Source: Bacteroidota bacterium
GTDB lineage: Bacteria; Bacteroidota; Bacteroidia; Bacteroidales; UBA12077
Direction: 5' to 3'
Length of the DNA stretch: 56,309 bases
Assembly: GCA_020049295.1 (NCBI GenBank)
Contig: JAIFLC010000018.1
Location: 1-56,309 of the forward strand
The position numbers and the translations under genes were made by a program. Shown here one piece after another: positions 1 through 56,309 of this stretch. The notes under the pieces are model-generated. The model was not told the DNA's origin. It made no database searches and saw nothing but the letters and a program-made list of their open reading frames with translations. How positions within the stretch are numbered: position 1 is the stretch's first letter; each line of letters starts with the position of its first letter.

Positions 1-497
1 TTGTAAACAACCTTGTTGATCAATTAAATAACGCAACACATTTTTATTTAGCTGATGCCAGTGAACTTAATGCAGAAATGACAGGCTTGCTCCGCAGAAA
101 GTGTTTCGAAAGCAACATTAAAATGTTGGTCGTAAAAAATACACTTCTGAAAAGAGCATTAGAGAAAACTGATTATAAAGTTGAAGAACTTTATAAAGTA
201 TTAGAAGGTCCAACTGCAATAATGTTTACTGAAACTGGTAATGCTCCTGCTAAACTGATTCAAGAATTTAGAAAAGCAAATGCCAAACCTATTTTAAAAG
301 GGGCATATGTTGAAGAATCAGTTTATGTTGGTGATGATCAGCTTGAAGTATTAGTTAATGTGAAATCTAAAGAAGAATTACTGGGTGATCTTATTGCATT
401 GTTGCAATCACCAATGAAAACTGTAATTTCACAACTTAAATCAGGAAATAATATCCTGGCTGGTGTTATGGAAACACTATCAGATAGAAAAGAATAA
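1..497 (+). CDS. rplJ: 50S ribosomal protein L10, 5'-truncated by the window edge
   Basis: The frame stays open from base 3 (VNNLVDQLNNATHFYLADASELNAEM...), upstream of the listed Met at 78. It sits directly upstream of rplL-rpoB-rpoC. The sequence is L10-like (KMLVVKNTLLKRAL, GPTAIMF). Confidence 0.85.
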   Translation, partial: VNNLVDQLNNATHFYLADASELNAEMTGLLRRKCFESNIKMLVVKNTLLKRALEKTDYKVEELYKVLEGPTAIMFTETGNAPAKLIQEFRKANAKPILKGAYVEESVYVGDDQLEVLVNVKSKEELLGDLIALLQSPMKTVISQLKSGNNILAGVMETLSDRKE

Positions 498-528
498 AAA
501 GTATAATTAATTTTAAAAATAGAGAAAA

Positions 529-900
529 ATGGCAGATTTAAAAGCGCTTGCAGAACAGTTAGTGAACTTAACTGTAAAAGATGTAAATGAGTTAGCAAAC
601 ATTTTAAAAGATGAGTATGGTATCGAACCTGCAGCAGCAGCTGTTGCAGTTGCTGGTCCTGCTGCTGGCCCAGCCGCAGCAGCAGAAAAAACAAGTTTTG
701 ATGTTGTCCTAAAAGCTGCTGGTGGTGCTAAATTACAAATCGTTAAATTAGTTAAAGAATTAACTGGTTTAGGTTTGAAAGAAGCTAAAGAATTAGTTGA
801 CGCTGCACCTAAAGCTGTTAAAGAAGGTGTATCAAAACAAGAAGCTGAAACATTAAAACAACAATTAGAAGAAGCAGGAGCAGAAGTTGAACTTAAATAG
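529..900 (+). CDS. rplL: 50S ribosomal protein L7/L12
   Basis: 123 aa with an Ala/Pro-rich hinge ([19 protein letters not shown]) and a C-terminal [19 protein letters not shown] motif. Position is canonical, between rplJ and rpoB. Confidence 0.95.
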
Positions 901-926
901 GGTAAACCTAACATACTAATTTTCAG

Positions 927-964
927 GGTTTAGGGTCCTTTATTTAGGATTCTAAGCCTTTTTA
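927..964 (+). terminator. rplL-rpoB intergenic hairpin with T-run (attenuator or partial terminator)
   Basis: GGTTTAGGGTCCT (927-939) pairs with AGGATTCTAAGCC (946-958), including G-U pairs. The loop is TTATTT and TTTTT follows. Confidence 0.5.
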
Positions 965-1003
965 TTATCATTTTTGTTTGAGTTCAATTAATTCATTACG
1001 TAA

Positions 1004-4000
1004 ATGTCTTCAAAAATTACCAACAAACGAATTAGTTTCGCATCAACTAAAAATCAGCTGAAATATCCAGATTTTCTTGAAGTGCAATTAAAATCATTCA
1101 GAGAATTTTTTCAGCTTAATTCAACACCTGAAGATAGAAAGAAAGAAGGTTTATATCAGGTTTTTAGCGATAACTTTCCAATTACAGATACCAGAAATAA
1201 CTTTGTACTGGAATTCTTAGATTATTATATTGATCCTCCAAGATACTCTATAGAGGAATGTATTGAAAGAGGTTTAACATTTAGCATTCCATTAAAAGCG
1301 AAGCTTAAGTTATATTGTACAGATCCTGAACATGAGGATTTTGATACAGTAATTCAGGATGTATATCTTGGAACAGTTCCTTATATGACCGAAAGAGGTA
1401 CATTTGTTATTAATGGTGCTGAAAGAGTAATTGTATCGCAATTGCACAGATCTCCAGGGGTTTTCTTTGGACAAAGCTTGCATGCCAATGGTACAAAATT
1501 ATATTCAGCACGTATAATTCCCTTCCGAGGATCATGGATCGAATTTGCTACTGACATCAACAACGTGATGTATGCATATATCGATCGTAAAAAGAAATTA
1601 CCTGTAACCACTCTTTTAAGAGCTATTGGTTACGAAAGTGATAAGGAAATCCTTGAGATTTTTAACCTTGCTGATGAAGTTAAGGTGTCAAAATCAGGAT
1701 TAAAAAAATATGTTGGACAAAAGCTTGCTGCACGTGTTTTAAAATCATGGGTTGAAGATTTTGTTGACGAAGATACTGGTGAAGTGGTTACTATCGAACG
1801 TAATGAAGTAATTATCGATCGCGAAACCGTAATTGAAAATGAGCATATAGATCAGATTGTTGATTCTGGAACAAAAACAGTTTTGGTTCACAAGGAAGGT
1901 CAGAATATCGCTGATTATGCAATTATTTATAATACACTTCAAAAAGATCCATGTAACTCAGAAAAAGAAGCTGTTTTGCATATCTATCGTCAGTTGCGTA
2001 ATGCTGAACCACCTGATGAAGCTACAGCTCGTGATGTAATTGATAAATTATTTTTCTCCGATAAACGTTATGATCTTGGAGATGTTGGCCGTTATAGACT
2101 GAATAAAAAACTTGGTCTTGAAACCCCTGTAGATACAAAGGTTTTGACAAATGCTGATATCATCCAAATTATTAAATATTTAATTGAATTAATTAATTCG
2201 AAAACAGATGTAGATGATATTGACCACTTAAGTAATCGTAGGGTTAGAACAGTGGGCGAACAATTATCAAATCAGTTTGGAGTTGGTTTAGCCCGCATGG
2301 CAAGAACAATTCGTGAACGTATGAATGTACGAGATAACGAGGTATTTACTCCAATCGATCTGATTAATTCTAAAACTTTATCATCTGTTATAAATTCATT
2401 TTTTGGAACAAACCAGTTATCACAGTTTATGGATCAAACAAACCCATTGGGTGAGATGACTCATAAACGTCGTATGTCGGCATTAGGTCCTGGCGGTTTG
2501 TCTAGAGAAAGAGCTGGTTTTGAAGTTCGTGACGTTCATTATACCCACTATGGTCGTTTATGTCCGATTGAAACTCCTGAAGGTCCTAATATTGGTCTTA
2601 TTTCTTCACTTTGCGTTTATGCAAAAATCAATGATCTTGGTTTTATCGAAACCCCATACCGAAAAGTTGTTGAAGGTACGGTAAATTTGAAGAATGAAGG
2701 TATAATATTCCTGAGTGCAGAAGAGGAAGAAGGATTAATAATTGCCCAAGCAAATGCAAAGATTAGCGATGAAGGTAATTTTATCAATCCAAGGATAAAA
2801 ACAAGACTAGACGCTGATTATCCACTAGCAACTCCTGAAGAAGTGAATTTAATGGATGTTGCTCCAAACCAAATTGCTTCAATTGCTGCATCGCTTATTC
2901 CATTTTTGGAACATGATGATGCAAACCGTGCTCTTATGGGATCAAACATGATGCGCCAGGCAGTGCCTTTATTAGTACCTGAGGCTCCAATTGTTGGTAC
3001 TGGTTTAGAAGAACATGTTATTAGCGATGCCCGAATTCAGATTGTTGCTGAAGGTGAAGGTATAGTTGAGTACGTTGATGCTGAAGAAATAATTATTCGT
3101 TATGAACGTACTGAAGAAGAGCGATTTATTAGTTTTGATGATGATACTATAAGATATAAATTGCCAAAGTTTTCAAAGACAAATCAAAATACCTGCATAA
3201 ACCTTAAACCTATTGTACGTAAAGGACAAAAGGTAACTAATGGTCAGGTACTTACTGATGGATATGGAACTGAGAAAGGAGAACTTGCTCTTGGACGAAA
3301 CCTGAAGGTTGCATTTATGCCTTGGAAAGGTTATAACTTTGAGGATGCTATCGTTATCTCTGAAAATGTTGTAAAAAATGATGTATTTACATCAATTCAT
3401 ATTGATGAATATACTCTTGAAGTTCGTGATACCAAACGTGGTCTTGAAGAATTAACTGCTGATATACCAAATGTTAGCGAAGAAGCTACAAAGGACCTTG
3501 ATGAAAATGGATTAATTAGAATTGGTGCTCATGTTAAACCAGGCGATATTCTAATAGGTAAGATTACTCCAAAAGGAGAATCAGATCCATCTCCTGAAGA
3601 AAAACTCCTTAGAGCTATCTTTGGTGACAAAGCTGGTGATGTTAAAGATGCATCATTAAAAGCATCTCCATCATTAACCGGTGTTGTTATAGATAAGAAA
3701 TTATTCTCACGTGCAATTAAGGATAAGAAAGTTAAAAATACAGATAAAAACGAACTTGATACCGTTGAAAAAGAGTTTAGTCTAAAAGTTGAACAATTAA
3801 GCAATAAGCTAATTGATAAGTTATTTGTATTAGTTAACGGTAAAACCTCGCAAGGTGTTAAAGATTATTATAATGCTGATGTGGTTGCAAAAGGTGTGAA
3901 ATTTACTACGAAGATTTTACAGGAAATCGATTTTATGAATGTAAATCCGTATAAATGGACAACTGATAAAGAAAAAAATGATACAATCAGAAGCCTTATT

Positions 4001-4816
4001 CACAACTACATTGTTAAGTATAAGACACTTGATGCTCAGTTAAAACGTAAGAAATACAATATTACTATAGGAGACGAGCTTCCAACTGGTATTATTCAGA
4101 TGGCAAAAGTATATATTGCCAAGAAAAGAAAAGTTACTGTTGGAGATAAGATGGCTGGTCGACATGGAAATAAAGGTATTGTTGCAAAAATTGTTCGTGT
4201 TGAAGATATGCCATTCCTGGAAGACGGAACACCTGTTGATATAGTGCTTAACCCACTTGGAGTGCCTTCGCGTATGAACCTTGGCCAGATTTATGAGTCA
4301 GTATTGGCTTGGGCTGGTAAGAAACTGGGACTTAAGTTTGCAACACCAATTTTTGATGGTGCAACACTTGAACAGATTACCGAATATACGACCAAAGCTG
4401 GATTACCAGCATATGGAAAAACATATTTATACGATGGTGGTACGGGAGATCGTTTTGATCAACCTGCAACTGTAGGATTAATTTATATGTTGAAACTAGG
4501 TCACATGGTTGAAGATAAGATGCATGCCCGTTCAATTGGACCATACTCATTAATTACCCAACAACCACTAGGAGGTAAAGCTCAGTTTGGTGGTCAGCGT
4601 TTTGGTGAAATGGAGGTATGGGCACTTGAAGCATTTGGTGCATCAAATATTCTTCAGGAGATTCTAACAGTAAAATCTGACGATGTTAACGGTAGAGCTC
4701 GTGCATATGAAGCTATTGTTAAAGGTGAACCAATGCCACTGGCAGGTATCCCCGAGTCGTTAAATGTATTGTTACATGAACTTAGAGGATTAGGTTTAAG
4801 TGTAAACCTTGACTAA
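1004..4816 (+). CDS. rpoB: DNA-directed RNA polymerase beta subunit
   Basis: 1270 aa with hallmark beta-subunit blocks ([56 protein letters not shown]). Confidence 0.98.
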
Positions 4817-4823
4817 ATCTATT

Positions 4824-4856
4824 GAATGCTGTTAAATCAGCATTCTTTACTGTTTT
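4824..4856 (+). terminator. rpoB-rpoC intergenic hairpin, weak attenuator-like
   Basis: GAATGCTG (4824-4831) pairs with CAGCATTC (4838-4845). TTTACTGTTTTT follows. Confidence 0.3.
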
Positions 4857-4885
4857 TATTATTTACTATTTTTAATATTTAAGAT

Positions 4886-7800
4886 ATGTCATTCAGAAGA
4901 GATAATAAGGTAAAGACAAATTTTACAAAAATCTCTATTGGTTTGGCTTCACCCGAGGAAGTTCTCGAACGTTCTAGTGGAGAAGTTTTAAAACCAGAGA
5001 CAATAAACTACAGAACATACAAACCTGAGCGCGATGGACTTTTCTGCGAAAGAATTTTTGGTCCGGTAAAAGACTATGAATGCCATTGTGGTAAATATAA
5101 GCGAATTAGGTATAAAGGTATTGTTTGTGACCGTTGTGGTGTTGAAGTTACCGAGAAAAAGGTACGTCGCGAAAGAATGGGACACATATCATTAGTGGTT
5201 CCAGTAGCACATATTTGGTATTTTAAATCATTACCTAACAAGATTGGATACCTGTTAGGATTGCCTACCAAAAAACTCGATTCAATTATTTATTACGAAA
5301 GGTATGTTGTTATTAATCCTGGGATTAAAGCAGCTGATGGAGTAAATTATCTGGATTTCTTAACGGAAGAAGAATACCTTGATATCCTTGAATCATTACC
5401 AAAAGAAAATCAATATCTTGATGATTCTGATCCAAATAAGTTCATTGCTGATATGGGTGCTGAAGCTCTTTATAAGTTATTAGCACGTATTGAACTTGAT
5501 GAATTATCTTATTCGTTAAGACATAAAGCAAATACAGAAACTTCTCAGCAACGTAAAAATGAAGCATTGAAGCGATTAAACGTTGTGGAAGCATTTCGTG
5601 CCTCAAAAGGAATTAACCGTCCTGAATGGATGGTTGTTAAAGTTGTTCCTGTTATTCCACCAGAATTAAGACCATTAGTTCCTTTAGATGGTGGACGTTT
5701 TGCTACTTCTGATTTGAATGATTTATACCGAAGAGTTATTATACGAAATAATCGTCTGAAAAGACTAATCGAAATAAAAGCTCCAGAAGTAATTCTACGT
5801 AATGAAAAACGTATGTTACAGGAAGCTGTTGACTCATTATTCGATAACTCTAGAAAATCAAATGCTGTTAAAACTGATTCAAACAGAGCCCTTAAATCAT
5901 TAAGTGATAGTTTGAAGGGTAAACAAGGTCGTTTCCGTCAGAATTTGTTGGGTAAACGTGTTGACTATTCAGCTCGTTCAGTTATTGTTGTTGGTCCTGA
6001 GTTAAAATTACACGAATGCGGATTGCCAAAAGATATGGCTGCTGAACTTTACAAACCATTTGTTATCAGAAAACTGATCGAAAGAGGTATTGTAAAAACA
6101 GTTAAATCTGCTAAGAAAATTGTTGATCGTAAAGATCCTGTTGTTTGGGATATATTAGAAAATGTACTTAAAGGACATCCTGTTTTGTTAAACCGTGCTC
6201 CAACATTGCACCGTTTAGGTATTCAGGCTTTCCAACCTAAATTAATAGAAGGTAAAGCAATTCAATTACACCCATTGGTTTGTACTGCATTTAATGCTGA
6301 CTTTGATGGTGACCAGATGGCGGTGCACTTACCACTAGGTAATCCAGCTGTGCTTGAAGCTCAGATGTTGATGCTTGCTTCACATAATATTCTTAATCCT
6401 GCTAATGGAGCCCCAATTACTGTTCCTTCGCAGGACATGGTTCTTGGTTTGTATTATATTACAAAGCAACGTCCAAAAGCAAAAGGTGAAGGATTAAAGT
6501 TTTATTCACCCCAGGAAGTTATAATTGCGTATAATGAAGGTGCTGTTGCTCTTCATGCAATTATTAAGGTTAAAGTTGACGATATTGTCGATGGAAAACC
6601 TGTACGTAGAATGATCGAAACTTCAGTAGGACGTGTTTTATTTAATCAATTTGTACCTAAAGCAGTTGGTTATATCAATGAATTATTAACAAAAAAATCA
6701 TTAAGAGATATAATCAGTAATGTATTAAAGAAAACCGGAACTGATTCTACAGCAAGGTTCCTTGATGATATCAAAGATCTTGGATATATGATGGCTTTTA
6801 AAGGGGGACTTTCATTTAACCTTGACGATGTTATTATACCAAAAGAAAAAGATGAACTTGTAGCTAATGGATATGAGCAGGTTGATGAGGTGTTGAATAA
6901 CTATAATATGGGTTTTATTACCAATAACGAAAGGTATAACCAGATTATTGATATTTGGACACACATTAATGCTAAGCTTACACAAACATTAATGAAGAAA
7001 CTCTCGACAGATAATCAGGGATTCAACTCAGTTTATATGATGTTGGACTCTGGAGCTAGAGGTTCTAAAGAACAAATTCGTCAGCTTTCTGGTATGAGAG
7101 GTCTTATGGCAAAACCACAAAAATCTGGTAGCTCTGGTTCTGAGATTATCGAAAACCCAATTCTTTCTAACTTTAAAGAAGGACTTTCGGTACTTGAGTA
7201 TTTTATCTCCACCCACGGTGCTCGTAAAGGTTTGGCTGATACAGCGTTAAAAACAGCAGATGCTGGTTACTTAACACGACGTTTGGTTGACGTTTCGCAA
7301 GATGTTATTATTAATGAAGAAGATTGTGGAACATTACGCGGACTAACTGCTACAGCAATCAAGAAAAATGAGGAAATTGTTGAAACTTTATATGAAAGAA
7401 TTCTTGGTAGAACTACTGTACATAATGTTTATCATCCATTAACCGGAGAATTGGTTATTGGAAACGGAGAAGAAATAACAGAGGAAATTGCTAATAAAAT
7501 TACAAATTCTCCAATCGAACAAGTTGAGATTCGTTCAGTGTTAACTTGCGAATCTAAAAACGGAGTTTGTGCAAAATGTTATGGACGTAATCTATCCACT
7601 GGTAAAATGGTTCAGAGAGGCGAGGCTGTTGGTGTTATTGCAGCCCAGTCAATAGGTGAACCTGGTACACAGCTTACATTACGTACTTTCCACGTTGGGG
7701 GTACTGCATCTAATATTGCTGCAGACTCTACAATACGTGCAAAATATGATGGTATAGCTGAGATTGAAGAATTACGTACTGTTGAGAAAGTAGATGAAAC

Positions 7801-9145
7801 TGGTGTAAAAGTAAATATTGTAATTGGCCGATTGGCTGAGATGAGGATAGTTGATAAAAACACAAGTATTGTTTTATCTACTCATACCATTCCATATGGT
7901 TCGAAATTATTTATTAAGAACGGTAGTGAAGTTAAAAAGGATACATTGATATGTGAATGGGATCCATATAATGCAGTTATTATATCTGAAGCTACCGGGA
8001 AATTAGAGTTTGACAGTGTTATCGAAGGGATCACATTTAAAGAAGAATCTGACGAGCAAACTGGTTTCAGAGAAAAAGTTATCATTGAATCTCGTGATAA
8101 GAAAAAGAATCCTGGATTACGATTATTAAATAAGAATGGAGAAGAGATAAAAATTTATAACTTGCCTGTTGGTGCTCATATGAACATCGAAGATGGACAA
8201 ACTGTTAAAGCAGGTGAGATTTTAGCTAAGATTCCTCGTGCAATTGGTAAATCGGGTGATATCACCGGTGGTTTACCAAGGGTTACTGAGCTTTTTGAAG
8301 CGAGAAATCCATCAAATCCAGCAGTTGTTTCTGAAATTGACGGTGAAGTTACGTTTGGAAAAATTAAACGTGGTAACAGAGAGATTCTCGTTACATCAAA
8401 AGCAGGTGAGGTTAAAAAATATCTCGTTCCTCTATCAAAACAAATTCTTGTTCAGGAAAACGACTATGTAAGAGCTGGTATTTCATTATCTGATGGAGCT
8501 ACTACTCCTTCTGATATTTTGGCAATTAAAGGTCCTACAAAAGTTCAGGAATATATTGTTGATGAGGTTCAGGAAGTATATCGTTTGCAGGGTGTGAAAA
8601 TCAACGATAAGCATTTTGAAGTTATTGTAAGACAGATGATGCGTAAGGTTGAAATCGAAGACCAGGGAGACACTAAATTTCTTGAAAAACAAGTTGTTGA
8701 TAAATGGGAGTTTATGGATGAAAACGACTGGATTTATGATAAAAAAGTGATTGTAGAACCAGGTGACTCTCAGATATTCAAAGCGGGTATGATTGTTACT
8801 TCACGTAAACTCAGAGACGAAAACTCTATGTTAAAACGTAAAGATCTTAAATTGGTTGAAGCACGTGATGCCGTTCCTGCAACATCAAGTCAGGTGTTAC
8901 AAGGTATTACTAGAGCTGCATTGCAAACTAAGAGCTTTATGTCGGCTGCTTCGTTTCAGGAAACTACGAAAGTTCTTAATGAAGCTGCTATTCATGGAAA
9001 GATTGATTACCTTGAAGGTTTGAAAGAAAACGTGATTGTTGGTCATAAAATACCTGCAGGTACAGGTCTTCGTGAATATGAAAAGATTATTGTAGGCTCT
9101 CTTGAAGAATACGATAATCTGGTATCATCAAAAAAACGTGATTAG
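4886..9145 (+). CDS. rpoC: DNA-directed RNA polymerase beta-prime subunit
   Basis: 1419 aa with a zinc finger ([23 protein letters not shown]), the catalytic [12 protein letters not shown] motif and the [15 protein letters not shown] block. Confidence 0.98.
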
Positions 9146-9166
9146 TTTGTTTAGAAAATATAGAGC

Positions 9167-9487
9167 ATGGAAGACGATAAAAGGCCAAAAGGTCAGATAA
9201 ATATTGATTTAAAGGAAGATATTGCACAAGGTATTTATTCAAACCTTGCGATAATAACTCATTCAAGTGCTGAATTTGTTCTTGATTTTGTTAGAGTAAT
9301 GCCTGGAGTTCCTAAAGCGGAAGTAAAATCAAGGATTATTTTAACTCCAGAACATGCAAAGCGATTTATGAATGCCTTAAAAGACAACATTTCCAAATTT
9401 GAAAGTGTACATGGACCAATTAAGAAAACTGATGATGGAGGTTCTATGATACCTATGAACTTTGGCGGACCAACAGCTCAAGCCTAA
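9167..9487 (+). CDS. DUF3467-like small protein
   Basis: 106 aa immediately after rpoC. The sequence (YSNLAIITHSSAEFVLDFV...RIILTPEHAKRF) matches my recollection of the DUF3467 family, which commonly follows rpoC in Bacteroidota. Confidence 0.65.
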   Translation: MEDDKRPKGQINIDLKEDIAQGIYSNLAIITHSSAEFVLDFVRVMPGVPKAEVKSRIILTPEHAKRFMNALKDNISKFESVHGPIKKTDDGGSMIPMNFGGPTAQA

Positions 9488-9503
9488 GACATATAATTTA
9501 ATT

Positions 9504-9537
9504 AAAAAGGGCGAATCACAGATTCGCCCTTTTTTTA
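9504..9537. terminator. bidirectional rho-independent terminator
   Basis: GGGCGAATC (9509-9517) pairs with GATTCGCCC (9521-9529). An A-run lies upstream and TTTTTTT downstream. It sits between convergent genes. A second hairpin, GTAAGCCCTG...CAGGGCTTAC, lies at 9541-9579. Confidence 0.8.
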
Positions 9538-9588
9538 TTGTAAGCCCTGTGAGGGTTTTAAACTCTCGCAGGGCTTACTCTTATAATT

Positions 9589-10848
9589 CTAGACGAGAAA
9601 TAATTTCCAGATTACATAATAAATACAAAATCCGGTTAATACGATTAATCCTACCCAGGATAAAATCCGTAGCCATAACTTTGGCTGATGTTCTTTAGGA
9701 ACATTCTCTCCTGTAATTACTTTGTAGTTCATATATCCTAAAACAGGAGCAGTAAGAAAGGATAAGGTCGTTGCCAAATCAACTAAGAAACTCATTCCTT
9801 TTAAAAAGAAAGCAATGATTATAAGCGTCCCTGATAATAATAGACCAAGCCATAACCAAGAAAGCCAATTCCATTTTTCAGAATCGGTCCTTTTAAGTTT
9901 TGGAAAAACTAATTCGGTAGCAGGTTTCATAACTCTCGGATAAGCATCGAGGCATGTTAGAGCAGTACTCGACATGGTAGTTAATGCTGCAATTGCAATT
10001 AAAAAGTATGCCCAATTACCCATTGTGGATGTAAAAAGATTAATTAGCTGGCCAGAAAAAACAGTTCCATTTTCAGAGAATGTTTCACCAGTTCCGTACA
10101 TTACAAGTGCCCCTAATGCAACAAATCCAATTGAAAGAACTGCAGTTCCGATGTAACCTATATTAAAATCAAAAAGAGACTCCTTAATAGTTGGTACATG
10201 TTTTCCTTCCTTACTTTTTGCAAGTGACCAAAACGAATGCCATACGGAAATATCTATAGCAGATGGCATCCATCCTGCAATTGCAATAAGTAGTGCGATA
10301 TCTGTAAATTTCCAATTAAACTCCTTGGTAAATTCTGGATTTGGGTGAAATCCTTTAGAGGCGGCAAAGCAGACAGCAATTATTGTTGATGTAGCCAAAA
10401 GTATAACGATAAACTTCATCAGTTTATCTAACAAAGAATACTTGCCAATTGCAACAATAGCTGAACCAATAGCTAATATAGTTAGTGCCCAATTGAATGT
10501 TGACATAATATCACTAAAAACAAAAGAAAAAATCCCTGCAGTTACTACTGTAATTGCTGCTTGCAGAGTAAACATGGTTGCTAGAGTTAATAAAATATAA
10601 ACAATTAAAGCCCATTTGCCAAGTCGTTTATATCCATCGAGTAAACTCTCACCAGTGGCTACCGCATACCGGGGCCCAAATTCAAAAAAAGGATATTTGA
10701 AAAGATTGACTAATAGTATGATTAGTACTAATTGAAATCCATAAATTGCTCCAGCACGTGTTGATTGAACAAGGTGTGATACACCGATGGCTGCTCCAGC
10801 CCATAGCAAACCTGGGCCTAAAGAACGAAGGAGATTTCTTGTATTCAT
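9589..10848 (-). CDS. NRAMP-family divalent metal (Mn/Fe) transporter
   Basis: Polytopic membrane protein with an NRAMP-like N-terminus (LGPGLLWAGAAIGVSHLVQSTRAGAIYGF). I prefer the ATG at 10848 (MNTRNLL) over the TTG at 10869 used by the ORF track. Confidence 0.8.
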   Translation of the reverse strand: MNTRNLLRSLGPGLLWAGAAIGVSHLVQSTRAGAIYGFQLVLIILLVNLFKYPFFEFGPRYAVATGESLLDGYKRLGKWALIVYILLTLATMFTLQAAITVVTAGIFSFVFSDIMSTFNWALTILAIGSAIVAIGKYSLLDKLMKFIVILLATSTIIAVCFAASKGFHPNPEFTKEFNWKFTDIALLIAIAGWMPSAIDISVWHSFWSLAKSKEGKHVPTIKESLFDFNIGYIGTAVLSIGFVALGALVMYGTGETFSENGTVFSGQLINLFTSTMGNWAYFLIAIAALTTMSSTALTCLDAYPRVMKPATELVFPKLKRTDSEKWNWLSWLWLGLLLSGTLIIIAFFLKGMSFLVDLATTLSFLTAPVLGYMNYKVITGENVPKEHQPKLWLRILSWVGLIVLTGFCIYYVIWKLFLV

Positions 10849-11024
10849 ATTCGGAATTTTAAAATCCAAATTTAGTAATTTGATGGCATCGTTAATAGAA
10901 TGAGGAAGATTTGTTTTAAACCTGAAATGAACAGTTTAATTTGATTATTGACGCTTTTGTTCATCATTGATTTGCCTAAAATATTGATATTTCGAAGATA
11001 TTTGTTTTGTTTAGCACTTATTTT

Positions 11025-11032
11025 TATATTTG
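11025..11032 (+). promoter_or_regulatory. candidate Bacteroidota -7 box (TATATTTG) upstream of etfB
   Basis: Exact match to the TAnnTTTG consensus, about 160 nt upstream of the etfB ATG. No other support. Confidence 0.25.
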
Positions 11033-11193
11033 CCAACCATATCGATTCTAGTTTTTTTCGAATCGCTTTTAGATATATTTTAATATTTGTATTAAAATCT
11101 ATAAAAACAGATTAATGTAATATCAAAAACGATTATAAATTTTAGAATCATTAAAAAAAGAATAATTTAATTATTAACTTAAATAAAGAGTAA

Positions 11194-11943
11194 ATGAGAA
11201 TTTTGATTTGCTTAAGCAATGTTCCGGACACTACTACAAAAGCGAAATTTGTAAATGACAATAAAGCTTTTGATACTGCCGGAGTACAATGGATTATAAA
11301 CCCATGGGATGAACTTGCATTAACCCGTGCTTTAGAACTTAAAGCGAATGCAGCCAATGGAATTCAAAAAGTAACAGTAATTACGGTAGGTAAAGCTGAT
11401 GCAGAACCTACTATTCGCAAAGCACTTGCAATTGGTGCAGATGATGCTGTTCGTATTGATGCTGAACCTAAAGATGCATATTTTGTAGCTGCTCAGATTG
11501 CCGAATATGTTAAAACAAATCCTTACGACATCATTGTTAATGGTATTGAATCAAGTGATTATAATGGTTCTGCAGTTGGCGGAATGGTAGCAGAATTTTT
11601 AAATATTCCTTCAGTTTCTGCGGTTTCATCATTAGAAGTTGCGAATGGTGAAGTAAAGATTACAAGAGAGATTGATGGCGGTAAGGAAGTTGTAAAATCA
11701 CAAATCCCTGTTTTATTAGTTGTTCAAAAAGGTATTGCAAAAGAGCCTATGATTGCAGCTATGCGTGGTATTATGATGGCAAAAACTAAACCTCTTGCTG
11801 TTGTTGCTCCTCAAGCAATTGATGCATTAACAGAGATTGTGAGTTTTGAGTTGCCAAAACCAAAACCAGCATGTAAAATGATTGATTCTGAAAACGTAAA
11901 AGAACTTGTTAATCTTCTACAAAACGAGGCTAAAGTAATTTAG
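11194..11943 (+). CDS. etfB: electron transfer flavoprotein beta subunit
   Basis: 249 aa with an EtfB-like N-terminus (ILICLSNVPDTTTK...INPWDELALTRALELK), followed directly by etfA. Confidence 0.9.
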   Translation: MRILICLSNVPDTTTKAKFVNDNKAFDTAGVQWIINPWDELALTRALELKANAANGIQKVTVITVGKADAEPTIRKALAIGADDAVRIDAEPKDAYFVAAQIAEYVKTNPYDIIVNGIESSDYNGSAVGGMVAEFLNIPSVSAVSSLEVANGEVKITREIDGGKEVVKSQIPVLLVVQKGIAKEPMIAAMRGIMMAKTKPLAVVAPQAIDALTEIVSFELPKPKPACKMIDSENVKELVNLLQNEAKVI

Positions 11944-11991
11944 TAATCAATCAATTAATTAACCAAAATTCGAATTTAATAAATTAGAAAT

Positions 11992-12948
11992 ATGTCAGTA
12001 TTAGTATTTACAGAAAACTGGGATGGTAAATTCAAAAAACAATCGTTTGAATTGGTTTCGTATGCAAGTAAAGTTGCCGGAATGTTAAACACCCAAACTG
12101 TAGCCCTTTCAATAGGAAATGTACAGGAAGATGAATTAAAAAAATTAGCTACCTATTCGGCTGATAAAATTATTAAGGTTAACAATGATAACCTTAAAAA
12201 TCTGGATAATCAGGCTTATACTTCAGTTATAGCTCAGGTTGCTGAAAAACATGGTGCTAAAGTGGTAATTATTGCAAACAATAATACAGGTAAAGCTCTT
12301 GCCCCAAGATTATCAGTAAGACTTAAGGCAGGATTAGGATCAGCAGTATCAAAATTGCCCACAAGCGTTGAGCCATTTACAATCTATAAAAAAGCATTAT
12401 CAGGCAAGGCTTTTGCAAACGTGGTTATAAAGTCAGATATTAAGATTATTACTTTATCGCAGAATTCTTACGAATTTAGTGAAAATCCAAAAACAGCTTC
12501 AATGGAAACTTTTGAGCCAGTATTGGATGCTATAAAAACAAATGTTACAGATGTTCAGAAACAAACAGGCAAATTAATTCTTACCGATGCTGAAATAGTT
12601 GTTTCAGGTGGTCGTGGTATGAAATCACCTGATAACTGGGGTCCTATTGAAGAACTCGCAAAAGTTCTTGGTGCAGCAACAGCTTGTTCTCGTCCTGTAT
12701 CTGACGAAGGTTGGAGACCTCATGAGGAACATACTGGTCAAACTGGTAAAATTGTAGCCCCTAATCTTTATATCGCTGTAGGTATTTCAGGTGCAATTCA
12801 ACACCTTGCTGGTATCAGCTCATCGAAATGTATTGTTGCTATTAATACCGATAAAGATGCTCCAATTTTTGAGGCAGCAAATTATGGTATTATAGGCGAT
12901 GCAGCTAAAGTTTTACCAGCATTTATTCAAGCTGTTAAAGAAAGGTAA
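11992..12948 (+). CDS. etfA: electron transfer flavoprotein alpha subunit
   Basis: 318 aa with the C-terminal FAD-binding block (VVSGGRGM...CSRPVSDEGW...GQTGKIVAPNLYIAVGISGAIQHLAG). Confidence 0.9.
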   Translation: MSVLVFTENWDGKFKKQSFELVSYASKVAGMLNTQTVALSIGNVQEDELKKLATYSADKIIKVNNDNLKNLDNQAYTSVIAQVAEKHGAKVVIIANNNTGKALAPRLSVRLKAGLGSAVSKLPTSVEPFTIYKKALSGKAFANVVIKSDIKIITLSQNSYEFSENPKTASMETFEPVLDAIKTNVTDVQKQTGKLILTDAEIVVSGGRGMKSPDNWGPIEELAKVLGAATACSRPVSDEGWRPHEEHTGQTGKIVAPNLYIAVGISGAIQHLAGISSSKCIVAINTDKDAPIFEAANYGIIGDAAKVLPAFIQAVKER

Positions 12949-12973
12949 TACCTATTTTTTTCTATATATGACT

Positions 12974-13011
12974 CAAAGACAAAAGGTTATTAACAGTATC
13001 TTTTGTCTTTG
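12974..13011 (+). terminator. 12-bp hairpin after etfA, weak T-tail
   Basis: CAAAGACAAAAG (12974-12985) pairs with CTTTTGTCTTTG (13000-13011). The downstream sequence is only moderately T-rich. Confidence 0.35.
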
Positions 13012-13120
13012 TTCATTCTATACACAGAATTAAGTCCAAAGAAGTTGTGTTTTATATGGATTAATTTTTATTTTTGGCACTTAAATTCAAAAAGATTATT
13101 ACTATTAAAAAAGGAAATCA

Positions 13121-14440
13121 ATGATTAGTACTATCGTTTTTGCACTTTTATTAGCTTCGGCTATTGGACTCTTTACCTACAATGTTAGAAAAATAACCAG
13201 AAACATTAAATTGGGTAAAGATATTGACCGAAAAGATAATCCAGTTAAAAGATGGTTGCTGGTTTTTAAGGTTGCTATTTTCCAATCAAAAATGCTTGGA
13301 TTACCCATTGCTGGGATTCTTCATCTCTTCGTTTATGCAGGTTTTATTTTGGTAAATATCGAGATGATTGAAGTGATGGTTGATGGACTTGCCGGAACAC
13401 ATCGTGCATTTTCGTTTCTGGGGAAATTTTATCCAATCATAATAAGTGCAACTGAATTCTTTGCATTACTTGTAATTATTGGCTGTGTAGTATTTCTTTT
13501 CAGAAGAAATGTAATTCGTTTGCCACGTTTCTGGAAACCAGAGATGACATCATGGCCAAGACTGGATGCTAATATCATTCTAATAACCGAAGTTGTTTTA
13601 ATGACATCTGTTTTCTTCTTGAATGCATCAGATTATATATTACAAACAAGGGAATATGGGCATTATGAGCAAGTGGGTTCATTCTTCTTAAGTTCATTCT
13701 TTGTTCCGTTAATTCAAAATCTACCTTCAGATTCGCTTGTTTTTATTGATCGAGCTTGCTGGTGGTTACATATTGTGGGTATAATGTTATTTTTGAACTA
13801 TATACCTTACTCAAAACACTTCCATGTATTTGTATCATTTCCAAACGTATATTTCTCGAAACTCGATCCAGCTGGTAAGATTGCAAATATGCCATCGATA
13901 ACAAGAGAAATTAAAAGTATGCTAGGGAAGCCAGTTGAACCTGAAGAAACTACAGATATGGCAGCTTTATCTTTTGGAGCTAAAGATGTTAAAGATTTAA
14001 CTTGGAAAGGACTTATGGATGCTTATTCCTGTACTGAGTGTGGACGTTGTACAAGAGTTTGCCCTGCAAATATCACAGGAAAAAAGTTATCTCCACGAAA
14101 AGTTATGATGGATGCCCGTGATAGACTTGAAATTGTTGGAAAAAATATTGATAAAAAAGGAAAGGATTTTACTGATGATAAATCACTTTTTGATTTCATC
14201 TCTGCAGAAGAACTTTGGGCTTGTACAACATGTAATGCTTGTACCAACGAATGTCCCGTTAATATTGATCAGGTTTCATTGATCATCGAAATGCGTCGCT
14301 ATCTTGTAATGGAAAAAGCAGCCGCTCCGGGTGAATTAAATGCCATTTTCAGCAATATTGAAAATAATGGAGCTCCATGGCAATTTTCTCAACAAGACCG
14401 TTTATTATGGGCTAATGAGCTTTATATAAACGAAAAATAA
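13121..14440 (+). CDS. integral-membrane Fe-S oxidoreductase (HdrE/DsrM-like TM domain plus two [4Fe-4S] motifs)
   Basis: The N-terminal two-thirds is hydrophobic helices. The C-terminal part carries CTECGRCTRVCP and CTTCNACTNECP ferredoxin-type motifs. Confidence 0.8.
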   Translation: MISTIVFALLLASAIGLFTYNVRKITRNIKLGKDIDRKDNPVKRWLLVFKVAIFQSKMLGLPIAGILHLFVYAGFILVNIEMIEVMVDGLAGTHRAFSFLGKFYPIIISATEFFALLVIIGCVVFLFRRNVIRLPRFWKPEMTSWPRLDANIILITEVVLMTSVFFLNASDYILQTREYGHYEQVGSFFLSSFFVPLIQNLPSDSLVFIDRACWWLHIVGIMLFLNYIPYSKHFHVFVSFPNVYFSKLDPAGKIANMPSITREIKSMLGKPVEPEETTDMAALSFGAKDVKDLTWKGLMDAYSCTECGRCTRVCPANITGKKLSPRKVMMDARDRLEIVGKNIDKKGKDFTDDKSLFDFISAEELWACTTCNACTNECPVNIDQVSLIIEMRRYLVMEKAAAPGELNAIFSNIENNGAPWQFSQQDRLLWANELYINEK

Positions 14441-14470
14441 ATTGGTAATAAGTTTTTAAATCAAAATAGT

Positions 14471-15268
14471 ATGACTGAAAAACGTAAAATCGAAGTTCCT
14501 GTTATGGCCGATGTTTTTGCAAAAGGTCAAAAACCAGAATATCTACTTTGGGTTGGTAGTGCCGGAGCTTTCGACGACAGATATAAAAAGGTAATCAGGG
14601 CATTTGTTAAAATACTCACTCACCTGAAAGTGGATTATGCTGTTTTAGGTACCGAAGAATCATCAAGCGGTGATGTAGCTCGCAGAGCTGGAAATGAGAT
14701 GCTTTACCAAATGCAAACACTTACAAATATTGATATTTTAAAAATGTACGAGGTGAAAAAGATTATTACGTGTGATCCACATGTCTATAATACATTTAAA
14801 AACGAATATCCTGATTTTGGAGGAAACTTTGAAGTAATTCATCATACTCAGTTTTTACAGAAAATGATTGCTGAAGGTAAACTCAAAATCGACAGTAATC
14901 TATTAAAAGATAAAACATTAACCTATCACGATCCATGCTACCTGGGAAGAGCAAATGGTGAATACAATGCACCAAGAGAAGTGCTGGGAGCAATTCCATC
15001 AACCCTAAAGGAAATGAAACGTAATAAAAGCCAGGCTTTATGCTGTGGTGCTGGTGGCGGACAAATGTTTAAGGAAGCCGAAAAAGGGGATAAGGAAGTT
15101 TTTATGGAACGTACCGAAGATGTGCTGGAAACAGGAGCTGATATTATTGTTACTGCTTGTCCATATTGCATGGTGATGATGACTGATGGGCTTAAGTACA
15201 AGAACAAAGAAGATCAGATAAAAAATTATGATATTGCCGAATTAATTGAGCAAACATTAGAACTATAA
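14471..15268 (+). CDS. CCG-domain (HdrD/GlpC-like) cysteine-rich Fe-S protein
   Basis: 265 aa with CCG-type cysteine motifs (ITCDPHV, HDPCYLGR, ALCCGAGGG, TACPYCMVM). Confidence 0.8.
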   Translation: MTEKRKIEVPVMADVFAKGQKPEYLLWVGSAGAFDDRYKKVIRAFVKILTHLKVDYAVLGTEESSSGDVARRAGNEMLYQMQTLTNIDILKMYEVKKIITCDPHVYNTFKNEYPDFGGNFEVIHHTQFLQKMIAEGKLKIDSNLLKDKTLTYHDPCYLGRANGEYNAPREVLGAIPSTLKEMKRNKSQALCCGAGGGQMFKEAEKGDKEVFMERTEDVLETGADIIVTACPYCMVMMTDGLKYKNKEDQIKNYDIAELIEQTLEL

Positions 15269-15286
15269 CTAAAATCTAATTATACA

Positions 15287-17071
15287 ATGGAAAAACAATT
15301 AAGCATTAAGGGTGGCGAATTTCTTTTGAAACAAACCAAAGCAAACGAAATTTTTATCCCTGAAGAGTTTAACGAAGAGCAAAAGATGATTGCTCAAACC
15401 TGTGAAGACTTTCTTGAAACGGAAGTTTTTCCTAATCTCGAAAGAATCGATCATCAGGAAGAAGGATTAATGATGAGCATTGTTAAAAAGGCGGGCGAAC
15501 TTGGATTATTAGGAGTTTCTATCCAAGAAGAATACCAAGGCTTTGGCCAATCATTTGTAACATCAATGCTTGCAAGTGAAAAAATGGGTGCTGGTCATTC
15601 TTTTGCAGTAGCTTATTCTGCACATACAGGTATTGGTTCGCTTCCAATTGCTTACTATGGAACGCACGAACAAAAAATGAAATATTTAACCAAACTGGCT
15701 ACTGGCGAATATACCGGAGCGTATTGTTTGACTGAACCCGGAGCTGGATCGGATGCAAACTCTGGTAAAACAAAAGCAGTTTTGTCAGCTGATGGTAAAC
15801 ATTATATTTTAAACGGACAAAAAATGTGGATCACCAATGGTGGTTTTGCTGATATTCAGACTGTTTTTGCAAAAATAGATAACGACCGTGTTTATAGTGC
15901 CTTTATTGTTGAAAGAGCATGGGAAGGAATTACCTTGAATCCTGAAGAAAAGAAAATGGGTATTAAAGGATCATCAACCCGTCAGATTTTCTATAACGAC
16001 GTAAAAGTTCCTGTTGAAAATTTGCTAGGTAAGCGTGGTGAAGGATTCAGAATCGCATTAAATATTCTTCACATGGGACGTATTAAATTAGGTGGAAACG
16101 TTCTTGGTGCTGCAAAACGTGCTATTTCTCAATCGGTAAATTATTCAAATGAGCGTAAACAGTTTGGTACATTAATATCGAACTTTGGATCAATAAAACA
16201 TAAATTAGCTGAACAGGCGATCAAAACATTTACAACCGAATCTGCTGTTTATCGTGTTAGTAAGGATATTGACATTGCTATTGATATGTACAAAGCAATG
16301 GAAGGTTGCGATTATGGCAGAGCTATTATGGATGCATTTGGTCAGTATGGTTCAGAAGCTGCCATAATGAAAGTGTTTGGATCTGAAGCATTGGATTATA
16401 TTGTTGACGAAGGTGTTCAGGTGATGGGTGGTATGGGATATTCGGCTGAAATGCCAGCTGACAGATCGTACAGAGATTCTCGTATTAATCGTATTTTCGA
16501 AGGTACAAACGAGATTAACCGTTTACTTGTTACCGATACGATTATTAAACGTGGACAAAAAGGTGAGATCAAATTATTCGAAAAAGCTAAAGAAATTATT
16601 GCTGGCTTAGATAATTTAAAGGATAATTATTCACCAAAAGGATATTTTGAAGATAAAGCATTCTTTGTAGAAAATTTCAAAAATATATGCCTTATGTTAA
16701 TGGAAGCTGCGGTTATTAAGTTTGAACGTGGTTTAGTTAACGAACAAGAGGTAATGAATAGTTTAGCCGATATATTAATGAATACCTATGTTGCTGAATC
16801 AACATTGTTGCGTGTTCAGAAATTGGAATCAATACAAACTCCTGATTGTATGAGTTTGTACCGCGATATGCTTGATGTTTATACCTTCGAGTCAGCATTA
16901 TTGATTTATAAACATGCTATGGATGCCATTTATTCAATTGATGATGAAAAAATGACCAATAAATTAATTAAAGGCATCGAAATTTATACAAAACTTCCAG
17001 GTGTAAATACAAAAGATGCACGAAGAAGAATTGCAAATAAATTAATAGCTGAAAATAAATATTGTTTTTAG
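15287..17071 (+). CDS. long-form acyl-CoA dehydrogenase
   Basis: 594 aa with ACAD blocks (YCLTEPGAGSDA, KMWITNGG, QFGTLISNFG, GGMGYS...RDSRINRIFEGTNEI) and a roughly 180-aa C-terminal extension. Confidence 0.9.
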   Translation: MEKQLSIKGGEFLLKQTKANEIFIPEEFNEEQKMIAQTCEDFLETEVFPNLERIDHQEEGLMMSIVKKAGELGLLGVSIQEEYQGFGQSFVTSMLASEKMGAGHSFAVAYSAHTGIGSLPIAYYGTHEQKMKYLTKLATGEYTGAYCLTEPGAGSDANSGKTKAVLSADGKHYILNGQKMWITNGGFADIQTVFAKIDNDRVYSAFIVERAWEGITLNPEEKKMGIKGSSTRQIFYNDVKVPVENLLGKRGEGFRIALNILHMGRIKLGGNVLGAAKRAISQSVNYSNERKQFGTLISNFGSIKHKLAEQAIKTFTTESAVYRVSKDIDIAIDMYKAMEGCDYGRAIMDAFGQYGSEAAIMKVFGSEALDYIVDEGVQVMGGMGYSAEMPADRSYRDSRINRIFEGTNEINRLLVTDTIIKRGQKGEIKLFEKAKEIIAGLDNLKDNYSPKGYFEDKAFFVENFKNICLMLMEAAVIKFERGLVNEQEVMNSLADILMNTYVAESTLLRVQKLESIQTPDCMSLYRDMLDVYTFESALLIYKHAMDAIYSIDDEKMTNKLIKGIEIYTKLPGVNTKDARRRIANKLIAENKYCF

Positions 17072-17082
17072 TAAAATATAAA

Positions 17083-17146
17083 TTGGACTAAAGTCCAATA
17101 ATTCATTCTTATTAATTACCCCAGCCTTCAGACTGGGGTTTTTTAT
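17083..17146. repeat. intergenic palindromic repeat, family B copy 1 (includes a terminator hairpin)
   Basis: TGGACTAAAGTCCAAT (17084-17099) is identical to 23796-23811. It is followed by CCCCAG..CTGGGG (17119-17138) plus TTTTTT, which likely terminates the acyl-CoA dehydrogenase transcript. Confidence 0.7.
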
Positions 17147-17183
17147 TAAGAAAACAAGCACCTTTTTCAAAATATTTTTTTAG

Positions 17184-17286
17184 GTCATTGCGAACGAAGT
17201 GAAGCAATCTTAAGTTGCTGAATATTTATAGATTGCTTCGTTCTTCCGATCCCGAAAGCTTTCGGGACGGGATCACTCGCAATGAC
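17184..17286. repeat. REP/MITE-like nested palindromic element, family A copy 1
   Basis: GTCATTGCGAACGAAGTGAAGCAATC ... GATTGCTTCGTTC ... TCGCAATGAC, with an internal CCCGAAAGCTTTCGGG palindrome. The core recurs at 22435-22492. Confidence 0.75.
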
Positions 17287-17394
17287 TTTTTAAGTTTTTT
17301 GAGATAACCATGCTTGTTTCGGATTATTCGTGTTTTTTTGATTTTGATCGCAATTATTTTTCAATTAAATTTACTGGTCTTAAATAAATCCAGT

Positions 17395-18186
17395 ATGAGT
17401 AAAAACAATGCTTTCGATAATGGTATCGTGATTCTGGGAGCAGGAAATGTTGCTACTCATTTGGCATTAGCACTTTTTAAATCAAATTATAGAATCAGGT
17501 TTGTTTTTAATAGAACAATTAATTCTGGCAAAGAACTTGCCTTAAAACTTAATGCAGATTATTCAGATGATTTTACCAAGGTTCCTGTAGATGCTGATCT
17601 ATATATTATCTCGGTAAAAGATGATGCAATTGAAGAAGTCGCCAATAGTCTCAAAAAAACTAATGGAATTGTAATACATACTGCTGGTGGAATTTCTTTA
17701 GATGTGTTGAAGAATTGCAAAAATTTTGGAGTTTTTTACCCCTTGCAAACCTTTACTAAAAAAAGATCTGTCGATTTAAGCGAAGTTCCCATACTGGTTG
17801 AAGCAAATAATGAAATTACAAAGAATAAGTTATTTCAACTTGCCCATCATATTACAATGAATGTATTTGAGATAAATTCTGAAAAAAGAAAAATGATTCA
17901 TTTAGCGGCAGTATTTTCTTGCAACTTTGTAAATCACATGTATACCATTGGTTCCCAATTAATGAAGAATTCTGAAAGCTCATTCGATTTGCTTAAACCT
18001 TTGGTAATAGAAACTGTCAATAAAGCAATAGATATGCAACCCGAAAATGCTCAAACAGGCCCGGCCTTGCGTAATGATAAGAAAGTAATGGAAAATCATC
18101 TTAAATTGCTTTCAGAATATCCTGAATTTGAAAAAATATATAGATTTGTGAGCGATAGCATTTATTCATCACAACGCAAAAAGTAA
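17395..18186 (+). CDS. Rossmann-fold oxidoreductase-like protein (DUF2520-type)
   Basis: GIVILGAGNVATHLALAL dinucleotide-binding motif near the N-terminus. I prefer the ATG at 17395. The TTG at 17314 in the ORF track adds a hydrophobic extension that overlaps the repeat region. Confidence 0.6.
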   Translation: MSKNNAFDNGIVILGAGNVATHLALALFKSNYRIRFVFNRTINSGKELALKLNADYSDDFTKVPVDADLYIISVKDDAIEEVANSLKKTNGIVIHTAGGISLDVLKNCKNFGVFYPLQTFTKKRSVDLSEVPILVEANNEITKNKLFQLAHHITMNVFEINSEKRKMIHLAAVFSCNFVNHMYTIGSQLMKNSESSFDLLKPLVIETVNKAIDMQPENAQTGPALRNDKKVMENHLKLLSEYPEFEKIYRFVSDSIYSSQRKK

Positions 18187-18194
18187 AAAAGTTT

Positions 18195-18701
18195 ATGGCA
18201 AATTTTAAAGAAAAACTGAATCAGATTAAAGCCTTTGTATTTGATGTTGATGGTGTATTTACCGATGGTAAAATTTATCTCGAACCAGGTGGTGAATTTG
18301 TTCGATCAGTAGATATGAAAGATGGATATGCTATTCATCATGCCATTAAACAAGGTTTTATTATCGGCATCATTTCAGGAGGAAATTCAGAGGCTGTTCG
18401 AAAACGTTTTCAATTTCTTAAGATTACTGATATCTATATGAATTCGAAAGATAAAAAATCAGATTTTGAAGATTTTTATTTCAAATATGGTTTAAAACCT
18501 GAAGAAATACTATATATGGGAGATGATATTCCGGATTATGAAGTAATGAAAATGGCCGGATTAGCTACTTGCCCTGCCGATGCGGTTGTCGAAATTAAAT
18601 CAATAGCTGAATATATTTCAAATTATTCCGGGGGTAATGGGTGTGTTCGCGATGTAATTGAACAAGTGTTAAAATTACAAGGTAAATGGTTTAACTATTA
18701 A
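18195..18701 (+). CDS. kdsC: HAD-IIIA phosphatase, KDO-8-phosphate phosphatase-like
   Basis: 168 aa with FVFDVDGVFTDG and a YMGDDIPD motif. Size and motifs are typical of KdsC. Confidence 0.75.
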   Translation: MANFKEKLNQIKAFVFDVDGVFTDGKIYLEPGGEFVRSVDMKDGYAIHHAIKQGFIIGIISGGNSEAVRKRFQFLKITDIYMNSKDKKSDFEDFYFKYGLKPEEILYMGDDIPDYEVMKMAGLATCPADAVVEIKSIAEYISNYSGGNGCVRDVIEQVLKLQGKWFNY

Positions 18702-18720
18702 ATATCTAAACCTAAAGATT

Positions 18721-19674
18721 ATGATGAACTTCCTGCGATTGATACGATACAAAAATTTGTTAATCATTATATTAACTCAGTATCTGATGCGCTGGAGTAT
18801 TATTAAACCTATTTTAAATGTATACGACTTTGATCTTCAGTTTTCCGAGATTAACTTTCTTTTCTTAGTCATGTCAACTGTATTTATAACTGCCGCAGGA
18901 TATGTAATTAATGACTATTTCGATACCAAAACTGATTTAGTAAACCGACCTCAAACGGTTCTTGTGGGTAAAATTATTAATCGCAGAAGCGCCATACTCA
19001 TTCATGGTATTTTAAGCTCATTAGGCATATTGATGGGTATTTATGTGTCTTTTTATATTGGGTTTCCAATATTATCGCTTGTTTTTATTCTTATTACCGG
19101 AATATTATGGTTTTATTCTACTACATATAAACGACAGTTTTTAATAGGAAATCTTATCGTTGCTTTCTTAACAGGATTGGTTCCTTTAATTGTACTATTA
19201 TTTGAAATTCCTTTATTAAATAAAACCTATGGATATGTGTTGATTCAGATGAGAGCCAATTTTAACCTGATAATTGTATGGGTTTTATCATTTGCTTTTT
19301 ATGCATTTCTTTTAACACTTATAAGGGAAATTATTAAGGATATTGAAGATTATGAAGGAGATAATGAATATGGACGCCAAACTATGCCAATAGTATTAGG
19401 TGTTTTAAATACGAAGGTTATTGTGGTTTCGTTCATACTATTTGCAATATTCTCATTGCTATATGCATACTTTCGGTTTTTAACAGATTTTATTACACTA
19501 ATCTACTTTATTGTTTTTCTAATTATTCCGCTTATACTTTTATTGTATAAATTAATTATTGCTGAAACAAAAAACGAATACCATTCAGCCAGCCGGTTAT
19601 CAAAATTGATTATGCTTGCTGGAATATTATACGCTTTAGTGGCCAATTTTATTATTAATCAGAACCTCTTATAG
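18721..19674 (+). CDS. UbiA-family prenyltransferase
   Basis: 317-aa polytopic membrane protein with NDYFDTKTD (NDxxDxxxD) and a second Asp-rich motif, KDIEDYEGD. Confidence 0.8.
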   Translation: MMNFLRLIRYKNLLIIILTQYLMRWSIIKPILNVYDFDLQFSEINFLFLVMSTVFITAAGYVINDYFDTKTDLVNRPQTVLVGKIINRRSAILIHGILSSLGILMGIYVSFYIGFPILSLVFILITGILWFYSTTYKRQFLIGNLIVAFLTGLVPLIVLLFEIPLLNKTYGYVLIQMRANFNLIIVWVLSFAFYAFLLTLIREIIKDIEDYEGDNEYGRQTMPIVLGVLNTKVIVVSFILFAIFSLLYAYFRFLTDFITLIYFIVFLIIPLILLLYKLIIAETKNEYHSASRLSKLIMLAGILYALVANFIINQNLL

Positions 19675-19677
19675 TTG

Positions 19678-20271
19678 ATGTTTATTCCCAATATTGATAA
19701 ATATAAAATTATTCTTGCTTCCCAATCCCCTCGAAGACAGCATCTGTTGAAAGAAATTGGAATTGATTTTACAGTTGTCAAAAAGTCATTTGGTGATGAG
19801 AATTTTCCGGAAGGTTTAACTCGCGAACAAATTGCACTTTATTTGGCAGAATATAAAGCGTCGTATTTTGATGATGATTTAAAAGAAGACGAAATCATTA
19901 TTACTGCCGATACAATTGTGTGGCTTAATAACCAGGTAATTAATAAACCAATTGATTTTAATGATGCAGTTTTAATGCTTGAAAAAATAAGTGGGAATTG
20001 CCATCAGGTTTATACCGGCGTTTGTTTAAGTTCAAAGAAAAAGAGATTTGTGTTTTATGCTTCATCTGATGTGTATTTCAGAAAACTTACTTCAGAAGAA
20101 ATAAATTATTATATCAGTACCTATAAACCATACGATAAAGCCGGTGCTTATGGCATACAGGAATGGATTGGATATATTGGTATTGAAAAAATAAACGGAT
20201 CATTTTACAATGTAATGGGACTTCCTATTCAGAAATTATATGTAGAGCTAAATAAATTTATAAATAACTAA
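19678..20271 (+). CDS. maf: Maf-family nucleoside triphosphate pyrophosphatase
   Basis: ILASQSPRRQHLL, ADTIV and KAGAYGIQ motifs. The ATG at 19678 is preferred over the TTG at 19675. Confidence 0.85.
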   Translation: MFIPNIDKYKIILASQSPRRQHLLKEIGIDFTVVKKSFGDENFPEGLTREQIALYLAEYKASYFDDDLKEDEIIITADTIVWLNNQVINKPIDFNDAVLMLEKISGNCHQVYTGVCLSSKKKRFVFYASSDVYFRKLTSEEINYYISTYKPYDKAGAYGIQEWIGYIGIEKINGSFYNVMGLPIQKLYVELNKFINN

Positions 20272-20282
20272 ACTATCTTATC

Positions 20283-22424
20283 ATGAAGAAACTACTTTTA
20301 TATGTAATCTGCTCATTAATTAGCGTTTCCCAATTATTTGCCGATGAAGGAATGTGGATTCCTTTACTGCTAAAGAATCATACAATAGCCGATATGCAGA
20401 AGAATGGATTTAAGCTTACTGCAGATGATATTTATAATATTAACCAAGCAAGCACTAAAGATGCAATTGTAATATTTGGCCGAGGTTGTACAGGCGAACT
20501 GGTATCTGACCAGGGATTATTGTTGACCAATCATCATTGTGGTTATGGACAGATACAGCGTCATAGCAGCATTGAAAAAGATTATCTTACCAATGGTTTT
20601 TGGGCAATGTCGAAAGCTGAAGAACTTCCAAATCCTGGACTATCAGTTACCTTCCTTGTGCGAATCGAAGATGTTACTAAGCAAGCTCTTGAGGGTGTTA
20701 GCAGTTCCATGTCGCAAACCGAAAAGTACAAAAAAATAGCCGATAATAATCGTGAAATTGAGAGCAAAGCTATTGCCGGAACAAATCATACTGCTTCCGT
20801 ACGATCTTTTTATTATGGTAATGAGTATTATATGTTTGTTTATGAAGAGTTTAAGGATGTTCGTTTAGTTGGAGCTCCTCCATCATCAATTGGCAAATTT
20901 GGTGGCGATACCGATAACTGGATGTGGCCTCGCCATACAGGTGATTTTTCGGTATTCCGTATTTATGCAAATAAAGAAAATCAACCTGCTGATTATTCTC
21001 CTGATAATGTGCCATACAAACCCAAAAAGTTCTTAAATGTTTCCATGAAAGGAGTAAATGAAGGAGATTTTACATGGGTTATAGGATATCCTGGTGGTAC
21101 TGAACAATATCTTACCTCGGATGCAATTAAACTGGTATCAGAGGTTCGAAATCCTCATAAAATAAAATTGCGAGACAAACGGCTCGAGGTAATGAATGCT
21201 TATGCCAATGTAAATGATACGATACGAATAAAATATGCTAGTAAAAATGCCGGTGTAAGTAACTCATGGAAAAGATGGATTGGCGAGATTAATGGACTTA
21301 AAAGACTTGATGCAGTAAATAAAAAGATTGCTTTTGAGAATGAATTCACAAACTGGGCTGCAAATAAACCCAATTATAATGGTTTATTAAAAGAGTTTAA
21401 TAAAAACTATACCGATATTGAATCCTATGCATTAGCTTATGATTATTGGCGCGAAGCAGTATATGGAATTGAAGTTATCGCTTATGCTTCTGGTTTTGAA
21501 AAATTGATCGAAATTTCAAAAGGAACAGATTCTTCATTGGCACTGGCCGAGTCAACCAGACTTCTTAAAGTTTCTTCAAACTTTTTTAAAGATTATGATT
21601 TAAGGGTTGATAAGGATATTTTTAAAGCCTTATTGCCAATGTATTTTGCAGGTGTAAACGAAGAGTTTTACCCATCCATTTATTCAAAAATTCAATCCAA
21701 ATATAATGGAGATTTTGATAAATATGTTGAACAGGTATTTGAGGAAACAATTTTTAATAAACCTGAAAAACTTGAAAAACTGTTAAGTAATTATTCTGCA
21801 AATAGAGTGGGAGAGCTGAAAAACGATCCAATTTATGTTCTTTATAATTCGTTTTTAGATGTTTACAAAGACAAAGTTTCAGAAAAATACTTTGCGATAT
21901 CAGCTAAAAATGATAGCCTTTATAATATTTACATGAATGCTTTGCGCGAGATGCAGCCGCAAAAGAAATTCTATCCTGATGCTAATTTTACTATGCGTGT
22001 TGCCTATGGTAAAGTAAAAGGGTATTATCCGAAGGATGGAGTAAAATATTTGCATTATACAACGCTTGATGGTGTTATTGAAAAAGATAATCCAGCAATT
22101 TACGATTATGACATTCCTAATAGACTTAGGGAGATTTATAAGCAAAAGGATTATGGTGTTTATGCAAAGGATGGTTCTGTACCTTTGTGTTTTATTGCTA
22201 CAAACCATACCACAGGTGGAAATTCAGGAAGTCCAGTGCTGGATGCCTATGGTAATTTAATTGGATTAAACTTCGACAGAGCATGGGAGGGCATTGCCAG
22301 CGACATGATGTACGATCCGGATTTTAGCCGCAATGTTACATTGGATATTCGCTATGTACTTTTTATTATCGATAAATATGCCGGAGCAAAACATCTTGTG
22401 GATGAGATGGTAATTGTTAAATAG
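20283..22424 (+). CDS. S46-family dipeptidyl-peptidase (DPP7/DPP11-like)
   Basis: Signal peptide, then DEGMWIP, TNHHCG (catalytic His) and TTGGNSGSPV (catalytic Ser). 713 aa. Confidence 0.9.
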   Translation: MKKLLLYVICSLISVSQLFADEGMWIPLLLKNHTIADMQKNGFKLTADDIYNINQASTKDAIVIFGRGCTGELVSDQGLLLTNHHCGYGQIQRHSSIEKDYLTNGFWAMSKAEELPNPGLSVTFLVRIEDVTKQALEGVSSSMSQTEKYKKIADNNREIESKAIAGTNHTASVRSFYYGNEYYMFVYEEFKDVRLVGAPPSSIGKFGGDTDNWMWPRHTGDFSVFRIYANKENQPADYSPDNVPYKPKKFLNVSMKGVNEGDFTWVIGYPGGTEQYLTSDAIKLVSEVRNPHKIKLRDKRLEVMNAYANVNDTIRIKYASKNAGVSNSWKRWIGEINGLKRLDAVNKKIAFENEFTNWAANKPNYNGLLKEFNKNYTDIESYALAYDYWREAVYGIEVIAYASGFEKLIEISKGTDSSLALAESTRLLKVSSNFFKDYDLRVDKDIFKALLPMYFAGVNEEFYPSIYSKIQSKYNGDFDKYVEQVFEETIFNKPEKLEKLLSNYSANRVGELKNDPIYVLYNSFLDVYKDKVSEKYFAISAKNDSLYNIYMNALREMQPQKKFYPDANFTMRVAYGKVKGYYPKDGVKYLHYTTLDGVIEKDNPAIYDYDIPNRLREIYKQKDYGVYAKDGSVPLCFIATNHTTGGNSGSPVLDAYGNLIGLNFDRAWEGIASDMMYDPDFSRNVTLDIRYVLFIIDKYAGAKHLVDEMVIVK

Positions 22425-22434
22425 GATGGTTTAA

Positions 22435-22492
22435 GTCATGGCGAACGCAGTGAAGCAATCTTTATAGATTGCTTCACTGCGTTCGCAGTAAC
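22435..22492. repeat. REP-like palindromic element, family A copy 2
   Basis: Perfect 20-bp stem: GCGAACGCAGTGAAGCAATC (22441-22460) pairs with GATTGCTTCACTGCGTTCGC (22467-22486). It lies between the convergent S46 peptidase and selD genes and may act as a bidirectional terminator. Confidence 0.75.
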
Positions 22493-22504
22493 AATTATAA
22501 TAGT

Positions 22505-23542
22505 TTAATAGATTGCTAAGTATTTATTCCCCTTTTCGCAAACACTACCAATAACAGAAGTACTACCATAACCTGATTCAGAAAGTTCTCTGATCATATC
22601 CTTAACATTATTTTCAGCGCAGCAGATTAGTAATCCTCCAGAAGTTTGAGCATCGAGTAAAAGCATTTTATGATTGTGGCTTAACGATTTTTCAAAAGTG
22701 CAATCATTCTCTACATACTCAAGGTTTCGGAAGCAAGCACCAGGAATACAACCGAGCTCAATTAGTTCCAACGAACCATTAAAAGCAGGAACATGTGTTG
22801 AATTTATTTTCAATGTAGCATTACTTCCCATCGCCAATTTAAGAGCATGTCCCAATAATCCAAATCCGGTAATGTCTGTTGCACATTTTATCCCATATTT
22901 TTGCATTATTCTTCCACCTTCTTTGTTAAGCTGTTTCATGCCTTCCAATATCGGCTGGTACTTGTCTGCACCAATTTCACCAATTCTTTTTCCAGCCATT
23001 ATTATGCCAGCACCAATTGGTTTTGTAAGCACAAGAATGTCTCCCGGTTTTGCTGCGGCATTTGTTATTATTTTATCCGGATGAATCCAACCTGTTACTG
23101 CTAATCCATATTTTGGAATATCGTCAACGATGGTATGGCCGCCCATCATAATTCCGCCTGCTTCTATTACTTTTTCTATTCCCCCTCTTAAAATTTCCTT
23201 TAAAACATCAAGAGGAACTTTGGCTGGAAAAGCGACAATATTCAAAGCTGTCAATACTTCACCACCCATTGCATACACATCGCTCAAGGCATTGGCTGCT
23301 GCAATCTGGCCAAACTCATATGGATCAGAACATACTGGTGGGAAAAAGTCTGTAGTCTGTATTAAGGCATATTCATCATTGATTTTATAAACACCCGCAT
23401 CATCGTGCGTTTCTATATCAACAAGTAAATTCTTATGGGGAGTTTTTGGCAATTCGGCTAAAGCAGCACTAAGATCGTTGGCAGAAAGTTTAGCTGAACA
23501 TCCTCCATATTCAACTGTGCTTAAAAGATCGTATGGTTTCAT
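22505..23542 (-). CDS. selD: selenide, water dikinase (selenophosphate synthetase), Cys form
   Basis: 345 aa with an N-terminal GGCSAKL (Cys/Lys active-site loop) and PurM-like fold blocks (DDAGV, TTDFF, GGHT). Confidence 0.92.
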   Translation of the reverse strand: MKPYDLLSTVEYGGCSAKLSANDLSAALAELPKTPHKNLLVDIETHDDAGVYKINDEYALIQTTDFFPPVCSDPYEFGQIAAANALSDVYAMGGEVLTALNIVAFPAKVPLDVLKEILRGGIEKVIEAGGIMMGGHTIVDDIPKYGLAVTGWIHPDKIITNAAAKPGDILVLTKPIGAGIIMAGKRIGEIGADKYQPILEGMKQLNKEGGRIMQKYGIKCATDITGFGLLGHALKLAMGSNATLKINSTHVPAFNGSLELIELGCIPGACFRNLEYVENDCTFEKSLSHNHKMLLLDAQTSGGLLICCAENNVKDMIRELSESGYGSTSVIGSVCEKGNKYLAIY

Positions 23543-23769
23543 TTGTAAACTTTTTCGTGTAAATAAAATGTGATGTTGTTCTTATTTAGTATTGATGATA
23601 CAATCTGTTCATCAAATAAAGCTGGATTTATCCTGATAGACATTCCACAATCGGATGATATTTCCTTTGGAGTTGGAATAATATCGAATTTTATACCCAA
23701 CCCGGTAAGTAGTTTTTCTGACTTCAATGCATGATGTGTCGATTCAAAAATCAGGATAAAATATTTCAT
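23539..23769 (-). CDS. DUF3343-type putative Se/S carrier-like small protein
   Basis: 76 aa, FESTHHALKSEKLL...IPTPKEISSDCGMSIRI. It overlaps the selD start by 4 nt. Confidence 0.7.
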   Translation of the reverse strand: MKYFILIFESTHHALKSEKLLTGLGIKFDIIPTPKEISSDCGMSIRINPALFDEQIVSSILNKNNITFYLHEKVYK

Positions 23770-23795
23770 AATATAAAATGATTCAATTTTGTTAA

Positions 23796-23856
23796 TGGAC
23801 TAAAGTCCAATTATGGCTTATTCTTTAACCCGAGCCTTAAGGCTGGGGTTATTAAC
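23796..23856. repeat. intergenic palindromic repeat, family B copy 2
   Basis: TGGACTAAAGTCCAAT plus CCCGAGCCTTAAGGCTGGGG, homologous to 17083-17146. It lies inside the selenium operon, between yedF and DUF3343. Confidence 0.7.
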
Positions 23857-23886
23857 TACATAATCTTTTAGGGCTTTAGCCCTCTC

Positions 23887-24428
23887 TTATGAATAGATTA
23901 CTTTTGATGCTTTGCTCAACGTTTCAAGAATAACGTACATATTTGAAACTATTCCTACACCTAATTCTTCTTTCTTTTTATAATAATCCAGACAGGTACC
24001 ACATACCAGTATTTCAATTCCCATCTGTTCAAGTTTCTTTAATGTATCAATTACCGGCGAATCTTTTAATTAATAAACGCTTTTGCCAGAATTGTTCCTA
24101 GCTCGTCTGATCCTTCGCCCAGTTTATTTTTTTGAAAAGAAACTACGTAATCTGACAATTTTTCAGAATCAATTGTGCAAAAGTCTTCGACATTTACATT
24201 TTCTAACACTTCTCCTGTTTTATTTACAAAAACATGATAGATGGAATCTTTCTTTTCTGTTGATGGTTTCATTCCCATCTCTTCTATATAACGAATCACA
24301 TTTTTTACCGATGTTTCATTATCCATCAATACTTCTAATGATTCATTTTCTTTTAATTCGCCCAATGCTTTTTTTGTCATGATTAAAGGAACAGGGCATA
24401 ATTTGCCTTTGGCATCAATAGTTTTCAT
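23887..24428 (-). pseudogene. yedF: long-form selenium-metabolism protein YedF (TusA-like N-domain plus DsrE-like C-domain), interrupted by a stop and frame change
   Basis: The N-terminal ORF (24066-24428) has the TusA CPxP motif (KGKLCPVPLIMT) and ends ...GTILAKAFIN-TAA. A different frame continues as DSPVIDTLKKLEQMGIEILVCGTCLDYY...NMYVILETLSKASKVIYS to the stop at 23887-23889. That frame has no start codon of its own. Confidence 0.6.
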
Positions 24429-25564
24429 CGTATCTTTTTTATCTTATCAATAGTATAATTAATTTCTTCTTCCGTAGTAAAGCAACTCAAACTAAAACGA
24501 ACCGCTCCGTGCGGAAATGTCCCAATCGTTTTATGTGCTAATGGTGAGCAATGCAAACCGGCTCTTGTCATAATACCATATTCTTTATCAAGAATAAACG
24601 CAACATCACTCGGCATGCTGTTTTTAATATTTAATGATATTATTGGAATTCTTACTTCTCCTAAATCAGGACCGTAAAGTATAATGTTATCAATTTCCTT
24701 TAGTTTACTTAAAAAATAATCAGTTAACTGGATTTGTTTTTTTAGGATGTTATCCATTCCTTGATCTAGAATATATTGTACTCCAGCTTTTAGTCCGATA
24801 ATTCCTGCTGTATTTAATGTTCCAGCTTCTAGACTGTCGGGGTAAAATAGGGGATGGGTTTCTATTTCTGATTTGCTTCCTGTGCCTCCATGTAAAAGGG
24901 ATTCGATTTGAATATCATTTTTAATGCACAAACCTCCAATTCCAGTTGGCCCATATAGTTCTTTATGCCCTGTAAATGCAAGTATATCAATATTATCATT
25001 CTGCAGATCAATCGGGAGAATTCCTGCACTTTGCGAAGCATCCACCATGTACAATATGTTCTTTGATTTGCAGATTTCTCCAATCTGCTTGATAGGCTGA
25101 ATGGTTCCTGTAACATTCGATCCATGTATTGTTACTACTAGCTTTGTATTTGATTTGAAACTGTTTTTTAGAGTTTCTGGATTTATATATCCTTCTCTGT
25201 CACAATCAATAATTGACAATTCAATGATTCCATTCTGTTCCAGATGTCGCAAAGGTCTTATAACAGAATTATGCTCCATGTGACTGATAATAACATGGTC
25301 GCCCTTTTTTAATAACCCGAAAAGTGCAGTATTTATAGCCTGTGTTGCATTAGCAGTGAAGATAACTCTGTCAGAAGAAGGCGCATTAAATAATGAGGCT
25401 AATAATTCTCGTGTTTCAAATACTTCCTTGGCTGCTTTTACAGAAAAATGATGACCCGACCTGCCCGGACTGGCTCCAAAGTCGGTCATGTAGCTTGTAA
25501 TTGCTTCAATTACATTTGGTGGCTTTGGCCACGATGTTGCTGAATTATCAAGATAGATGTTCAC
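24425..25564 (-). CDS. class-V aminotransferase-fold cysteine desulfurase / selenocysteine lyase-like protein
   Basis: 379 aa with NifS/CsdA-like blocks (YLDNSATSWPKP, HMEHNS, FTGHKELYGPTGIGGL, RAGLHCSP). It overlaps both neighbours. Confidence 0.85.
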   Translation of the reverse strand: MNIYLDNSATSWPKPPNVIEAITSYMTDFGASPGRSGHHFSVKAAKEVFETRELLASLFNAPSSDRVIFTANATQAINTALFGLLKKGDHVIISHMEHNSVIRPLRHLEQNGIIELSIIDCDREGYINPETLKNSFKSNTKLVVTIHGSNVTGTIQPIKQIGEICKSKNILYMVDASQSAGILPIDLQNDNIDILAFTGHKELYGPTGIGGLCIKNDIQIESLLHGGTGSKSEIETHPLFYPDSLEAGTLNTAGIIGLKAGVQYILDQGMDNILKKQIQLTDYFLSKLKEIDNIILYGPDLGEVRIPIISLNIKNSMPSDVAFILDKEYGIMTRAGLHCSPLAHKTIGTFPHGAVRFSLSCFTTEEEINYTIDKIKKIR

Positions 25565-28500
25565 CTATTCGTTTTTTTCCTGTTTGTGTTATAAAAAATT
25601 TCGTAGTATCAACACCTGCTCCGCGCTGAACGGTAATTATTTTCTCGTTCTCAAACATATCTGTTAATAGTGCTCTGAACTTCTTTGTCCCTCCGATTGT
25701 ATCCTTAAATTCATCAAATGTAAATCCATCATTTCTTGTAGAGAGTTTTTTTAATAACTCGATCCTTAACTTGCTGAGAATACCTGCATGAACAAAGTCA
25801 TTCTGGAAAAACTGTATTTTATCAACACTGGCCAGATATGAAAGATACATTTTAATCTTATTCTTAGGAATCTTATTATTTACAGCTTTTTCTTCAATTT
25901 CAGTAAGCACAGGCTTTTCGGTATCGTACCTTTTAATCTCATTCTCAAGCCAATCAATTTCTTTCTTTGTCTGGTTATCAAGTACTGGCTTATGGCCTGT
26001 AATTATCCAGCTAGTTTTGTATTTTTCAACCAACTTGTTTGTCTGCATTTTTTGCAGCAGTAACTCTATGTAAAGTTTTTCTATTTTTGATTTCGAAAAT
26101 CCGAACTTGCCAGTTATTTCATTCGCCTCAAGTCCGTTAGGGAATATTTTATTTTTTTCATGATGTTCTTTCAAAATATTCAGCAGCTTTTCCTGAAACG
26201 AATTGTCATTACTTGTACTAATTAAAATAAGGGATTCAGATGTTTTGTACACGACAAAGCCACAACAGCCTGTGCTTATTTCGGTTTGCAATTCATTAAC
26301 AGGGATATTCAACTTATTGCTTATTTCCTCAATACCAAAAGGTTTGAATTCTTTTTTCAACTCAGCATTTATCATTTCTTTAATGCTTTGCGAACTCATA
26401 ATATTCGAGGAGAGCTGCGTTAAGCCATCGATTAATTTTGATGTTCTTCTTCTATGATGCAATGGTGCCGCATCCATTACAAATCCGCCACCCAGTGTTA
26501 AATCACCGGATGAGTTTCGGATTATAAACTTATCTTTATTTACCAATACACCCGGTTTTTTCAGGTGAATTTGTACAATAGCCTCCTCTTTGGGTTGAAG
26601 GGTGCTCTTATTTATCAAATGCATTCTGGCGGGGCATTCGAAGGTGCCGGTATGGAATGTAATATTCGACCAAAGCGGAAGCGCCTTTTTGATATCGAAA
26701 AGCGAAACCTGTGCATCAATCATTCTTGTTGAGTCCAATGGTTTATTGGAGATGATCATACCTCTCTCAAAATCCTCATTATTTAGTCCAATAAGATTAA
26801 TTGCAGCTCTGTCACCCGCAACTACCAATTCTACTGGTTTACTATGTCGTTCAATGGAGCGAATTCTTAATTTTTCGTTATTTTCGGGAAGCAGGAAAAC
26901 CTCATCTTTTGTTTGTATCGATCCACCAAGAACCGATCCGGTTAACACACTGCCAAATCCTTTAACACTGAAGATTCGATCGATATACATTCTAAACAGG
27001 CTGCTGTTTTCTTTTTCATCAACTTCTGTTATGATTTTTTCAATTGCTTGAATTAAATCATTCTTGCCTGCTTCTGTTATTGCCGAAACGCCAATAATGG
27101 GTGCATCCATTATTGATGTTTTTTTGAGATATTCTGTAATCTCCGATTTTGCCATTTCAGTCAACTCATCTTCTACCAAATCGATTTTCGTAAGTGCAAC
27201 AATACCTTTTTTTATTCCTAATGCCGATATAATATTAATATGTTCAATGGTTTGCGGCATAATTCCGCTATCGGCAGCAATAACAAGCAAAACAAAATCA
27301 ATTCCGCAAGCACCACTAACCATTGTATTTATAAAATCCTTATGACCGGGAACATCAATAATACCTATTGATTCTCCATTGGGCAGATTTAAATAAGAGA
27401 AACCAAGATTAATTGTAATTCCGCGTTTTTTTTCTTCTTTGTGGGTATCACAATCAATATTTGTTAACATTTTTATCAGGGATGTTTTGCCATTGTGAAT
27501 TTCACAAATAATCTGTGCAATTTCTTCCTGCTCATTTTCGAAAATGGTTAACACATCAAAGTAGATATTTCCTTTACTCAATACTCCCAATATAGGTTTA
27601 TGATGCATCAATAATGATTGATACATATTCTCGGCATATTCAGAACGAATTTTATTTGATGATTCATTTTTTATCAATACAGCAAAACTGTCGATTTCTT
27701 TGTCAGGTAATGTTCCTCCGCCACACTGTCCCTTTGTTGATATAATCTCAGTTTTTATCCCATTCTTATTCAGGTAATTTGCAATAAAAGATGCCGTATT
27801 TTTAAGCTCCTCAGGTTTTCGGTTGAATGTTTTGAAAATGATATTTTTTTTGTAAAGTTCTTCGTCATTTAGATAATAGATACAAGCAGTTTCGAGCAAA
27901 GCAAATGTTGTTTTACAAACTCTGAGCGCCCGCATCATAGGTTCTTTTTTTAGTTTATCGATTAGAAGTTTCTTTCCTGCAATAATTCCTGCTTGCGGAC
28001 CACCCAGCAATTTATCTCCACTAAAGCAAACCAAATCGGCTCCTTTTTCAATTGATTCTCTTACTGTTGGTTCATTTTCGAATGCTGAATGGTTAATTTT
28101 TCTTAATAACCCCGAACCCAGATCGTACAATACTGGTATTTTATATTGTTTTCCTATTGCCGACAATTCATCTAGCCCAACCTCTTTAGTAAATCCCGAT
28201 ATTACATAATTCGATTTGTGTGCCTTAAAAAGAATAGCCGTTTTTTTGCTAATTGCTTTTCTGTAATCATCAGGTTTTGTTTTGTTTGTAGCACCCACCT
28301 CTACCATTTTGCAATCCGAGGCGGCCATTATTTCTGGTATTCTGAACGAACCTCCGATCTCTATTAATTCGCCTCTCGAAACAATTACTTCTTTCCCTTT
28401 AGCAAAAGTTCTTAATGTAAGCATTACAGCAGCAGCATTATTGTTAACAATAAGTACATCCTCGGCTCCTGTAAGAAACTTGATTAATTCTGACGCATGA

Positions 28501-28889
28501 TTGTTTCTGTTTCCTCTGGTAGCTTTTGCTAAGTCAAATTCAAGATTATTATAACCCTTTAGGATTTCAATAGAATCAGTAATTAAATCTGAACCATAGG
28601 GAGCTCTTCCCAGATTTGTATGAATTATTACACCTGTAGCATTATAAACTTTTTTAAGACTTCGTCCTCCGAATAGGTTTATTAATGAATTGATTTTCCC
28701 AACTATTTCTTCTGAAGTAGGCGGTAAATCTCCTCTGCTAATTTTAGTTCTGAAAAAATCTAAGGTACTACGAATAGAATAGATGACTAACTCTTTCCCA
28801 TGGCTGGAAATAAGCAATTTAACTTCAGGTGACGACAGAAGTTTATCAACGGCTGGAAGGCTTTTAAAATCCTCCTTTTTTGATTTCAT
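25548..28889 (-). CDS. selA-selB: fusion of L-seryl-tRNA(Sec) selenium transferase (SelA) and the Sec-specific elongation factor (SelB)
   Basis: 1113 aa with no internal stop. Residues 1 to about 455 are SelA-like (NATGVIIHTNLGRAP, PLP-lysine motif FSGDKLLGGPQAG). From about 460 onward it is SelB-like (NGKTSLIKMLT, RGITINLGF, DVPGHKDF, LTKIDL) with a long C-terminal region consistent with SECIS-binding winged helices. Confidence 0.88.
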   Translation of the reverse strand: MKSKKEDFKSLPAVDKLLSSPEVKLLISSHGKELVIYSIRSTLDFFRTKISRGDLPPTSEEIVGKINSLINLFGGRSLKKVYNATGVIIHTNLGRAPYGSDLITDSIEILKGYNNLEFDLAKATRGNRNNHASELIKFLTGAEDVLIVNNNAAAVMLTLRTFAKGKEVIVSRGELIEIGGSFRIPEIMAASDCKMVEVGATNKTKPDDYRKAISKKTAILFKAHKSNYVISGFTKEVGLDELSAIGKQYKIPVLYDLGSGLLRKINHSAFENEPTVRESIEKGADLVCFSGDKLLGGPQAGIIAGKKLLIDKLKKEPMMRALRVCKTTFALLETACIYYLNDEELYKKNIIFKTFNRKPEELKNTASFIANYLNKNGIKTEIISTKGQCGGGTLPDKEIDSFAVLIKNESSNKIRSEYAENMYQSLLMHHKPILGVLSKGNIYFDVLTIFENEQEEIAQIICEIHNGKTSLIKMLTNIDCDTHKEEKKRGITINLGFSYLNLPNGESIGIIDVPGHKDFINTMVSGACGIDFVLLVIAADSGIMPQTIEHINIISALGIKKGIVALTKIDLVEDELTEMAKSEITEYLKKTSIMDAPIIGVSAITEAGKNDLIQAIEKIITEVDEKENSSLFRMYIDRIFSVKGFGSVLTGSVLGGSIQTKDEVFLLPENNEKLRIRSIERHSKPVELVVAGDRAAINLIGLNNEDFERGMIISNKPLDSTRMIDAQVSLFDIKKALPLWSNITFHTGTFECPARMHLINKSTLQPKEEAIVQIHLKKPGVLVNKDKFIIRNSSGDLTLGGGFVMDAAPLHHRRRTSKLIDGLTQLSSNIMSSQSIKEMINAELKKEFKPFGIEEISNKLNIPVNELQTEISTGCCGFVVYKTSESLILISTSNDNSFQEKLLNILKEHHEKNKIFPNGLEANEITGKFGFSKSKIEKLYIELLLQKMQTNKLVEKYKTSWIITGHKPVLDNQTKKEIDWLENEIKRYDTEKPVLTEIEEKAVNNKIPKNKIKMYLSYLASVDKIQFFQNDFVHAGILSKLRIELLKKLSTRNDGFTFDEFKDTIGGTKKFRALLTDMFENEKIITVQRGAGVDTTKFFITQTGKKRIGEHLS

Positions 28890-28925
28890 ATTCTGTAATT
28901 GCGGTTTTTCATAAAAAATTATTTG

Positions 28926-29017
28926 CAGAAAGGGCAGGAATCGAACCTGCCACAGCCGGTTTTATCCGTCTGCTACTGGTTTTGAAGACCAGGTGGAACA
29001 CCAGTTCCGTCCTTTCT
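28926..29017 (-). tRNA. selC: tRNA-Sec (anticodon UCA)
   Basis: Minus-strand sequence AGAAAGGACGGAACTGGTGTTCCACCTGGTCTTCAAAACCAGTAGCAGACGGATAAAACCGGCTGTGGCAGGTTCGATTCCTGCCCTTTCTG. It has a CTTCAAA anticodon loop (TCA), a 5-bp D-stem with a 4-nt loop, a long variable arm (CAGACGG/CCGGCTG) and a GCAGG-TTCGATT-CCTGC T-arm. CCA is not encoded. The exact ends are uncertain by 1-2 nt. Confidence 0.85.
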
Positions 29018-29044
29018 AATAAAACATTCTTCAATTTTATTGGA

Positions 29045-29052
29045 CAAAAATA
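29045..29052 (-). promoter_or_regulatory. candidate -7 box (TATTTTTG on the minus strand) for selC
   Basis: Exact TAnnTTTG match about 28 nt upstream of the tRNA-Sec 5' end. Confidence 0.3.
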
Positions 29053-29378
29053 GAATTTTGAATTCTTAAAACCTAAAAAAAGAACACCATAACCAAAAAC
29101 AAAGTACTTGACCATCTTTTTAATTGATTAATAAGAATTCAGTAATACAATATATAGAATTGTCTTATCTGTTTTTAGATTAATTATAAATACTAATCTG
29201 GCAGCTTCTTAAAACAAGGAATTTGTATATTTGTATACAGTAGTATATAATCATATAAAGATATATCAGATCAAAAAGATGACTTTTATCATGTATTTAA
29301 GTAATAAATGTCATGTTCTTGCATATTGGCTAGTTCTATATTTAGAACTGTGAGAAGGGTACTTATTCTTAATTCTGT

Positions 29379-29411
29379 TGTTAAAAAAATAACAGTGTTA
29401 AAATAATAACA
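29379..29411 (+). promoter_or_regulatory. tandem CRP/FNR-like palindromes upstream of the formate dehydrogenase operon
   Basis: TGTTA-AAAAAA-TAACA (29379-29394), then G, then TGTTA-AAATAA-TAACA (29396-29411). The same 33-bp architecture occurs at 44863-44895 and 53033-53065. Confidence 0.55.
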
Positions 29412-29522
29412 ATAGAAATATGAAAATTGCAGACTGCTCTGTAATTCATTAGATGAAGGTACTTTAGCTGGTATTTTTAATGTGTTTTAATGTATTAATT
29501 TAAACCAAAACTAAAATCAATT

Positions 29523-29936
29523 ATGGAAAGATTAATCGTATTATCAGTAAAATGTCCTCACTGTGGTACATCTTTAATGGATGAATCTCATAAAGTTAAC
29601 GGACATCCCGGTATTAAACTTAATGTTGAAAATGATCGAGAGCGTGGAGTTTTGTGGTTATGTCCTATTTACGACTGCTTTAAACATGATTGCAATATAA
29701 CCTTAAAAGAAAATGAACTTGTAAAGTTTTATTGTCCTCATTGCAATCAATCATTGCTTCGTGAAATTCCTTGCAAAATCTGCAATGCACCTGTAGTAGG
29801 TTTAAATATCAACGTTGGAGGAAAAGTTAACATTTGTTCACGTAAGGGGTGCACAAATCATTATGTGGTTTTCGAAGATATAAATGATGCATTGCAACTG
29901 TTATATGACAAACTTGACAATACAAATCAAAAATAA
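29523..29936 (+). CDS. Cys-rich zinc-ribbon protein of unknown function
   Basis: 137 aa with two CPHC motifs plus CKIC and other Cys pairs, arranged as two ribbon-like halves. First gene of the fdh operon. I do not recognise the family. Confidence 0.55.
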   Translation: MERLIVLSVKCPHCGTSLMDESHKVNGHPGIKLNVENDRERGVLWLCPIYDCFKHDCNITLKENELVKFYCPHCNQSLLREIPCKICNAPVVGLNINVGGKVNICSRKGCTNHYVVFEDINDALQLLYDKLDNTNQK

Positions 29937-29957
29937 TATATTATTAATTGGTTAACT

Positions 29958-32678
29958 ATGGAAAATACGTTAAAGATTACGATTAATGGGAAGGTTTACG
30001 ATTCTTCTCCCGGAAAAACGGTTTTAGATATTGCTCGTGCGAACAACGTTTACATACCAACGTTATGCTATCACCCACGAACAGGTAAGGCTGGTAAATG
30101 CAGAGCTTGTTTGGTAGAAATTGAAGGATTTCGTGGCTTAAAAGAAAGTTGTGCGCTCGAAGCTAAAGATGGTATGATTATTAAAACGGATACTGAACAA
30201 ATAAAACAAGTTCGTAAAATGATCGTTGAGCTCCATCTGTCAAATGGTGAGCATAACTGCATTGCTTGTGAAAAAAACGGACATTGTGAACTTCAGGATA
30301 TGGCATACCATTGTGGTATTGAGCGTCCAGGTTTTCCTGAGTATCACGAAACAATTCCATTAGATGACTCAGCTGAAGGTATTATCAGAGACCATAATAA
30401 ATGTATCGAATGCGGAAGATGTGTTACAGCATGTAATAATAATGTAATGCACGAAGTACTTGATTTTGGATGGCGTTCAGGACATACAAAAGTAATTTGC
30501 GATAATGATTTGCCAATGGGTGAATCGTCATGTGTTCAGTGTGGCGAATGTGTTCAGGTTTGTCCAGTTGGTGCGTTGACTTTCAAAAATGCAAAAGGCA
30601 AAGGTCCTTATTGGGAACTTGAAAAGAAAAAAACTATTTGTACTTATTGTGGTGTTGGTTGTTCCATTGATATGTATGTGAAAGATAACAAGTGGGTTTA
30701 TTCAATGGGAACCGAAGAGAATTGGGAAAAACAGACAAATAAAGGAATGCTTTGTGTGAAAGGTCGATTTGGTATGGATTTCCTTGATCGTGAAGATAGA
30801 TTAACAACTCCTTTAATTAAGAAAAACGGAAAATTTGTAGAAGCAAGCTGGGATGAGGCTCTAAATCTTGTTTCCAGTAAATTAGGTGAAACAAAAGCAA
30901 AATATGGTGCTGGCTCTATTGGGTTTTTTACATCAGCCAGAACATCAAATGAAGATAACTATGCAATGATGCGTTTTGCACGAGGGGTGATCGGCACGAA
31001 CAATGTCGACCATTGTGCGCGGCTTTGACATAGCTCTACGGTTGCGGGACTGGCAGCCACGTTAGGTTCAGGAGCTATGACTAATAGCTTACAAGAAACC
31101 GAGAAATCTGATATAATCTTTGTTATTGGTACAAATACTACCTGGAATCACCCTGTTTTTGGCGGAATGGTCAAGAAAGCAGTAAAACGAAAAGGTGTTA
31201 AGCTTATCGTTGTTGATCCTCGTGATATCGATTTGGCAAAATGTGCAAATCTTCATTTAAAACAAAGACCAGGATCTGATTCAGCTGTACTTATGGGATT
31301 ACAGCATATAATTGTTAAAGAAAATTGGTATAATAAAGCATTTGTTGACGAGAGAACTGAAGGTTGGGATGATTATGTTAAAAGTCTTGAGTTCTATACT
31401 CCTGAAAAGGTTGAAGAGTTAAGTGGTATTTCTAAACAGCTACTTATTGATGCTGCAAAATTATATGCTACTTCTGGCAGAGGAGCTCTTTATTATGCAA
31501 TGGGGATTACTCAGCATACACATGGTGTTGATAATGTTAAAGCTTGCTCTAATCTGCAAATGATACTTGGAAACTTTGGTCTTGAAGGTACTGGTGTAAA
31601 CCCACTGCGTGGACAGAATAATGTTCAGGGAGCTTGCGACATGGGTGCTCTTCCTAATGTATTTACAGGTTATCAGCCTGTTACGGTTGAAGAAAACCGC
31701 AAGAAATTTGCTGATGCCTGGGGTGTGAAGGTTGAAAATATGGACGACAAGGTTGGACAAACGGTTACAACCATGGTGAATAATGCTGGTGATTCTATAA
31801 AAGCAATTTATATTATGGGTGAGAATCCTATGATGTCGGATCCTAATTTACATCATGCTGAAGAGCAATTCAAGAAACTTGATTTTCTTGTTGTTCAGGA
31901 TATTTTTATGACTGAAACAGCACAGATTGCTGATGTAGTTCTTCCTGCATGTGCTTTTGCTGAAAAAACAGGTACTTTCGTAAATACTGAAAGACGTGTA
32001 CAAATTTCTAATAAAGCATTAAATCAACCTGGTATTGCTAAAAATGATTTTGGAATTATTGTAGAGTTAGCTAAACGTATGGGATGTGATACATTTCCTG
32101 AAACACCAGAAACCTTATTTGAAGAGATGAGACAACTAACTCCTTCGTATAAAGGAATGACATACGAAAGATTAGAGAAAGAATGTGGATTAAGGTGGCC
32201 ATGTCCTACCGAAGATCATCCTGGAACTCCTATTCTACATGTTGGAAAATTCTCAAGAGGCAAAGGATTACTTGTTCCAATAGAATATAGAGCACCTGAA
32301 GAAGTTATAAGCAAAGAATATCCAATCTGGCTTACTACTGGAAGATTATTGCAGCATTATCATACCGGATCAATGACCAGAAGATCGAAAGTTCTTAACG
32401 GCTTAGTGCCTTATGCTAAAGTGGAAATAAATGTTGTAGATGCTAAGAAGCTTAAAATAAAAGATGGAGAAAAAGTAAAAGTCTCTTCAAGAAGAGGTTC
32501 TATTGAGATTCATGCAGAGGTGACTAAGAAAATACAAGAAGGAATAGTATTTATTCCTTTCCACTTTGTTGAGGCTGCTGCAAATCAATTAACCAATGAT
32601 GCTTTGGATCCAATAGCTAAAATACCTGAGTACAAAGTGTGTGCTGTTAAAATTGAAAAAATAGCAGATTGTTGTTAA
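29958..32678 (+). CDS. fdhA: selenocysteine-containing formate dehydrogenase alpha subunit (N-terminal [2Fe-2S]/[4Fe-4S] domains plus molybdo/tungstopterin domain)
   Basis: ORFs 29958-31028 and 31077-32678 share one frame. The TGA at 31026-31028 sits in the canonical VDHCARL-U-HSSTVAGL active-site motif. Fe-S motifs CIECGRCVTAC, CVQCGECVQVCP and CTYCGVGCS lie upstream. Confidence 0.92.
31029..31070 (+). promoter_or_regulatory. candidate bacterial SECIS element
   Basis: A hairpin, GGTTGC (31040-31045) / GCAGCC (31053-31058) with loop GGGACTG, starts 11 nt after the UGA. It lies over the same V-A-G-L codons as the E. coli fdhF SECIS (GGUUGCAGGUCUGCACC), recalled from memory. Confidence 0.6.
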
Positions 32679-32698
32679 CCATTAAAAAGTTTTAATTG

Positions 32699-34429
32699 AT
32701 GAATGATAAATTAATAAATAGTATTCAGCAGATTATGGCTAAATATCCTAAAAAGGAATCTGCCTTAATGCCTGCTTTAACTCTTGTTCAAAAGGCTAAT
32801 GACAATAATTTAACCAAAGAACTAGTTGCTGAGGTTGCTGAAATAATTGGGGTTACTCCTTCAAGAGCTTATGGTGTTGCTACTTATTATTCAATGTTTA
32901 ATGTGAATAAAAACGTTGGAAAATACCACATTCAGGTTGATACAAATGTACCAGCTACTCTTATGGGTGCACTTAAACTATATAAATATATTAGTGATAA
33001 GCTTGGTATTAAACACGGAGAAACAACCTCTGATGGATTATTTACACTGTCGAAAGTTGAATGTCTTGCTTCTTGTGGTACTTGCCCTGTAATACAGGTA
33101 AATGATGTGTATTATGAACTTATGACTCCCGAAAAGGTTGATATGCTCATTGATTCACTTCGAAAAGGTGTAATGCCTGAATTACCTGTAGAATATAACT
33201 GGGAATCCCAATGCAATGTTCTATTGAAAAGAAGAGGTGAAAAAAATGCTACTTCTATAAGTGTATATAAAAAGACAGGTGGATATCAGGTTTTGGCAAA
33301 AGCGTTGAAAATGAAACCTGAAGATATAATAAGTGAAGTTAAAAACTCTCAGTTGCGTGGTCGTGGTGGTGCAGGTTTTCCTACCGGAGTTAAGTGGAGT
33401 TTTCTTCCTAAAAATACAGGAAAACCAGTATATTTAATTTGCAATGCTGATGAAGGCGAACCTGGAACATTTAAGGATCGTCAGATTTTAGCTTATGATC
33501 CACATTTACTTATCGAAGGAATGGCTATTTCGGCGCATGCATTAGGTTGTAAGTTGGCATTTATATATATACGTGGTGAGTTTAACTGGATTGCCCAAAT
33601 TCTTGAAAAAGCGATTGAAGAAGCTAAAAAAGATGGTCAATTAAAAGATCTCAATATTATCGTTCATCTTGGGGCCGGCTCATATATCTGTGGTGAAGAG
33701 ACTGCTCTTATTGAATCAATAGAAGGCAAAAGAGGATTGCCAAGAATGAAACCACCATTTCCTGCTGTTTCTGGTTTGTATAATTGTCCAACAATTGTAA
33801 ATAACGTTGAGACTTTAGCTAGTATACCATATATTGTTGAGAATGGTGCTGATGCTTTTAAAAAATGGGGTTCTGAAGGCGGATATGGATTTAAACTTTT
33901 TGGTGTTTCCGGAGCAGTAAATAAGCCTGGTGTTTATGAATGCCCAATGGGAATCACTTTTAAAGAACTTATTGAACTTGCTGGAGGAGTTAAAGGTAAA
34001 ATGATTGGGGTTATCGTTGGTGGTTTATCAGTTCCAATTTTAACTACTGAGGAATTGAAAAAAGGTGCCGGATTAAAAATGGATTATGAATCTTGTATCG
34101 AGTACGGTACTTCATTAGGTTCTGGAGGTATCATGGTTATTACAGATGAGTTTTCAATTCCTGAAATTGCTGCCCGTACTATTCAATTCTATAACCATGA
34201 ATCATGTGGTCAGTGTACTCCTTGTCGCCAGGGATCTGGTATGATGGTTAGCTTACTGAATAAAATTGTTTCTGGCAAAGGTGAAAAAGGAGATATTGAC
34301 AAAGTATTATGGTTTTGTGACAATATAAAAGGCAATACACTTTGTCCAACAGGTGAAGCTTATTCATCACCTATTAAGGCAATGATAAATAAATTCAGAC
34401 CGGAATTTGAGAAATTGATTACTAATTAA
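32699..34429 (+). CDS. NAD(P)H-binding FDH beta subunit, fused NuoE-like and NuoF-like domains
   Basis: The N-terminal part is a thioredoxin-like NuoE domain. It is followed by LRGRGGAGFPTGVKW (FMN loop), NADEGEPGTF and ESCGQCTPCRQG (N3-type [4Fe-4S]). The ATG at 32699 is preferred over the TTG at 32696. Confidence 0.88.
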   Translation: MNDKLINSIQQIMAKYPKKESALMPALTLVQKANDNNLTKELVAEVAEIIGVTPSRAYGVATYYSMFNVNKNVGKYHIQVDTNVPATLMGALKLYKYISDKLGIKHGETTSDGLFTLSKVECLASCGTCPVIQVNDVYYELMTPEKVDMLIDSLRKGVMPELPVEYNWESQCNVLLKRRGEKNATSISVYKKTGGYQVLAKALKMKPEDIISEVKNSQLRGRGGAGFPTGVKWSFLPKNTGKPVYLICNADEGEPGTFKDRQILAYDPHLLIEGMAISAHALGCKLAFIYIRGEFNWIAQILEKAIEEAKKDGQLKDLNIIVHLGAGSYICGEETALIESIEGKRGLPRMKPPFPAVSGLYNCPTIVNNVETLASIPYIVENGADAFKKWGSEGGYGFKLFGVSGAVNKPGVYECPMGITFKELIELAGGVKGKMIGVIVGGLSVPILTTEELKKGAGLKMDYESCIEYGTSLGSGGIMVITDEFSIPEIAARTIQFYNHESCGQCTPCRQGSGMMVSLLNKIVSGKGEKGDIDKVLWFCDNIKGNTLCPTGEAYSSPIKAMINKFRPEFEKLITN

Positions 34430-34452
34430 TATTTATTAACAAAAATCTAAAA

Positions 34453-35727
34453 ATGGAAACAAAAAAACACAATCGATGGCTAATTGCTATCATGGGAACA
34501 GTTCTTCAGTTGGCTCTAGGTACAGTTTATGCATGGAGCTTTTTTCAAAAACCAATTATGGCTGCATTTGGTTGGACAAATGTGCAAGTAATGTGGATTT
34601 TCAGTTTGGCAATTTGCTTCCTTGGTATTGGAGCTGCAATTGGTGGTATGATCTTGCCAAAATATGGTCCAAAAAAATTAGCAACTACTGGTGCTATTAT
34701 GTGGGGTTTGGGTTGGTTAATTGGAGCTTTGGCAATGTCTATGAATAGTTTAGTATTGCTTTATATTGGTTATGGTGTTATCGGTGGTCTTGGTTTAGGA
34801 TTAGGCTATGTAACTCCAGTTGCAACTGCAGCAAAATGGTTTCCTGATAAAAAAGGTTTCATTACAGGTATGGTAGTTATGGGATTTGGCCTTGGTGCAT
34901 TATTAATGTCTAAGGTTATTGCTCCAACCTTCATGAATATGTTTGATGGTAATTTAGTACAGGTATTCACATTTACAGGTATATCTCTTCTCGTTTTAGG
35001 TATTACTGCAGGTCTTATTATGAAAAACCCTCCAGCAGGTTTTGTTCCTGAAGGTTATACTCCTCCAGTAAAAAGTGCTGCAAGCCAAGGTCATGAAGAT
35101 AGCTTAACAGCTAAAGCTTGTATTTTATCAAGAAAGTTTTTAGGAATGTGGCTTATATTCTTTCTAAATATCGCTGCCGGTATTATGTTTATTGGTTTAC
35201 AATCGCCAATGTTACAAGATCTTCTTAAAAACACAGGAAGCACTCTTGATACAGCAGGTCTTGCAGCAGCAGGTGCTACACTAATTGCTATTAGCTCATT
35301 GTTTAATGGAGTTGGTCGATTCTTCTGGGGTGGTTTATCAGATAAGATTGGCCGTATCCAGGCTTTCCGTTTAATCTTAGGATCTCAAATTCTTGTTTTC
35401 GCAATGCTTGTTTGGGTTGGAAATCCTTGGTTATTTGGAATTATGGTTTGCTACGTTCTATTATGCTACGGTGGTGGATTCGGTACAATGCCATCATTTG
35501 TTGGTGATATTTTTACAGCAAAATTAATGCCTGTAGTGTATGGTGTTATTTTAACTGCTTGGTCTGTAGCAGGTATCGTTGGTCCACAGATTGCAGCTTA
35601 TATTAAAGATAACTTTGTTGAAACAGCTGCTACAAAAACATTTATTGCTGGTGCAATTATGTTGACTATTGGATTTGTTATTGCATTAACATTGACTAAC
35701 AAGTCTATTACTCATGGTAAAGAATAA
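34453..35727 (+). CDS. MFS transporter, oxalate/formate antiporter (OFA)-like
   Basis: 424 aa with about 12 predicted TM helices and an N-terminus (NRWLIAIMGTVLQLALGTVYAWSFF) typical of OFA-family MFS proteins. Sits next to the FDH genes. Confidence 0.8.
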   Translation: METKKHNRWLIAIMGTVLQLALGTVYAWSFFQKPIMAAFGWTNVQVMWIFSLAICFLGIGAAIGGMILPKYGPKKLATTGAIMWGLGWLIGALAMSMNSLVLLYIGYGVIGGLGLGLGYVTPVATAAKWFPDKKGFITGMVVMGFGLGALLMSKVIAPTFMNMFDGNLVQVFTFTGISLLVLGITAGLIMKNPPAGFVPEGYTPPVKSAASQGHEDSLTAKACILSRKFLGMWLIFFLNIAAGIMFIGLQSPMLQDLLKNTGSTLDTAGLAAAGATLIAISSLFNGVGRFFWGGLSDKIGRIQAFRLILGSQILVFAMLVWVGNPWLFGIMVCYVLLCYGGGFGTMPSFVGDIFTAKLMPVVYGVILTAWSVAGIVGPQIAAYIKDNFVETAATKTFIAGAIMLTIGFVIALTLTNKSITHGKE

Positions 35728-35811
35728 TTATATACATATTTGATTATTGACTAAATTTGCAAATACCTTCGAATATTGAAGGTATTTGCATTTTTATAAA
35801 AATATTAATCT

Positions 35812-36978
35812 ATGATTAAAAAGTCTGAATTTATAATTCTTGGATCGACCGGTAGAAATACAGGTAAGACAGAATTTGCATGCAGGCTTATAAATCGCTT
35901 TTCCAAAACATCAAAGGTTATCGGTATAAAGGTAACAAGCATTGATCGTGACGAAGGTTTTTGCCCCAGAGGGCCGGAAAGTTGTGGAGTTTGTGCATCA
36001 TTAAAAAATGAATATGATATAATTGAGGAAACGGAAAATAATACAGGTAAAGATACATCAAGAATGCTTAATGCTGGTGCTCATAAAGTATATTGGCTCA
36101 AGGTTGATAAAAATTATATAGAAAAGGGAATAAAAGCTTTAATTGAACAATTACCTATGGATGCATTGATAGTTGCTGAGTCAAATTCATTAAGAACGGT
36201 AATAGAACCAGGTCTTTTTATTGTAATTAAAAATAAAAATGACCAAACGATAAAAGAAGGGTGTTCTCAGGTTATCGGTTTTGCAAATAAAATAATCGAA
36301 TTTGATAATATGAGTTGGGATTTTTCTCCCGATAGAATATTGGTTAAAAATAATACCTGGATTATTAAAGAAAAAGCAACTGCTATAATTTTGGCTGGAG
36401 GAAAGAGCTCTCGTATGGGGGGCGAGGATAAAAGTCTTTTGCCTGTTGATGGTAAACCGATGATTTTAAATATAATTAACCAATTAGAAGATTACTTTGA
36501 TGAGATAATTATCGGAGCAAATGATAATGATAAATATCGTTTTTTAAACCGTATTATTATCCCTGATATTGAAAAAGAGAAAGGTCCGTTAATGGGTATT
36601 TTGTCGTGTGTTAAGGCATCATCAAATGAAATAAATTTTATTACTGCCTGCGATATACCTATTATGAATATTAAACTGATCCAGAATATGATTAACCTTT
36701 CGGCAGATGTCGACATTGTAATGCCAATAAAGGAACAGGATAAACATGAACCCTTATTTGCAATTTATAAGAAGAGTGTAATTAAAGATACAGAGTTAAT
36801 TCTGCAAAATAATGGACGAAAAATAATCGAATTGCTTAAAAAGGTTAAGGTAAGATTAGTAGAGTTTGATGCTGAAAATTGGTATCAGAATCTGAACAGG
36901 AAAGAAGATTATTATGGATTCATTAAAAAAGTCGAATATCGAAATTGTCAAAGAAATGACAGCCCTAAAAAACCATAA
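35812..36978 (+). CDS. mobA: MobB-like / MobA (molybdenum cofactor guanylyltransferase) fusion
   Basis: The C-terminal half has AIILAGGKSSRMGGEDKSLLPVDGKPM (MobA). The N-terminal half has GRNTGKT and TGKDTSRMLNAGAHKV (MobB-like), with an inserted CPRGPESCGVC motif. Confidence 0.75.
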   Translation: MIKKSEFIILGSTGRNTGKTEFACRLINRFSKTSKVIGIKVTSIDRDEGFCPRGPESCGVCASLKNEYDIIEETENNTGKDTSRMLNAGAHKVYWLKVDKNYIEKGIKALIEQLPMDALIVAESNSLRTVIEPGLFIVIKNKNDQTIKEGCSQVIGFANKIIEFDNMSWDFSPDRILVKNNTWIIKEKATAIILAGGKSSRMGGEDKSLLPVDGKPMILNIINQLEDYFDEIIIGANDNDKYRFLNRIIIPDIEKEKGPLMGILSCVKASSNEINFITACDIPIMNIKLIQNMINLSADVDIVMPIKEQDKHEPLFAIYKKSVIKDTELILQNNGRKIIELLKKVKVRLVEFDAENWYQNLNRKEDYYGFIKKVEYRNCQRNDSPKKP

Positions 36979-37145
36979 AATTTGTATGGTATATAACAGT
37001 TTTTTTTTATTTGAAACAGAATTTCTTTTTCGATAGAAAACCCTAAATTTGAAATATAAAAGTTAATCAATCATATTGTACATTATACAAGTAATTTAAA
37101 GTAAATAATTTATCTTGATAGCTAGAAATAAACTAATTAAACGTA

Positions 37146-37649
37146 ATGATCATGGAAACAAAAAAAAGAATTTTAATCGTTGATGATGATATTGATGTTA
37201 TAACCGTAATTAAAACTATTCTTACTAAAGCAGGTTATGAAGTTTTTTCTGCAATGAGTAAAGAGGAAGGTATCGAGATGCTTCGTTCCGTAAAACCAAA
37301 CCTTGCTATATTAGATGTTATGATGACCACACAGTTTGAAGGATTTGAATTAGCACAGGAAATTCTTCATAGTCCCGAATTTAAAGATATTCCATTTCTT
37401 ATTCAATCATCAATAGAAATTTTGGTAACCTCAAAGGCTAGTGTACAGCAGATGGCCAGAGAATATAGAGAAAATCCAGATTTTAAAGATTTACAGGTAT
37501 TATTATTTAAGAATATTACAGATGGTACAGCCGGTATTGATTATAAATCTGAAAATGGAAAATCGTATTGGTTTCCGGTAAAAGGATTTATTAGAAAACC
37601 AGTTGATGCTCAGAAACTTTTACCTGAGATTGAAAAGCATATTAGATAA
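37146..37649 (+). CDS. stand-alone response-regulator receiver protein
   Basis: ILIVDDD, phospho-acceptor context LAILDVMM, and a KP near the C-terminus. There is no output domain, and an insertion of about 50 aa lies between beta4 and beta5. Confidence 0.8.
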   Translation: MIMETKKRILIVDDDIDVITVIKTILTKAGYEVFSAMSKEEGIEMLRSVKPNLAILDVMMTTQFEGFELAQEILHSPEFKDIPFLIQSSIEILVTSKASVQQMAREYRENPDFKDLQVLLFKNITDGTAGIDYKSENGKSYWFPVKGFIRKPVDAQKLLPEIEKHIR

Positions 37650-37846
37650 TTTGCTCATAGAAAAGAAGTAATACAAAATAAAGGAATCCGGTTTACTGAT
37701 ATTTAGTTAAACTAACCGGAATAACTGATTTTTGTTTTTATATTTTTTAGTCTCATTTAGTAATTACGTTTATTTCTATTTCCAATTATAAGGTTATAAG
37801 TGTAATAACTATTTATTAGTCAATAAATAAATTTTAATAAACCTTC

Positions 37847-39619
37847 ATGTTTAATAAAAAAATTGTACCCATAAAACTAAGATTATTATTGCCGGTTGGT
37901 TTTATTATTATTGCAGTTATTTCAATTATAACTTCATGGTTTATTTATACATCCATTAAAACCTTTAATGCTCAGATGGAGAAAAACCTTGAGCTTGAAG
38001 TAAGGACAATATCTAAGATGTTCGAACGTGAGAGTATTTTAAAACTTAAAAATGTACAAACAAATCTTAAAGTTGCAAATCAACTTTTTTATGATTATCC
38101 TCTTGAAATACTAAACCAGAATATAATAATTGATGTTGAGAATCAAAAAACAGGACAAAAACATAAAGCATCAATTAAAAGGTGGAAACATAATAACTCG
38201 GATCTTTATGGAAGTACTTATTTTGTTGATAAAACACAAGAATTAATCGGAGGTACAATTTCAGTTTTTCAGAAAATTGATAGTGGATTTGTAAGAGTAG
38301 CTACAAATGTTAAAAAAGCAGATGGATCAAGAGCAGTTGGTACATATATCCCAAATAATTCGCCAGTTGTTGAGTCAATCATAAAAGGGCAAACCTATTA
38401 TGGTAGAGCAATTGTTGTAAACGAATGGTACACAACTGCCTATGAGCCAATTGTTGTTGATAATGATATTGTCGGAATTGTATATGTGGGTGACAAGGAA
38501 AAAGACCTAGCCGAACTAAAGAAGATTCTTTATACGCTAAAGATTGGTAAAAGTGGTTATCCATTTATTTTTGATAAAACCGGATATCAGCTTATTCATC
38601 CTACACATGAAGGTGAAACCTGGTCTGATAGTTCATTTCTTAACCCAATACGAAAAGCAAACCAAGGCATATTCTATTACCAACTTGATGATAGAGATAA
38701 AACTATTGCGTTTACCTATTTTGAAAAATTTGAGCTATATATTGGTGCATCAATCATAAGTAAAATAGAGAACAAAGAGTTAATCAATGATGCAATTATT
38801 GGTGCAAGTGTGGTGGGATTGATCGCAATTCTTTTTCTTCTCGGTTTTATATATTATTTTACTACAGAGCGCATATATAAATTTATTAAAATGCTGCAAG
38901 TGTCAAATAAAAAATTAGCCGATGCAGAACTCGCTCTAAAGCAATCTGAAAAACTAGCTACCATGGGGCAAATTTCAGCAGGCATTGCTCATGAACTTAA
39001 TAATCCTCTTGGTGTAATAACAATGTATAGCAACATAATACTTGATGAGCTTAAGGAAGATGATCCTCATATAAAAGATGTAAAGCTTATTGTAGAACAA
39101 GCAGACCGATGCAAGGGAATAGTTAGTGGATTATTAAATTTTGCCCGAAAAAACAAAGTTAAACCACAGGAAGTTAATATTAAAGAATTTATTCAGCGTA
39201 GTCTCGAATCAGTTGTTATACCTTTGAATATTAATACACAGGTTGTTATTCATACTCATGATTTAATTATTATGATTGACAGGGATCAGATGATGCAAGT
39301 ATTTACAAACCTTGAGAAAAATGCTTGTGAAGCAATGCCTCAAGGTGGTGAACTTATAATTGAGGTTAATGGGGATGATAAAAATATGGTTATTAAAATC
39401 TCAGATACAGGTATAGGGATTGCCGAAGAAAATTTGGATAAGTTATTTACACCCTTTTTTACTACAAAAGAAATTGGTAAGGGAACAGGTTTGGGTTTGC
39501 CTTTGGTATATGGAATAATTAAAATGCATAGAGGCAAAATTGATGTTAACTCTAATGCCGATAGTGCTGCCGGAAAAACAGGTACAACATTTATTTTAAC
39601 ATTGCCACGGGTATTTTAG
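37847..39619 (+). CDS. Cache-domain sensor histidine kinase
   Basis: N-terminal TM helix, a periplasmic Cache-like region (FVRVATNVKKADGSRAVGTYI...YYGRAIVVNEWYTTAYEPI), a second TM helix, an H-box (AHELNNPL) and an ATPase G-box (GKGTGLGL). Confidence 0.85.
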   Translation: MFNKKIVPIKLRLLLPVGFIIIAVISIITSWFIYTSIKTFNAQMEKNLELEVRTISKMFERESILKLKNVQTNLKVANQLFYDYPLEILNQNIIIDVENQKTGQKHKASIKRWKHNNSDLYGSTYFVDKTQELIGGTISVFQKIDSGFVRVATNVKKADGSRAVGTYIPNNSPVVESIIKGQTYYGRAIVVNEWYTTAYEPIVVDNDIVGIVYVGDKEKDLAELKKILYTLKIGKSGYPFIFDKTGYQLIHPTHEGETWSDSSFLNPIRKANQGIFYYQLDDRDKTIAFTYFEKFELYIGASIISKIENKELINDAIIGASVVGLIAILFLLGFIYYFTTERIYKFIKMLQVSNKKLADAELALKQSEKLATMGQISAGIAHELNNPLGVITMYSNIILDELKEDDPHIKDVKLIVEQADRCKGIVSGLLNFARKNKVKPQEVNIKEFIQRSLESVVIPLNINTQVVIHTHDLIIMIDRDQMMQVFTNLEKNACEAMPQGGELIIEVNGDDKNMVIKISDTGIGIAEENLDKLFTPFFTTKEIGKGTGLGLPLVYGIIKMHRGKIDVNSNADSAAGKTGTTFILTLPRVF

Positions 39620-39691
39620 AAAAAAAGATTAATCAGAATATTAAATTATTTTCAATACTTTATACTTTAATTCAATCTTAAAACAGACATT

Positions 39692-40810
39692 ATGAGCAAA
39701 TTAAAACTGTTAATTGTTGATGATGAGCAAGGAATCAGATTTGGTATAAAGCGGGTATTAATGAATTTTTCGGTGAGTTATCCTTTTATGGATGATGATT
39801 TTACCTTTGATGTATTGGAGGCTGAAACCGGAGAAAAAGCTTTAGAAATAATTGAATCGGAGGGTGTTGATATTGTTTTATTGGATAATAAATTACCCGG
39901 AATGGATGGTATTGAAGTGCTCAATTATATTAAGAGCAAAAACTATGATATTTCTGTTAGTATGATAACATCCTATGCATCGCTTGAACTGGCAGTTAAA
40001 GCTACTAACTTCGGCGCTTACAGTTTTATTCCTAAACCTTTTACTCCGCAGGAAATAAAAACAGCACTCGAAGGGATAACTAAGAACTTGTACTTAAAGC
40101 GAATGACAAAAAAAATGAATGAGGAAAGCAAACAAGTCCGATTTCAGTTTTTGTCTGTATTATCACACGAATTAAAATCACCTATTAATGCAATTGAGGG
40201 ATATCTTAAAATAATTCAGGAAAAACAAGCGGGTGAACAAGTTGATGATTATATGCTAATGATTAACAGATCCATTGAACGTCTTAAAGGAATGCGCACA
40301 CTTATTCTCGACCTACTCGACTTAACCAAAATGGAAACCGATAATAAACAACGAAAGTTGGTAAATGTTGATCTTCACGAAATCGCCAAAATTGTTATAG
40401 ATACTGTTGAACCGCTTGCAATTCAGAGAAATGTAAAAATTTACCTGGATGGGGAAGAAAATACCTTCATTAATGCAGATAGGAATGAAATGGAAATTAT
40501 ATTTAATAATCTGGTATCGAATGCAGTTAAATATAACAGAGAAGGAGGGAAAGTATTTATTACCATTGATAAACAAAAAGGGCTAATTAAGATAACTGTC
40601 GAAGATACAGGCATTGGTATACGAAAGGAAGATCAGGTATTGTTGTTTCAGGATTTTGTACGAATTAAAAACGCCAAAACAATGAATACAACAGGAAGCG
40701 GGCTTGGATTATCAATTACTAAAAAAATGGTTGAGTTGTATAATGGAACAATTGAATTGGAGAGTACCCCTGATGTTGGAAGTAAATTTATAGTTAAAAT
40801 ACCAATTTAG
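39692..40810 (+). CDS. hybrid receiver-histidine kinase (REC-HisKA-HATPase)
   Basis: N-terminal receiver (LLIVDDE, VLLDNKLPGMDG), then an H-box (SHELKSPINAI) and an ATPase domain (GSGLGLSI). No TM or sensor domain. Confidence 0.85.
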   Translation: MSKLKLLIVDDEQGIRFGIKRVLMNFSVSYPFMDDDFTFDVLEAETGEKALEIIESEGVDIVLLDNKLPGMDGIEVLNYIKSKNYDISVSMITSYASLELAVKATNFGAYSFIPKPFTPQEIKTALEGITKNLYLKRMTKKMNEESKQVRFQFLSVLSHELKSPINAIEGYLKIIQEKQAGEQVDDYMLMINRSIERLKGMRTLILDLLDLTKMETDNKQRKLVNVDLHEIAKIVIDTVEPLAIQRNVKIYLDGEENTFINADRNEMEIIFNNLVSNAVKYNREGGKVFITIDKQKGLIKITVEDTGIGIRKEDQVLLFQDFVRIKNAKTMNTTGSGLGLSITKKMVELYNGTIELESTPDVGSKFIVKIPI

Positions 40811-40943
40811 CGAAATAGAAAATTGTATTGATTTCATGATATAAATCTTTATTTAATTGGAAATCATTTATTTTATTTGCAATCTGAAATAATAAATAGT
40901 AGTTATATAAATCAATTAATATTAAATCTAATCATTTTAAATT

Positions 40944-42170
40944 ATGTTAAAAAAGAATGTTTTATTGATGGCATTAAGCCTGATTATTTTCACTCAGGTT
41001 TCATTTGCTCAGGATACAGAGAAAAAAGAAGAAAATAAAAAGATTGAACTTAAACCTTATGGATTTATAAAAGGTGATATGGTTTATTCAAGTGGAGAGG
41101 TTACTTCATTTAGTGCTTTTAACCTTGGAGCAGCTCAAATTGCAACTGGTAAAGATCAGGAAGCAGTTGGTTTTACAGCACAGCATACACGTTTTGGACT
41201 AAAAGGTAGTGTTGGTGATAAAATCAAAGCTGGTGGTGTTATCGAAATGGATTTCTTTGGAGGTTCGTTTGATGCAAATGTTAAACCACGTATCCGATTA
41301 GCTTATGCTTCTATTATTAGCGGTGGTTTTGAAGCAAGAATGGGTCAGCAATGGGATATTTTTTCTCCAAACAATGCAAATACAAACAATACAAATGGTA
41401 ATATGTGGTTTGCTGGCAACAGAGGTTTCCGCAGAGGACAAATTCAGTTAAGTTATCAAATTAATAATAAGAGTTTTGCTCCAATGTTTCAGATTTCATT
41501 AGCTGAAGCTACAAGAGATGAGGCTGGATTAGGTAAAGATAATTTATCAGGTATGCCAATGTTTCAGGCAAGAGTATCTGGCAAAATAATGGATAAATAT
41601 ACTATTGGTTTATCTTATGTTAATGCAAGCTATCTTGAGGCTAAAAACACTATCGAAGCAACAGGTACATTAAAAGATACGTTGAAATCAGACCGTACCT
41701 ATAAAACAAGCGGTTTTGGCGTTGATGTTAACTTGCCAATTCATAAATATTTTTCATTAGTTGGTGAGTTTAATTCTGGAAAAAACTTAAATAATGCAAA
41801 CCTGTTTAACATTGCAGGTAATTATGGATATGTAATTGATGATGTTACAAAGAAAGTTGTCGATAATAATAGAAAAAGCATGGGTTTTTGGTTAAATGCA
41901 ACATCTACAATTAATCCCTGGTTACAGGTTGTTGTTGGTTATGGTTGCGACAGAAATACTAGCGATAAATATGCTGTTGGTGAACTTGCAAGAAATAGAG
42001 TTGTCTATGGTGACCTTATCTTCCCAATAAAACATGGATTTTCTGTAGCACTAGAATATCAGTATATTACAACAAACAAGATTAATTCGCTCGAAACAAA
42101 TGGCGATATAGCACATACCGATCGATTCACAGCAGGTATTATCAATTTATCAGCTAAACTTACATTCTAG
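40944..42170 (+). CDS. outer-membrane beta-barrel porin-like protein
   Basis: Signal peptide (LLMALSLIIFTQVSFAQ), alternating beta-strand pattern and a C-terminal aromatic residue (KLTF). The family is not identified. Confidence 0.55.
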   Translation: MLKKNVLLMALSLIIFTQVSFAQDTEKKEENKKIELKPYGFIKGDMVYSSGEVTSFSAFNLGAAQIATGKDQEAVGFTAQHTRFGLKGSVGDKIKAGGVIEMDFFGGSFDANVKPRIRLAYASIISGGFEARMGQQWDIFSPNNANTNNTNGNMWFAGNRGFRRGQIQLSYQINNKSFAPMFQISLAEATRDEAGLGKDNLSGMPMFQARVSGKIMDKYTIGLSYVNASYLEAKNTIEATGTLKDTLKSDRTYKTSGFGVDVNLPIHKYFSLVGEFNSGKNLNNANLFNIAGNYGYVIDDVTKKVVDNNRKSMGFWLNATSTINPWLQVVVGYGCDRNTSDKYAVGELARNRVVYGDLIFPIKHGFSVALEYQYITTNKINSLETNGDIAHTDRFTAGIINLSAKLTF

Positions 42171-42205
42171 GATATCAAACTTCTTAATACTCAATAAAAA
42201 TTTAT

Positions 42206-42237
42206 AAAGGATAGCAGCCTGCTATCCTTTATTTTTT
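42206..42237 (+). terminator. rho-independent terminator after the porin gene
   Basis: AAAGGATAGCAG / CTGCTATCCTTT inverted repeat followed by ATTTTTT. Confidence 0.75.
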
Positions 42238-42282
42238 ATCTGAATAGTTGTATTTTCACACAAGTGAACAATTAATTAAAAT

Positions 42283-44712
42283 ATGCCAATTCGTAGAAAA
42301 AACTTCTTGTTTTCTCCATGGTTTATGGGTTTACTATTTTTAGTGCTTGCAATAGTAATGGCCTTTGCAACCTATATCGAAAATGACTATGGTGCTGAGG
42401 TCTCGAGATATTTTATTTATAACACATGGTGGTTTGAAATGATTTTCCTTTTGGTTCTAATTAATCTTCTAGGTCAGATAATTGTGTTAAAACTTTACAA
42501 AAAAAAGAAACTTACCATATTCCTTTTTCACTTTTCATTCGCTTTAATAATTATAGGGGCAGCTATAACCAGATATTGCGGAATAGAGGGAACAATGCAT
42601 ATAAGGGAGGGGGAGAGCAGTAATAAAGTAAAAATTGTAAATAACTCGAAATACGAGAAAAAGAAGAACGGCGAACAAATTATAGAAATTCCTTTTTTTA
42701 TAAAACTTAAGAAGTTTAATATAGAAAGATATCCCGGATCAAATAGCCCATCATCATTTAAAAGTGATGTACTGGTTATTGATAATGAAAAGCAAACTGA
42801 AAAAGCATACTCTATCTATATGAACCATATTCTAAAATATAGAGGATTCCGGTTTTTTCAGTCATCGTACGATCAGGATGAAAAAGGTACAGTTTTGTCG
42901 GTAAACAAAGACAGGATTGGTATTTTTGTAACATACACCGGATATTTTATGATGATCGTATTTTTTATACTTTCATTAGTAAATAAATACTCTTTTTTCA
43001 GAAATGTAACTCAAAATCTTTGGAAACATAAAACGCCCAAATCCGGTTTATTGGTAGCTTTATTTCTATTAATTACAGGATTAAGCTATGGGATTGAAAA
43101 AGAAAAAATAGTTATCCCCAAGGCACAAGCTGACGAATTTGGGGAGTTACTTGTGCAGGATCAGAAAGGTAGAACAAAGCCATTATATACCTTAAGTCAT
43201 GACATAATAAGAAAGATTTCGAAGAAACCATCTTTCGATGGATTATCCTCAATGCAGGTATTTATGGGTTTTTATTTTGATTTCGAGCAATGGAAAGATG
43301 TTCCGGTTATAAAGATTTCGAATCAAGAAATTGCGAAAAATATTGGTGTGAAGACTGATTATGCTGCCTTTACTGATTTTATTGACCTAAAAGACAACAC
43401 ATATAAATTGAGTAATATACTCGATATTGCTTACTCAAAACCAGCAGGAGTTCGCAATAAGTTGGAAAAAGAAGCTATAAAGATTGATGAAAGATTAAAT
43501 ATCTGTTTTATGATTTATCGAGGTGATTTTCTAAGGATATTTCCAATAGATGACTCAACTAAAGCTTGGTATTCGCCTAAAGATGCAATTATTCTTGCAA
43601 AATCTGATCAGGATTCGTTATACCTGTCTGGTATTTTAAATATGTATTATGCTGAAATAAAAAGTGGAAATTCAGAAAATGCCCAGATATGCTTGTCATC
43701 GATAAAACAATATCAGCAGGAGAATGCCAGTTATAAACTGCCGTCTGAATTAAAAATTAAAGCAGAGATATTTTATTATAAGTCGGCAATATTTGAGCAG
43801 TTGTTTCCAATCTATTCTTTACTAGGTCTTTTTTTATTCATCTTTTTAATTTATCAGATTATATCCAGAGGGAACAGGTTGGATTTTGTAATTACTATTG
43901 TAAGCTGGATTCTGCTTGCTGGTTTTGTTGTACATACTTTTGGATTGATACTCAGATGGTATATTTCTGAACATGTGCCAATGAGCAATGGATATGAAAC
44001 TATGATTTTTATTTCCTGGGTAACCATTCTGGCAGGATTTATTTTTCGAAAGAAATCACCTCTTGTACTGTCAGCTACTGCATTATTAGCATCGCTAACT
44101 TTATTAGTTGCACATTTGAGTTTTATGGATCCGGAAATTACAAACCTAGTTCCTGTTTTGCAGTCGTATTGGTTAACACTTCACGTTTCAGTAATTACTA
44201 GCAGTTATGCATTTTTAGGTTTGGGTGCTATTTTAGGGATAATTTGTATGATATTGTATTCTATTTTAAATAATAAAAATAAATACGAAATATTAAAGAC
44301 AATTGATGAATTAACCATTATTAATTATAAAACATTAATTGTAGGCCTTTATCTTCTCACAATAGGAACCTTTTTAGGAGCTATCTGGGCAAACGAATCG
44401 TGGGGGCGCTATTGGGGATGGGATCCAAAAGAAACCTGGTCGTTAATAACTATAATTGTTTACAGTTTTGTTATTCATTCACGCATGATCGAAACCTTTA
44501 AAGATATCTTTGTTTTTAATCTGATATCGATGATTGCCTTTTCATCGGTTTTAATGACCTATTTTGGGGTGAACTATTATTTATCAGGGTTACATTCGTA
44601 TGCTAGTGGAGATCCAGTTCCGATTCCTAATTTTGTGTATATTACTTTATTTCTGCTGATTTCATTATCTGCTTTTGCTTCATACAAGTGCCGAAAATAT
44701 GAATCTAAATAA
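42283..44712 (+). CDS. ccsBA: fused system II cytochrome c synthase (ResB/CcsB-like plus CcsA)
   Basis: 809 aa. The N-terminal part is a ResB-like membrane/periplasmic region. The C-terminal part has the CcsA WWD motif (WGRYWGWDPKETWS). Confidence 0.85.
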   Translation: MPIRRKNFLFSPWFMGLLFLVLAIVMAFATYIENDYGAEVSRYFIYNTWWFEMIFLLVLINLLGQIIVLKLYKKKKLTIFLFHFSFALIIIGAAITRYCGIEGTMHIREGESSNKVKIVNNSKYEKKKNGEQIIEIPFFIKLKKFNIERYPGSNSPSSFKSDVLVIDNEKQTEKAYSIYMNHILKYRGFRFFQSSYDQDEKGTVLSVNKDRIGIFVTYTGYFMMIVFFILSLVNKYSFFRNVTQNLWKHKTPKSGLLVALFLLITGLSYGIEKEKIVIPKAQADEFGELLVQDQKGRTKPLYTLSHDIIRKISKKPSFDGLSSMQVFMGFYFDFEQWKDVPVIKISNQEIAKNIGVKTDYAAFTDFIDLKDNTYKLSNILDIAYSKPAGVRNKLEKEAIKIDERLNICFMIYRGDFLRIFPIDDSTKAWYSPKDAIILAKSDQDSLYLSGILNMYYAEIKSGNSENAQICLSSIKQYQQENASYKLPSELKIKAEIFYYKSAIFEQLFPIYSLLGLFLFIFLIYQIISRGNRLDFVITIVSWILLAGFVVHTFGLILRWYISEHVPMSNGYETMIFISWVTILAGFIFRKKSPLVLSATALLASLTLLVAHLSFMDPEITNLVPVLQSYWLTLHVSVITSSYAFLGLGAILGIICMILYSILNNKNKYEILKTIDELTIINYKTLIVGLYLLTIGTFLGAIWANESWGRYWGWDPKETWSLITIIVYSFVIHSRMIETFKDIFVFNLISMIAFSSVLMTYFGVNYYLSGLHSYASGDPVPIPNFVYITLFLLISLSAFASYKCRKYESK

Positions 44713-44862
44713 GTTTTAGTTTTTTTAAGTAACGGGGGTAGGCCTCACTAAAAATTTATGTTTAAGAATAGAGTTATTAAACATATTATAAAATCCAGAA
44801 TTACAAAACAAAGAAATTCAATAAGATAGATCAAATAAAGACGCATCTTTCTTTTTATCAAG

Positions 44863-44895
44863 TGTGAAAACAATAACAGTGTGAAAATCGTAACA
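44863..44895 (+). promoter_or_regulatory. tandem CRP/FNR-like palindromes upstream of hydrogenase cluster 1
   Basis: TGTGA-AAACAA-TAACA (44863-44878), then G, then TGTGA-AAATCG-TAACA (44880-44895). The element ends 10 bp before a TATCTTTG -7 box. Confidence 0.6.
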
Positions 44896-44905
44896 AAAAT
44901 ATTTT

Positions 44906-44913
44906 TATCTTTG
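44906..44913 (+). promoter_or_regulatory. candidate -7 box (TATCTTTG), distal promoter of hydrogenase cluster 1
   Basis: Exact TAnnTTTG match with the same 10-bp spacing from the tandem element as at 53076-53083. A second TAnnTTTG match (TAATTTTG) lies at 45051-45058. Confidence 0.4.
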
Positions 44914-45101
44914 TGCTGAAAAAAAATGTTCTTGGTTATTAAATATACTATTGAATTTTCATTTAATAATCCGTAATTTATGATTTTGTGTTCTTAAGCA
45001 TTAAGGTTTTTAAACATCATTTATTACGCGAATAAATTGATACGATGCGGTAATTTTGCACTTAAAATAAAAGACAAATCAATTAATAATTACGATAAGA
45101 T

Positions 45102-45497
45102 ATGACAAAAATCAAAACAATTGCAGATCTTGTAAAATTGCGAGACGAACTGCAATCGAAACAAGCCCTTGCTGATAGTGCTGATAATGCTGAAAGTATT
45201 ATTCAGATTAAAATTGGTATGGGTACCAGCGGAATTGCTTCGGGAGCCAAAGATGTTATGGATTTTTTAATTGAAGCCTTGGAAAAAAGAAATATTGAAG
45301 CAATCGTATCTCAAACTGGTGATATGGGTTATAGCTATGCAGAACCTACTATTTCTGTAAAAAAACCAGGCAAATCTCCTATTATTTTCGGCTATGTTAA
45401 TGTTCAAAAAGCTGATGAGATAATTGAAAAATACATTAAACGTGACGAACTGGTTGAAGGTGTTATACCAGTTAATTATCATACTATTGATAATTAA
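45102..45497 (+). CDS. HndB-like thioredoxin-fold ferredoxin-domain protein lacking all Cys
   Basis: 131 aa. The layout is homologous to the N-terminal domain of ORF 53587-55533 ([14 protein letters not shown]... / ...[11 protein letters not shown]). The protein contains no cysteine. Confidence 0.6.
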
Positions 45498-45517
45498 AAA
45501 ATTTGGAGGAAATAAAT

Positions 45518-46984
45518 ATGACAAAATATAAACAAATAAGAATAGTACTTAATAATTGCGGAGTTATAGATCCTGAAAATATTGAAGAAAGCATTGCTCG
45601 GGATAGTTATATGGCTTTAGGTAAATGTATTACCGAAATGACTCCACAAGATGTTATTAAAGAAATTAAAGAATCTGGATTAAGAGGTCGTGGCGGAGGT
45701 GGTTTCCCAACTGGCTTAAAATGGGAGATTGCATCAAAAAACCATGCCGATCAAAAATATGTAGTTTGTAATGCCGACGAAGGCGATCCGGGTGCATTTA
45801 TGGACAGATCGGTACTTGAAGGCGATCCACACGCTGTTTTGGAAGCTATGGCAATTTGCGGATATGCAATTGGTGCAACAAAAGGATTGATTTATATCCG
45901 TGCGGAATATCCAATGGCAATCAAACGTCTCAAAATTGCAATTGATCAAGCTCTTGAATATGGACTTTTAGGTAATAATATCTTTGGAAGCAAATTCGAC
46001 TTTAACATTGAATTACGATATGGTGCTGGTGCATTTGTTTGCGGTGAGGAAACATCATTAATTCATTCCATGGAAGGATTACGTGGTGAACCAACAATAA
46101 AACCACCATTCCCTGCAGAAAAAGGTTATCTAGGAAAACCCACAAATGTGAATAATGTAGAAACCTTTGCTTGTGTTCCTATAATTATCAGAAAAGGAGC
46201 AAGCTGGTTTAACAAAATTGGTACTGAAAAATCGAAAGGAACAAAAGTATTTGCATTAGCAGGAAAGGTTAACAACGTTGGACTAATCGAAGTTCCAATG
46301 GGCACGACCTTACGTGAGGTGATTTTTGAGATCGGCGGTGGAATTCAAAATGGTAAAAAATTTAAAGCTGTTCAAACTGGTGGTCCATCGGGTGGTTGCT
46401 TAACCGAAAAACACCTCGATACTCCAATAGATTTTGATAATCTTATTGCAGCAGGTTCTATGATGGGCTCTGGTGGTATGATTGTTATGGACGAAGATAA
46501 CTGTATGGTTTCTGTAGCCAAATTTTATCTCGATTTTACTGTCGAAGAATCATGTGGAAAATGTTCTCCTTGCCGTATTGGTAATAAAAGACTCTACGAA
46601 TTACTCGAAAGAATTACAAAAGGACAGGGCGTAATGGATGATTTGCAGCGATTACGAAATATGAGTAATGTGATTAAAGATACATCTCTATGCGGATTAG
46701 GACAAACATCTCCAAATCCGGTATTGTCAACCCTCGATAATTTTTATGATGAATATGTAGCTCACATTAAGGATCATAAATGCCCTGCTGGCCAATGCAA
46801 AGATTTAATGAAGTATTTCATTATTGCTGAAAATTGTGTTGGTTGTACAGCTTGTGCCCGTGTTTGTCCGGTTGGAGCAATTACTGGCGAAAAGAAAGAA
46901 CCTCATTTTATCAATTCTGAAATCTGTATTAAATGCGGTGCTTGTATGGAGAGATGTAAATTTGACGCAATCATTATTAAATAA
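45518..46984 (+). CDS. hydB: NuoF-like NAD(P)H/FMN subunit of a multimeric [FeFe]-hydrogenase (HydB/HndC type)
   Basis: [37 protein letters not shown] and two C-terminal ferredoxin motifs ([23 protein letters not shown]). The ATG at 45518 is preceded by GGAGG, and I prefer it over the TTG at 45503. Confidence 0.9.
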
Positions 46985-46998
46985 TAATAAGTTGTACA

Positions 46999-48774
46999 AT
47001 GGAAAAAGTAAAATTATCAATAGATAACAAGCTTGTAGAAGTAGAAAAAGGGACTACTATTTACAAAGCTGCTAAACAATTAGGAATCGATATCCCTGTG
47101 CTTTGTTACATGAATCTCGAAGGACTTGGTATTGAAAATAAACCAGGTGGTTGCCGAATTTGTGTTGTCGAAGTAGAAGGAAGAAGGAATCTGGCTCCAT
47201 CATGCTCAACAGATTGTACAGAGGGAATGGTAGTTCATACTCACACTATGCGAGTTATAAATGCCCGAAGAACAGTTATGGAATTTATCCTTTCAGATCA
47301 TCCAAAAGATTGCTTAACATGTGCAAAATCGGGTAATTGTGAATTGCAGGATATGGCTGTAAAATTGGGTATTAGAGAAATTCCTGGTCAGGAATATGCT
47401 GCCATGTCAACATACAAAATGGATTTTTCACCATCTATAATCCGCGATCTTGATAAATGCATCATGTGCCGTCGTTGTGAAATGATGTGTAATGAATTTC
47501 AAACAGTAGGTGCATTATCAGCTTTTAACCGAGGATTTCAGTCAGCAGTTGGTCCTGCTTTTGAAATGGATATTGAGGATTCAACATGTACATATTGTGG
47601 ACAGTGTGTTGCAGTTTGCCCAACTGGAGCATTAACCGAAAAGGACCACACCCGCGATGTTATTAATGCACTTTCTGATCCTACTAAAACGGTTATTGTT
47701 CAAACTGCTCCTGCAGTTCGTGCTGCTCTTGGAGAAGAGTTTGGCCTAAAACCTGGAACATTGGTTACGGGTAAAATGGTTACTGCATTGCGTCGTTTGG
47801 GATTTAACTATGTGTTCGATACTGATTTTGCTGCCGACTTAACCATTATGGAAGAAGGTACAGAACTATTAGGACGATTAACCAAATTTCTTGGCGGTGA
47901 TAAAGAGGTTAAGTTACCAATACTTACATCTTGCTGTCCTGCTTGGGTTAATTTCTTCGAGCATAATTTCCCCGAAATGAAAGATATTCCATCAACAGCT
48001 CGTTCTCCACAACAGATGTTTGGTGCTATTGCCAAAACATATTTTGCTGATAAAATAAAAGTTAAGCGTGAAGATTTGGTGGTAGTTTCTATCATGCCAT
48101 GTCTGGCAAAGAAATACGAAGCACAACGCGATGAGTTTAAAGTTGATGGAAATCCGGATGTGGATTTTTCTCTTTCGACACGTGAGCTTGCTCATTTAAT
48201 TAAACAAGCTAATCTCGATCTAAAAACATTACCTGATGAAGATTTTGACAAACCACTTGGTGAATCTACCGGTGCTGCAGTAATTTTTGGTGTTACCGGT
48301 GGTGTTATCGAAGCTGCTACCCGAACTGCATATGAATTACATACAGGTAAAAAACTAGCTAAAGTTGAATTTGAGCAATTGCGCGGAATGGAATTTATCC
48401 GAAAAGCAACAATCGATTTTAATGGGACTCCTATAAATATTGGTATTGCACATGGATTAGGAAATGCACGTAAACTCCTTGATGAAATAAAAGCAGGTAA
48501 GTCTGAATTCCATGCAATAGAAATAATGGCTTGTCCAGGAGGTTGTATAGGTGGCGGTGGTCAGCCATTGCACCATAGCGACTCAAGTATTCTTAAAGCT
48601 CGTACAAAAGCAATTTATGCCGAGGATGAAGGTAAAGTTCTTCGTAAATCACACGAAAACCCATACATTATTAAATTGTATGAAGAGTTCTTAGGTAAAC
48701 CAATGAGCGAAAAAGCTCATCATTTGTTGCATACACATTATTTCGACAAAAGCGGAAAAATTGAAATCAGCTAG
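46999..48774 (+). CDS. hydA: [FeFe]-hydrogenase catalytic subunit (group A, multimeric/bifurcating type)
   Basis: All three H-cluster motifs are present (TSCCPAWV, IMPCLAKKYE, EIMACPGGCIGGGGQP), along with N-terminal [2Fe-2S] and multiple [4Fe-4S] domains. Confidence 0.95.
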   Translation: MEKVKLSIDNKLVEVEKGTTIYKAAKQLGIDIPVLCYMNLEGLGIENKPGGCRICVVEVEGRRNLAPSCSTDCTEGMVVHTHTMRVINARRTVMEFILSDHPKDCLTCAKSGNCELQDMAVKLGIREIPGQEYAAMSTYKMDFSPSIIRDLDKCIMCRRCEMMCNEFQTVGALSAFNRGFQSAVGPAFEMDIEDSTCTYCGQCVAVCPTGALTEKDHTRDVINALSDPTKTVIVQTAPAVRAALGEEFGLKPGTLVTGKMVTALRRLGFNYVFDTDFAADLTIMEEGTELLGRLTKFLGGDKEVKLPILTSCCPAWVNFFEHNFPEMKDIPSTARSPQQMFGAIAKTYFADKIKVKREDLVVVSIMPCLAKKYEAQRDEFKVDGNPDVDFSLSTRELAHLIKQANLDLKTLPDEDFDKPLGESTGAAVIFGVTGGVIEAATRTAYELHTGKKLAKVEFEQLRGMEFIRKATIDFNGTPINIGIAHGLGNARKLLDEIKAGKSEFHAIEIMACPGGCIGGGGQPLHHSDSSILKARTKAIYAEDEGKVLRKSHENPYIIKLYEEFLGKPMSEKAHHLLHTHYFDKSGKIEIS

Positions 48775-48803
48775 TTTGAAATTAAATTTGGAGGAAAAAA
48801 TCA

Positions 48804-49292
48804 ATGTCAAGAATAAAAGTTAAAATAAAAGAAAAAGACTTAAATATCATTAAGGAAATTTGTAAGTCATTTAATAACGAACAAGGTGAGTTGATAAATG
48901 TGTTACACAAAACTCAGGAACATTTTGGTTATTTACCTGCCGAGATTCAGGAAGTAGTTGCCAAAGAATTGGAAATGTCAGTTGCTAAAGTATATGGTGT
49001 AGTTACATTCTACTCATTCTTTACCATGAAACCAAAAGGCAAATTCCCAATTTCTATATGTACTGGAACAGCATGTTATGTGCGTGGCGCCGAAAATGTA
49101 TTAGGAGAATTTAAAAGACAGTTAAATATTGAGGTTGGAGAAACAACTCCGGATGGCAAATTCTCATTAAGCTGCCTCCGTTGTGTTGGTGCTTGCGGTT
49201 TGGCTCCTGTCGTATTAGTTGGTGATAAAACGTATGGTAGGGTTTCGCCCGAAGGAGTTAAAGATATTCTTGCTGAATACAACGATAAATAG
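48804..49292 (+). CDS. hydC: NuoE-like [2Fe-2S] subunit (HydC/HndA type)
   Basis: 162 aa with an intact Cys pattern (ICTGTACYVRGA ... CLRCVGACGLAP). GGAGG lies 9 nt upstream of the ATG. Confidence 0.9.
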   Translation: MSRIKVKIKEKDLNIIKEICKSFNNEQGELINVLHKTQEHFGYLPAEIQEVVAKELEMSVAKVYGVVTFYSFFTMKPKGKFPISICTGTACYVRGAENVLGEFKRQLNIEVGETTPDGKFSLSCLRCVGACGLAPVVLVGDKTYGRVSPEGVKDILAEYNDK

Positions 49293-49429
49293 TTGGATAG
49301 AATCAAGATTGTTAGACACAAGATTTTAGTTAAAACTATTTTTTAGTCTAAAGTCTCAAATCTAATATCTCAATACTAAATTATAATTTTAGAGTTAATT
49401 AGAGTAATTGTAATAGTTATTCAAAAGAA

Positions 49430-49452
49430 AGCATCCTTTGGGGTGCTTTTTG
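49430..49452. terminator. bidirectional terminator between hydC and the PP2C gene
   Basis: AGCATCC (49430-49436) pairs with GGGTGCT (49441-49447). The hairpin is flanked by an A-rich stretch (CAAAAGAA) upstream and TTTTT downstream. Confidence 0.7.
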
Positions 49453-49453
49453 T

Positions 49454-50638
49454 TTAAATAAACTTCAAACTCACTTCTTTCAGAAACTTTTGCTCCAGTG
49501 TTTTGGCAATTCGTTTTACTACGGTTCTTCGAATCTCTAGTTCAACTGGTAGGTTTGGGTCCTGATGTGCAATGTTTATTCGGGTTCCTATAATAAAGTT
49601 AATTTCATCGCTGTCTTTTATCAATTTTACAATCTGATCGGCCGGGCCTTTGCCTAATTGGTAGTTGTTGTTATATATTTTTAGAATTTCAGAAACCTTA
49701 CTCAATGTTAAGATTCCTTCGGTTACCAGATCTATTCCGGGCATATAAGAAATAGGAGGTAGGTCGGGATCGTCGAACTCGAAACTATCGGTAATTTTTA
49801 AATCCAGTTCTCGGGCGATGATATCTCCCGTAGTTGCTCCACAAAGAATTTTTCGACCATCGAAATTACGAACTGCATCAGCTAATTGTTTATCGCGATC
49901 TTCTTCGTAAGGTGGCCCGGTACAGATTAATAATTTGCGTGGTTCGCGGAAATATATTAAGCCGCAACTTGAATCATCTTTAGCGTGGTAACCATCATTC
50001 TGATATGCACTATTTACAACCTTACCCGATAGTTTATAAGCTGATATTTTTGGATCATTTGTTATTAATCTCTTGGTAAAGTTTTCCAGATTATCAAGTC
50101 CCCAGCCAAATGGATATTTATCTGATCCCAGACCAGATTGGGTAATTCCGTCAGAACAGAATATCAAACGATCTTCAATCTGAGCCTGGAATGTGCAGCT
50201 TCGAAGTTCTTTACCTGCATTTTTTTCGCTTTGCAGAATTATGCATTTCCATTCAGGGTCAAACTTTTTATTATCTCTGAAAATTAATGTATTTGGATTG
50301 TCGTATTCAAGAATTGTTGTTTTCCCGGTGGTTTCAATATCGATAATTGTAAAAGTAGAGTAACTAATTCTTCGCTGACTGCATACAGGCAACGTGTTCA
50401 TAATGATTTCGGCAATGCGGTTTACATCCTTATGTTCTTTAGTAAAGCTCAGAGCCATTGTGGCTGTTAGTGTAGCCAACATATTTGCTTTTATGCCATG
50501 GCCCATTCCATCAGACAAAACGACAATTGTCCTACTTTCATTTTTAATTCTTTCCGAAAGAAAAACATCACCGCAGATTCGCTCTCCTTCGTGGTTTTTT
50601 TGTTGACAGTCGACCTCAATATAGAACTTGTTTTCCAT
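49454..50638 (-). CDS. SpoIIE/PP2C-family protein phosphatase with an uncharacterised C-terminal domain
   Basis: The N-terminal part has ICGDVFL...VVLSDGMGHGIKANMLA (PP2C metal-binding motifs). The C-terminal ~190 aa are not recognised. Its start lies 2 nt after the hydS stop. Confidence 0.85.
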   Translation of the reverse strand: MENKFYIEVDCQQKNHEGERICGDVFLSERIKNESRTIVVLSDGMGHGIKANMLATLTATMALSFTKEHKDVNRIAEIIMNTLPVCSQRRISYSTFTIIDIETTGKTTILEYDNPNTLIFRDNKKFDPEWKCIILQSEKNAGKELRSCTFQAQIEDRLIFCSDGITQSGLGSDKYPFGWGLDNLENFTKRLITNDPKISAYKLSGKVVNSAYQNDGYHAKDDSSCGLIYFREPRKLLICTGPPYEEDRDKQLADAVRNFDGRKILCGATTGDIIARELDLKITDSFEFDDPDLPPISYMPGIDLVTEGILTLSKVSEILKIYNNNYQLGKGPADQIVKLIKDSDEINFIIGTRINIAHQDPNLPVELEIRRTVVKRIAKTLEQKFLKEVSLKFI

Positions 50639-50640
50639 AG

Positions 50641-52500
50641 CTATTGCTCTTTCTTAAAGGTTTTATAAAGTTCAACTATGGAGTTTAACATTTGTTCAGT
50701 TTCCGAAGCTCCCTCACCAAGTAGAAATCCGATTTTCTGAACCATTTCAAGATTCTTATCAATAACATCATTGACACGCTTAATTACTTCTTCTTTACGA
50801 ACTTCTGGCGAGCTCATATCACGGAATACAGCACCCACAATTTTATCTTTTCGGATAACAAAAATGGATAAATTCAAAAATCGGTCCTCTATATAAATAT
50901 CTCGGTTCAGTATATTTTCATTGGTCGAGAAAACATTCGTAAACAAATTGTAAATATTGAAAGGTATCAGCGTTTTTAAATCAGCACCAACCAATTGCGG
51001 AATTACTTCGTTAATTGATTTGGCTTCGTCGCCCAACATATTAATAAAGCTAGTATTCGATTGAACAATTTTTAGGTTTTTATCAATAATTACTATTCCT
51101 GCGTTTAATTTATGCAGCATATTATTGATAATATCAGATGCTTCTTGAGCTGCATCTTTTTCTTTGAGTGCAATTTGTTCCGAATCTTGCAGTGCTTTTT
51201 GTGTTTGAGCAAGTTTTTCGTTTGTCGATCGTAGGGATTTAATGTATTCGTGTCTATTTTTTAAGGTATAAGTAAGGCACATCTCAGTTTTAGCCAGACC
51301 TTTCGAAACAGCAATTGCAAAGTCTCGACACGAGTCGTAACCACAGGCATTGCATCCTAAATCCGGATTTCCTGTATCCTTACCAATAGATTTAAGTACT
51401 TCATTTATTTTTTCTTCCGAAGGTGTTTCTATACGCTGATCATCATTTACAAAAGTTCTTGAATAATCCAGATCCCAGTACTTCTCGATTTCTTTTTTCC
51501 AGGTTTCAATATCAAATTTTTTTAATCGTTTATTGGCATAATCGGTTACCCTGGTTCGTCGTATAAATTTTTTCCCGTTACGCGAAGTCCCCGGACCCAT
51601 TAAACAACCTTCGCAATAATAAAGATTAAAGTGTTTTTTTATAGTTTCTGTATCTTCGAAAAATTGTTTTACTGCTGTTAGCATATTTGATTTGCCTTCT
51701 GCGTTTATAACGACACCCGTAAGTAGATCTTCACTAATTGATGCTGCTTGCAATATTCCGTTAGATATCGGGAATAATGAACCTTTGTAACCTATTGGAG
51801 TATCAAATTCTGAATATTCGAGAGTACTTTCTTTTATGTTAAATTCATTAAATAATTCTCTGAGCTCTATAAAAGTGAGAACCGCATCAATTCTTCCATC
51901 ATCTGAAAAATCCATTGCTTCATTTTTGTTTTCGATGCAAGGGCCAACATAGATTACCTTAGTATCATTACCGTATATTTTACGAACAATTTTGGCGGTA
52001 GCAATCATGGGCGATACAATAGGTGCAAGATTTTCAAGAAGTTCAGGTTGAAATTTCTGAACATATGAAACAACTACAGGGCAAGCGGTTGATATATAAT
52101 ACTTTCCTTTAAAATTTTTATAAAGCTCAGCATATTTAAGTGATATGATGTCGGCACCAAAAGATACTTCGTTAATGTGATCGAATCCTAGTTGTTTGAA
52201 CATTTGTACGAATTTTCTATAATCGGTAATATCATGAAATTCGCCTGATATACTTGGTGCTACAACAGCAACTTTTTTGCTTTTCTCCTTTAGTAGTTTT
52301 TTCGTTTGTTCTTTTGAATCAAGGAAACGAATGGCATCCTGTGGGCATACAGAAGTACAGCTTCCACAACCAATACATCGTTCGGGAATGATACGGGCGT
52401 AATCTTTATTTATCTTAACCTCAATTGCGTTAACAGGGCAAACTCTAACACAAGAGTAGCTTAAGTCGCATTTTTCTTTTATGATTTCAACTAATTGCAT
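50641..52500 (-). CDS. hydS: sensory (group C, HydS/HfsB-like) [FeFe]-hydrogenase with a C-terminal PAS-like domain
   Basis: N-terminal 2x[4Fe-4S] (CVRVCP, CIGCGSCTSVCP). Degenerate H-cluster motifs: STACP instead of TSCCP, GPCIENKNE instead of MPCxxKxxE, and YCEGCLMGPG. An extra 4-Cys motif (CNACGYDSC...C) follows, then a PAS-like C-terminus. Confidence 0.85.
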   Translation of the reverse strand: MQLVEIIKEKCDLSYSCVRVCPVNAIEVKINKDYARIIPERCIGCGSCTSVCPQDAIRFLDSKEQTKKLLKEKSKKVAVVAPSISGEFHDITDYRKFVQMFKQLGFDHINEVSFGADIISLKYAELYKNFKGKYYISTACPVVVSYVQKFQPELLENLAPIVSPMIATAKIVRKIYGNDTKVIYVGPCIENKNEAMDFSDDGRIDAVLTFIELRELFNEFNIKESTLEYSEFDTPIGYKGSLFPISNGILQAASISEDLLTGVVINAEGKSNMLTAVKQFFEDTETIKKHFNLYYCEGCLMGPGTSRNGKKFIRRTRVTDYANKRLKKFDIETWKKEIEKYWDLDYSRTFVNDDQRIETPSEEKINEVLKSIGKDTGNPDLGCNACGYDSCRDFAIAVSKGLAKTEMCLTYTLKNRHEYIKSLRSTNEKLAQTQKALQDSEQIALKEKDAAQEASDIINNMLHKLNAGIVIIDKNLKIVQSNTSFINMLGDEAKSINEVIPQLVGADLKTLIPFNIYNLFTNVFSTNENILNRDIYIEDRFLNLSIFVIRKDKIVGAVFRDMSSPEVRKEEVIKRVNDVIDKNLEMVQKIGFLLGEGASETEQMLNSIVELYKTFKKEQ

Positions 52501-52604
52501 AGTTTTAATAGTCTGTTTTATCTTAAGGTCTAATTTTATTTAAATTGTAAAAAGAACTTTAAGCCATTCTTTGATTTGACTATTTAGGTCATTAAAAAAT
52601 CATT

Positions 52605-52859
52605 TTATGCTTTCTCAAAAATATTCTCTAACAAGTAAACGATATTTTCAGGAGTAACATTCTGATAAATCTTCTCATCTACTCTAAGCATCGGACCATT
52701 TTCACAGTTTCCAAAACAATGGCTTCCATGAAAATATACAAAGTCATCCAAATTATGTTCCTTAATATAATTTTTAATAATATGAACTGTTTGTTTATTT
52801 CCTCTAGAAAAGCAAGAACTACCCAAACATATAACAATCTCTTTCTTCATATATACCAT
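52605..52859 (-). CDS. small thioredoxin-like [2Fe-2S] ferredoxin
   Basis: 84 aa with C-x4-C ... C-x3-C (ICLGSSCFSRG ... GSHCFGNCENGP). First gene of the hydS operon. The start could instead be the internal Met at 52850. Confidence 0.75.
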   Translation of the reverse strand: MVYMKKEIVICLGSSCFSRGNKQTVHIIKNYIKEHNLDDFVYFHGSHCFGNCENGPMLRVDEKIYQNVTPENIVYLLENIFEKA

Positions 52860-53032
52860 TTCAAAAATCCTCTAAAATTCAAATTTAGTAATTAATCTGA
52901 ATACAAAAGTAAATATCAAAACAACAATAAATGTAATTATTTGCATATTAATAAAATACTCAAAAAAACAGTTGTCTATTAAGCCTGTATATCAGTAATT
53001 TGATCAACTAATGATGTAAATATAGTATTAAT

Positions 53033-53065
53033 TGTGAATAATATAACAATGTTTAATTTGTAACA
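53033..53065 (+). promoter_or_regulatory. tandem CRP/FNR-like palindromes in the hydS / hydrogenase cluster 2 divergent region
   Basis: TGTGA-ATAATA-TAACA (53033-53048), then A, then TGTTT-AATTTG-TAACA (53050-53065). The element ends 10 bp before a TATATTTG -7 box. Confidence 0.6.
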
Positions 53066-53075
53066 ATAATATTTG

Positions 53076-53083
53076 TATATTTG
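53076..53083 (+). promoter_or_regulatory. candidate -7 box (TATATTTG) for hydrogenase cluster 2
   Basis: Exact TAnnTTTG match about 43 nt upstream of the ATG at 53126. Confidence 0.45.
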
Positions 53084-53125
53084 TGGTGATAAGGGATTTA
53101 AACGATTAATTAAACAATCTGCACC

Positions 53126-53587
53126 ATGCCCGATATTGAATCGATCCTTCAAAAGTACCCTTTTATTCATCAAGAGAACATAATACCCATTTTAACTGAA
53201 ATACAGGATAGTTTTGGTTTCCTTTCGACTGAAGCTATTAAGAAAGTAGGTGATTATTTTAAAATTCCTACCAGTAAAATCTATGGATTAGCTACATTTT
53301 ATGGTAAATTCAGGTTTCAAGCCAAAGGCAAATATCATATAAGAATATGTAATGGAACTTCATGTCATATAAACTTAAATACCATAGTTTTAAAAGAGCT
53401 TTATAAAATGCTTGGAATACAGGATGGTGAGGTAACAAAAAATGGTTTATTTAGTATCGAAAGAACTGGGTGCTTGTGTGGTTGCGATGCTGGACCAGTT
53501 ATGGTTGTTAATGATAAGACATATTTAAATCTTAACATCGACAAAGTTCATGAGATTATTCATTTTTATATGCAAATTGATACCTAA
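53126..53587 (+). CDS. NuoE-like [2Fe-2S] subunit, hydrogenase cluster 2
   Basis: 153 aa with ICNGTSCHINLN ... GCLCGCDAGP cysteine motifs and the GLATFYGKFRF block. Confidence 0.88.
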   Translation: MPDIESILQKYPFIHQENIIPILTEIQDSFGFLSTEAIKKVGDYFKIPTSKIYGLATFYGKFRFQAKGKYHIRICNGTSCHINLNTIVLKELYKMLGIQDGEVTKNGLFSIERTGCLCGCDAGPVMVVNDKTYLNLNIDKVHEIIHFYMQIDT

Positions 53588-55533
53588 TGACAACAGAAAT
53601 TTCAGCAAATAAAGATTTTATTGTTCATGAGATTCTGCTTAGTGATACAGATTCATATTCAAAGCCAGTTATCGATAAACTAAGTATCATTCGAAGAGAA
53701 AAGGCATCTTTTCCTTTGATTACAATATCCCAGAATTCGGGATCGATAATAACTGGCACAAATCGGTTGCCCGAAATAGTGAGAAACTATCTTATAGAAA
53801 GAAATATTAAGGCAACAGTGCTGGAGGTTGGCAGTAATGGTATATGTTCACTCGAAACCTTCATATCTATTCAATTGCCTGGCAAAACCAAACTTTTATA
53901 TAAGAAGGTTAAAGAAGAGAATATTATAGCAATTCTCGATGGTCATTTCAATAATTACATAGTTACCGATCATGTTTTTGGTCAATTTCGTAACAAAATC
54001 CATGAACCGTATGAAAATACTGCTTTTATCGATGAAATAGCTTATTTTAATAATCAACAGCGAATTGTATTAAAGAATTGCGGAATTATTGATCCAAATT
54101 CAATAGATGAATATATAGCATTTGGAGGGTATAAGGCTTTTATTAAATCGTTGAAGCATTATACTCATCAGGATGTCTGTAATATTGTTGAAGAAAGTAT
54201 GCTTAGAGGACGCGGAGGAGAAGGGTTTTATACAGGAAAAAAATGGAAAATTACGTTGAATACTCAAGGTGATCAGAAATATTTAATTTGTAATGCCGGG
54301 GAAACTGATCCCGGGGCATTTATGGAGCGGCTTCTTATCGAAAGTGATCCTCATAAAGTGATCGAAGGTATTGCAATTGCTTCATATGCAATAGGAGCAA
54401 GAAAAGCTTTTATTTATATTGAGGGTGATTATGATTTAGCTATTCAGCGACTTACAAATGCTATTCAGAAAGCTAAAGAATACGGAATTCTAGGAAATGA
54501 TATTTTTAATAGCGGATATTCTCTGGAAGTAGTAGTAAAAAAAGGAGCAGGAGCAAGCATTTGTGGCGAAGAAACAGCATTAATTGCATGTATCGAAGGG
54601 AAAAGAGGGATTCCGCATTCAAAACCCCCTTATCCTGCAACATATGGTTTATTTGGTTATCCTACTGTAGTTAATAATGTCGAAACTCTTGTAAATATTC
54701 CAACAATTATTGAGAAAGGTGCACAATGGTTTAATTCAATTGGTGCTGCTGACAGTAAAGGAACAAAGGTTTTTTCAGTTAGTGGAAAAGTAGAGATTAT
54801 TGGATTAGTCGAAATTGAAATGGGAACCAAAATTCGCGATATTATTTTTCGCGTTGCAGGTGGTATTCCCAACAACAAAAAACTAAAAGCAATACATATT
54901 GGTGGACCCTTGGGTGGAATGGTAGGCGAAGATCATCTAGATTCTATTATCGATTATGATTCTATTATGCTTACGGGAACATCTCTGGGATCTTCAGGAA
55001 TGGTTGTGCTCGATGAAGATAGTTGTATTATCGATACGGTAAAGTATTTTATGAACTTCCTTCAGCGAGAAAGTTGTGGAATATGTATCCCATGCAGGGA
55101 AGGAACCCGAAGAATGTTTGATATACTCGAAAATATTAGTAAGCGACCAAAAGATGATCTTGGAAATTCTTCGCTACAGCGATTTAAAGGAGTTATGCAG
55201 CTCGAAAATCTTGCTGAGGTGATTAAAGATACATCAATGTGTGGTTTTGGCATAAAAGCAGCAATTCCTGTTTTAACTTCATTAAAATGGTTCCGTCAGG
55301 AATACGAGGATCATATTTTTAATCGAAATTGCAGTGCAGGAGTTTGTCAGGAGCTGAAAACATTTGAAATTAATATCGAAGAATGCACCGGCTGTACATT
55401 GTGTGCTAAAAAATGTCCAACTGCTGCAATTATTGGAACACCTAAAAACGCACATTTTATTGTTCAGGACAAATGCATTGGATGTGGTATTTGTTTTGAA
55501 ACGTGTGTATTTAATGCAATTATCAGCAAATAA
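53587..55533 (+). CDS. NuoF-like subunit with a fused N-terminal HndB-like domain, hydrogenase cluster 2
   Basis: 648 aa. Residues 1 to about 130 are homologous to ORF 45102-45497. Then come a divergent FMN loop (LRGRGGEGFYTGKKW), NAGETDPGAF, ESCGICIPCREG and two C-terminal ferredoxin motifs. Confidence 0.88.
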   Translation: MTTEISANKDFIVHEILLSDTDSYSKPVIDKLSIIRREKASFPLITISQNSGSIITGTNRLPEIVRNYLIERNIKATVLEVGSNGICSLETFISIQLPGKTKLLYKKVKEENIIAILDGHFNNYIVTDHVFGQFRNKIHEPYENTAFIDEIAYFNNQQRIVLKNCGIIDPNSIDEYIAFGGYKAFIKSLKHYTHQDVCNIVEESMLRGRGGEGFYTGKKWKITLNTQGDQKYLICNAGETDPGAFMERLLIESDPHKVIEGIAIASYAIGARKAFIYIEGDYDLAIQRLTNAIQKAKEYGILGNDIFNSGYSLEVVVKKGAGASICGEETALIACIEGKRGIPHSKPPYPATYGLFGYPTVVNNVETLVNIPTIIEKGAQWFNSIGAADSKGTKVFSVSGKVEIIGLVEIEMGTKIRDIIFRVAGGIPNNKKLKAIHIGGPLGGMVGEDHLDSIIDYDSIMLTGTSLGSSGMVVLDEDSCIIDTVKYFMNFLQRESCGICIPCREGTRRMFDILENISKRPKDDLGNSSLQRFKGVMQLENLAEVIKDTSMCGFGIKAAIPVLTSLKWFRQEYEDHIFNRNCSAGVCQELKTFEINIEECTGCTLCAKKCPTAAIIGTPKNAHFIVQDKCIGCGICFETCVFNAIISK

Positions 55534-55552
55534 AGTGAGGGAAATATCTGAC

Positions 55553-56309
55553 ATGATAACCATTGAAGTTAATAATCAACAAATACAGGCAAAAAAAGGC
55601 GAGACAATTCTAGATGCCTTAAAACGAAATGGTATAAAAGTTCCAACCCTTTGCCATATTAATGGATATAAACCTACCGGACATTGCCGGATGTGCGTTG
55701 TTGAGGTAGAAGGCAAGTTAGGTTTGGTTCCATCTTGTTCCTCAATAATAGAAGAACCTATCAAAATTAAAACACATTCACCTCGTGTTATACGTTCCCG
55801 TAAAATGCTTGCTGAACTACTGTTATCAAATCATCCGGACGATTGTTTGTATTGTATTCGAAATGGTAAGTGTGAGTTGCAGGATTTAGCCATAGAATTA
55901 AATGTTAGAGAACGACGATTTCAGAGTGATAAATCAAAAGGCATTCTTGATCAGTCAAGTCCCGGAATAGTTTATGACTCATCAAAATGTATTCTATGTG
56001 GACGCTGTGTTCGTATTTGTGATGAGGTACAGTCTGTTTCTACCTTCGAATTTGCTAATCGTGGCAATAAATCTTCGATTGCTACATCAATGAATAAAAA
56101 TATAAACCTATCAAATTGTATTCATTGTGGACAATGTATATTGGTTTGTCCTACAGCGGCTCTTTACGAAAAAACTAATCTTGAATTATTACTCGAAGTG
56201 CTTAATAATAAGCAGCTTAAGGTTGTGATTCAATATGATACGTCTGTATCAATTGCTATTGCAGAAGAATTGGGTATTAAAACAGGAAAAGATAATAGTG
56301 GCTTGATAA
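55553..56309 (+). CDS. second [FeFe]-hydrogenase large subunit (N-terminal Fe-S domains), 3'-truncated by the window edge
   Basis: An ORF running open to the window end, absent from the ORF track: MITIEVNNQQIQAKKGETILDAL...CRMCVVEVEG...CLYCIRNGKCELQ...CILCGRCVRICD...CIHCGQCILVCP. It parallels the HydA N-terminus at 46999. GAGGG lies upstream of the ATG. Confidence 0.85.
   Translation, partial: MITIEVNNQQIQAKKGETILDALKRNGIKVPTLCHINGYKPTGHCRMCVVEVEGKLGLVPSCSSIIEEPIKIKTHSPRVIRSRKMLAELLLSNHPDDCLYCIRNGKCELQDLAIELNVRERRFQSDKSKGILDQSSPGIVYDSSKCILCGRCVRICDEVQSVSTFEFANRGNKSSIATSMNKNINLSNCIHCGQCILVCPTAALYEKTNLELLLEVLNNKQLKVVIQYDTSVSIAIAEELGIKTGKDNSGLI

Follow-up and report, generated by a model that had tools for sequence, protein, structure and literature searches.

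The window, i.e. the whole stretch of 56,309 nucleotides analysed here, carries three operons of formate and hydrogen metabolism on its forward strand (Table 1). One is a formate dehydrogenase (FDH) operon with a selenocysteine-containing FdhA, and tRNA-Sec and selenocysteine genes lie upstream, near this operon. The other two encode HydABC-type [FeFe]-hydrogenases. The first of these is headed by a gene for a 131-aa protein (unk131) whose homologs have weak 2Fe-2S_thioredx matches and are thus weakly NuoE-like. The second continues past the last complete open reading frame of the window, and in its counterpart in the related locus L006 a HydA-type gene comes next. The minus strand between the two hydrogenase operons carries a HydS-like gene and a PP2C gene (49454-52500), and the window also encodes a Cache histidine kinase, a hybrid kinase, and a receiver protein of 167 aa that is without a DNA-binding domain. 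No rex gene was found in the 56-kb window, and the statement of the initial annotation that no CRP/FNR-family gene is present there was confirmed.

Table 1. Features of the three operons and their upstream regions (scores and ranks are those of the relatives' profile in the window)
Feature	Coordinates	Strand	Sequence or content	Basis or remark
33-bp element, FDH operon	29379-29411	+	TGTTAAAAAAATAACA g TGTTAAAATAATAACA	
Putative distal Rex-type operator, FDH operon	29379-29394		TGTTAAAAAAATAACA	Perfect TGTTA-N6-TAACA; score 19.6, rank 3
Putative proximal Rex-type operator, FDH operon	29396-29411		TGTTAAAATAATAACA	Score 21.9, rank 1
Predicted target operon 3 (FDH)	29523-35727	+	Zinc-finger small protein, FdhA, NuoE/NuoF fusion, MFS transporter	Pfam
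Selenocysteine FdhA	29958-32678	+		In-frame TGA at 31026-31028
NuoE/NuoF-fusion NAD(H) module	32696-34429	+		Pfam
Candidate single operator, status uncertain	35676-35691		TGTTATTGCATTAACA	Score 15.7, rank 5
33-bp element, hydrogenase-1 operon	44863-44895	+	TGTGAAAACAATAACA g TGTGAAAATCGTAACA	
Putative distal Rex-type operator, hydrogenase-1 promoter	44863-44878		TGTGAAAACAATAACA	Score 17.6, rank 4
Putative proximal Rex-type operator, hydrogenase-1	44880-44895		TGTGAAAATCGTAACA	Score 10.8, rank 10; over expected -33
Bacteroidota-type -7 box, unk131-hydB-hydA-hydC operon	44906-44913	+	TATCTTTG	Begins 10 nt after element
Predicted target operon 1	45102-49292	+	131-aa protein, HydB, HydA, HydC	Pfam
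HydB, NuoF-like	45503-46984	+		Pfam
HydA, [FeFe]-hydrogenase	46999-48774	+		Pfam
HydC, NuoE-like	48804-49292	+		Pfam
33-bp element, hydrogenase-2 operon	53033-53065	+	TGTGAATAATATAACA a TGTTTAATTTGTAACA	
Putative distal Rex-type operator, hydrogenase-2 promoter	53033-53048		TGTGAATAATATAACA	Score 20.8, rank 2
Putative proximal Rex-type operator, hydrogenase-2 promoter	53050-53065		TGTTTAATTTGTAACA	Score 12.5, rank 6
-7 box, hydC2-hydB2 operon	53076-53083	+	TATATTTG	Begins 10 nt after element; L006 arranged alike
Predicted target operon 2 (start)	53126-55533	+	HydC2 (NuoE-like), HydB2 (NuoF-like)	Pfam; continues past last complete ORF

A 33-bp element stands upstream of each of the three operons, and each element consists of two 16-bp palindromes of the form TGTKN-N6-TAACA. 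In all three elements, the starts of the two palindromes are 17 bp apart, with one base separating the two units. These abutting pairs, their positions, and their location in front of the FDH operon and both hydrogenase operons had been described in the initial annotation; all were present as described, with Pfam assignments confirming the gene context, and the three operons do carry one regulatory motif. The left half-site is TGTGA in three of the six sites, and the base before TAACA is a purine in all six. A search of the whole window against Rfam returned tRNA-Sec alone, and therefore neither the element nor the leader is a known RNA; additionally, no unusual degree of structure was found in the leader of 187 nt that precedes unk131 (z = 0.21).

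If the elements were a chance likeness in AT-rich intergenic DNA, for which the intergenic GC content of just 26% gives some occasion, then similar tandems would be expected in shuffled or simulated sequence. However, the tandem pattern occurs three times in the window versus 0.04 expected by shuffling (with two mismatches allowed), and the single-site pattern gives 13 strand matches versus 2.04 expected. To avoid circularity, a 20-bp symmetrised profile was derived from 34 sites, all from other genomes and none from the window. Among approximately 56,000 positions, this profile ranks the six window sites 1, 2, 3, 4, 6, and 10: the order is 29396, 53033, 29379, and 44863, followed by the single candidate at 35676 and then 53050, with 44880 in tenth place. 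Within the 5.2 kb of intergenic DNA, six sites score at least 10 versus 0.36 expected, and three pairs with 17-bp spacing are present versus none in 1000 composition-matched Markov simulations. The same gene heads, moreover, carry the elements in 15 genomes and approximately 100 metagenome loci. Shuffling, profile ranks, simulations, and a scan of the relatives' loci thus refute chance similarity, which is left with next to no probability, and the initial view that the elements are unlikely to be AT-rich noise was borne out.

Conservation at orthologous hydrogenase promoters was checked using 80 loci from species-representative genomes, obtained by a HydB search. Among the 22 closest Bacteroidales metagenome-assembled genomes (MAGs; HydB identity 77-91%), 15 keep the tandem at the head of the hydrogenase operon. 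For instance, the L006 site orthologous to the operator at 53033-53048 is at position 17460. Neighbouring site pairs in the close-clade loci are exactly 17 bp apart in 16 of 20 cases, and sites scoring at least 13 in this clade are almost confined to these promoter regions (1.33 Mb of loci scanned). Several relatives have a longer operon, in which DRTGG, HATPase, HydS-like, PHP, and HATPase genes are followed by unk131-hydB-hydA-hydC, and in other loci gdhA-hydCBA operons are additional targets. The contigs that encode proteins identical to those of the window are all metagenomic.

The consensus of the 34 relatives' sites is (A/T)TGT(T/G)A-W6-TAACA(A/T), i.e. wTGTTA-W6-TAACAw, with T at position 4 in 29 of the 34 and A at position 13 in 31 of the 34. 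In the initial annotation, the palindromes were assigned to the CRP/FNR family, a regulator of which (a class II activator or a repressor) would bind the sites and co-control formate and H2 metabolism. The CRP consensus is TGTGA-N6-TCACA and the FNR consensus is TTGAT-N4-ATCAA. The 5-6-5 palindrome geometry is common to CRP-type sites, and the TGTGA left half-sites are consistent with this family, of which Bacteroidota encode many members. However, the right half-site is TAACA, the sites are mostly of the TGTTA/TAACA type with T at position 4, where CRP needs G, and the FNR consensus is unmatched.

The motif is instead that of the published Rex operator (TTGTGAANNNNTTCACAA). The 16-bp core of the Rex operator (TTGTGAA-N4-TTCACAA or TTGTTAA-N4-TTAACAA) is matched in all six window sites, and the outer T/A and inner A/T positions of the Rex consensus are kept partly. 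Since a purine precedes TAACA at the window sites, where the Rex consensus has T, the match covers the 16-bp core and not the full 18-mer. The Thermoanaerobacter Rex operator is ATTGTTANNNNNNTAACAAT, and the Rex sites predicted before the adhE and hfsABCD hydrogenase genes of T. saccharolyticum (TTGTTAAATGAATAACAA and TTGTTAATAAATTAACTA) conform to TGTTA-N6-TAACA. Similarly, in five Clostridia loci (L051, L059, L064, L073, and L076), the relatives' profile picks out single TTGTTAA..TTAACAA boxes immediately before hydC; in this group, electrophoretic mobility shift assays (EMSA) showed Rex binding at FeFe-hydrogenase promoters and at the promoter of rex itself. In the pSOL1 adhE2 control, the best intergenic match is a Rex-like box (score 12.4) for which no correspondence to a published footprint was found, and a stronger match is present in the coding region; this control carried little weight.

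Gene linkage points in the same direction. None of the loci examined has a CRP/FNR gene linked to the element, and no cNMP-binding or HTH_Crp gene was found in the window, among the relatives' accessory genes, or in the annotated loci L206-L247; in contrast, rex is repeatedly adjacent to the element. Some GC-richer TGTGA/TCACA tandems in metagenomes, which have no link to rex or hydrogenase genes, could belong to CRP/FNR-type regulators. At the hydrogenase and FDH promoters of the window, the assignment to this family was not upheld and is considered improbable, also in view of the position of the sites relative to the promoter.

At both hydrogenase promoters, TATCTTTG and TATATTTG conform to TAnnTTTG, the -7 element of Bacteroidota sigma-A promoters, and the initial observation that both elements end exactly 10 bp before this box holds at 44906 and 53076. 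No canonical TAnnTTTG was found within 45 bp of the FDH element, in keeping with what the initial annotation implied. A scan for sigma-70-type promoters gave nothing above background, as expected of a Bacteroidota promoter. Over many related promoters and genomes, the distance between the element and the -7 box has its mode at 10 bp: it is 8-11 bp for 56 of 143 elements, and approximately 30 bp, representing a second promoter class, for 27 of 143. Single sites beside cluster-encoded rex genes are also approximately 30 bp from the -7 box. By convention, the -7 box of Bacteroides promoters is assigned to about -12 to -5. Counting from this convention, the proximal operator is estimated to span about -38 to -23 and the distal operator about -55 to -40, with estimated centres at about -30 and -47.

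Because the proximal site is 10 bp from the -7 box, it would lie over the expected -33 region, in agreement with promoter occlusion. The proposal that the element occupies the -33 position is thereby retained, as is that of a repressor occluding the promoter, and the initial suggestion of one shared regulator also stands. In contrast, a class II activator is not favoured: the estimated centres do not fit the -41.5 of class II sites or a class I activator position (about -61.5 or further), and some tandems are downstream of the -7 box. For instance, the tandem in L091 is 3 nt downstream of a TAACTTTG box, ahead of gdhA-hydCBA. The tandems of L088 and L094 are over the start region of a promoter of the sigma-70 type; judged against these predicted promoters, all three placements are repressor positions. 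Footprinted Rex operators of Streptomyces extend from -39 to -17, -42 to -16, and -50 to -22 and include the -35 region, and the proximal window site would therefore be in the classical position of a Rex repressor. Single sites, and tandems approximately 30 bp from their -7 box, would be at about -50 or beyond, where promoter occlusion is not obvious.

Co-localisation of a regulator gene with a motif, including the occurrence of the motif before the regulator gene itself, is the standard criterion of comparative genomics for pairing the two. As an unbiased check, a metagenome collection was scanned for the exact tandem pattern, which gave at least 120 loci. Hydrogenase-cluster genes are within 2.5 kb of the tandem in 88 of 120 loci, and in 84 of 104 among those of the AT-rich TGTTA type. 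In nine of the 120 (L088, L094, L123, L137, L172, L178, L183, L187, and L198), the tandem is directly upstream of rex, in several cases at the head of a rex-nuoE-nuoF-type operon from an organism of high GC content. L187, in contrast to the high-GC loci, has a GC content of 31% and a TAATTTTG box and is thus of the Bacteroidota type; no more than two strong sites are present in its 14 kb, and together they make up a tandem of the TGTTA type with 17-bp spacing before rex.

Rex proteins were also sought within the lineage itself. The Thermotoga Rex protein, used as a homology query, retrieved Thermotogota-like proteins only. A Bacteroides Rex sequence, serving only as the search query, recovered genuine proteins of Bacteroides to which NCBI gives the name Rex. 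Representatives at 50% identity, followed by a homology search, then led to a large family annotated as 'MAG: redox-sensing transcriptional repressor Rex [Bacteroidales bacterium]', and all of its members tested pass the NCBIfam equivalog NF003994 (253-338 bits; cut-off 130). The twelve Rex-bearing contigs looked up are all from MAGs other than those of the tandem-bearing loci L006-L027. In six clusters (P0260, P0468, P0410, P0456, P0439, and P0486), rex is directly upstream of a DRTGG-headed hydrogenase operon. Five of the six have the full layout hydC-hydB-hydA, rex, DRTGG-HATPase-(HydS-like)-DRTGG-PHP-HATPase-unk130-hydB-hydA-(hydC), and on the short contig of P0260, DRTGG, HATPase, and PHP genes come after rex. 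In a seventh cluster (P0262), rex is directly upstream of a hydC-type gene. In these rex-linked loci, HydB is 76-79% identical to that of the window, and HydA and HydC 77-78%; all of their strong profile matches (at least 11) are before rex, the DRTGG-headed operon, or the unk131 homolog. Rex is thus encoded in the lineage and associated with the motif, both by co-localisation and by a site before rex itself.

The association has a limited range. In the more distant Bacteroidales hydrogenase loci (L028-L057), the motif is essentially absent, with one weak match in L043, and the tandem form is absent from the Clostridia loci examined. No such site was found at the rex locus of gut Bacteroides, and autoregulation of rex in these organisms was rejected on this ground. 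The absence of a site at the gut Bacteroides rex, together with the near absence of the motif from distant loci, indicates that the proposed regulon is lineage-restricted.

No rex gene was found within 10 kb of the tandem-bearing hydrogenase loci of the closest clade, nor anywhere in L001-L085, and a different DNA-binding protein of this clade could be envisaged, such as a two-component response regulator, or one fed by the HydS/PP2C proteins, that reads direct repeats. The two units of each window element do look like direct repeats (GTGTGAAAAnnnTAACA occurs twice), and the Cache histidine kinase, the hybrid kinase, the receiver protein, the HydS-like sensor, and PP2C are all encoded in the window. 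However, each unit is itself a palindrome, and single sites have a weak asymmetry whose orientation flips between genomes, which speaks for symmetric dimers on palindromes and against direct repeats. Additionally, the 167-aa receiver and the relatives' accessory genes lack a DNA-binding domain, and the identical tandem stands before rex genes. A regulator of this sort is accordingly regarded as unlikely.

Rex is a homodimer with a winged-helix domain of the Put_DNA-bind_N family and a CoA_binding/Rossmann fold, which is on DNA at a low NADH/NAD+ ratio and comes off when NADH binds. The preferred reading, to which a probability of roughly three in four is given, is that each 33-bp element is an operator pair for Rex, mediating NADH/NAD+-responsive repression in which the proximal dimer would block the promoter. 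The Rex protein that binds the sites would be encoded elsewhere in this genome; its effect would be repression, and its signal NADH. At low NADH/NAD+, each of the two abutting palindromes would hold one Rex dimer, the pair extending from about -55 to -23, and the proximal dimer, over the -33 region of the sigma-A promoter, would block RNA polymerase. As fermentation raises NADH, NADH-bound Rex would leave the DNA, allowing synthesis of the NAD(H)-linked formate dehydrogenase and of both [FeFe]-hydrogenases with their NuoE/NuoF modules; reducing equivalents could then be disposed of as formate and H2. NuoE/NuoF-type NAD(H) modules are present in all targets, which are NAD(H)-linked redox or hydrogenase genes, and the enzymes made upon derepression at high NADH would therefore be ones by which NADH is reoxidised. 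The uncultured Bacteroidales host thus probably switches on H2 and formate production as NADH accumulates.

An alternative within Rex control itself is that Rex binds the sites and, from the upstream one (about -47 to -50), has a stimulatory or fine-tuning effect on transcription rather than a purely repressive one. In rex-linked relatives and at many hydC2-type promoters, the site or tandem is indeed at least 30 bp upstream of the -7 box, beyond the core promoter. However, the characterised Rex proteins in the literature found are repressors with operators that overlap promoters, the proximal site overlaps -33 in both hydrogenase promoters of the window, and the tandems of L091, L088, and L094 are at or downstream of the start region. 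There is little likelihood that stimulation accounts for the elements, and repression by Rex is preferred.

The pairing of the sites has consequences for how Rex dimers would be arranged. A distance of 17 bp from centre to centre is approximately 1.6 helical turns, and the two dimers would therefore be on roughly opposite faces of the helix. Single-site Rex footprints are 23-29 nt long; therefore, two dimers on a tandem would have to be closely packed, and their binding may plausibly be cooperative. The 17-bp pairing recurs at Bacteroidota hydrogenase, FDH, and gdhA promoters, and also at the promoter of rex itself in unrelated lineages of both low and high GC content. One tentative interpretation, for which the odds are somewhat unfavourable, is that the phased pair represents a distinct higher-order Rex-DNA assembly that is cooperative and switch-like, i.e. 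a general and so far unrecognised way of arranging Rex operators rather than a local duplication.

In several respects, the proposed regulon is similar to known ones. It is well established that hydrogenases of Firmicutes and Thermotogota are under Rex control, and the Rex regulons of Firmicutes, Thermotogota, and Actinobacteria share the same palindrome core, TGT(G/T)A-N6-T(C/A)ACA, of 16-18 bp; the Rex boxes of Clostridia and Thermoanaerobacter are of the same AT-rich TGTTA..TAACA variant. Hydrogenase and NAD(H)-linked targets, an operator before rex, and an operator overlapping the upstream promoter element, as predicted here for the proximal hydrogenase sites, are likewise features of known Rex regulons. 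In contrast to these, the host belongs to the Bacteroidales and the promoter is of the -33/-7 sigma-A type, the window boxes have a purine rather than T flanking the right half-site, rex is not adjacent in the clade, and the operators are abutting pairs with a strict centre-to-centre distance of 17 bp, for which no description was found in the literature consulted. The likeness to CRP/FNR-family sites is confined to the 5-6-5 palindrome and TGTGA in some half-sites, and these sites differ in that the element here also precedes rex genes. As in Bacteroidota sigma-A promoters (-33 TTTG / -7 TAnnTTTG), a canonical -7 box follows two of the three elements at 10 bp, and most orthologous elements likewise have a -7 box downstream; unlike in the standard promoter, the proximal operator here would take the place of the -33 element. 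A limited literature search found no Rex regulon or publication on Rex for Bacteroidota and no description of abutting Rex operator pairs with 17-bp phasing. The control is therefore of a known kind and apparently new for Bacteroidales, with the strict 17-bp pairing as an unusual detail, although a search of this extent is not proof of novelty.

The HydS-like and PP2C genes of the window resemble the sensory [FeFe]-hydrogenase with PP2C or kinase of H2-sensing clusters (the hfs type of Firmicutes), and the relatives' operon likewise holds DRTGG, HATPase, HydS-like, and PHP genes. Since HydS-like and PP2C-type proteins lack a DNA-binding domain, recognition of the element cannot be attributed to them, and their role would be that of a further, H2-sensing level of control. 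Together, Rex and a HydS/PP2C module suggest that two signals, internal redox state and H2, are integrated for electron venting, the timing of which matters for the passage of hydrogen and formate between species in anaerobic communities. The group of Bacteroidales concerned is widespread in sediments, biofilms, and digesters, and the elements provide a testable regulator and signal (Rex and NADH/NAD+) for the H2 and formate enzymes of its uncultured anaerobic members. The Rex regulon would also be extended to a phylum with an unusual promoter type, and the fixed 17-bp pairing offers a clean system for studying whether Rex dimers cooperate on DNA.

In addition to the three elements, one single site is a candidate operator. 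It is within the 3' end of the MFS transporter gene that closes the FDH operon, and approximately 60 bp downstream of it comes a TAAATTTG box, in front of a MobA-like gene.

In many Bacteroidales MAGs, a conserved 'hydrogenase supercluster' (rex loci L216-L246; for instance L219, 3983-16654) comprises a short hydC-hydB(385 aa)-hydA operon, followed by rex and then by a long sensor/kinase/PHP operon that ends in unk130-hydB(597 aa)-hydA-hydC. In the window's clade, rex is gone from this position, and tandems of candidate Rex operators stand in place of single sites. The first gene of the window's hydrogenase-1 operon encodes a 131-aa protein that itself has no Pfam match. Its homologs from related MAGs show weak 2Fe-2S_thioredx (NuoE-like) matches, so the protein may represent an additional, degenerate NuoE/HydC-like subunit whose place in front of hydB-hydA-hydC is conserved.

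Gene content suggests a further layer of control. The window has HydS-like and PP2C genes (see table), and relatives carry a module of DRTGG, anti-sigma-like HATPase, HydS-like, PHP and HATPase genes within a putatively Rex-controlled operon (Bacteroidales MAG locus L006, 5386-9135). Together, these suggest an H2-sensing control layer that would act without DNA binding, on top of Rex. Additionally, gdhA directly follows a tandem in metagenome loci L091 and L165 and is there the first gene of an operon that also holds hydC-, hydB-, and hydA-like genes. This arrangement suggests that a HydABC-type complex linked to GDH is controlled in the same way.

Features in the window and in other tandem loci
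Feature	Locus	Coordinates	Strand	Remarks
selD	window	22505-23542		neighbour of SelA/SelB ORF
SelA and SelB-type ORF, 1113 aa	window	25548-28889	-	complete SelA (selenocysteine synthase) region and SelB-type elongation factor
tRNA-Sec	window	28926-29018		adjoins SelA/SelB ORF
Single operator-like site	window	35676-35691		score 15.7 (high); within 3' end of MFS gene
131-aa protein gene	window	45102-45497	+	first of hydrogenase-1 operon
HydS-like sensory [FeFe]-hydrogenase and PP2C phosphatase	window	49454-52500	-	between the two hydrogenase operons
Glutamate dehydrogenase gene	L091	4039-5376		directly 3' of tandem
Glutamate dehydrogenase gene	L158	574-1911		directly 3' of tandem
Glutamate dehydrogenase gene	L165	7381-8718		directly 3' of tandem

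A second motif, TATTTAGAA, is conserved at a fixed distance of ~17 bp 5' of the tandem in ~20 promoters (including those of metagenome loci L086, L087, L097, L103, L111, L120-L122, L130, L136, L143, and L161), and may be the site of a second factor or an upstream promoter element. The copy in the window's FDH promoter (29339-29347) is 31 bp 5' of the tandem and lies inside GTTCTATATTTAGAAC, a 6-4-6 inverted repeat. Beside the FDH operon, the SelB-type part of the 1113-aa ORF has GTP_EFTU, domain 2, and SelB beta-barrel regions, and the ORF looks like a SelA-SelB fusion.

Profile matches also occur in other settings. Behind the single site in the MFS gene, at 35752-35790 and directly before the MobA-like gene, come a TAAATTTG box and a hairpin with a perfect 11-bp stem, AAATACCTTCGAATATTGAAGGTATTT. 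In C. acetobutylicum pSOL1 (L248), a very strong match, TTTGTTATTTTATTAACATA (6806-6821; score 19.6), is inside the adhE2 coding sequence, and the Rex-like box in the intergenic DNA 5' of adhE2 scores lower (12.4). The pattern matches also include longer arrays of the 17-bp unit in at least three copies (e.g. TGTTATTATCATAACA repeated) at L109 3268-3317, L160 361-438, and L182 2725; neither hydrogenase genes nor rex are linked to these arrays, which may be a different type of repeat.
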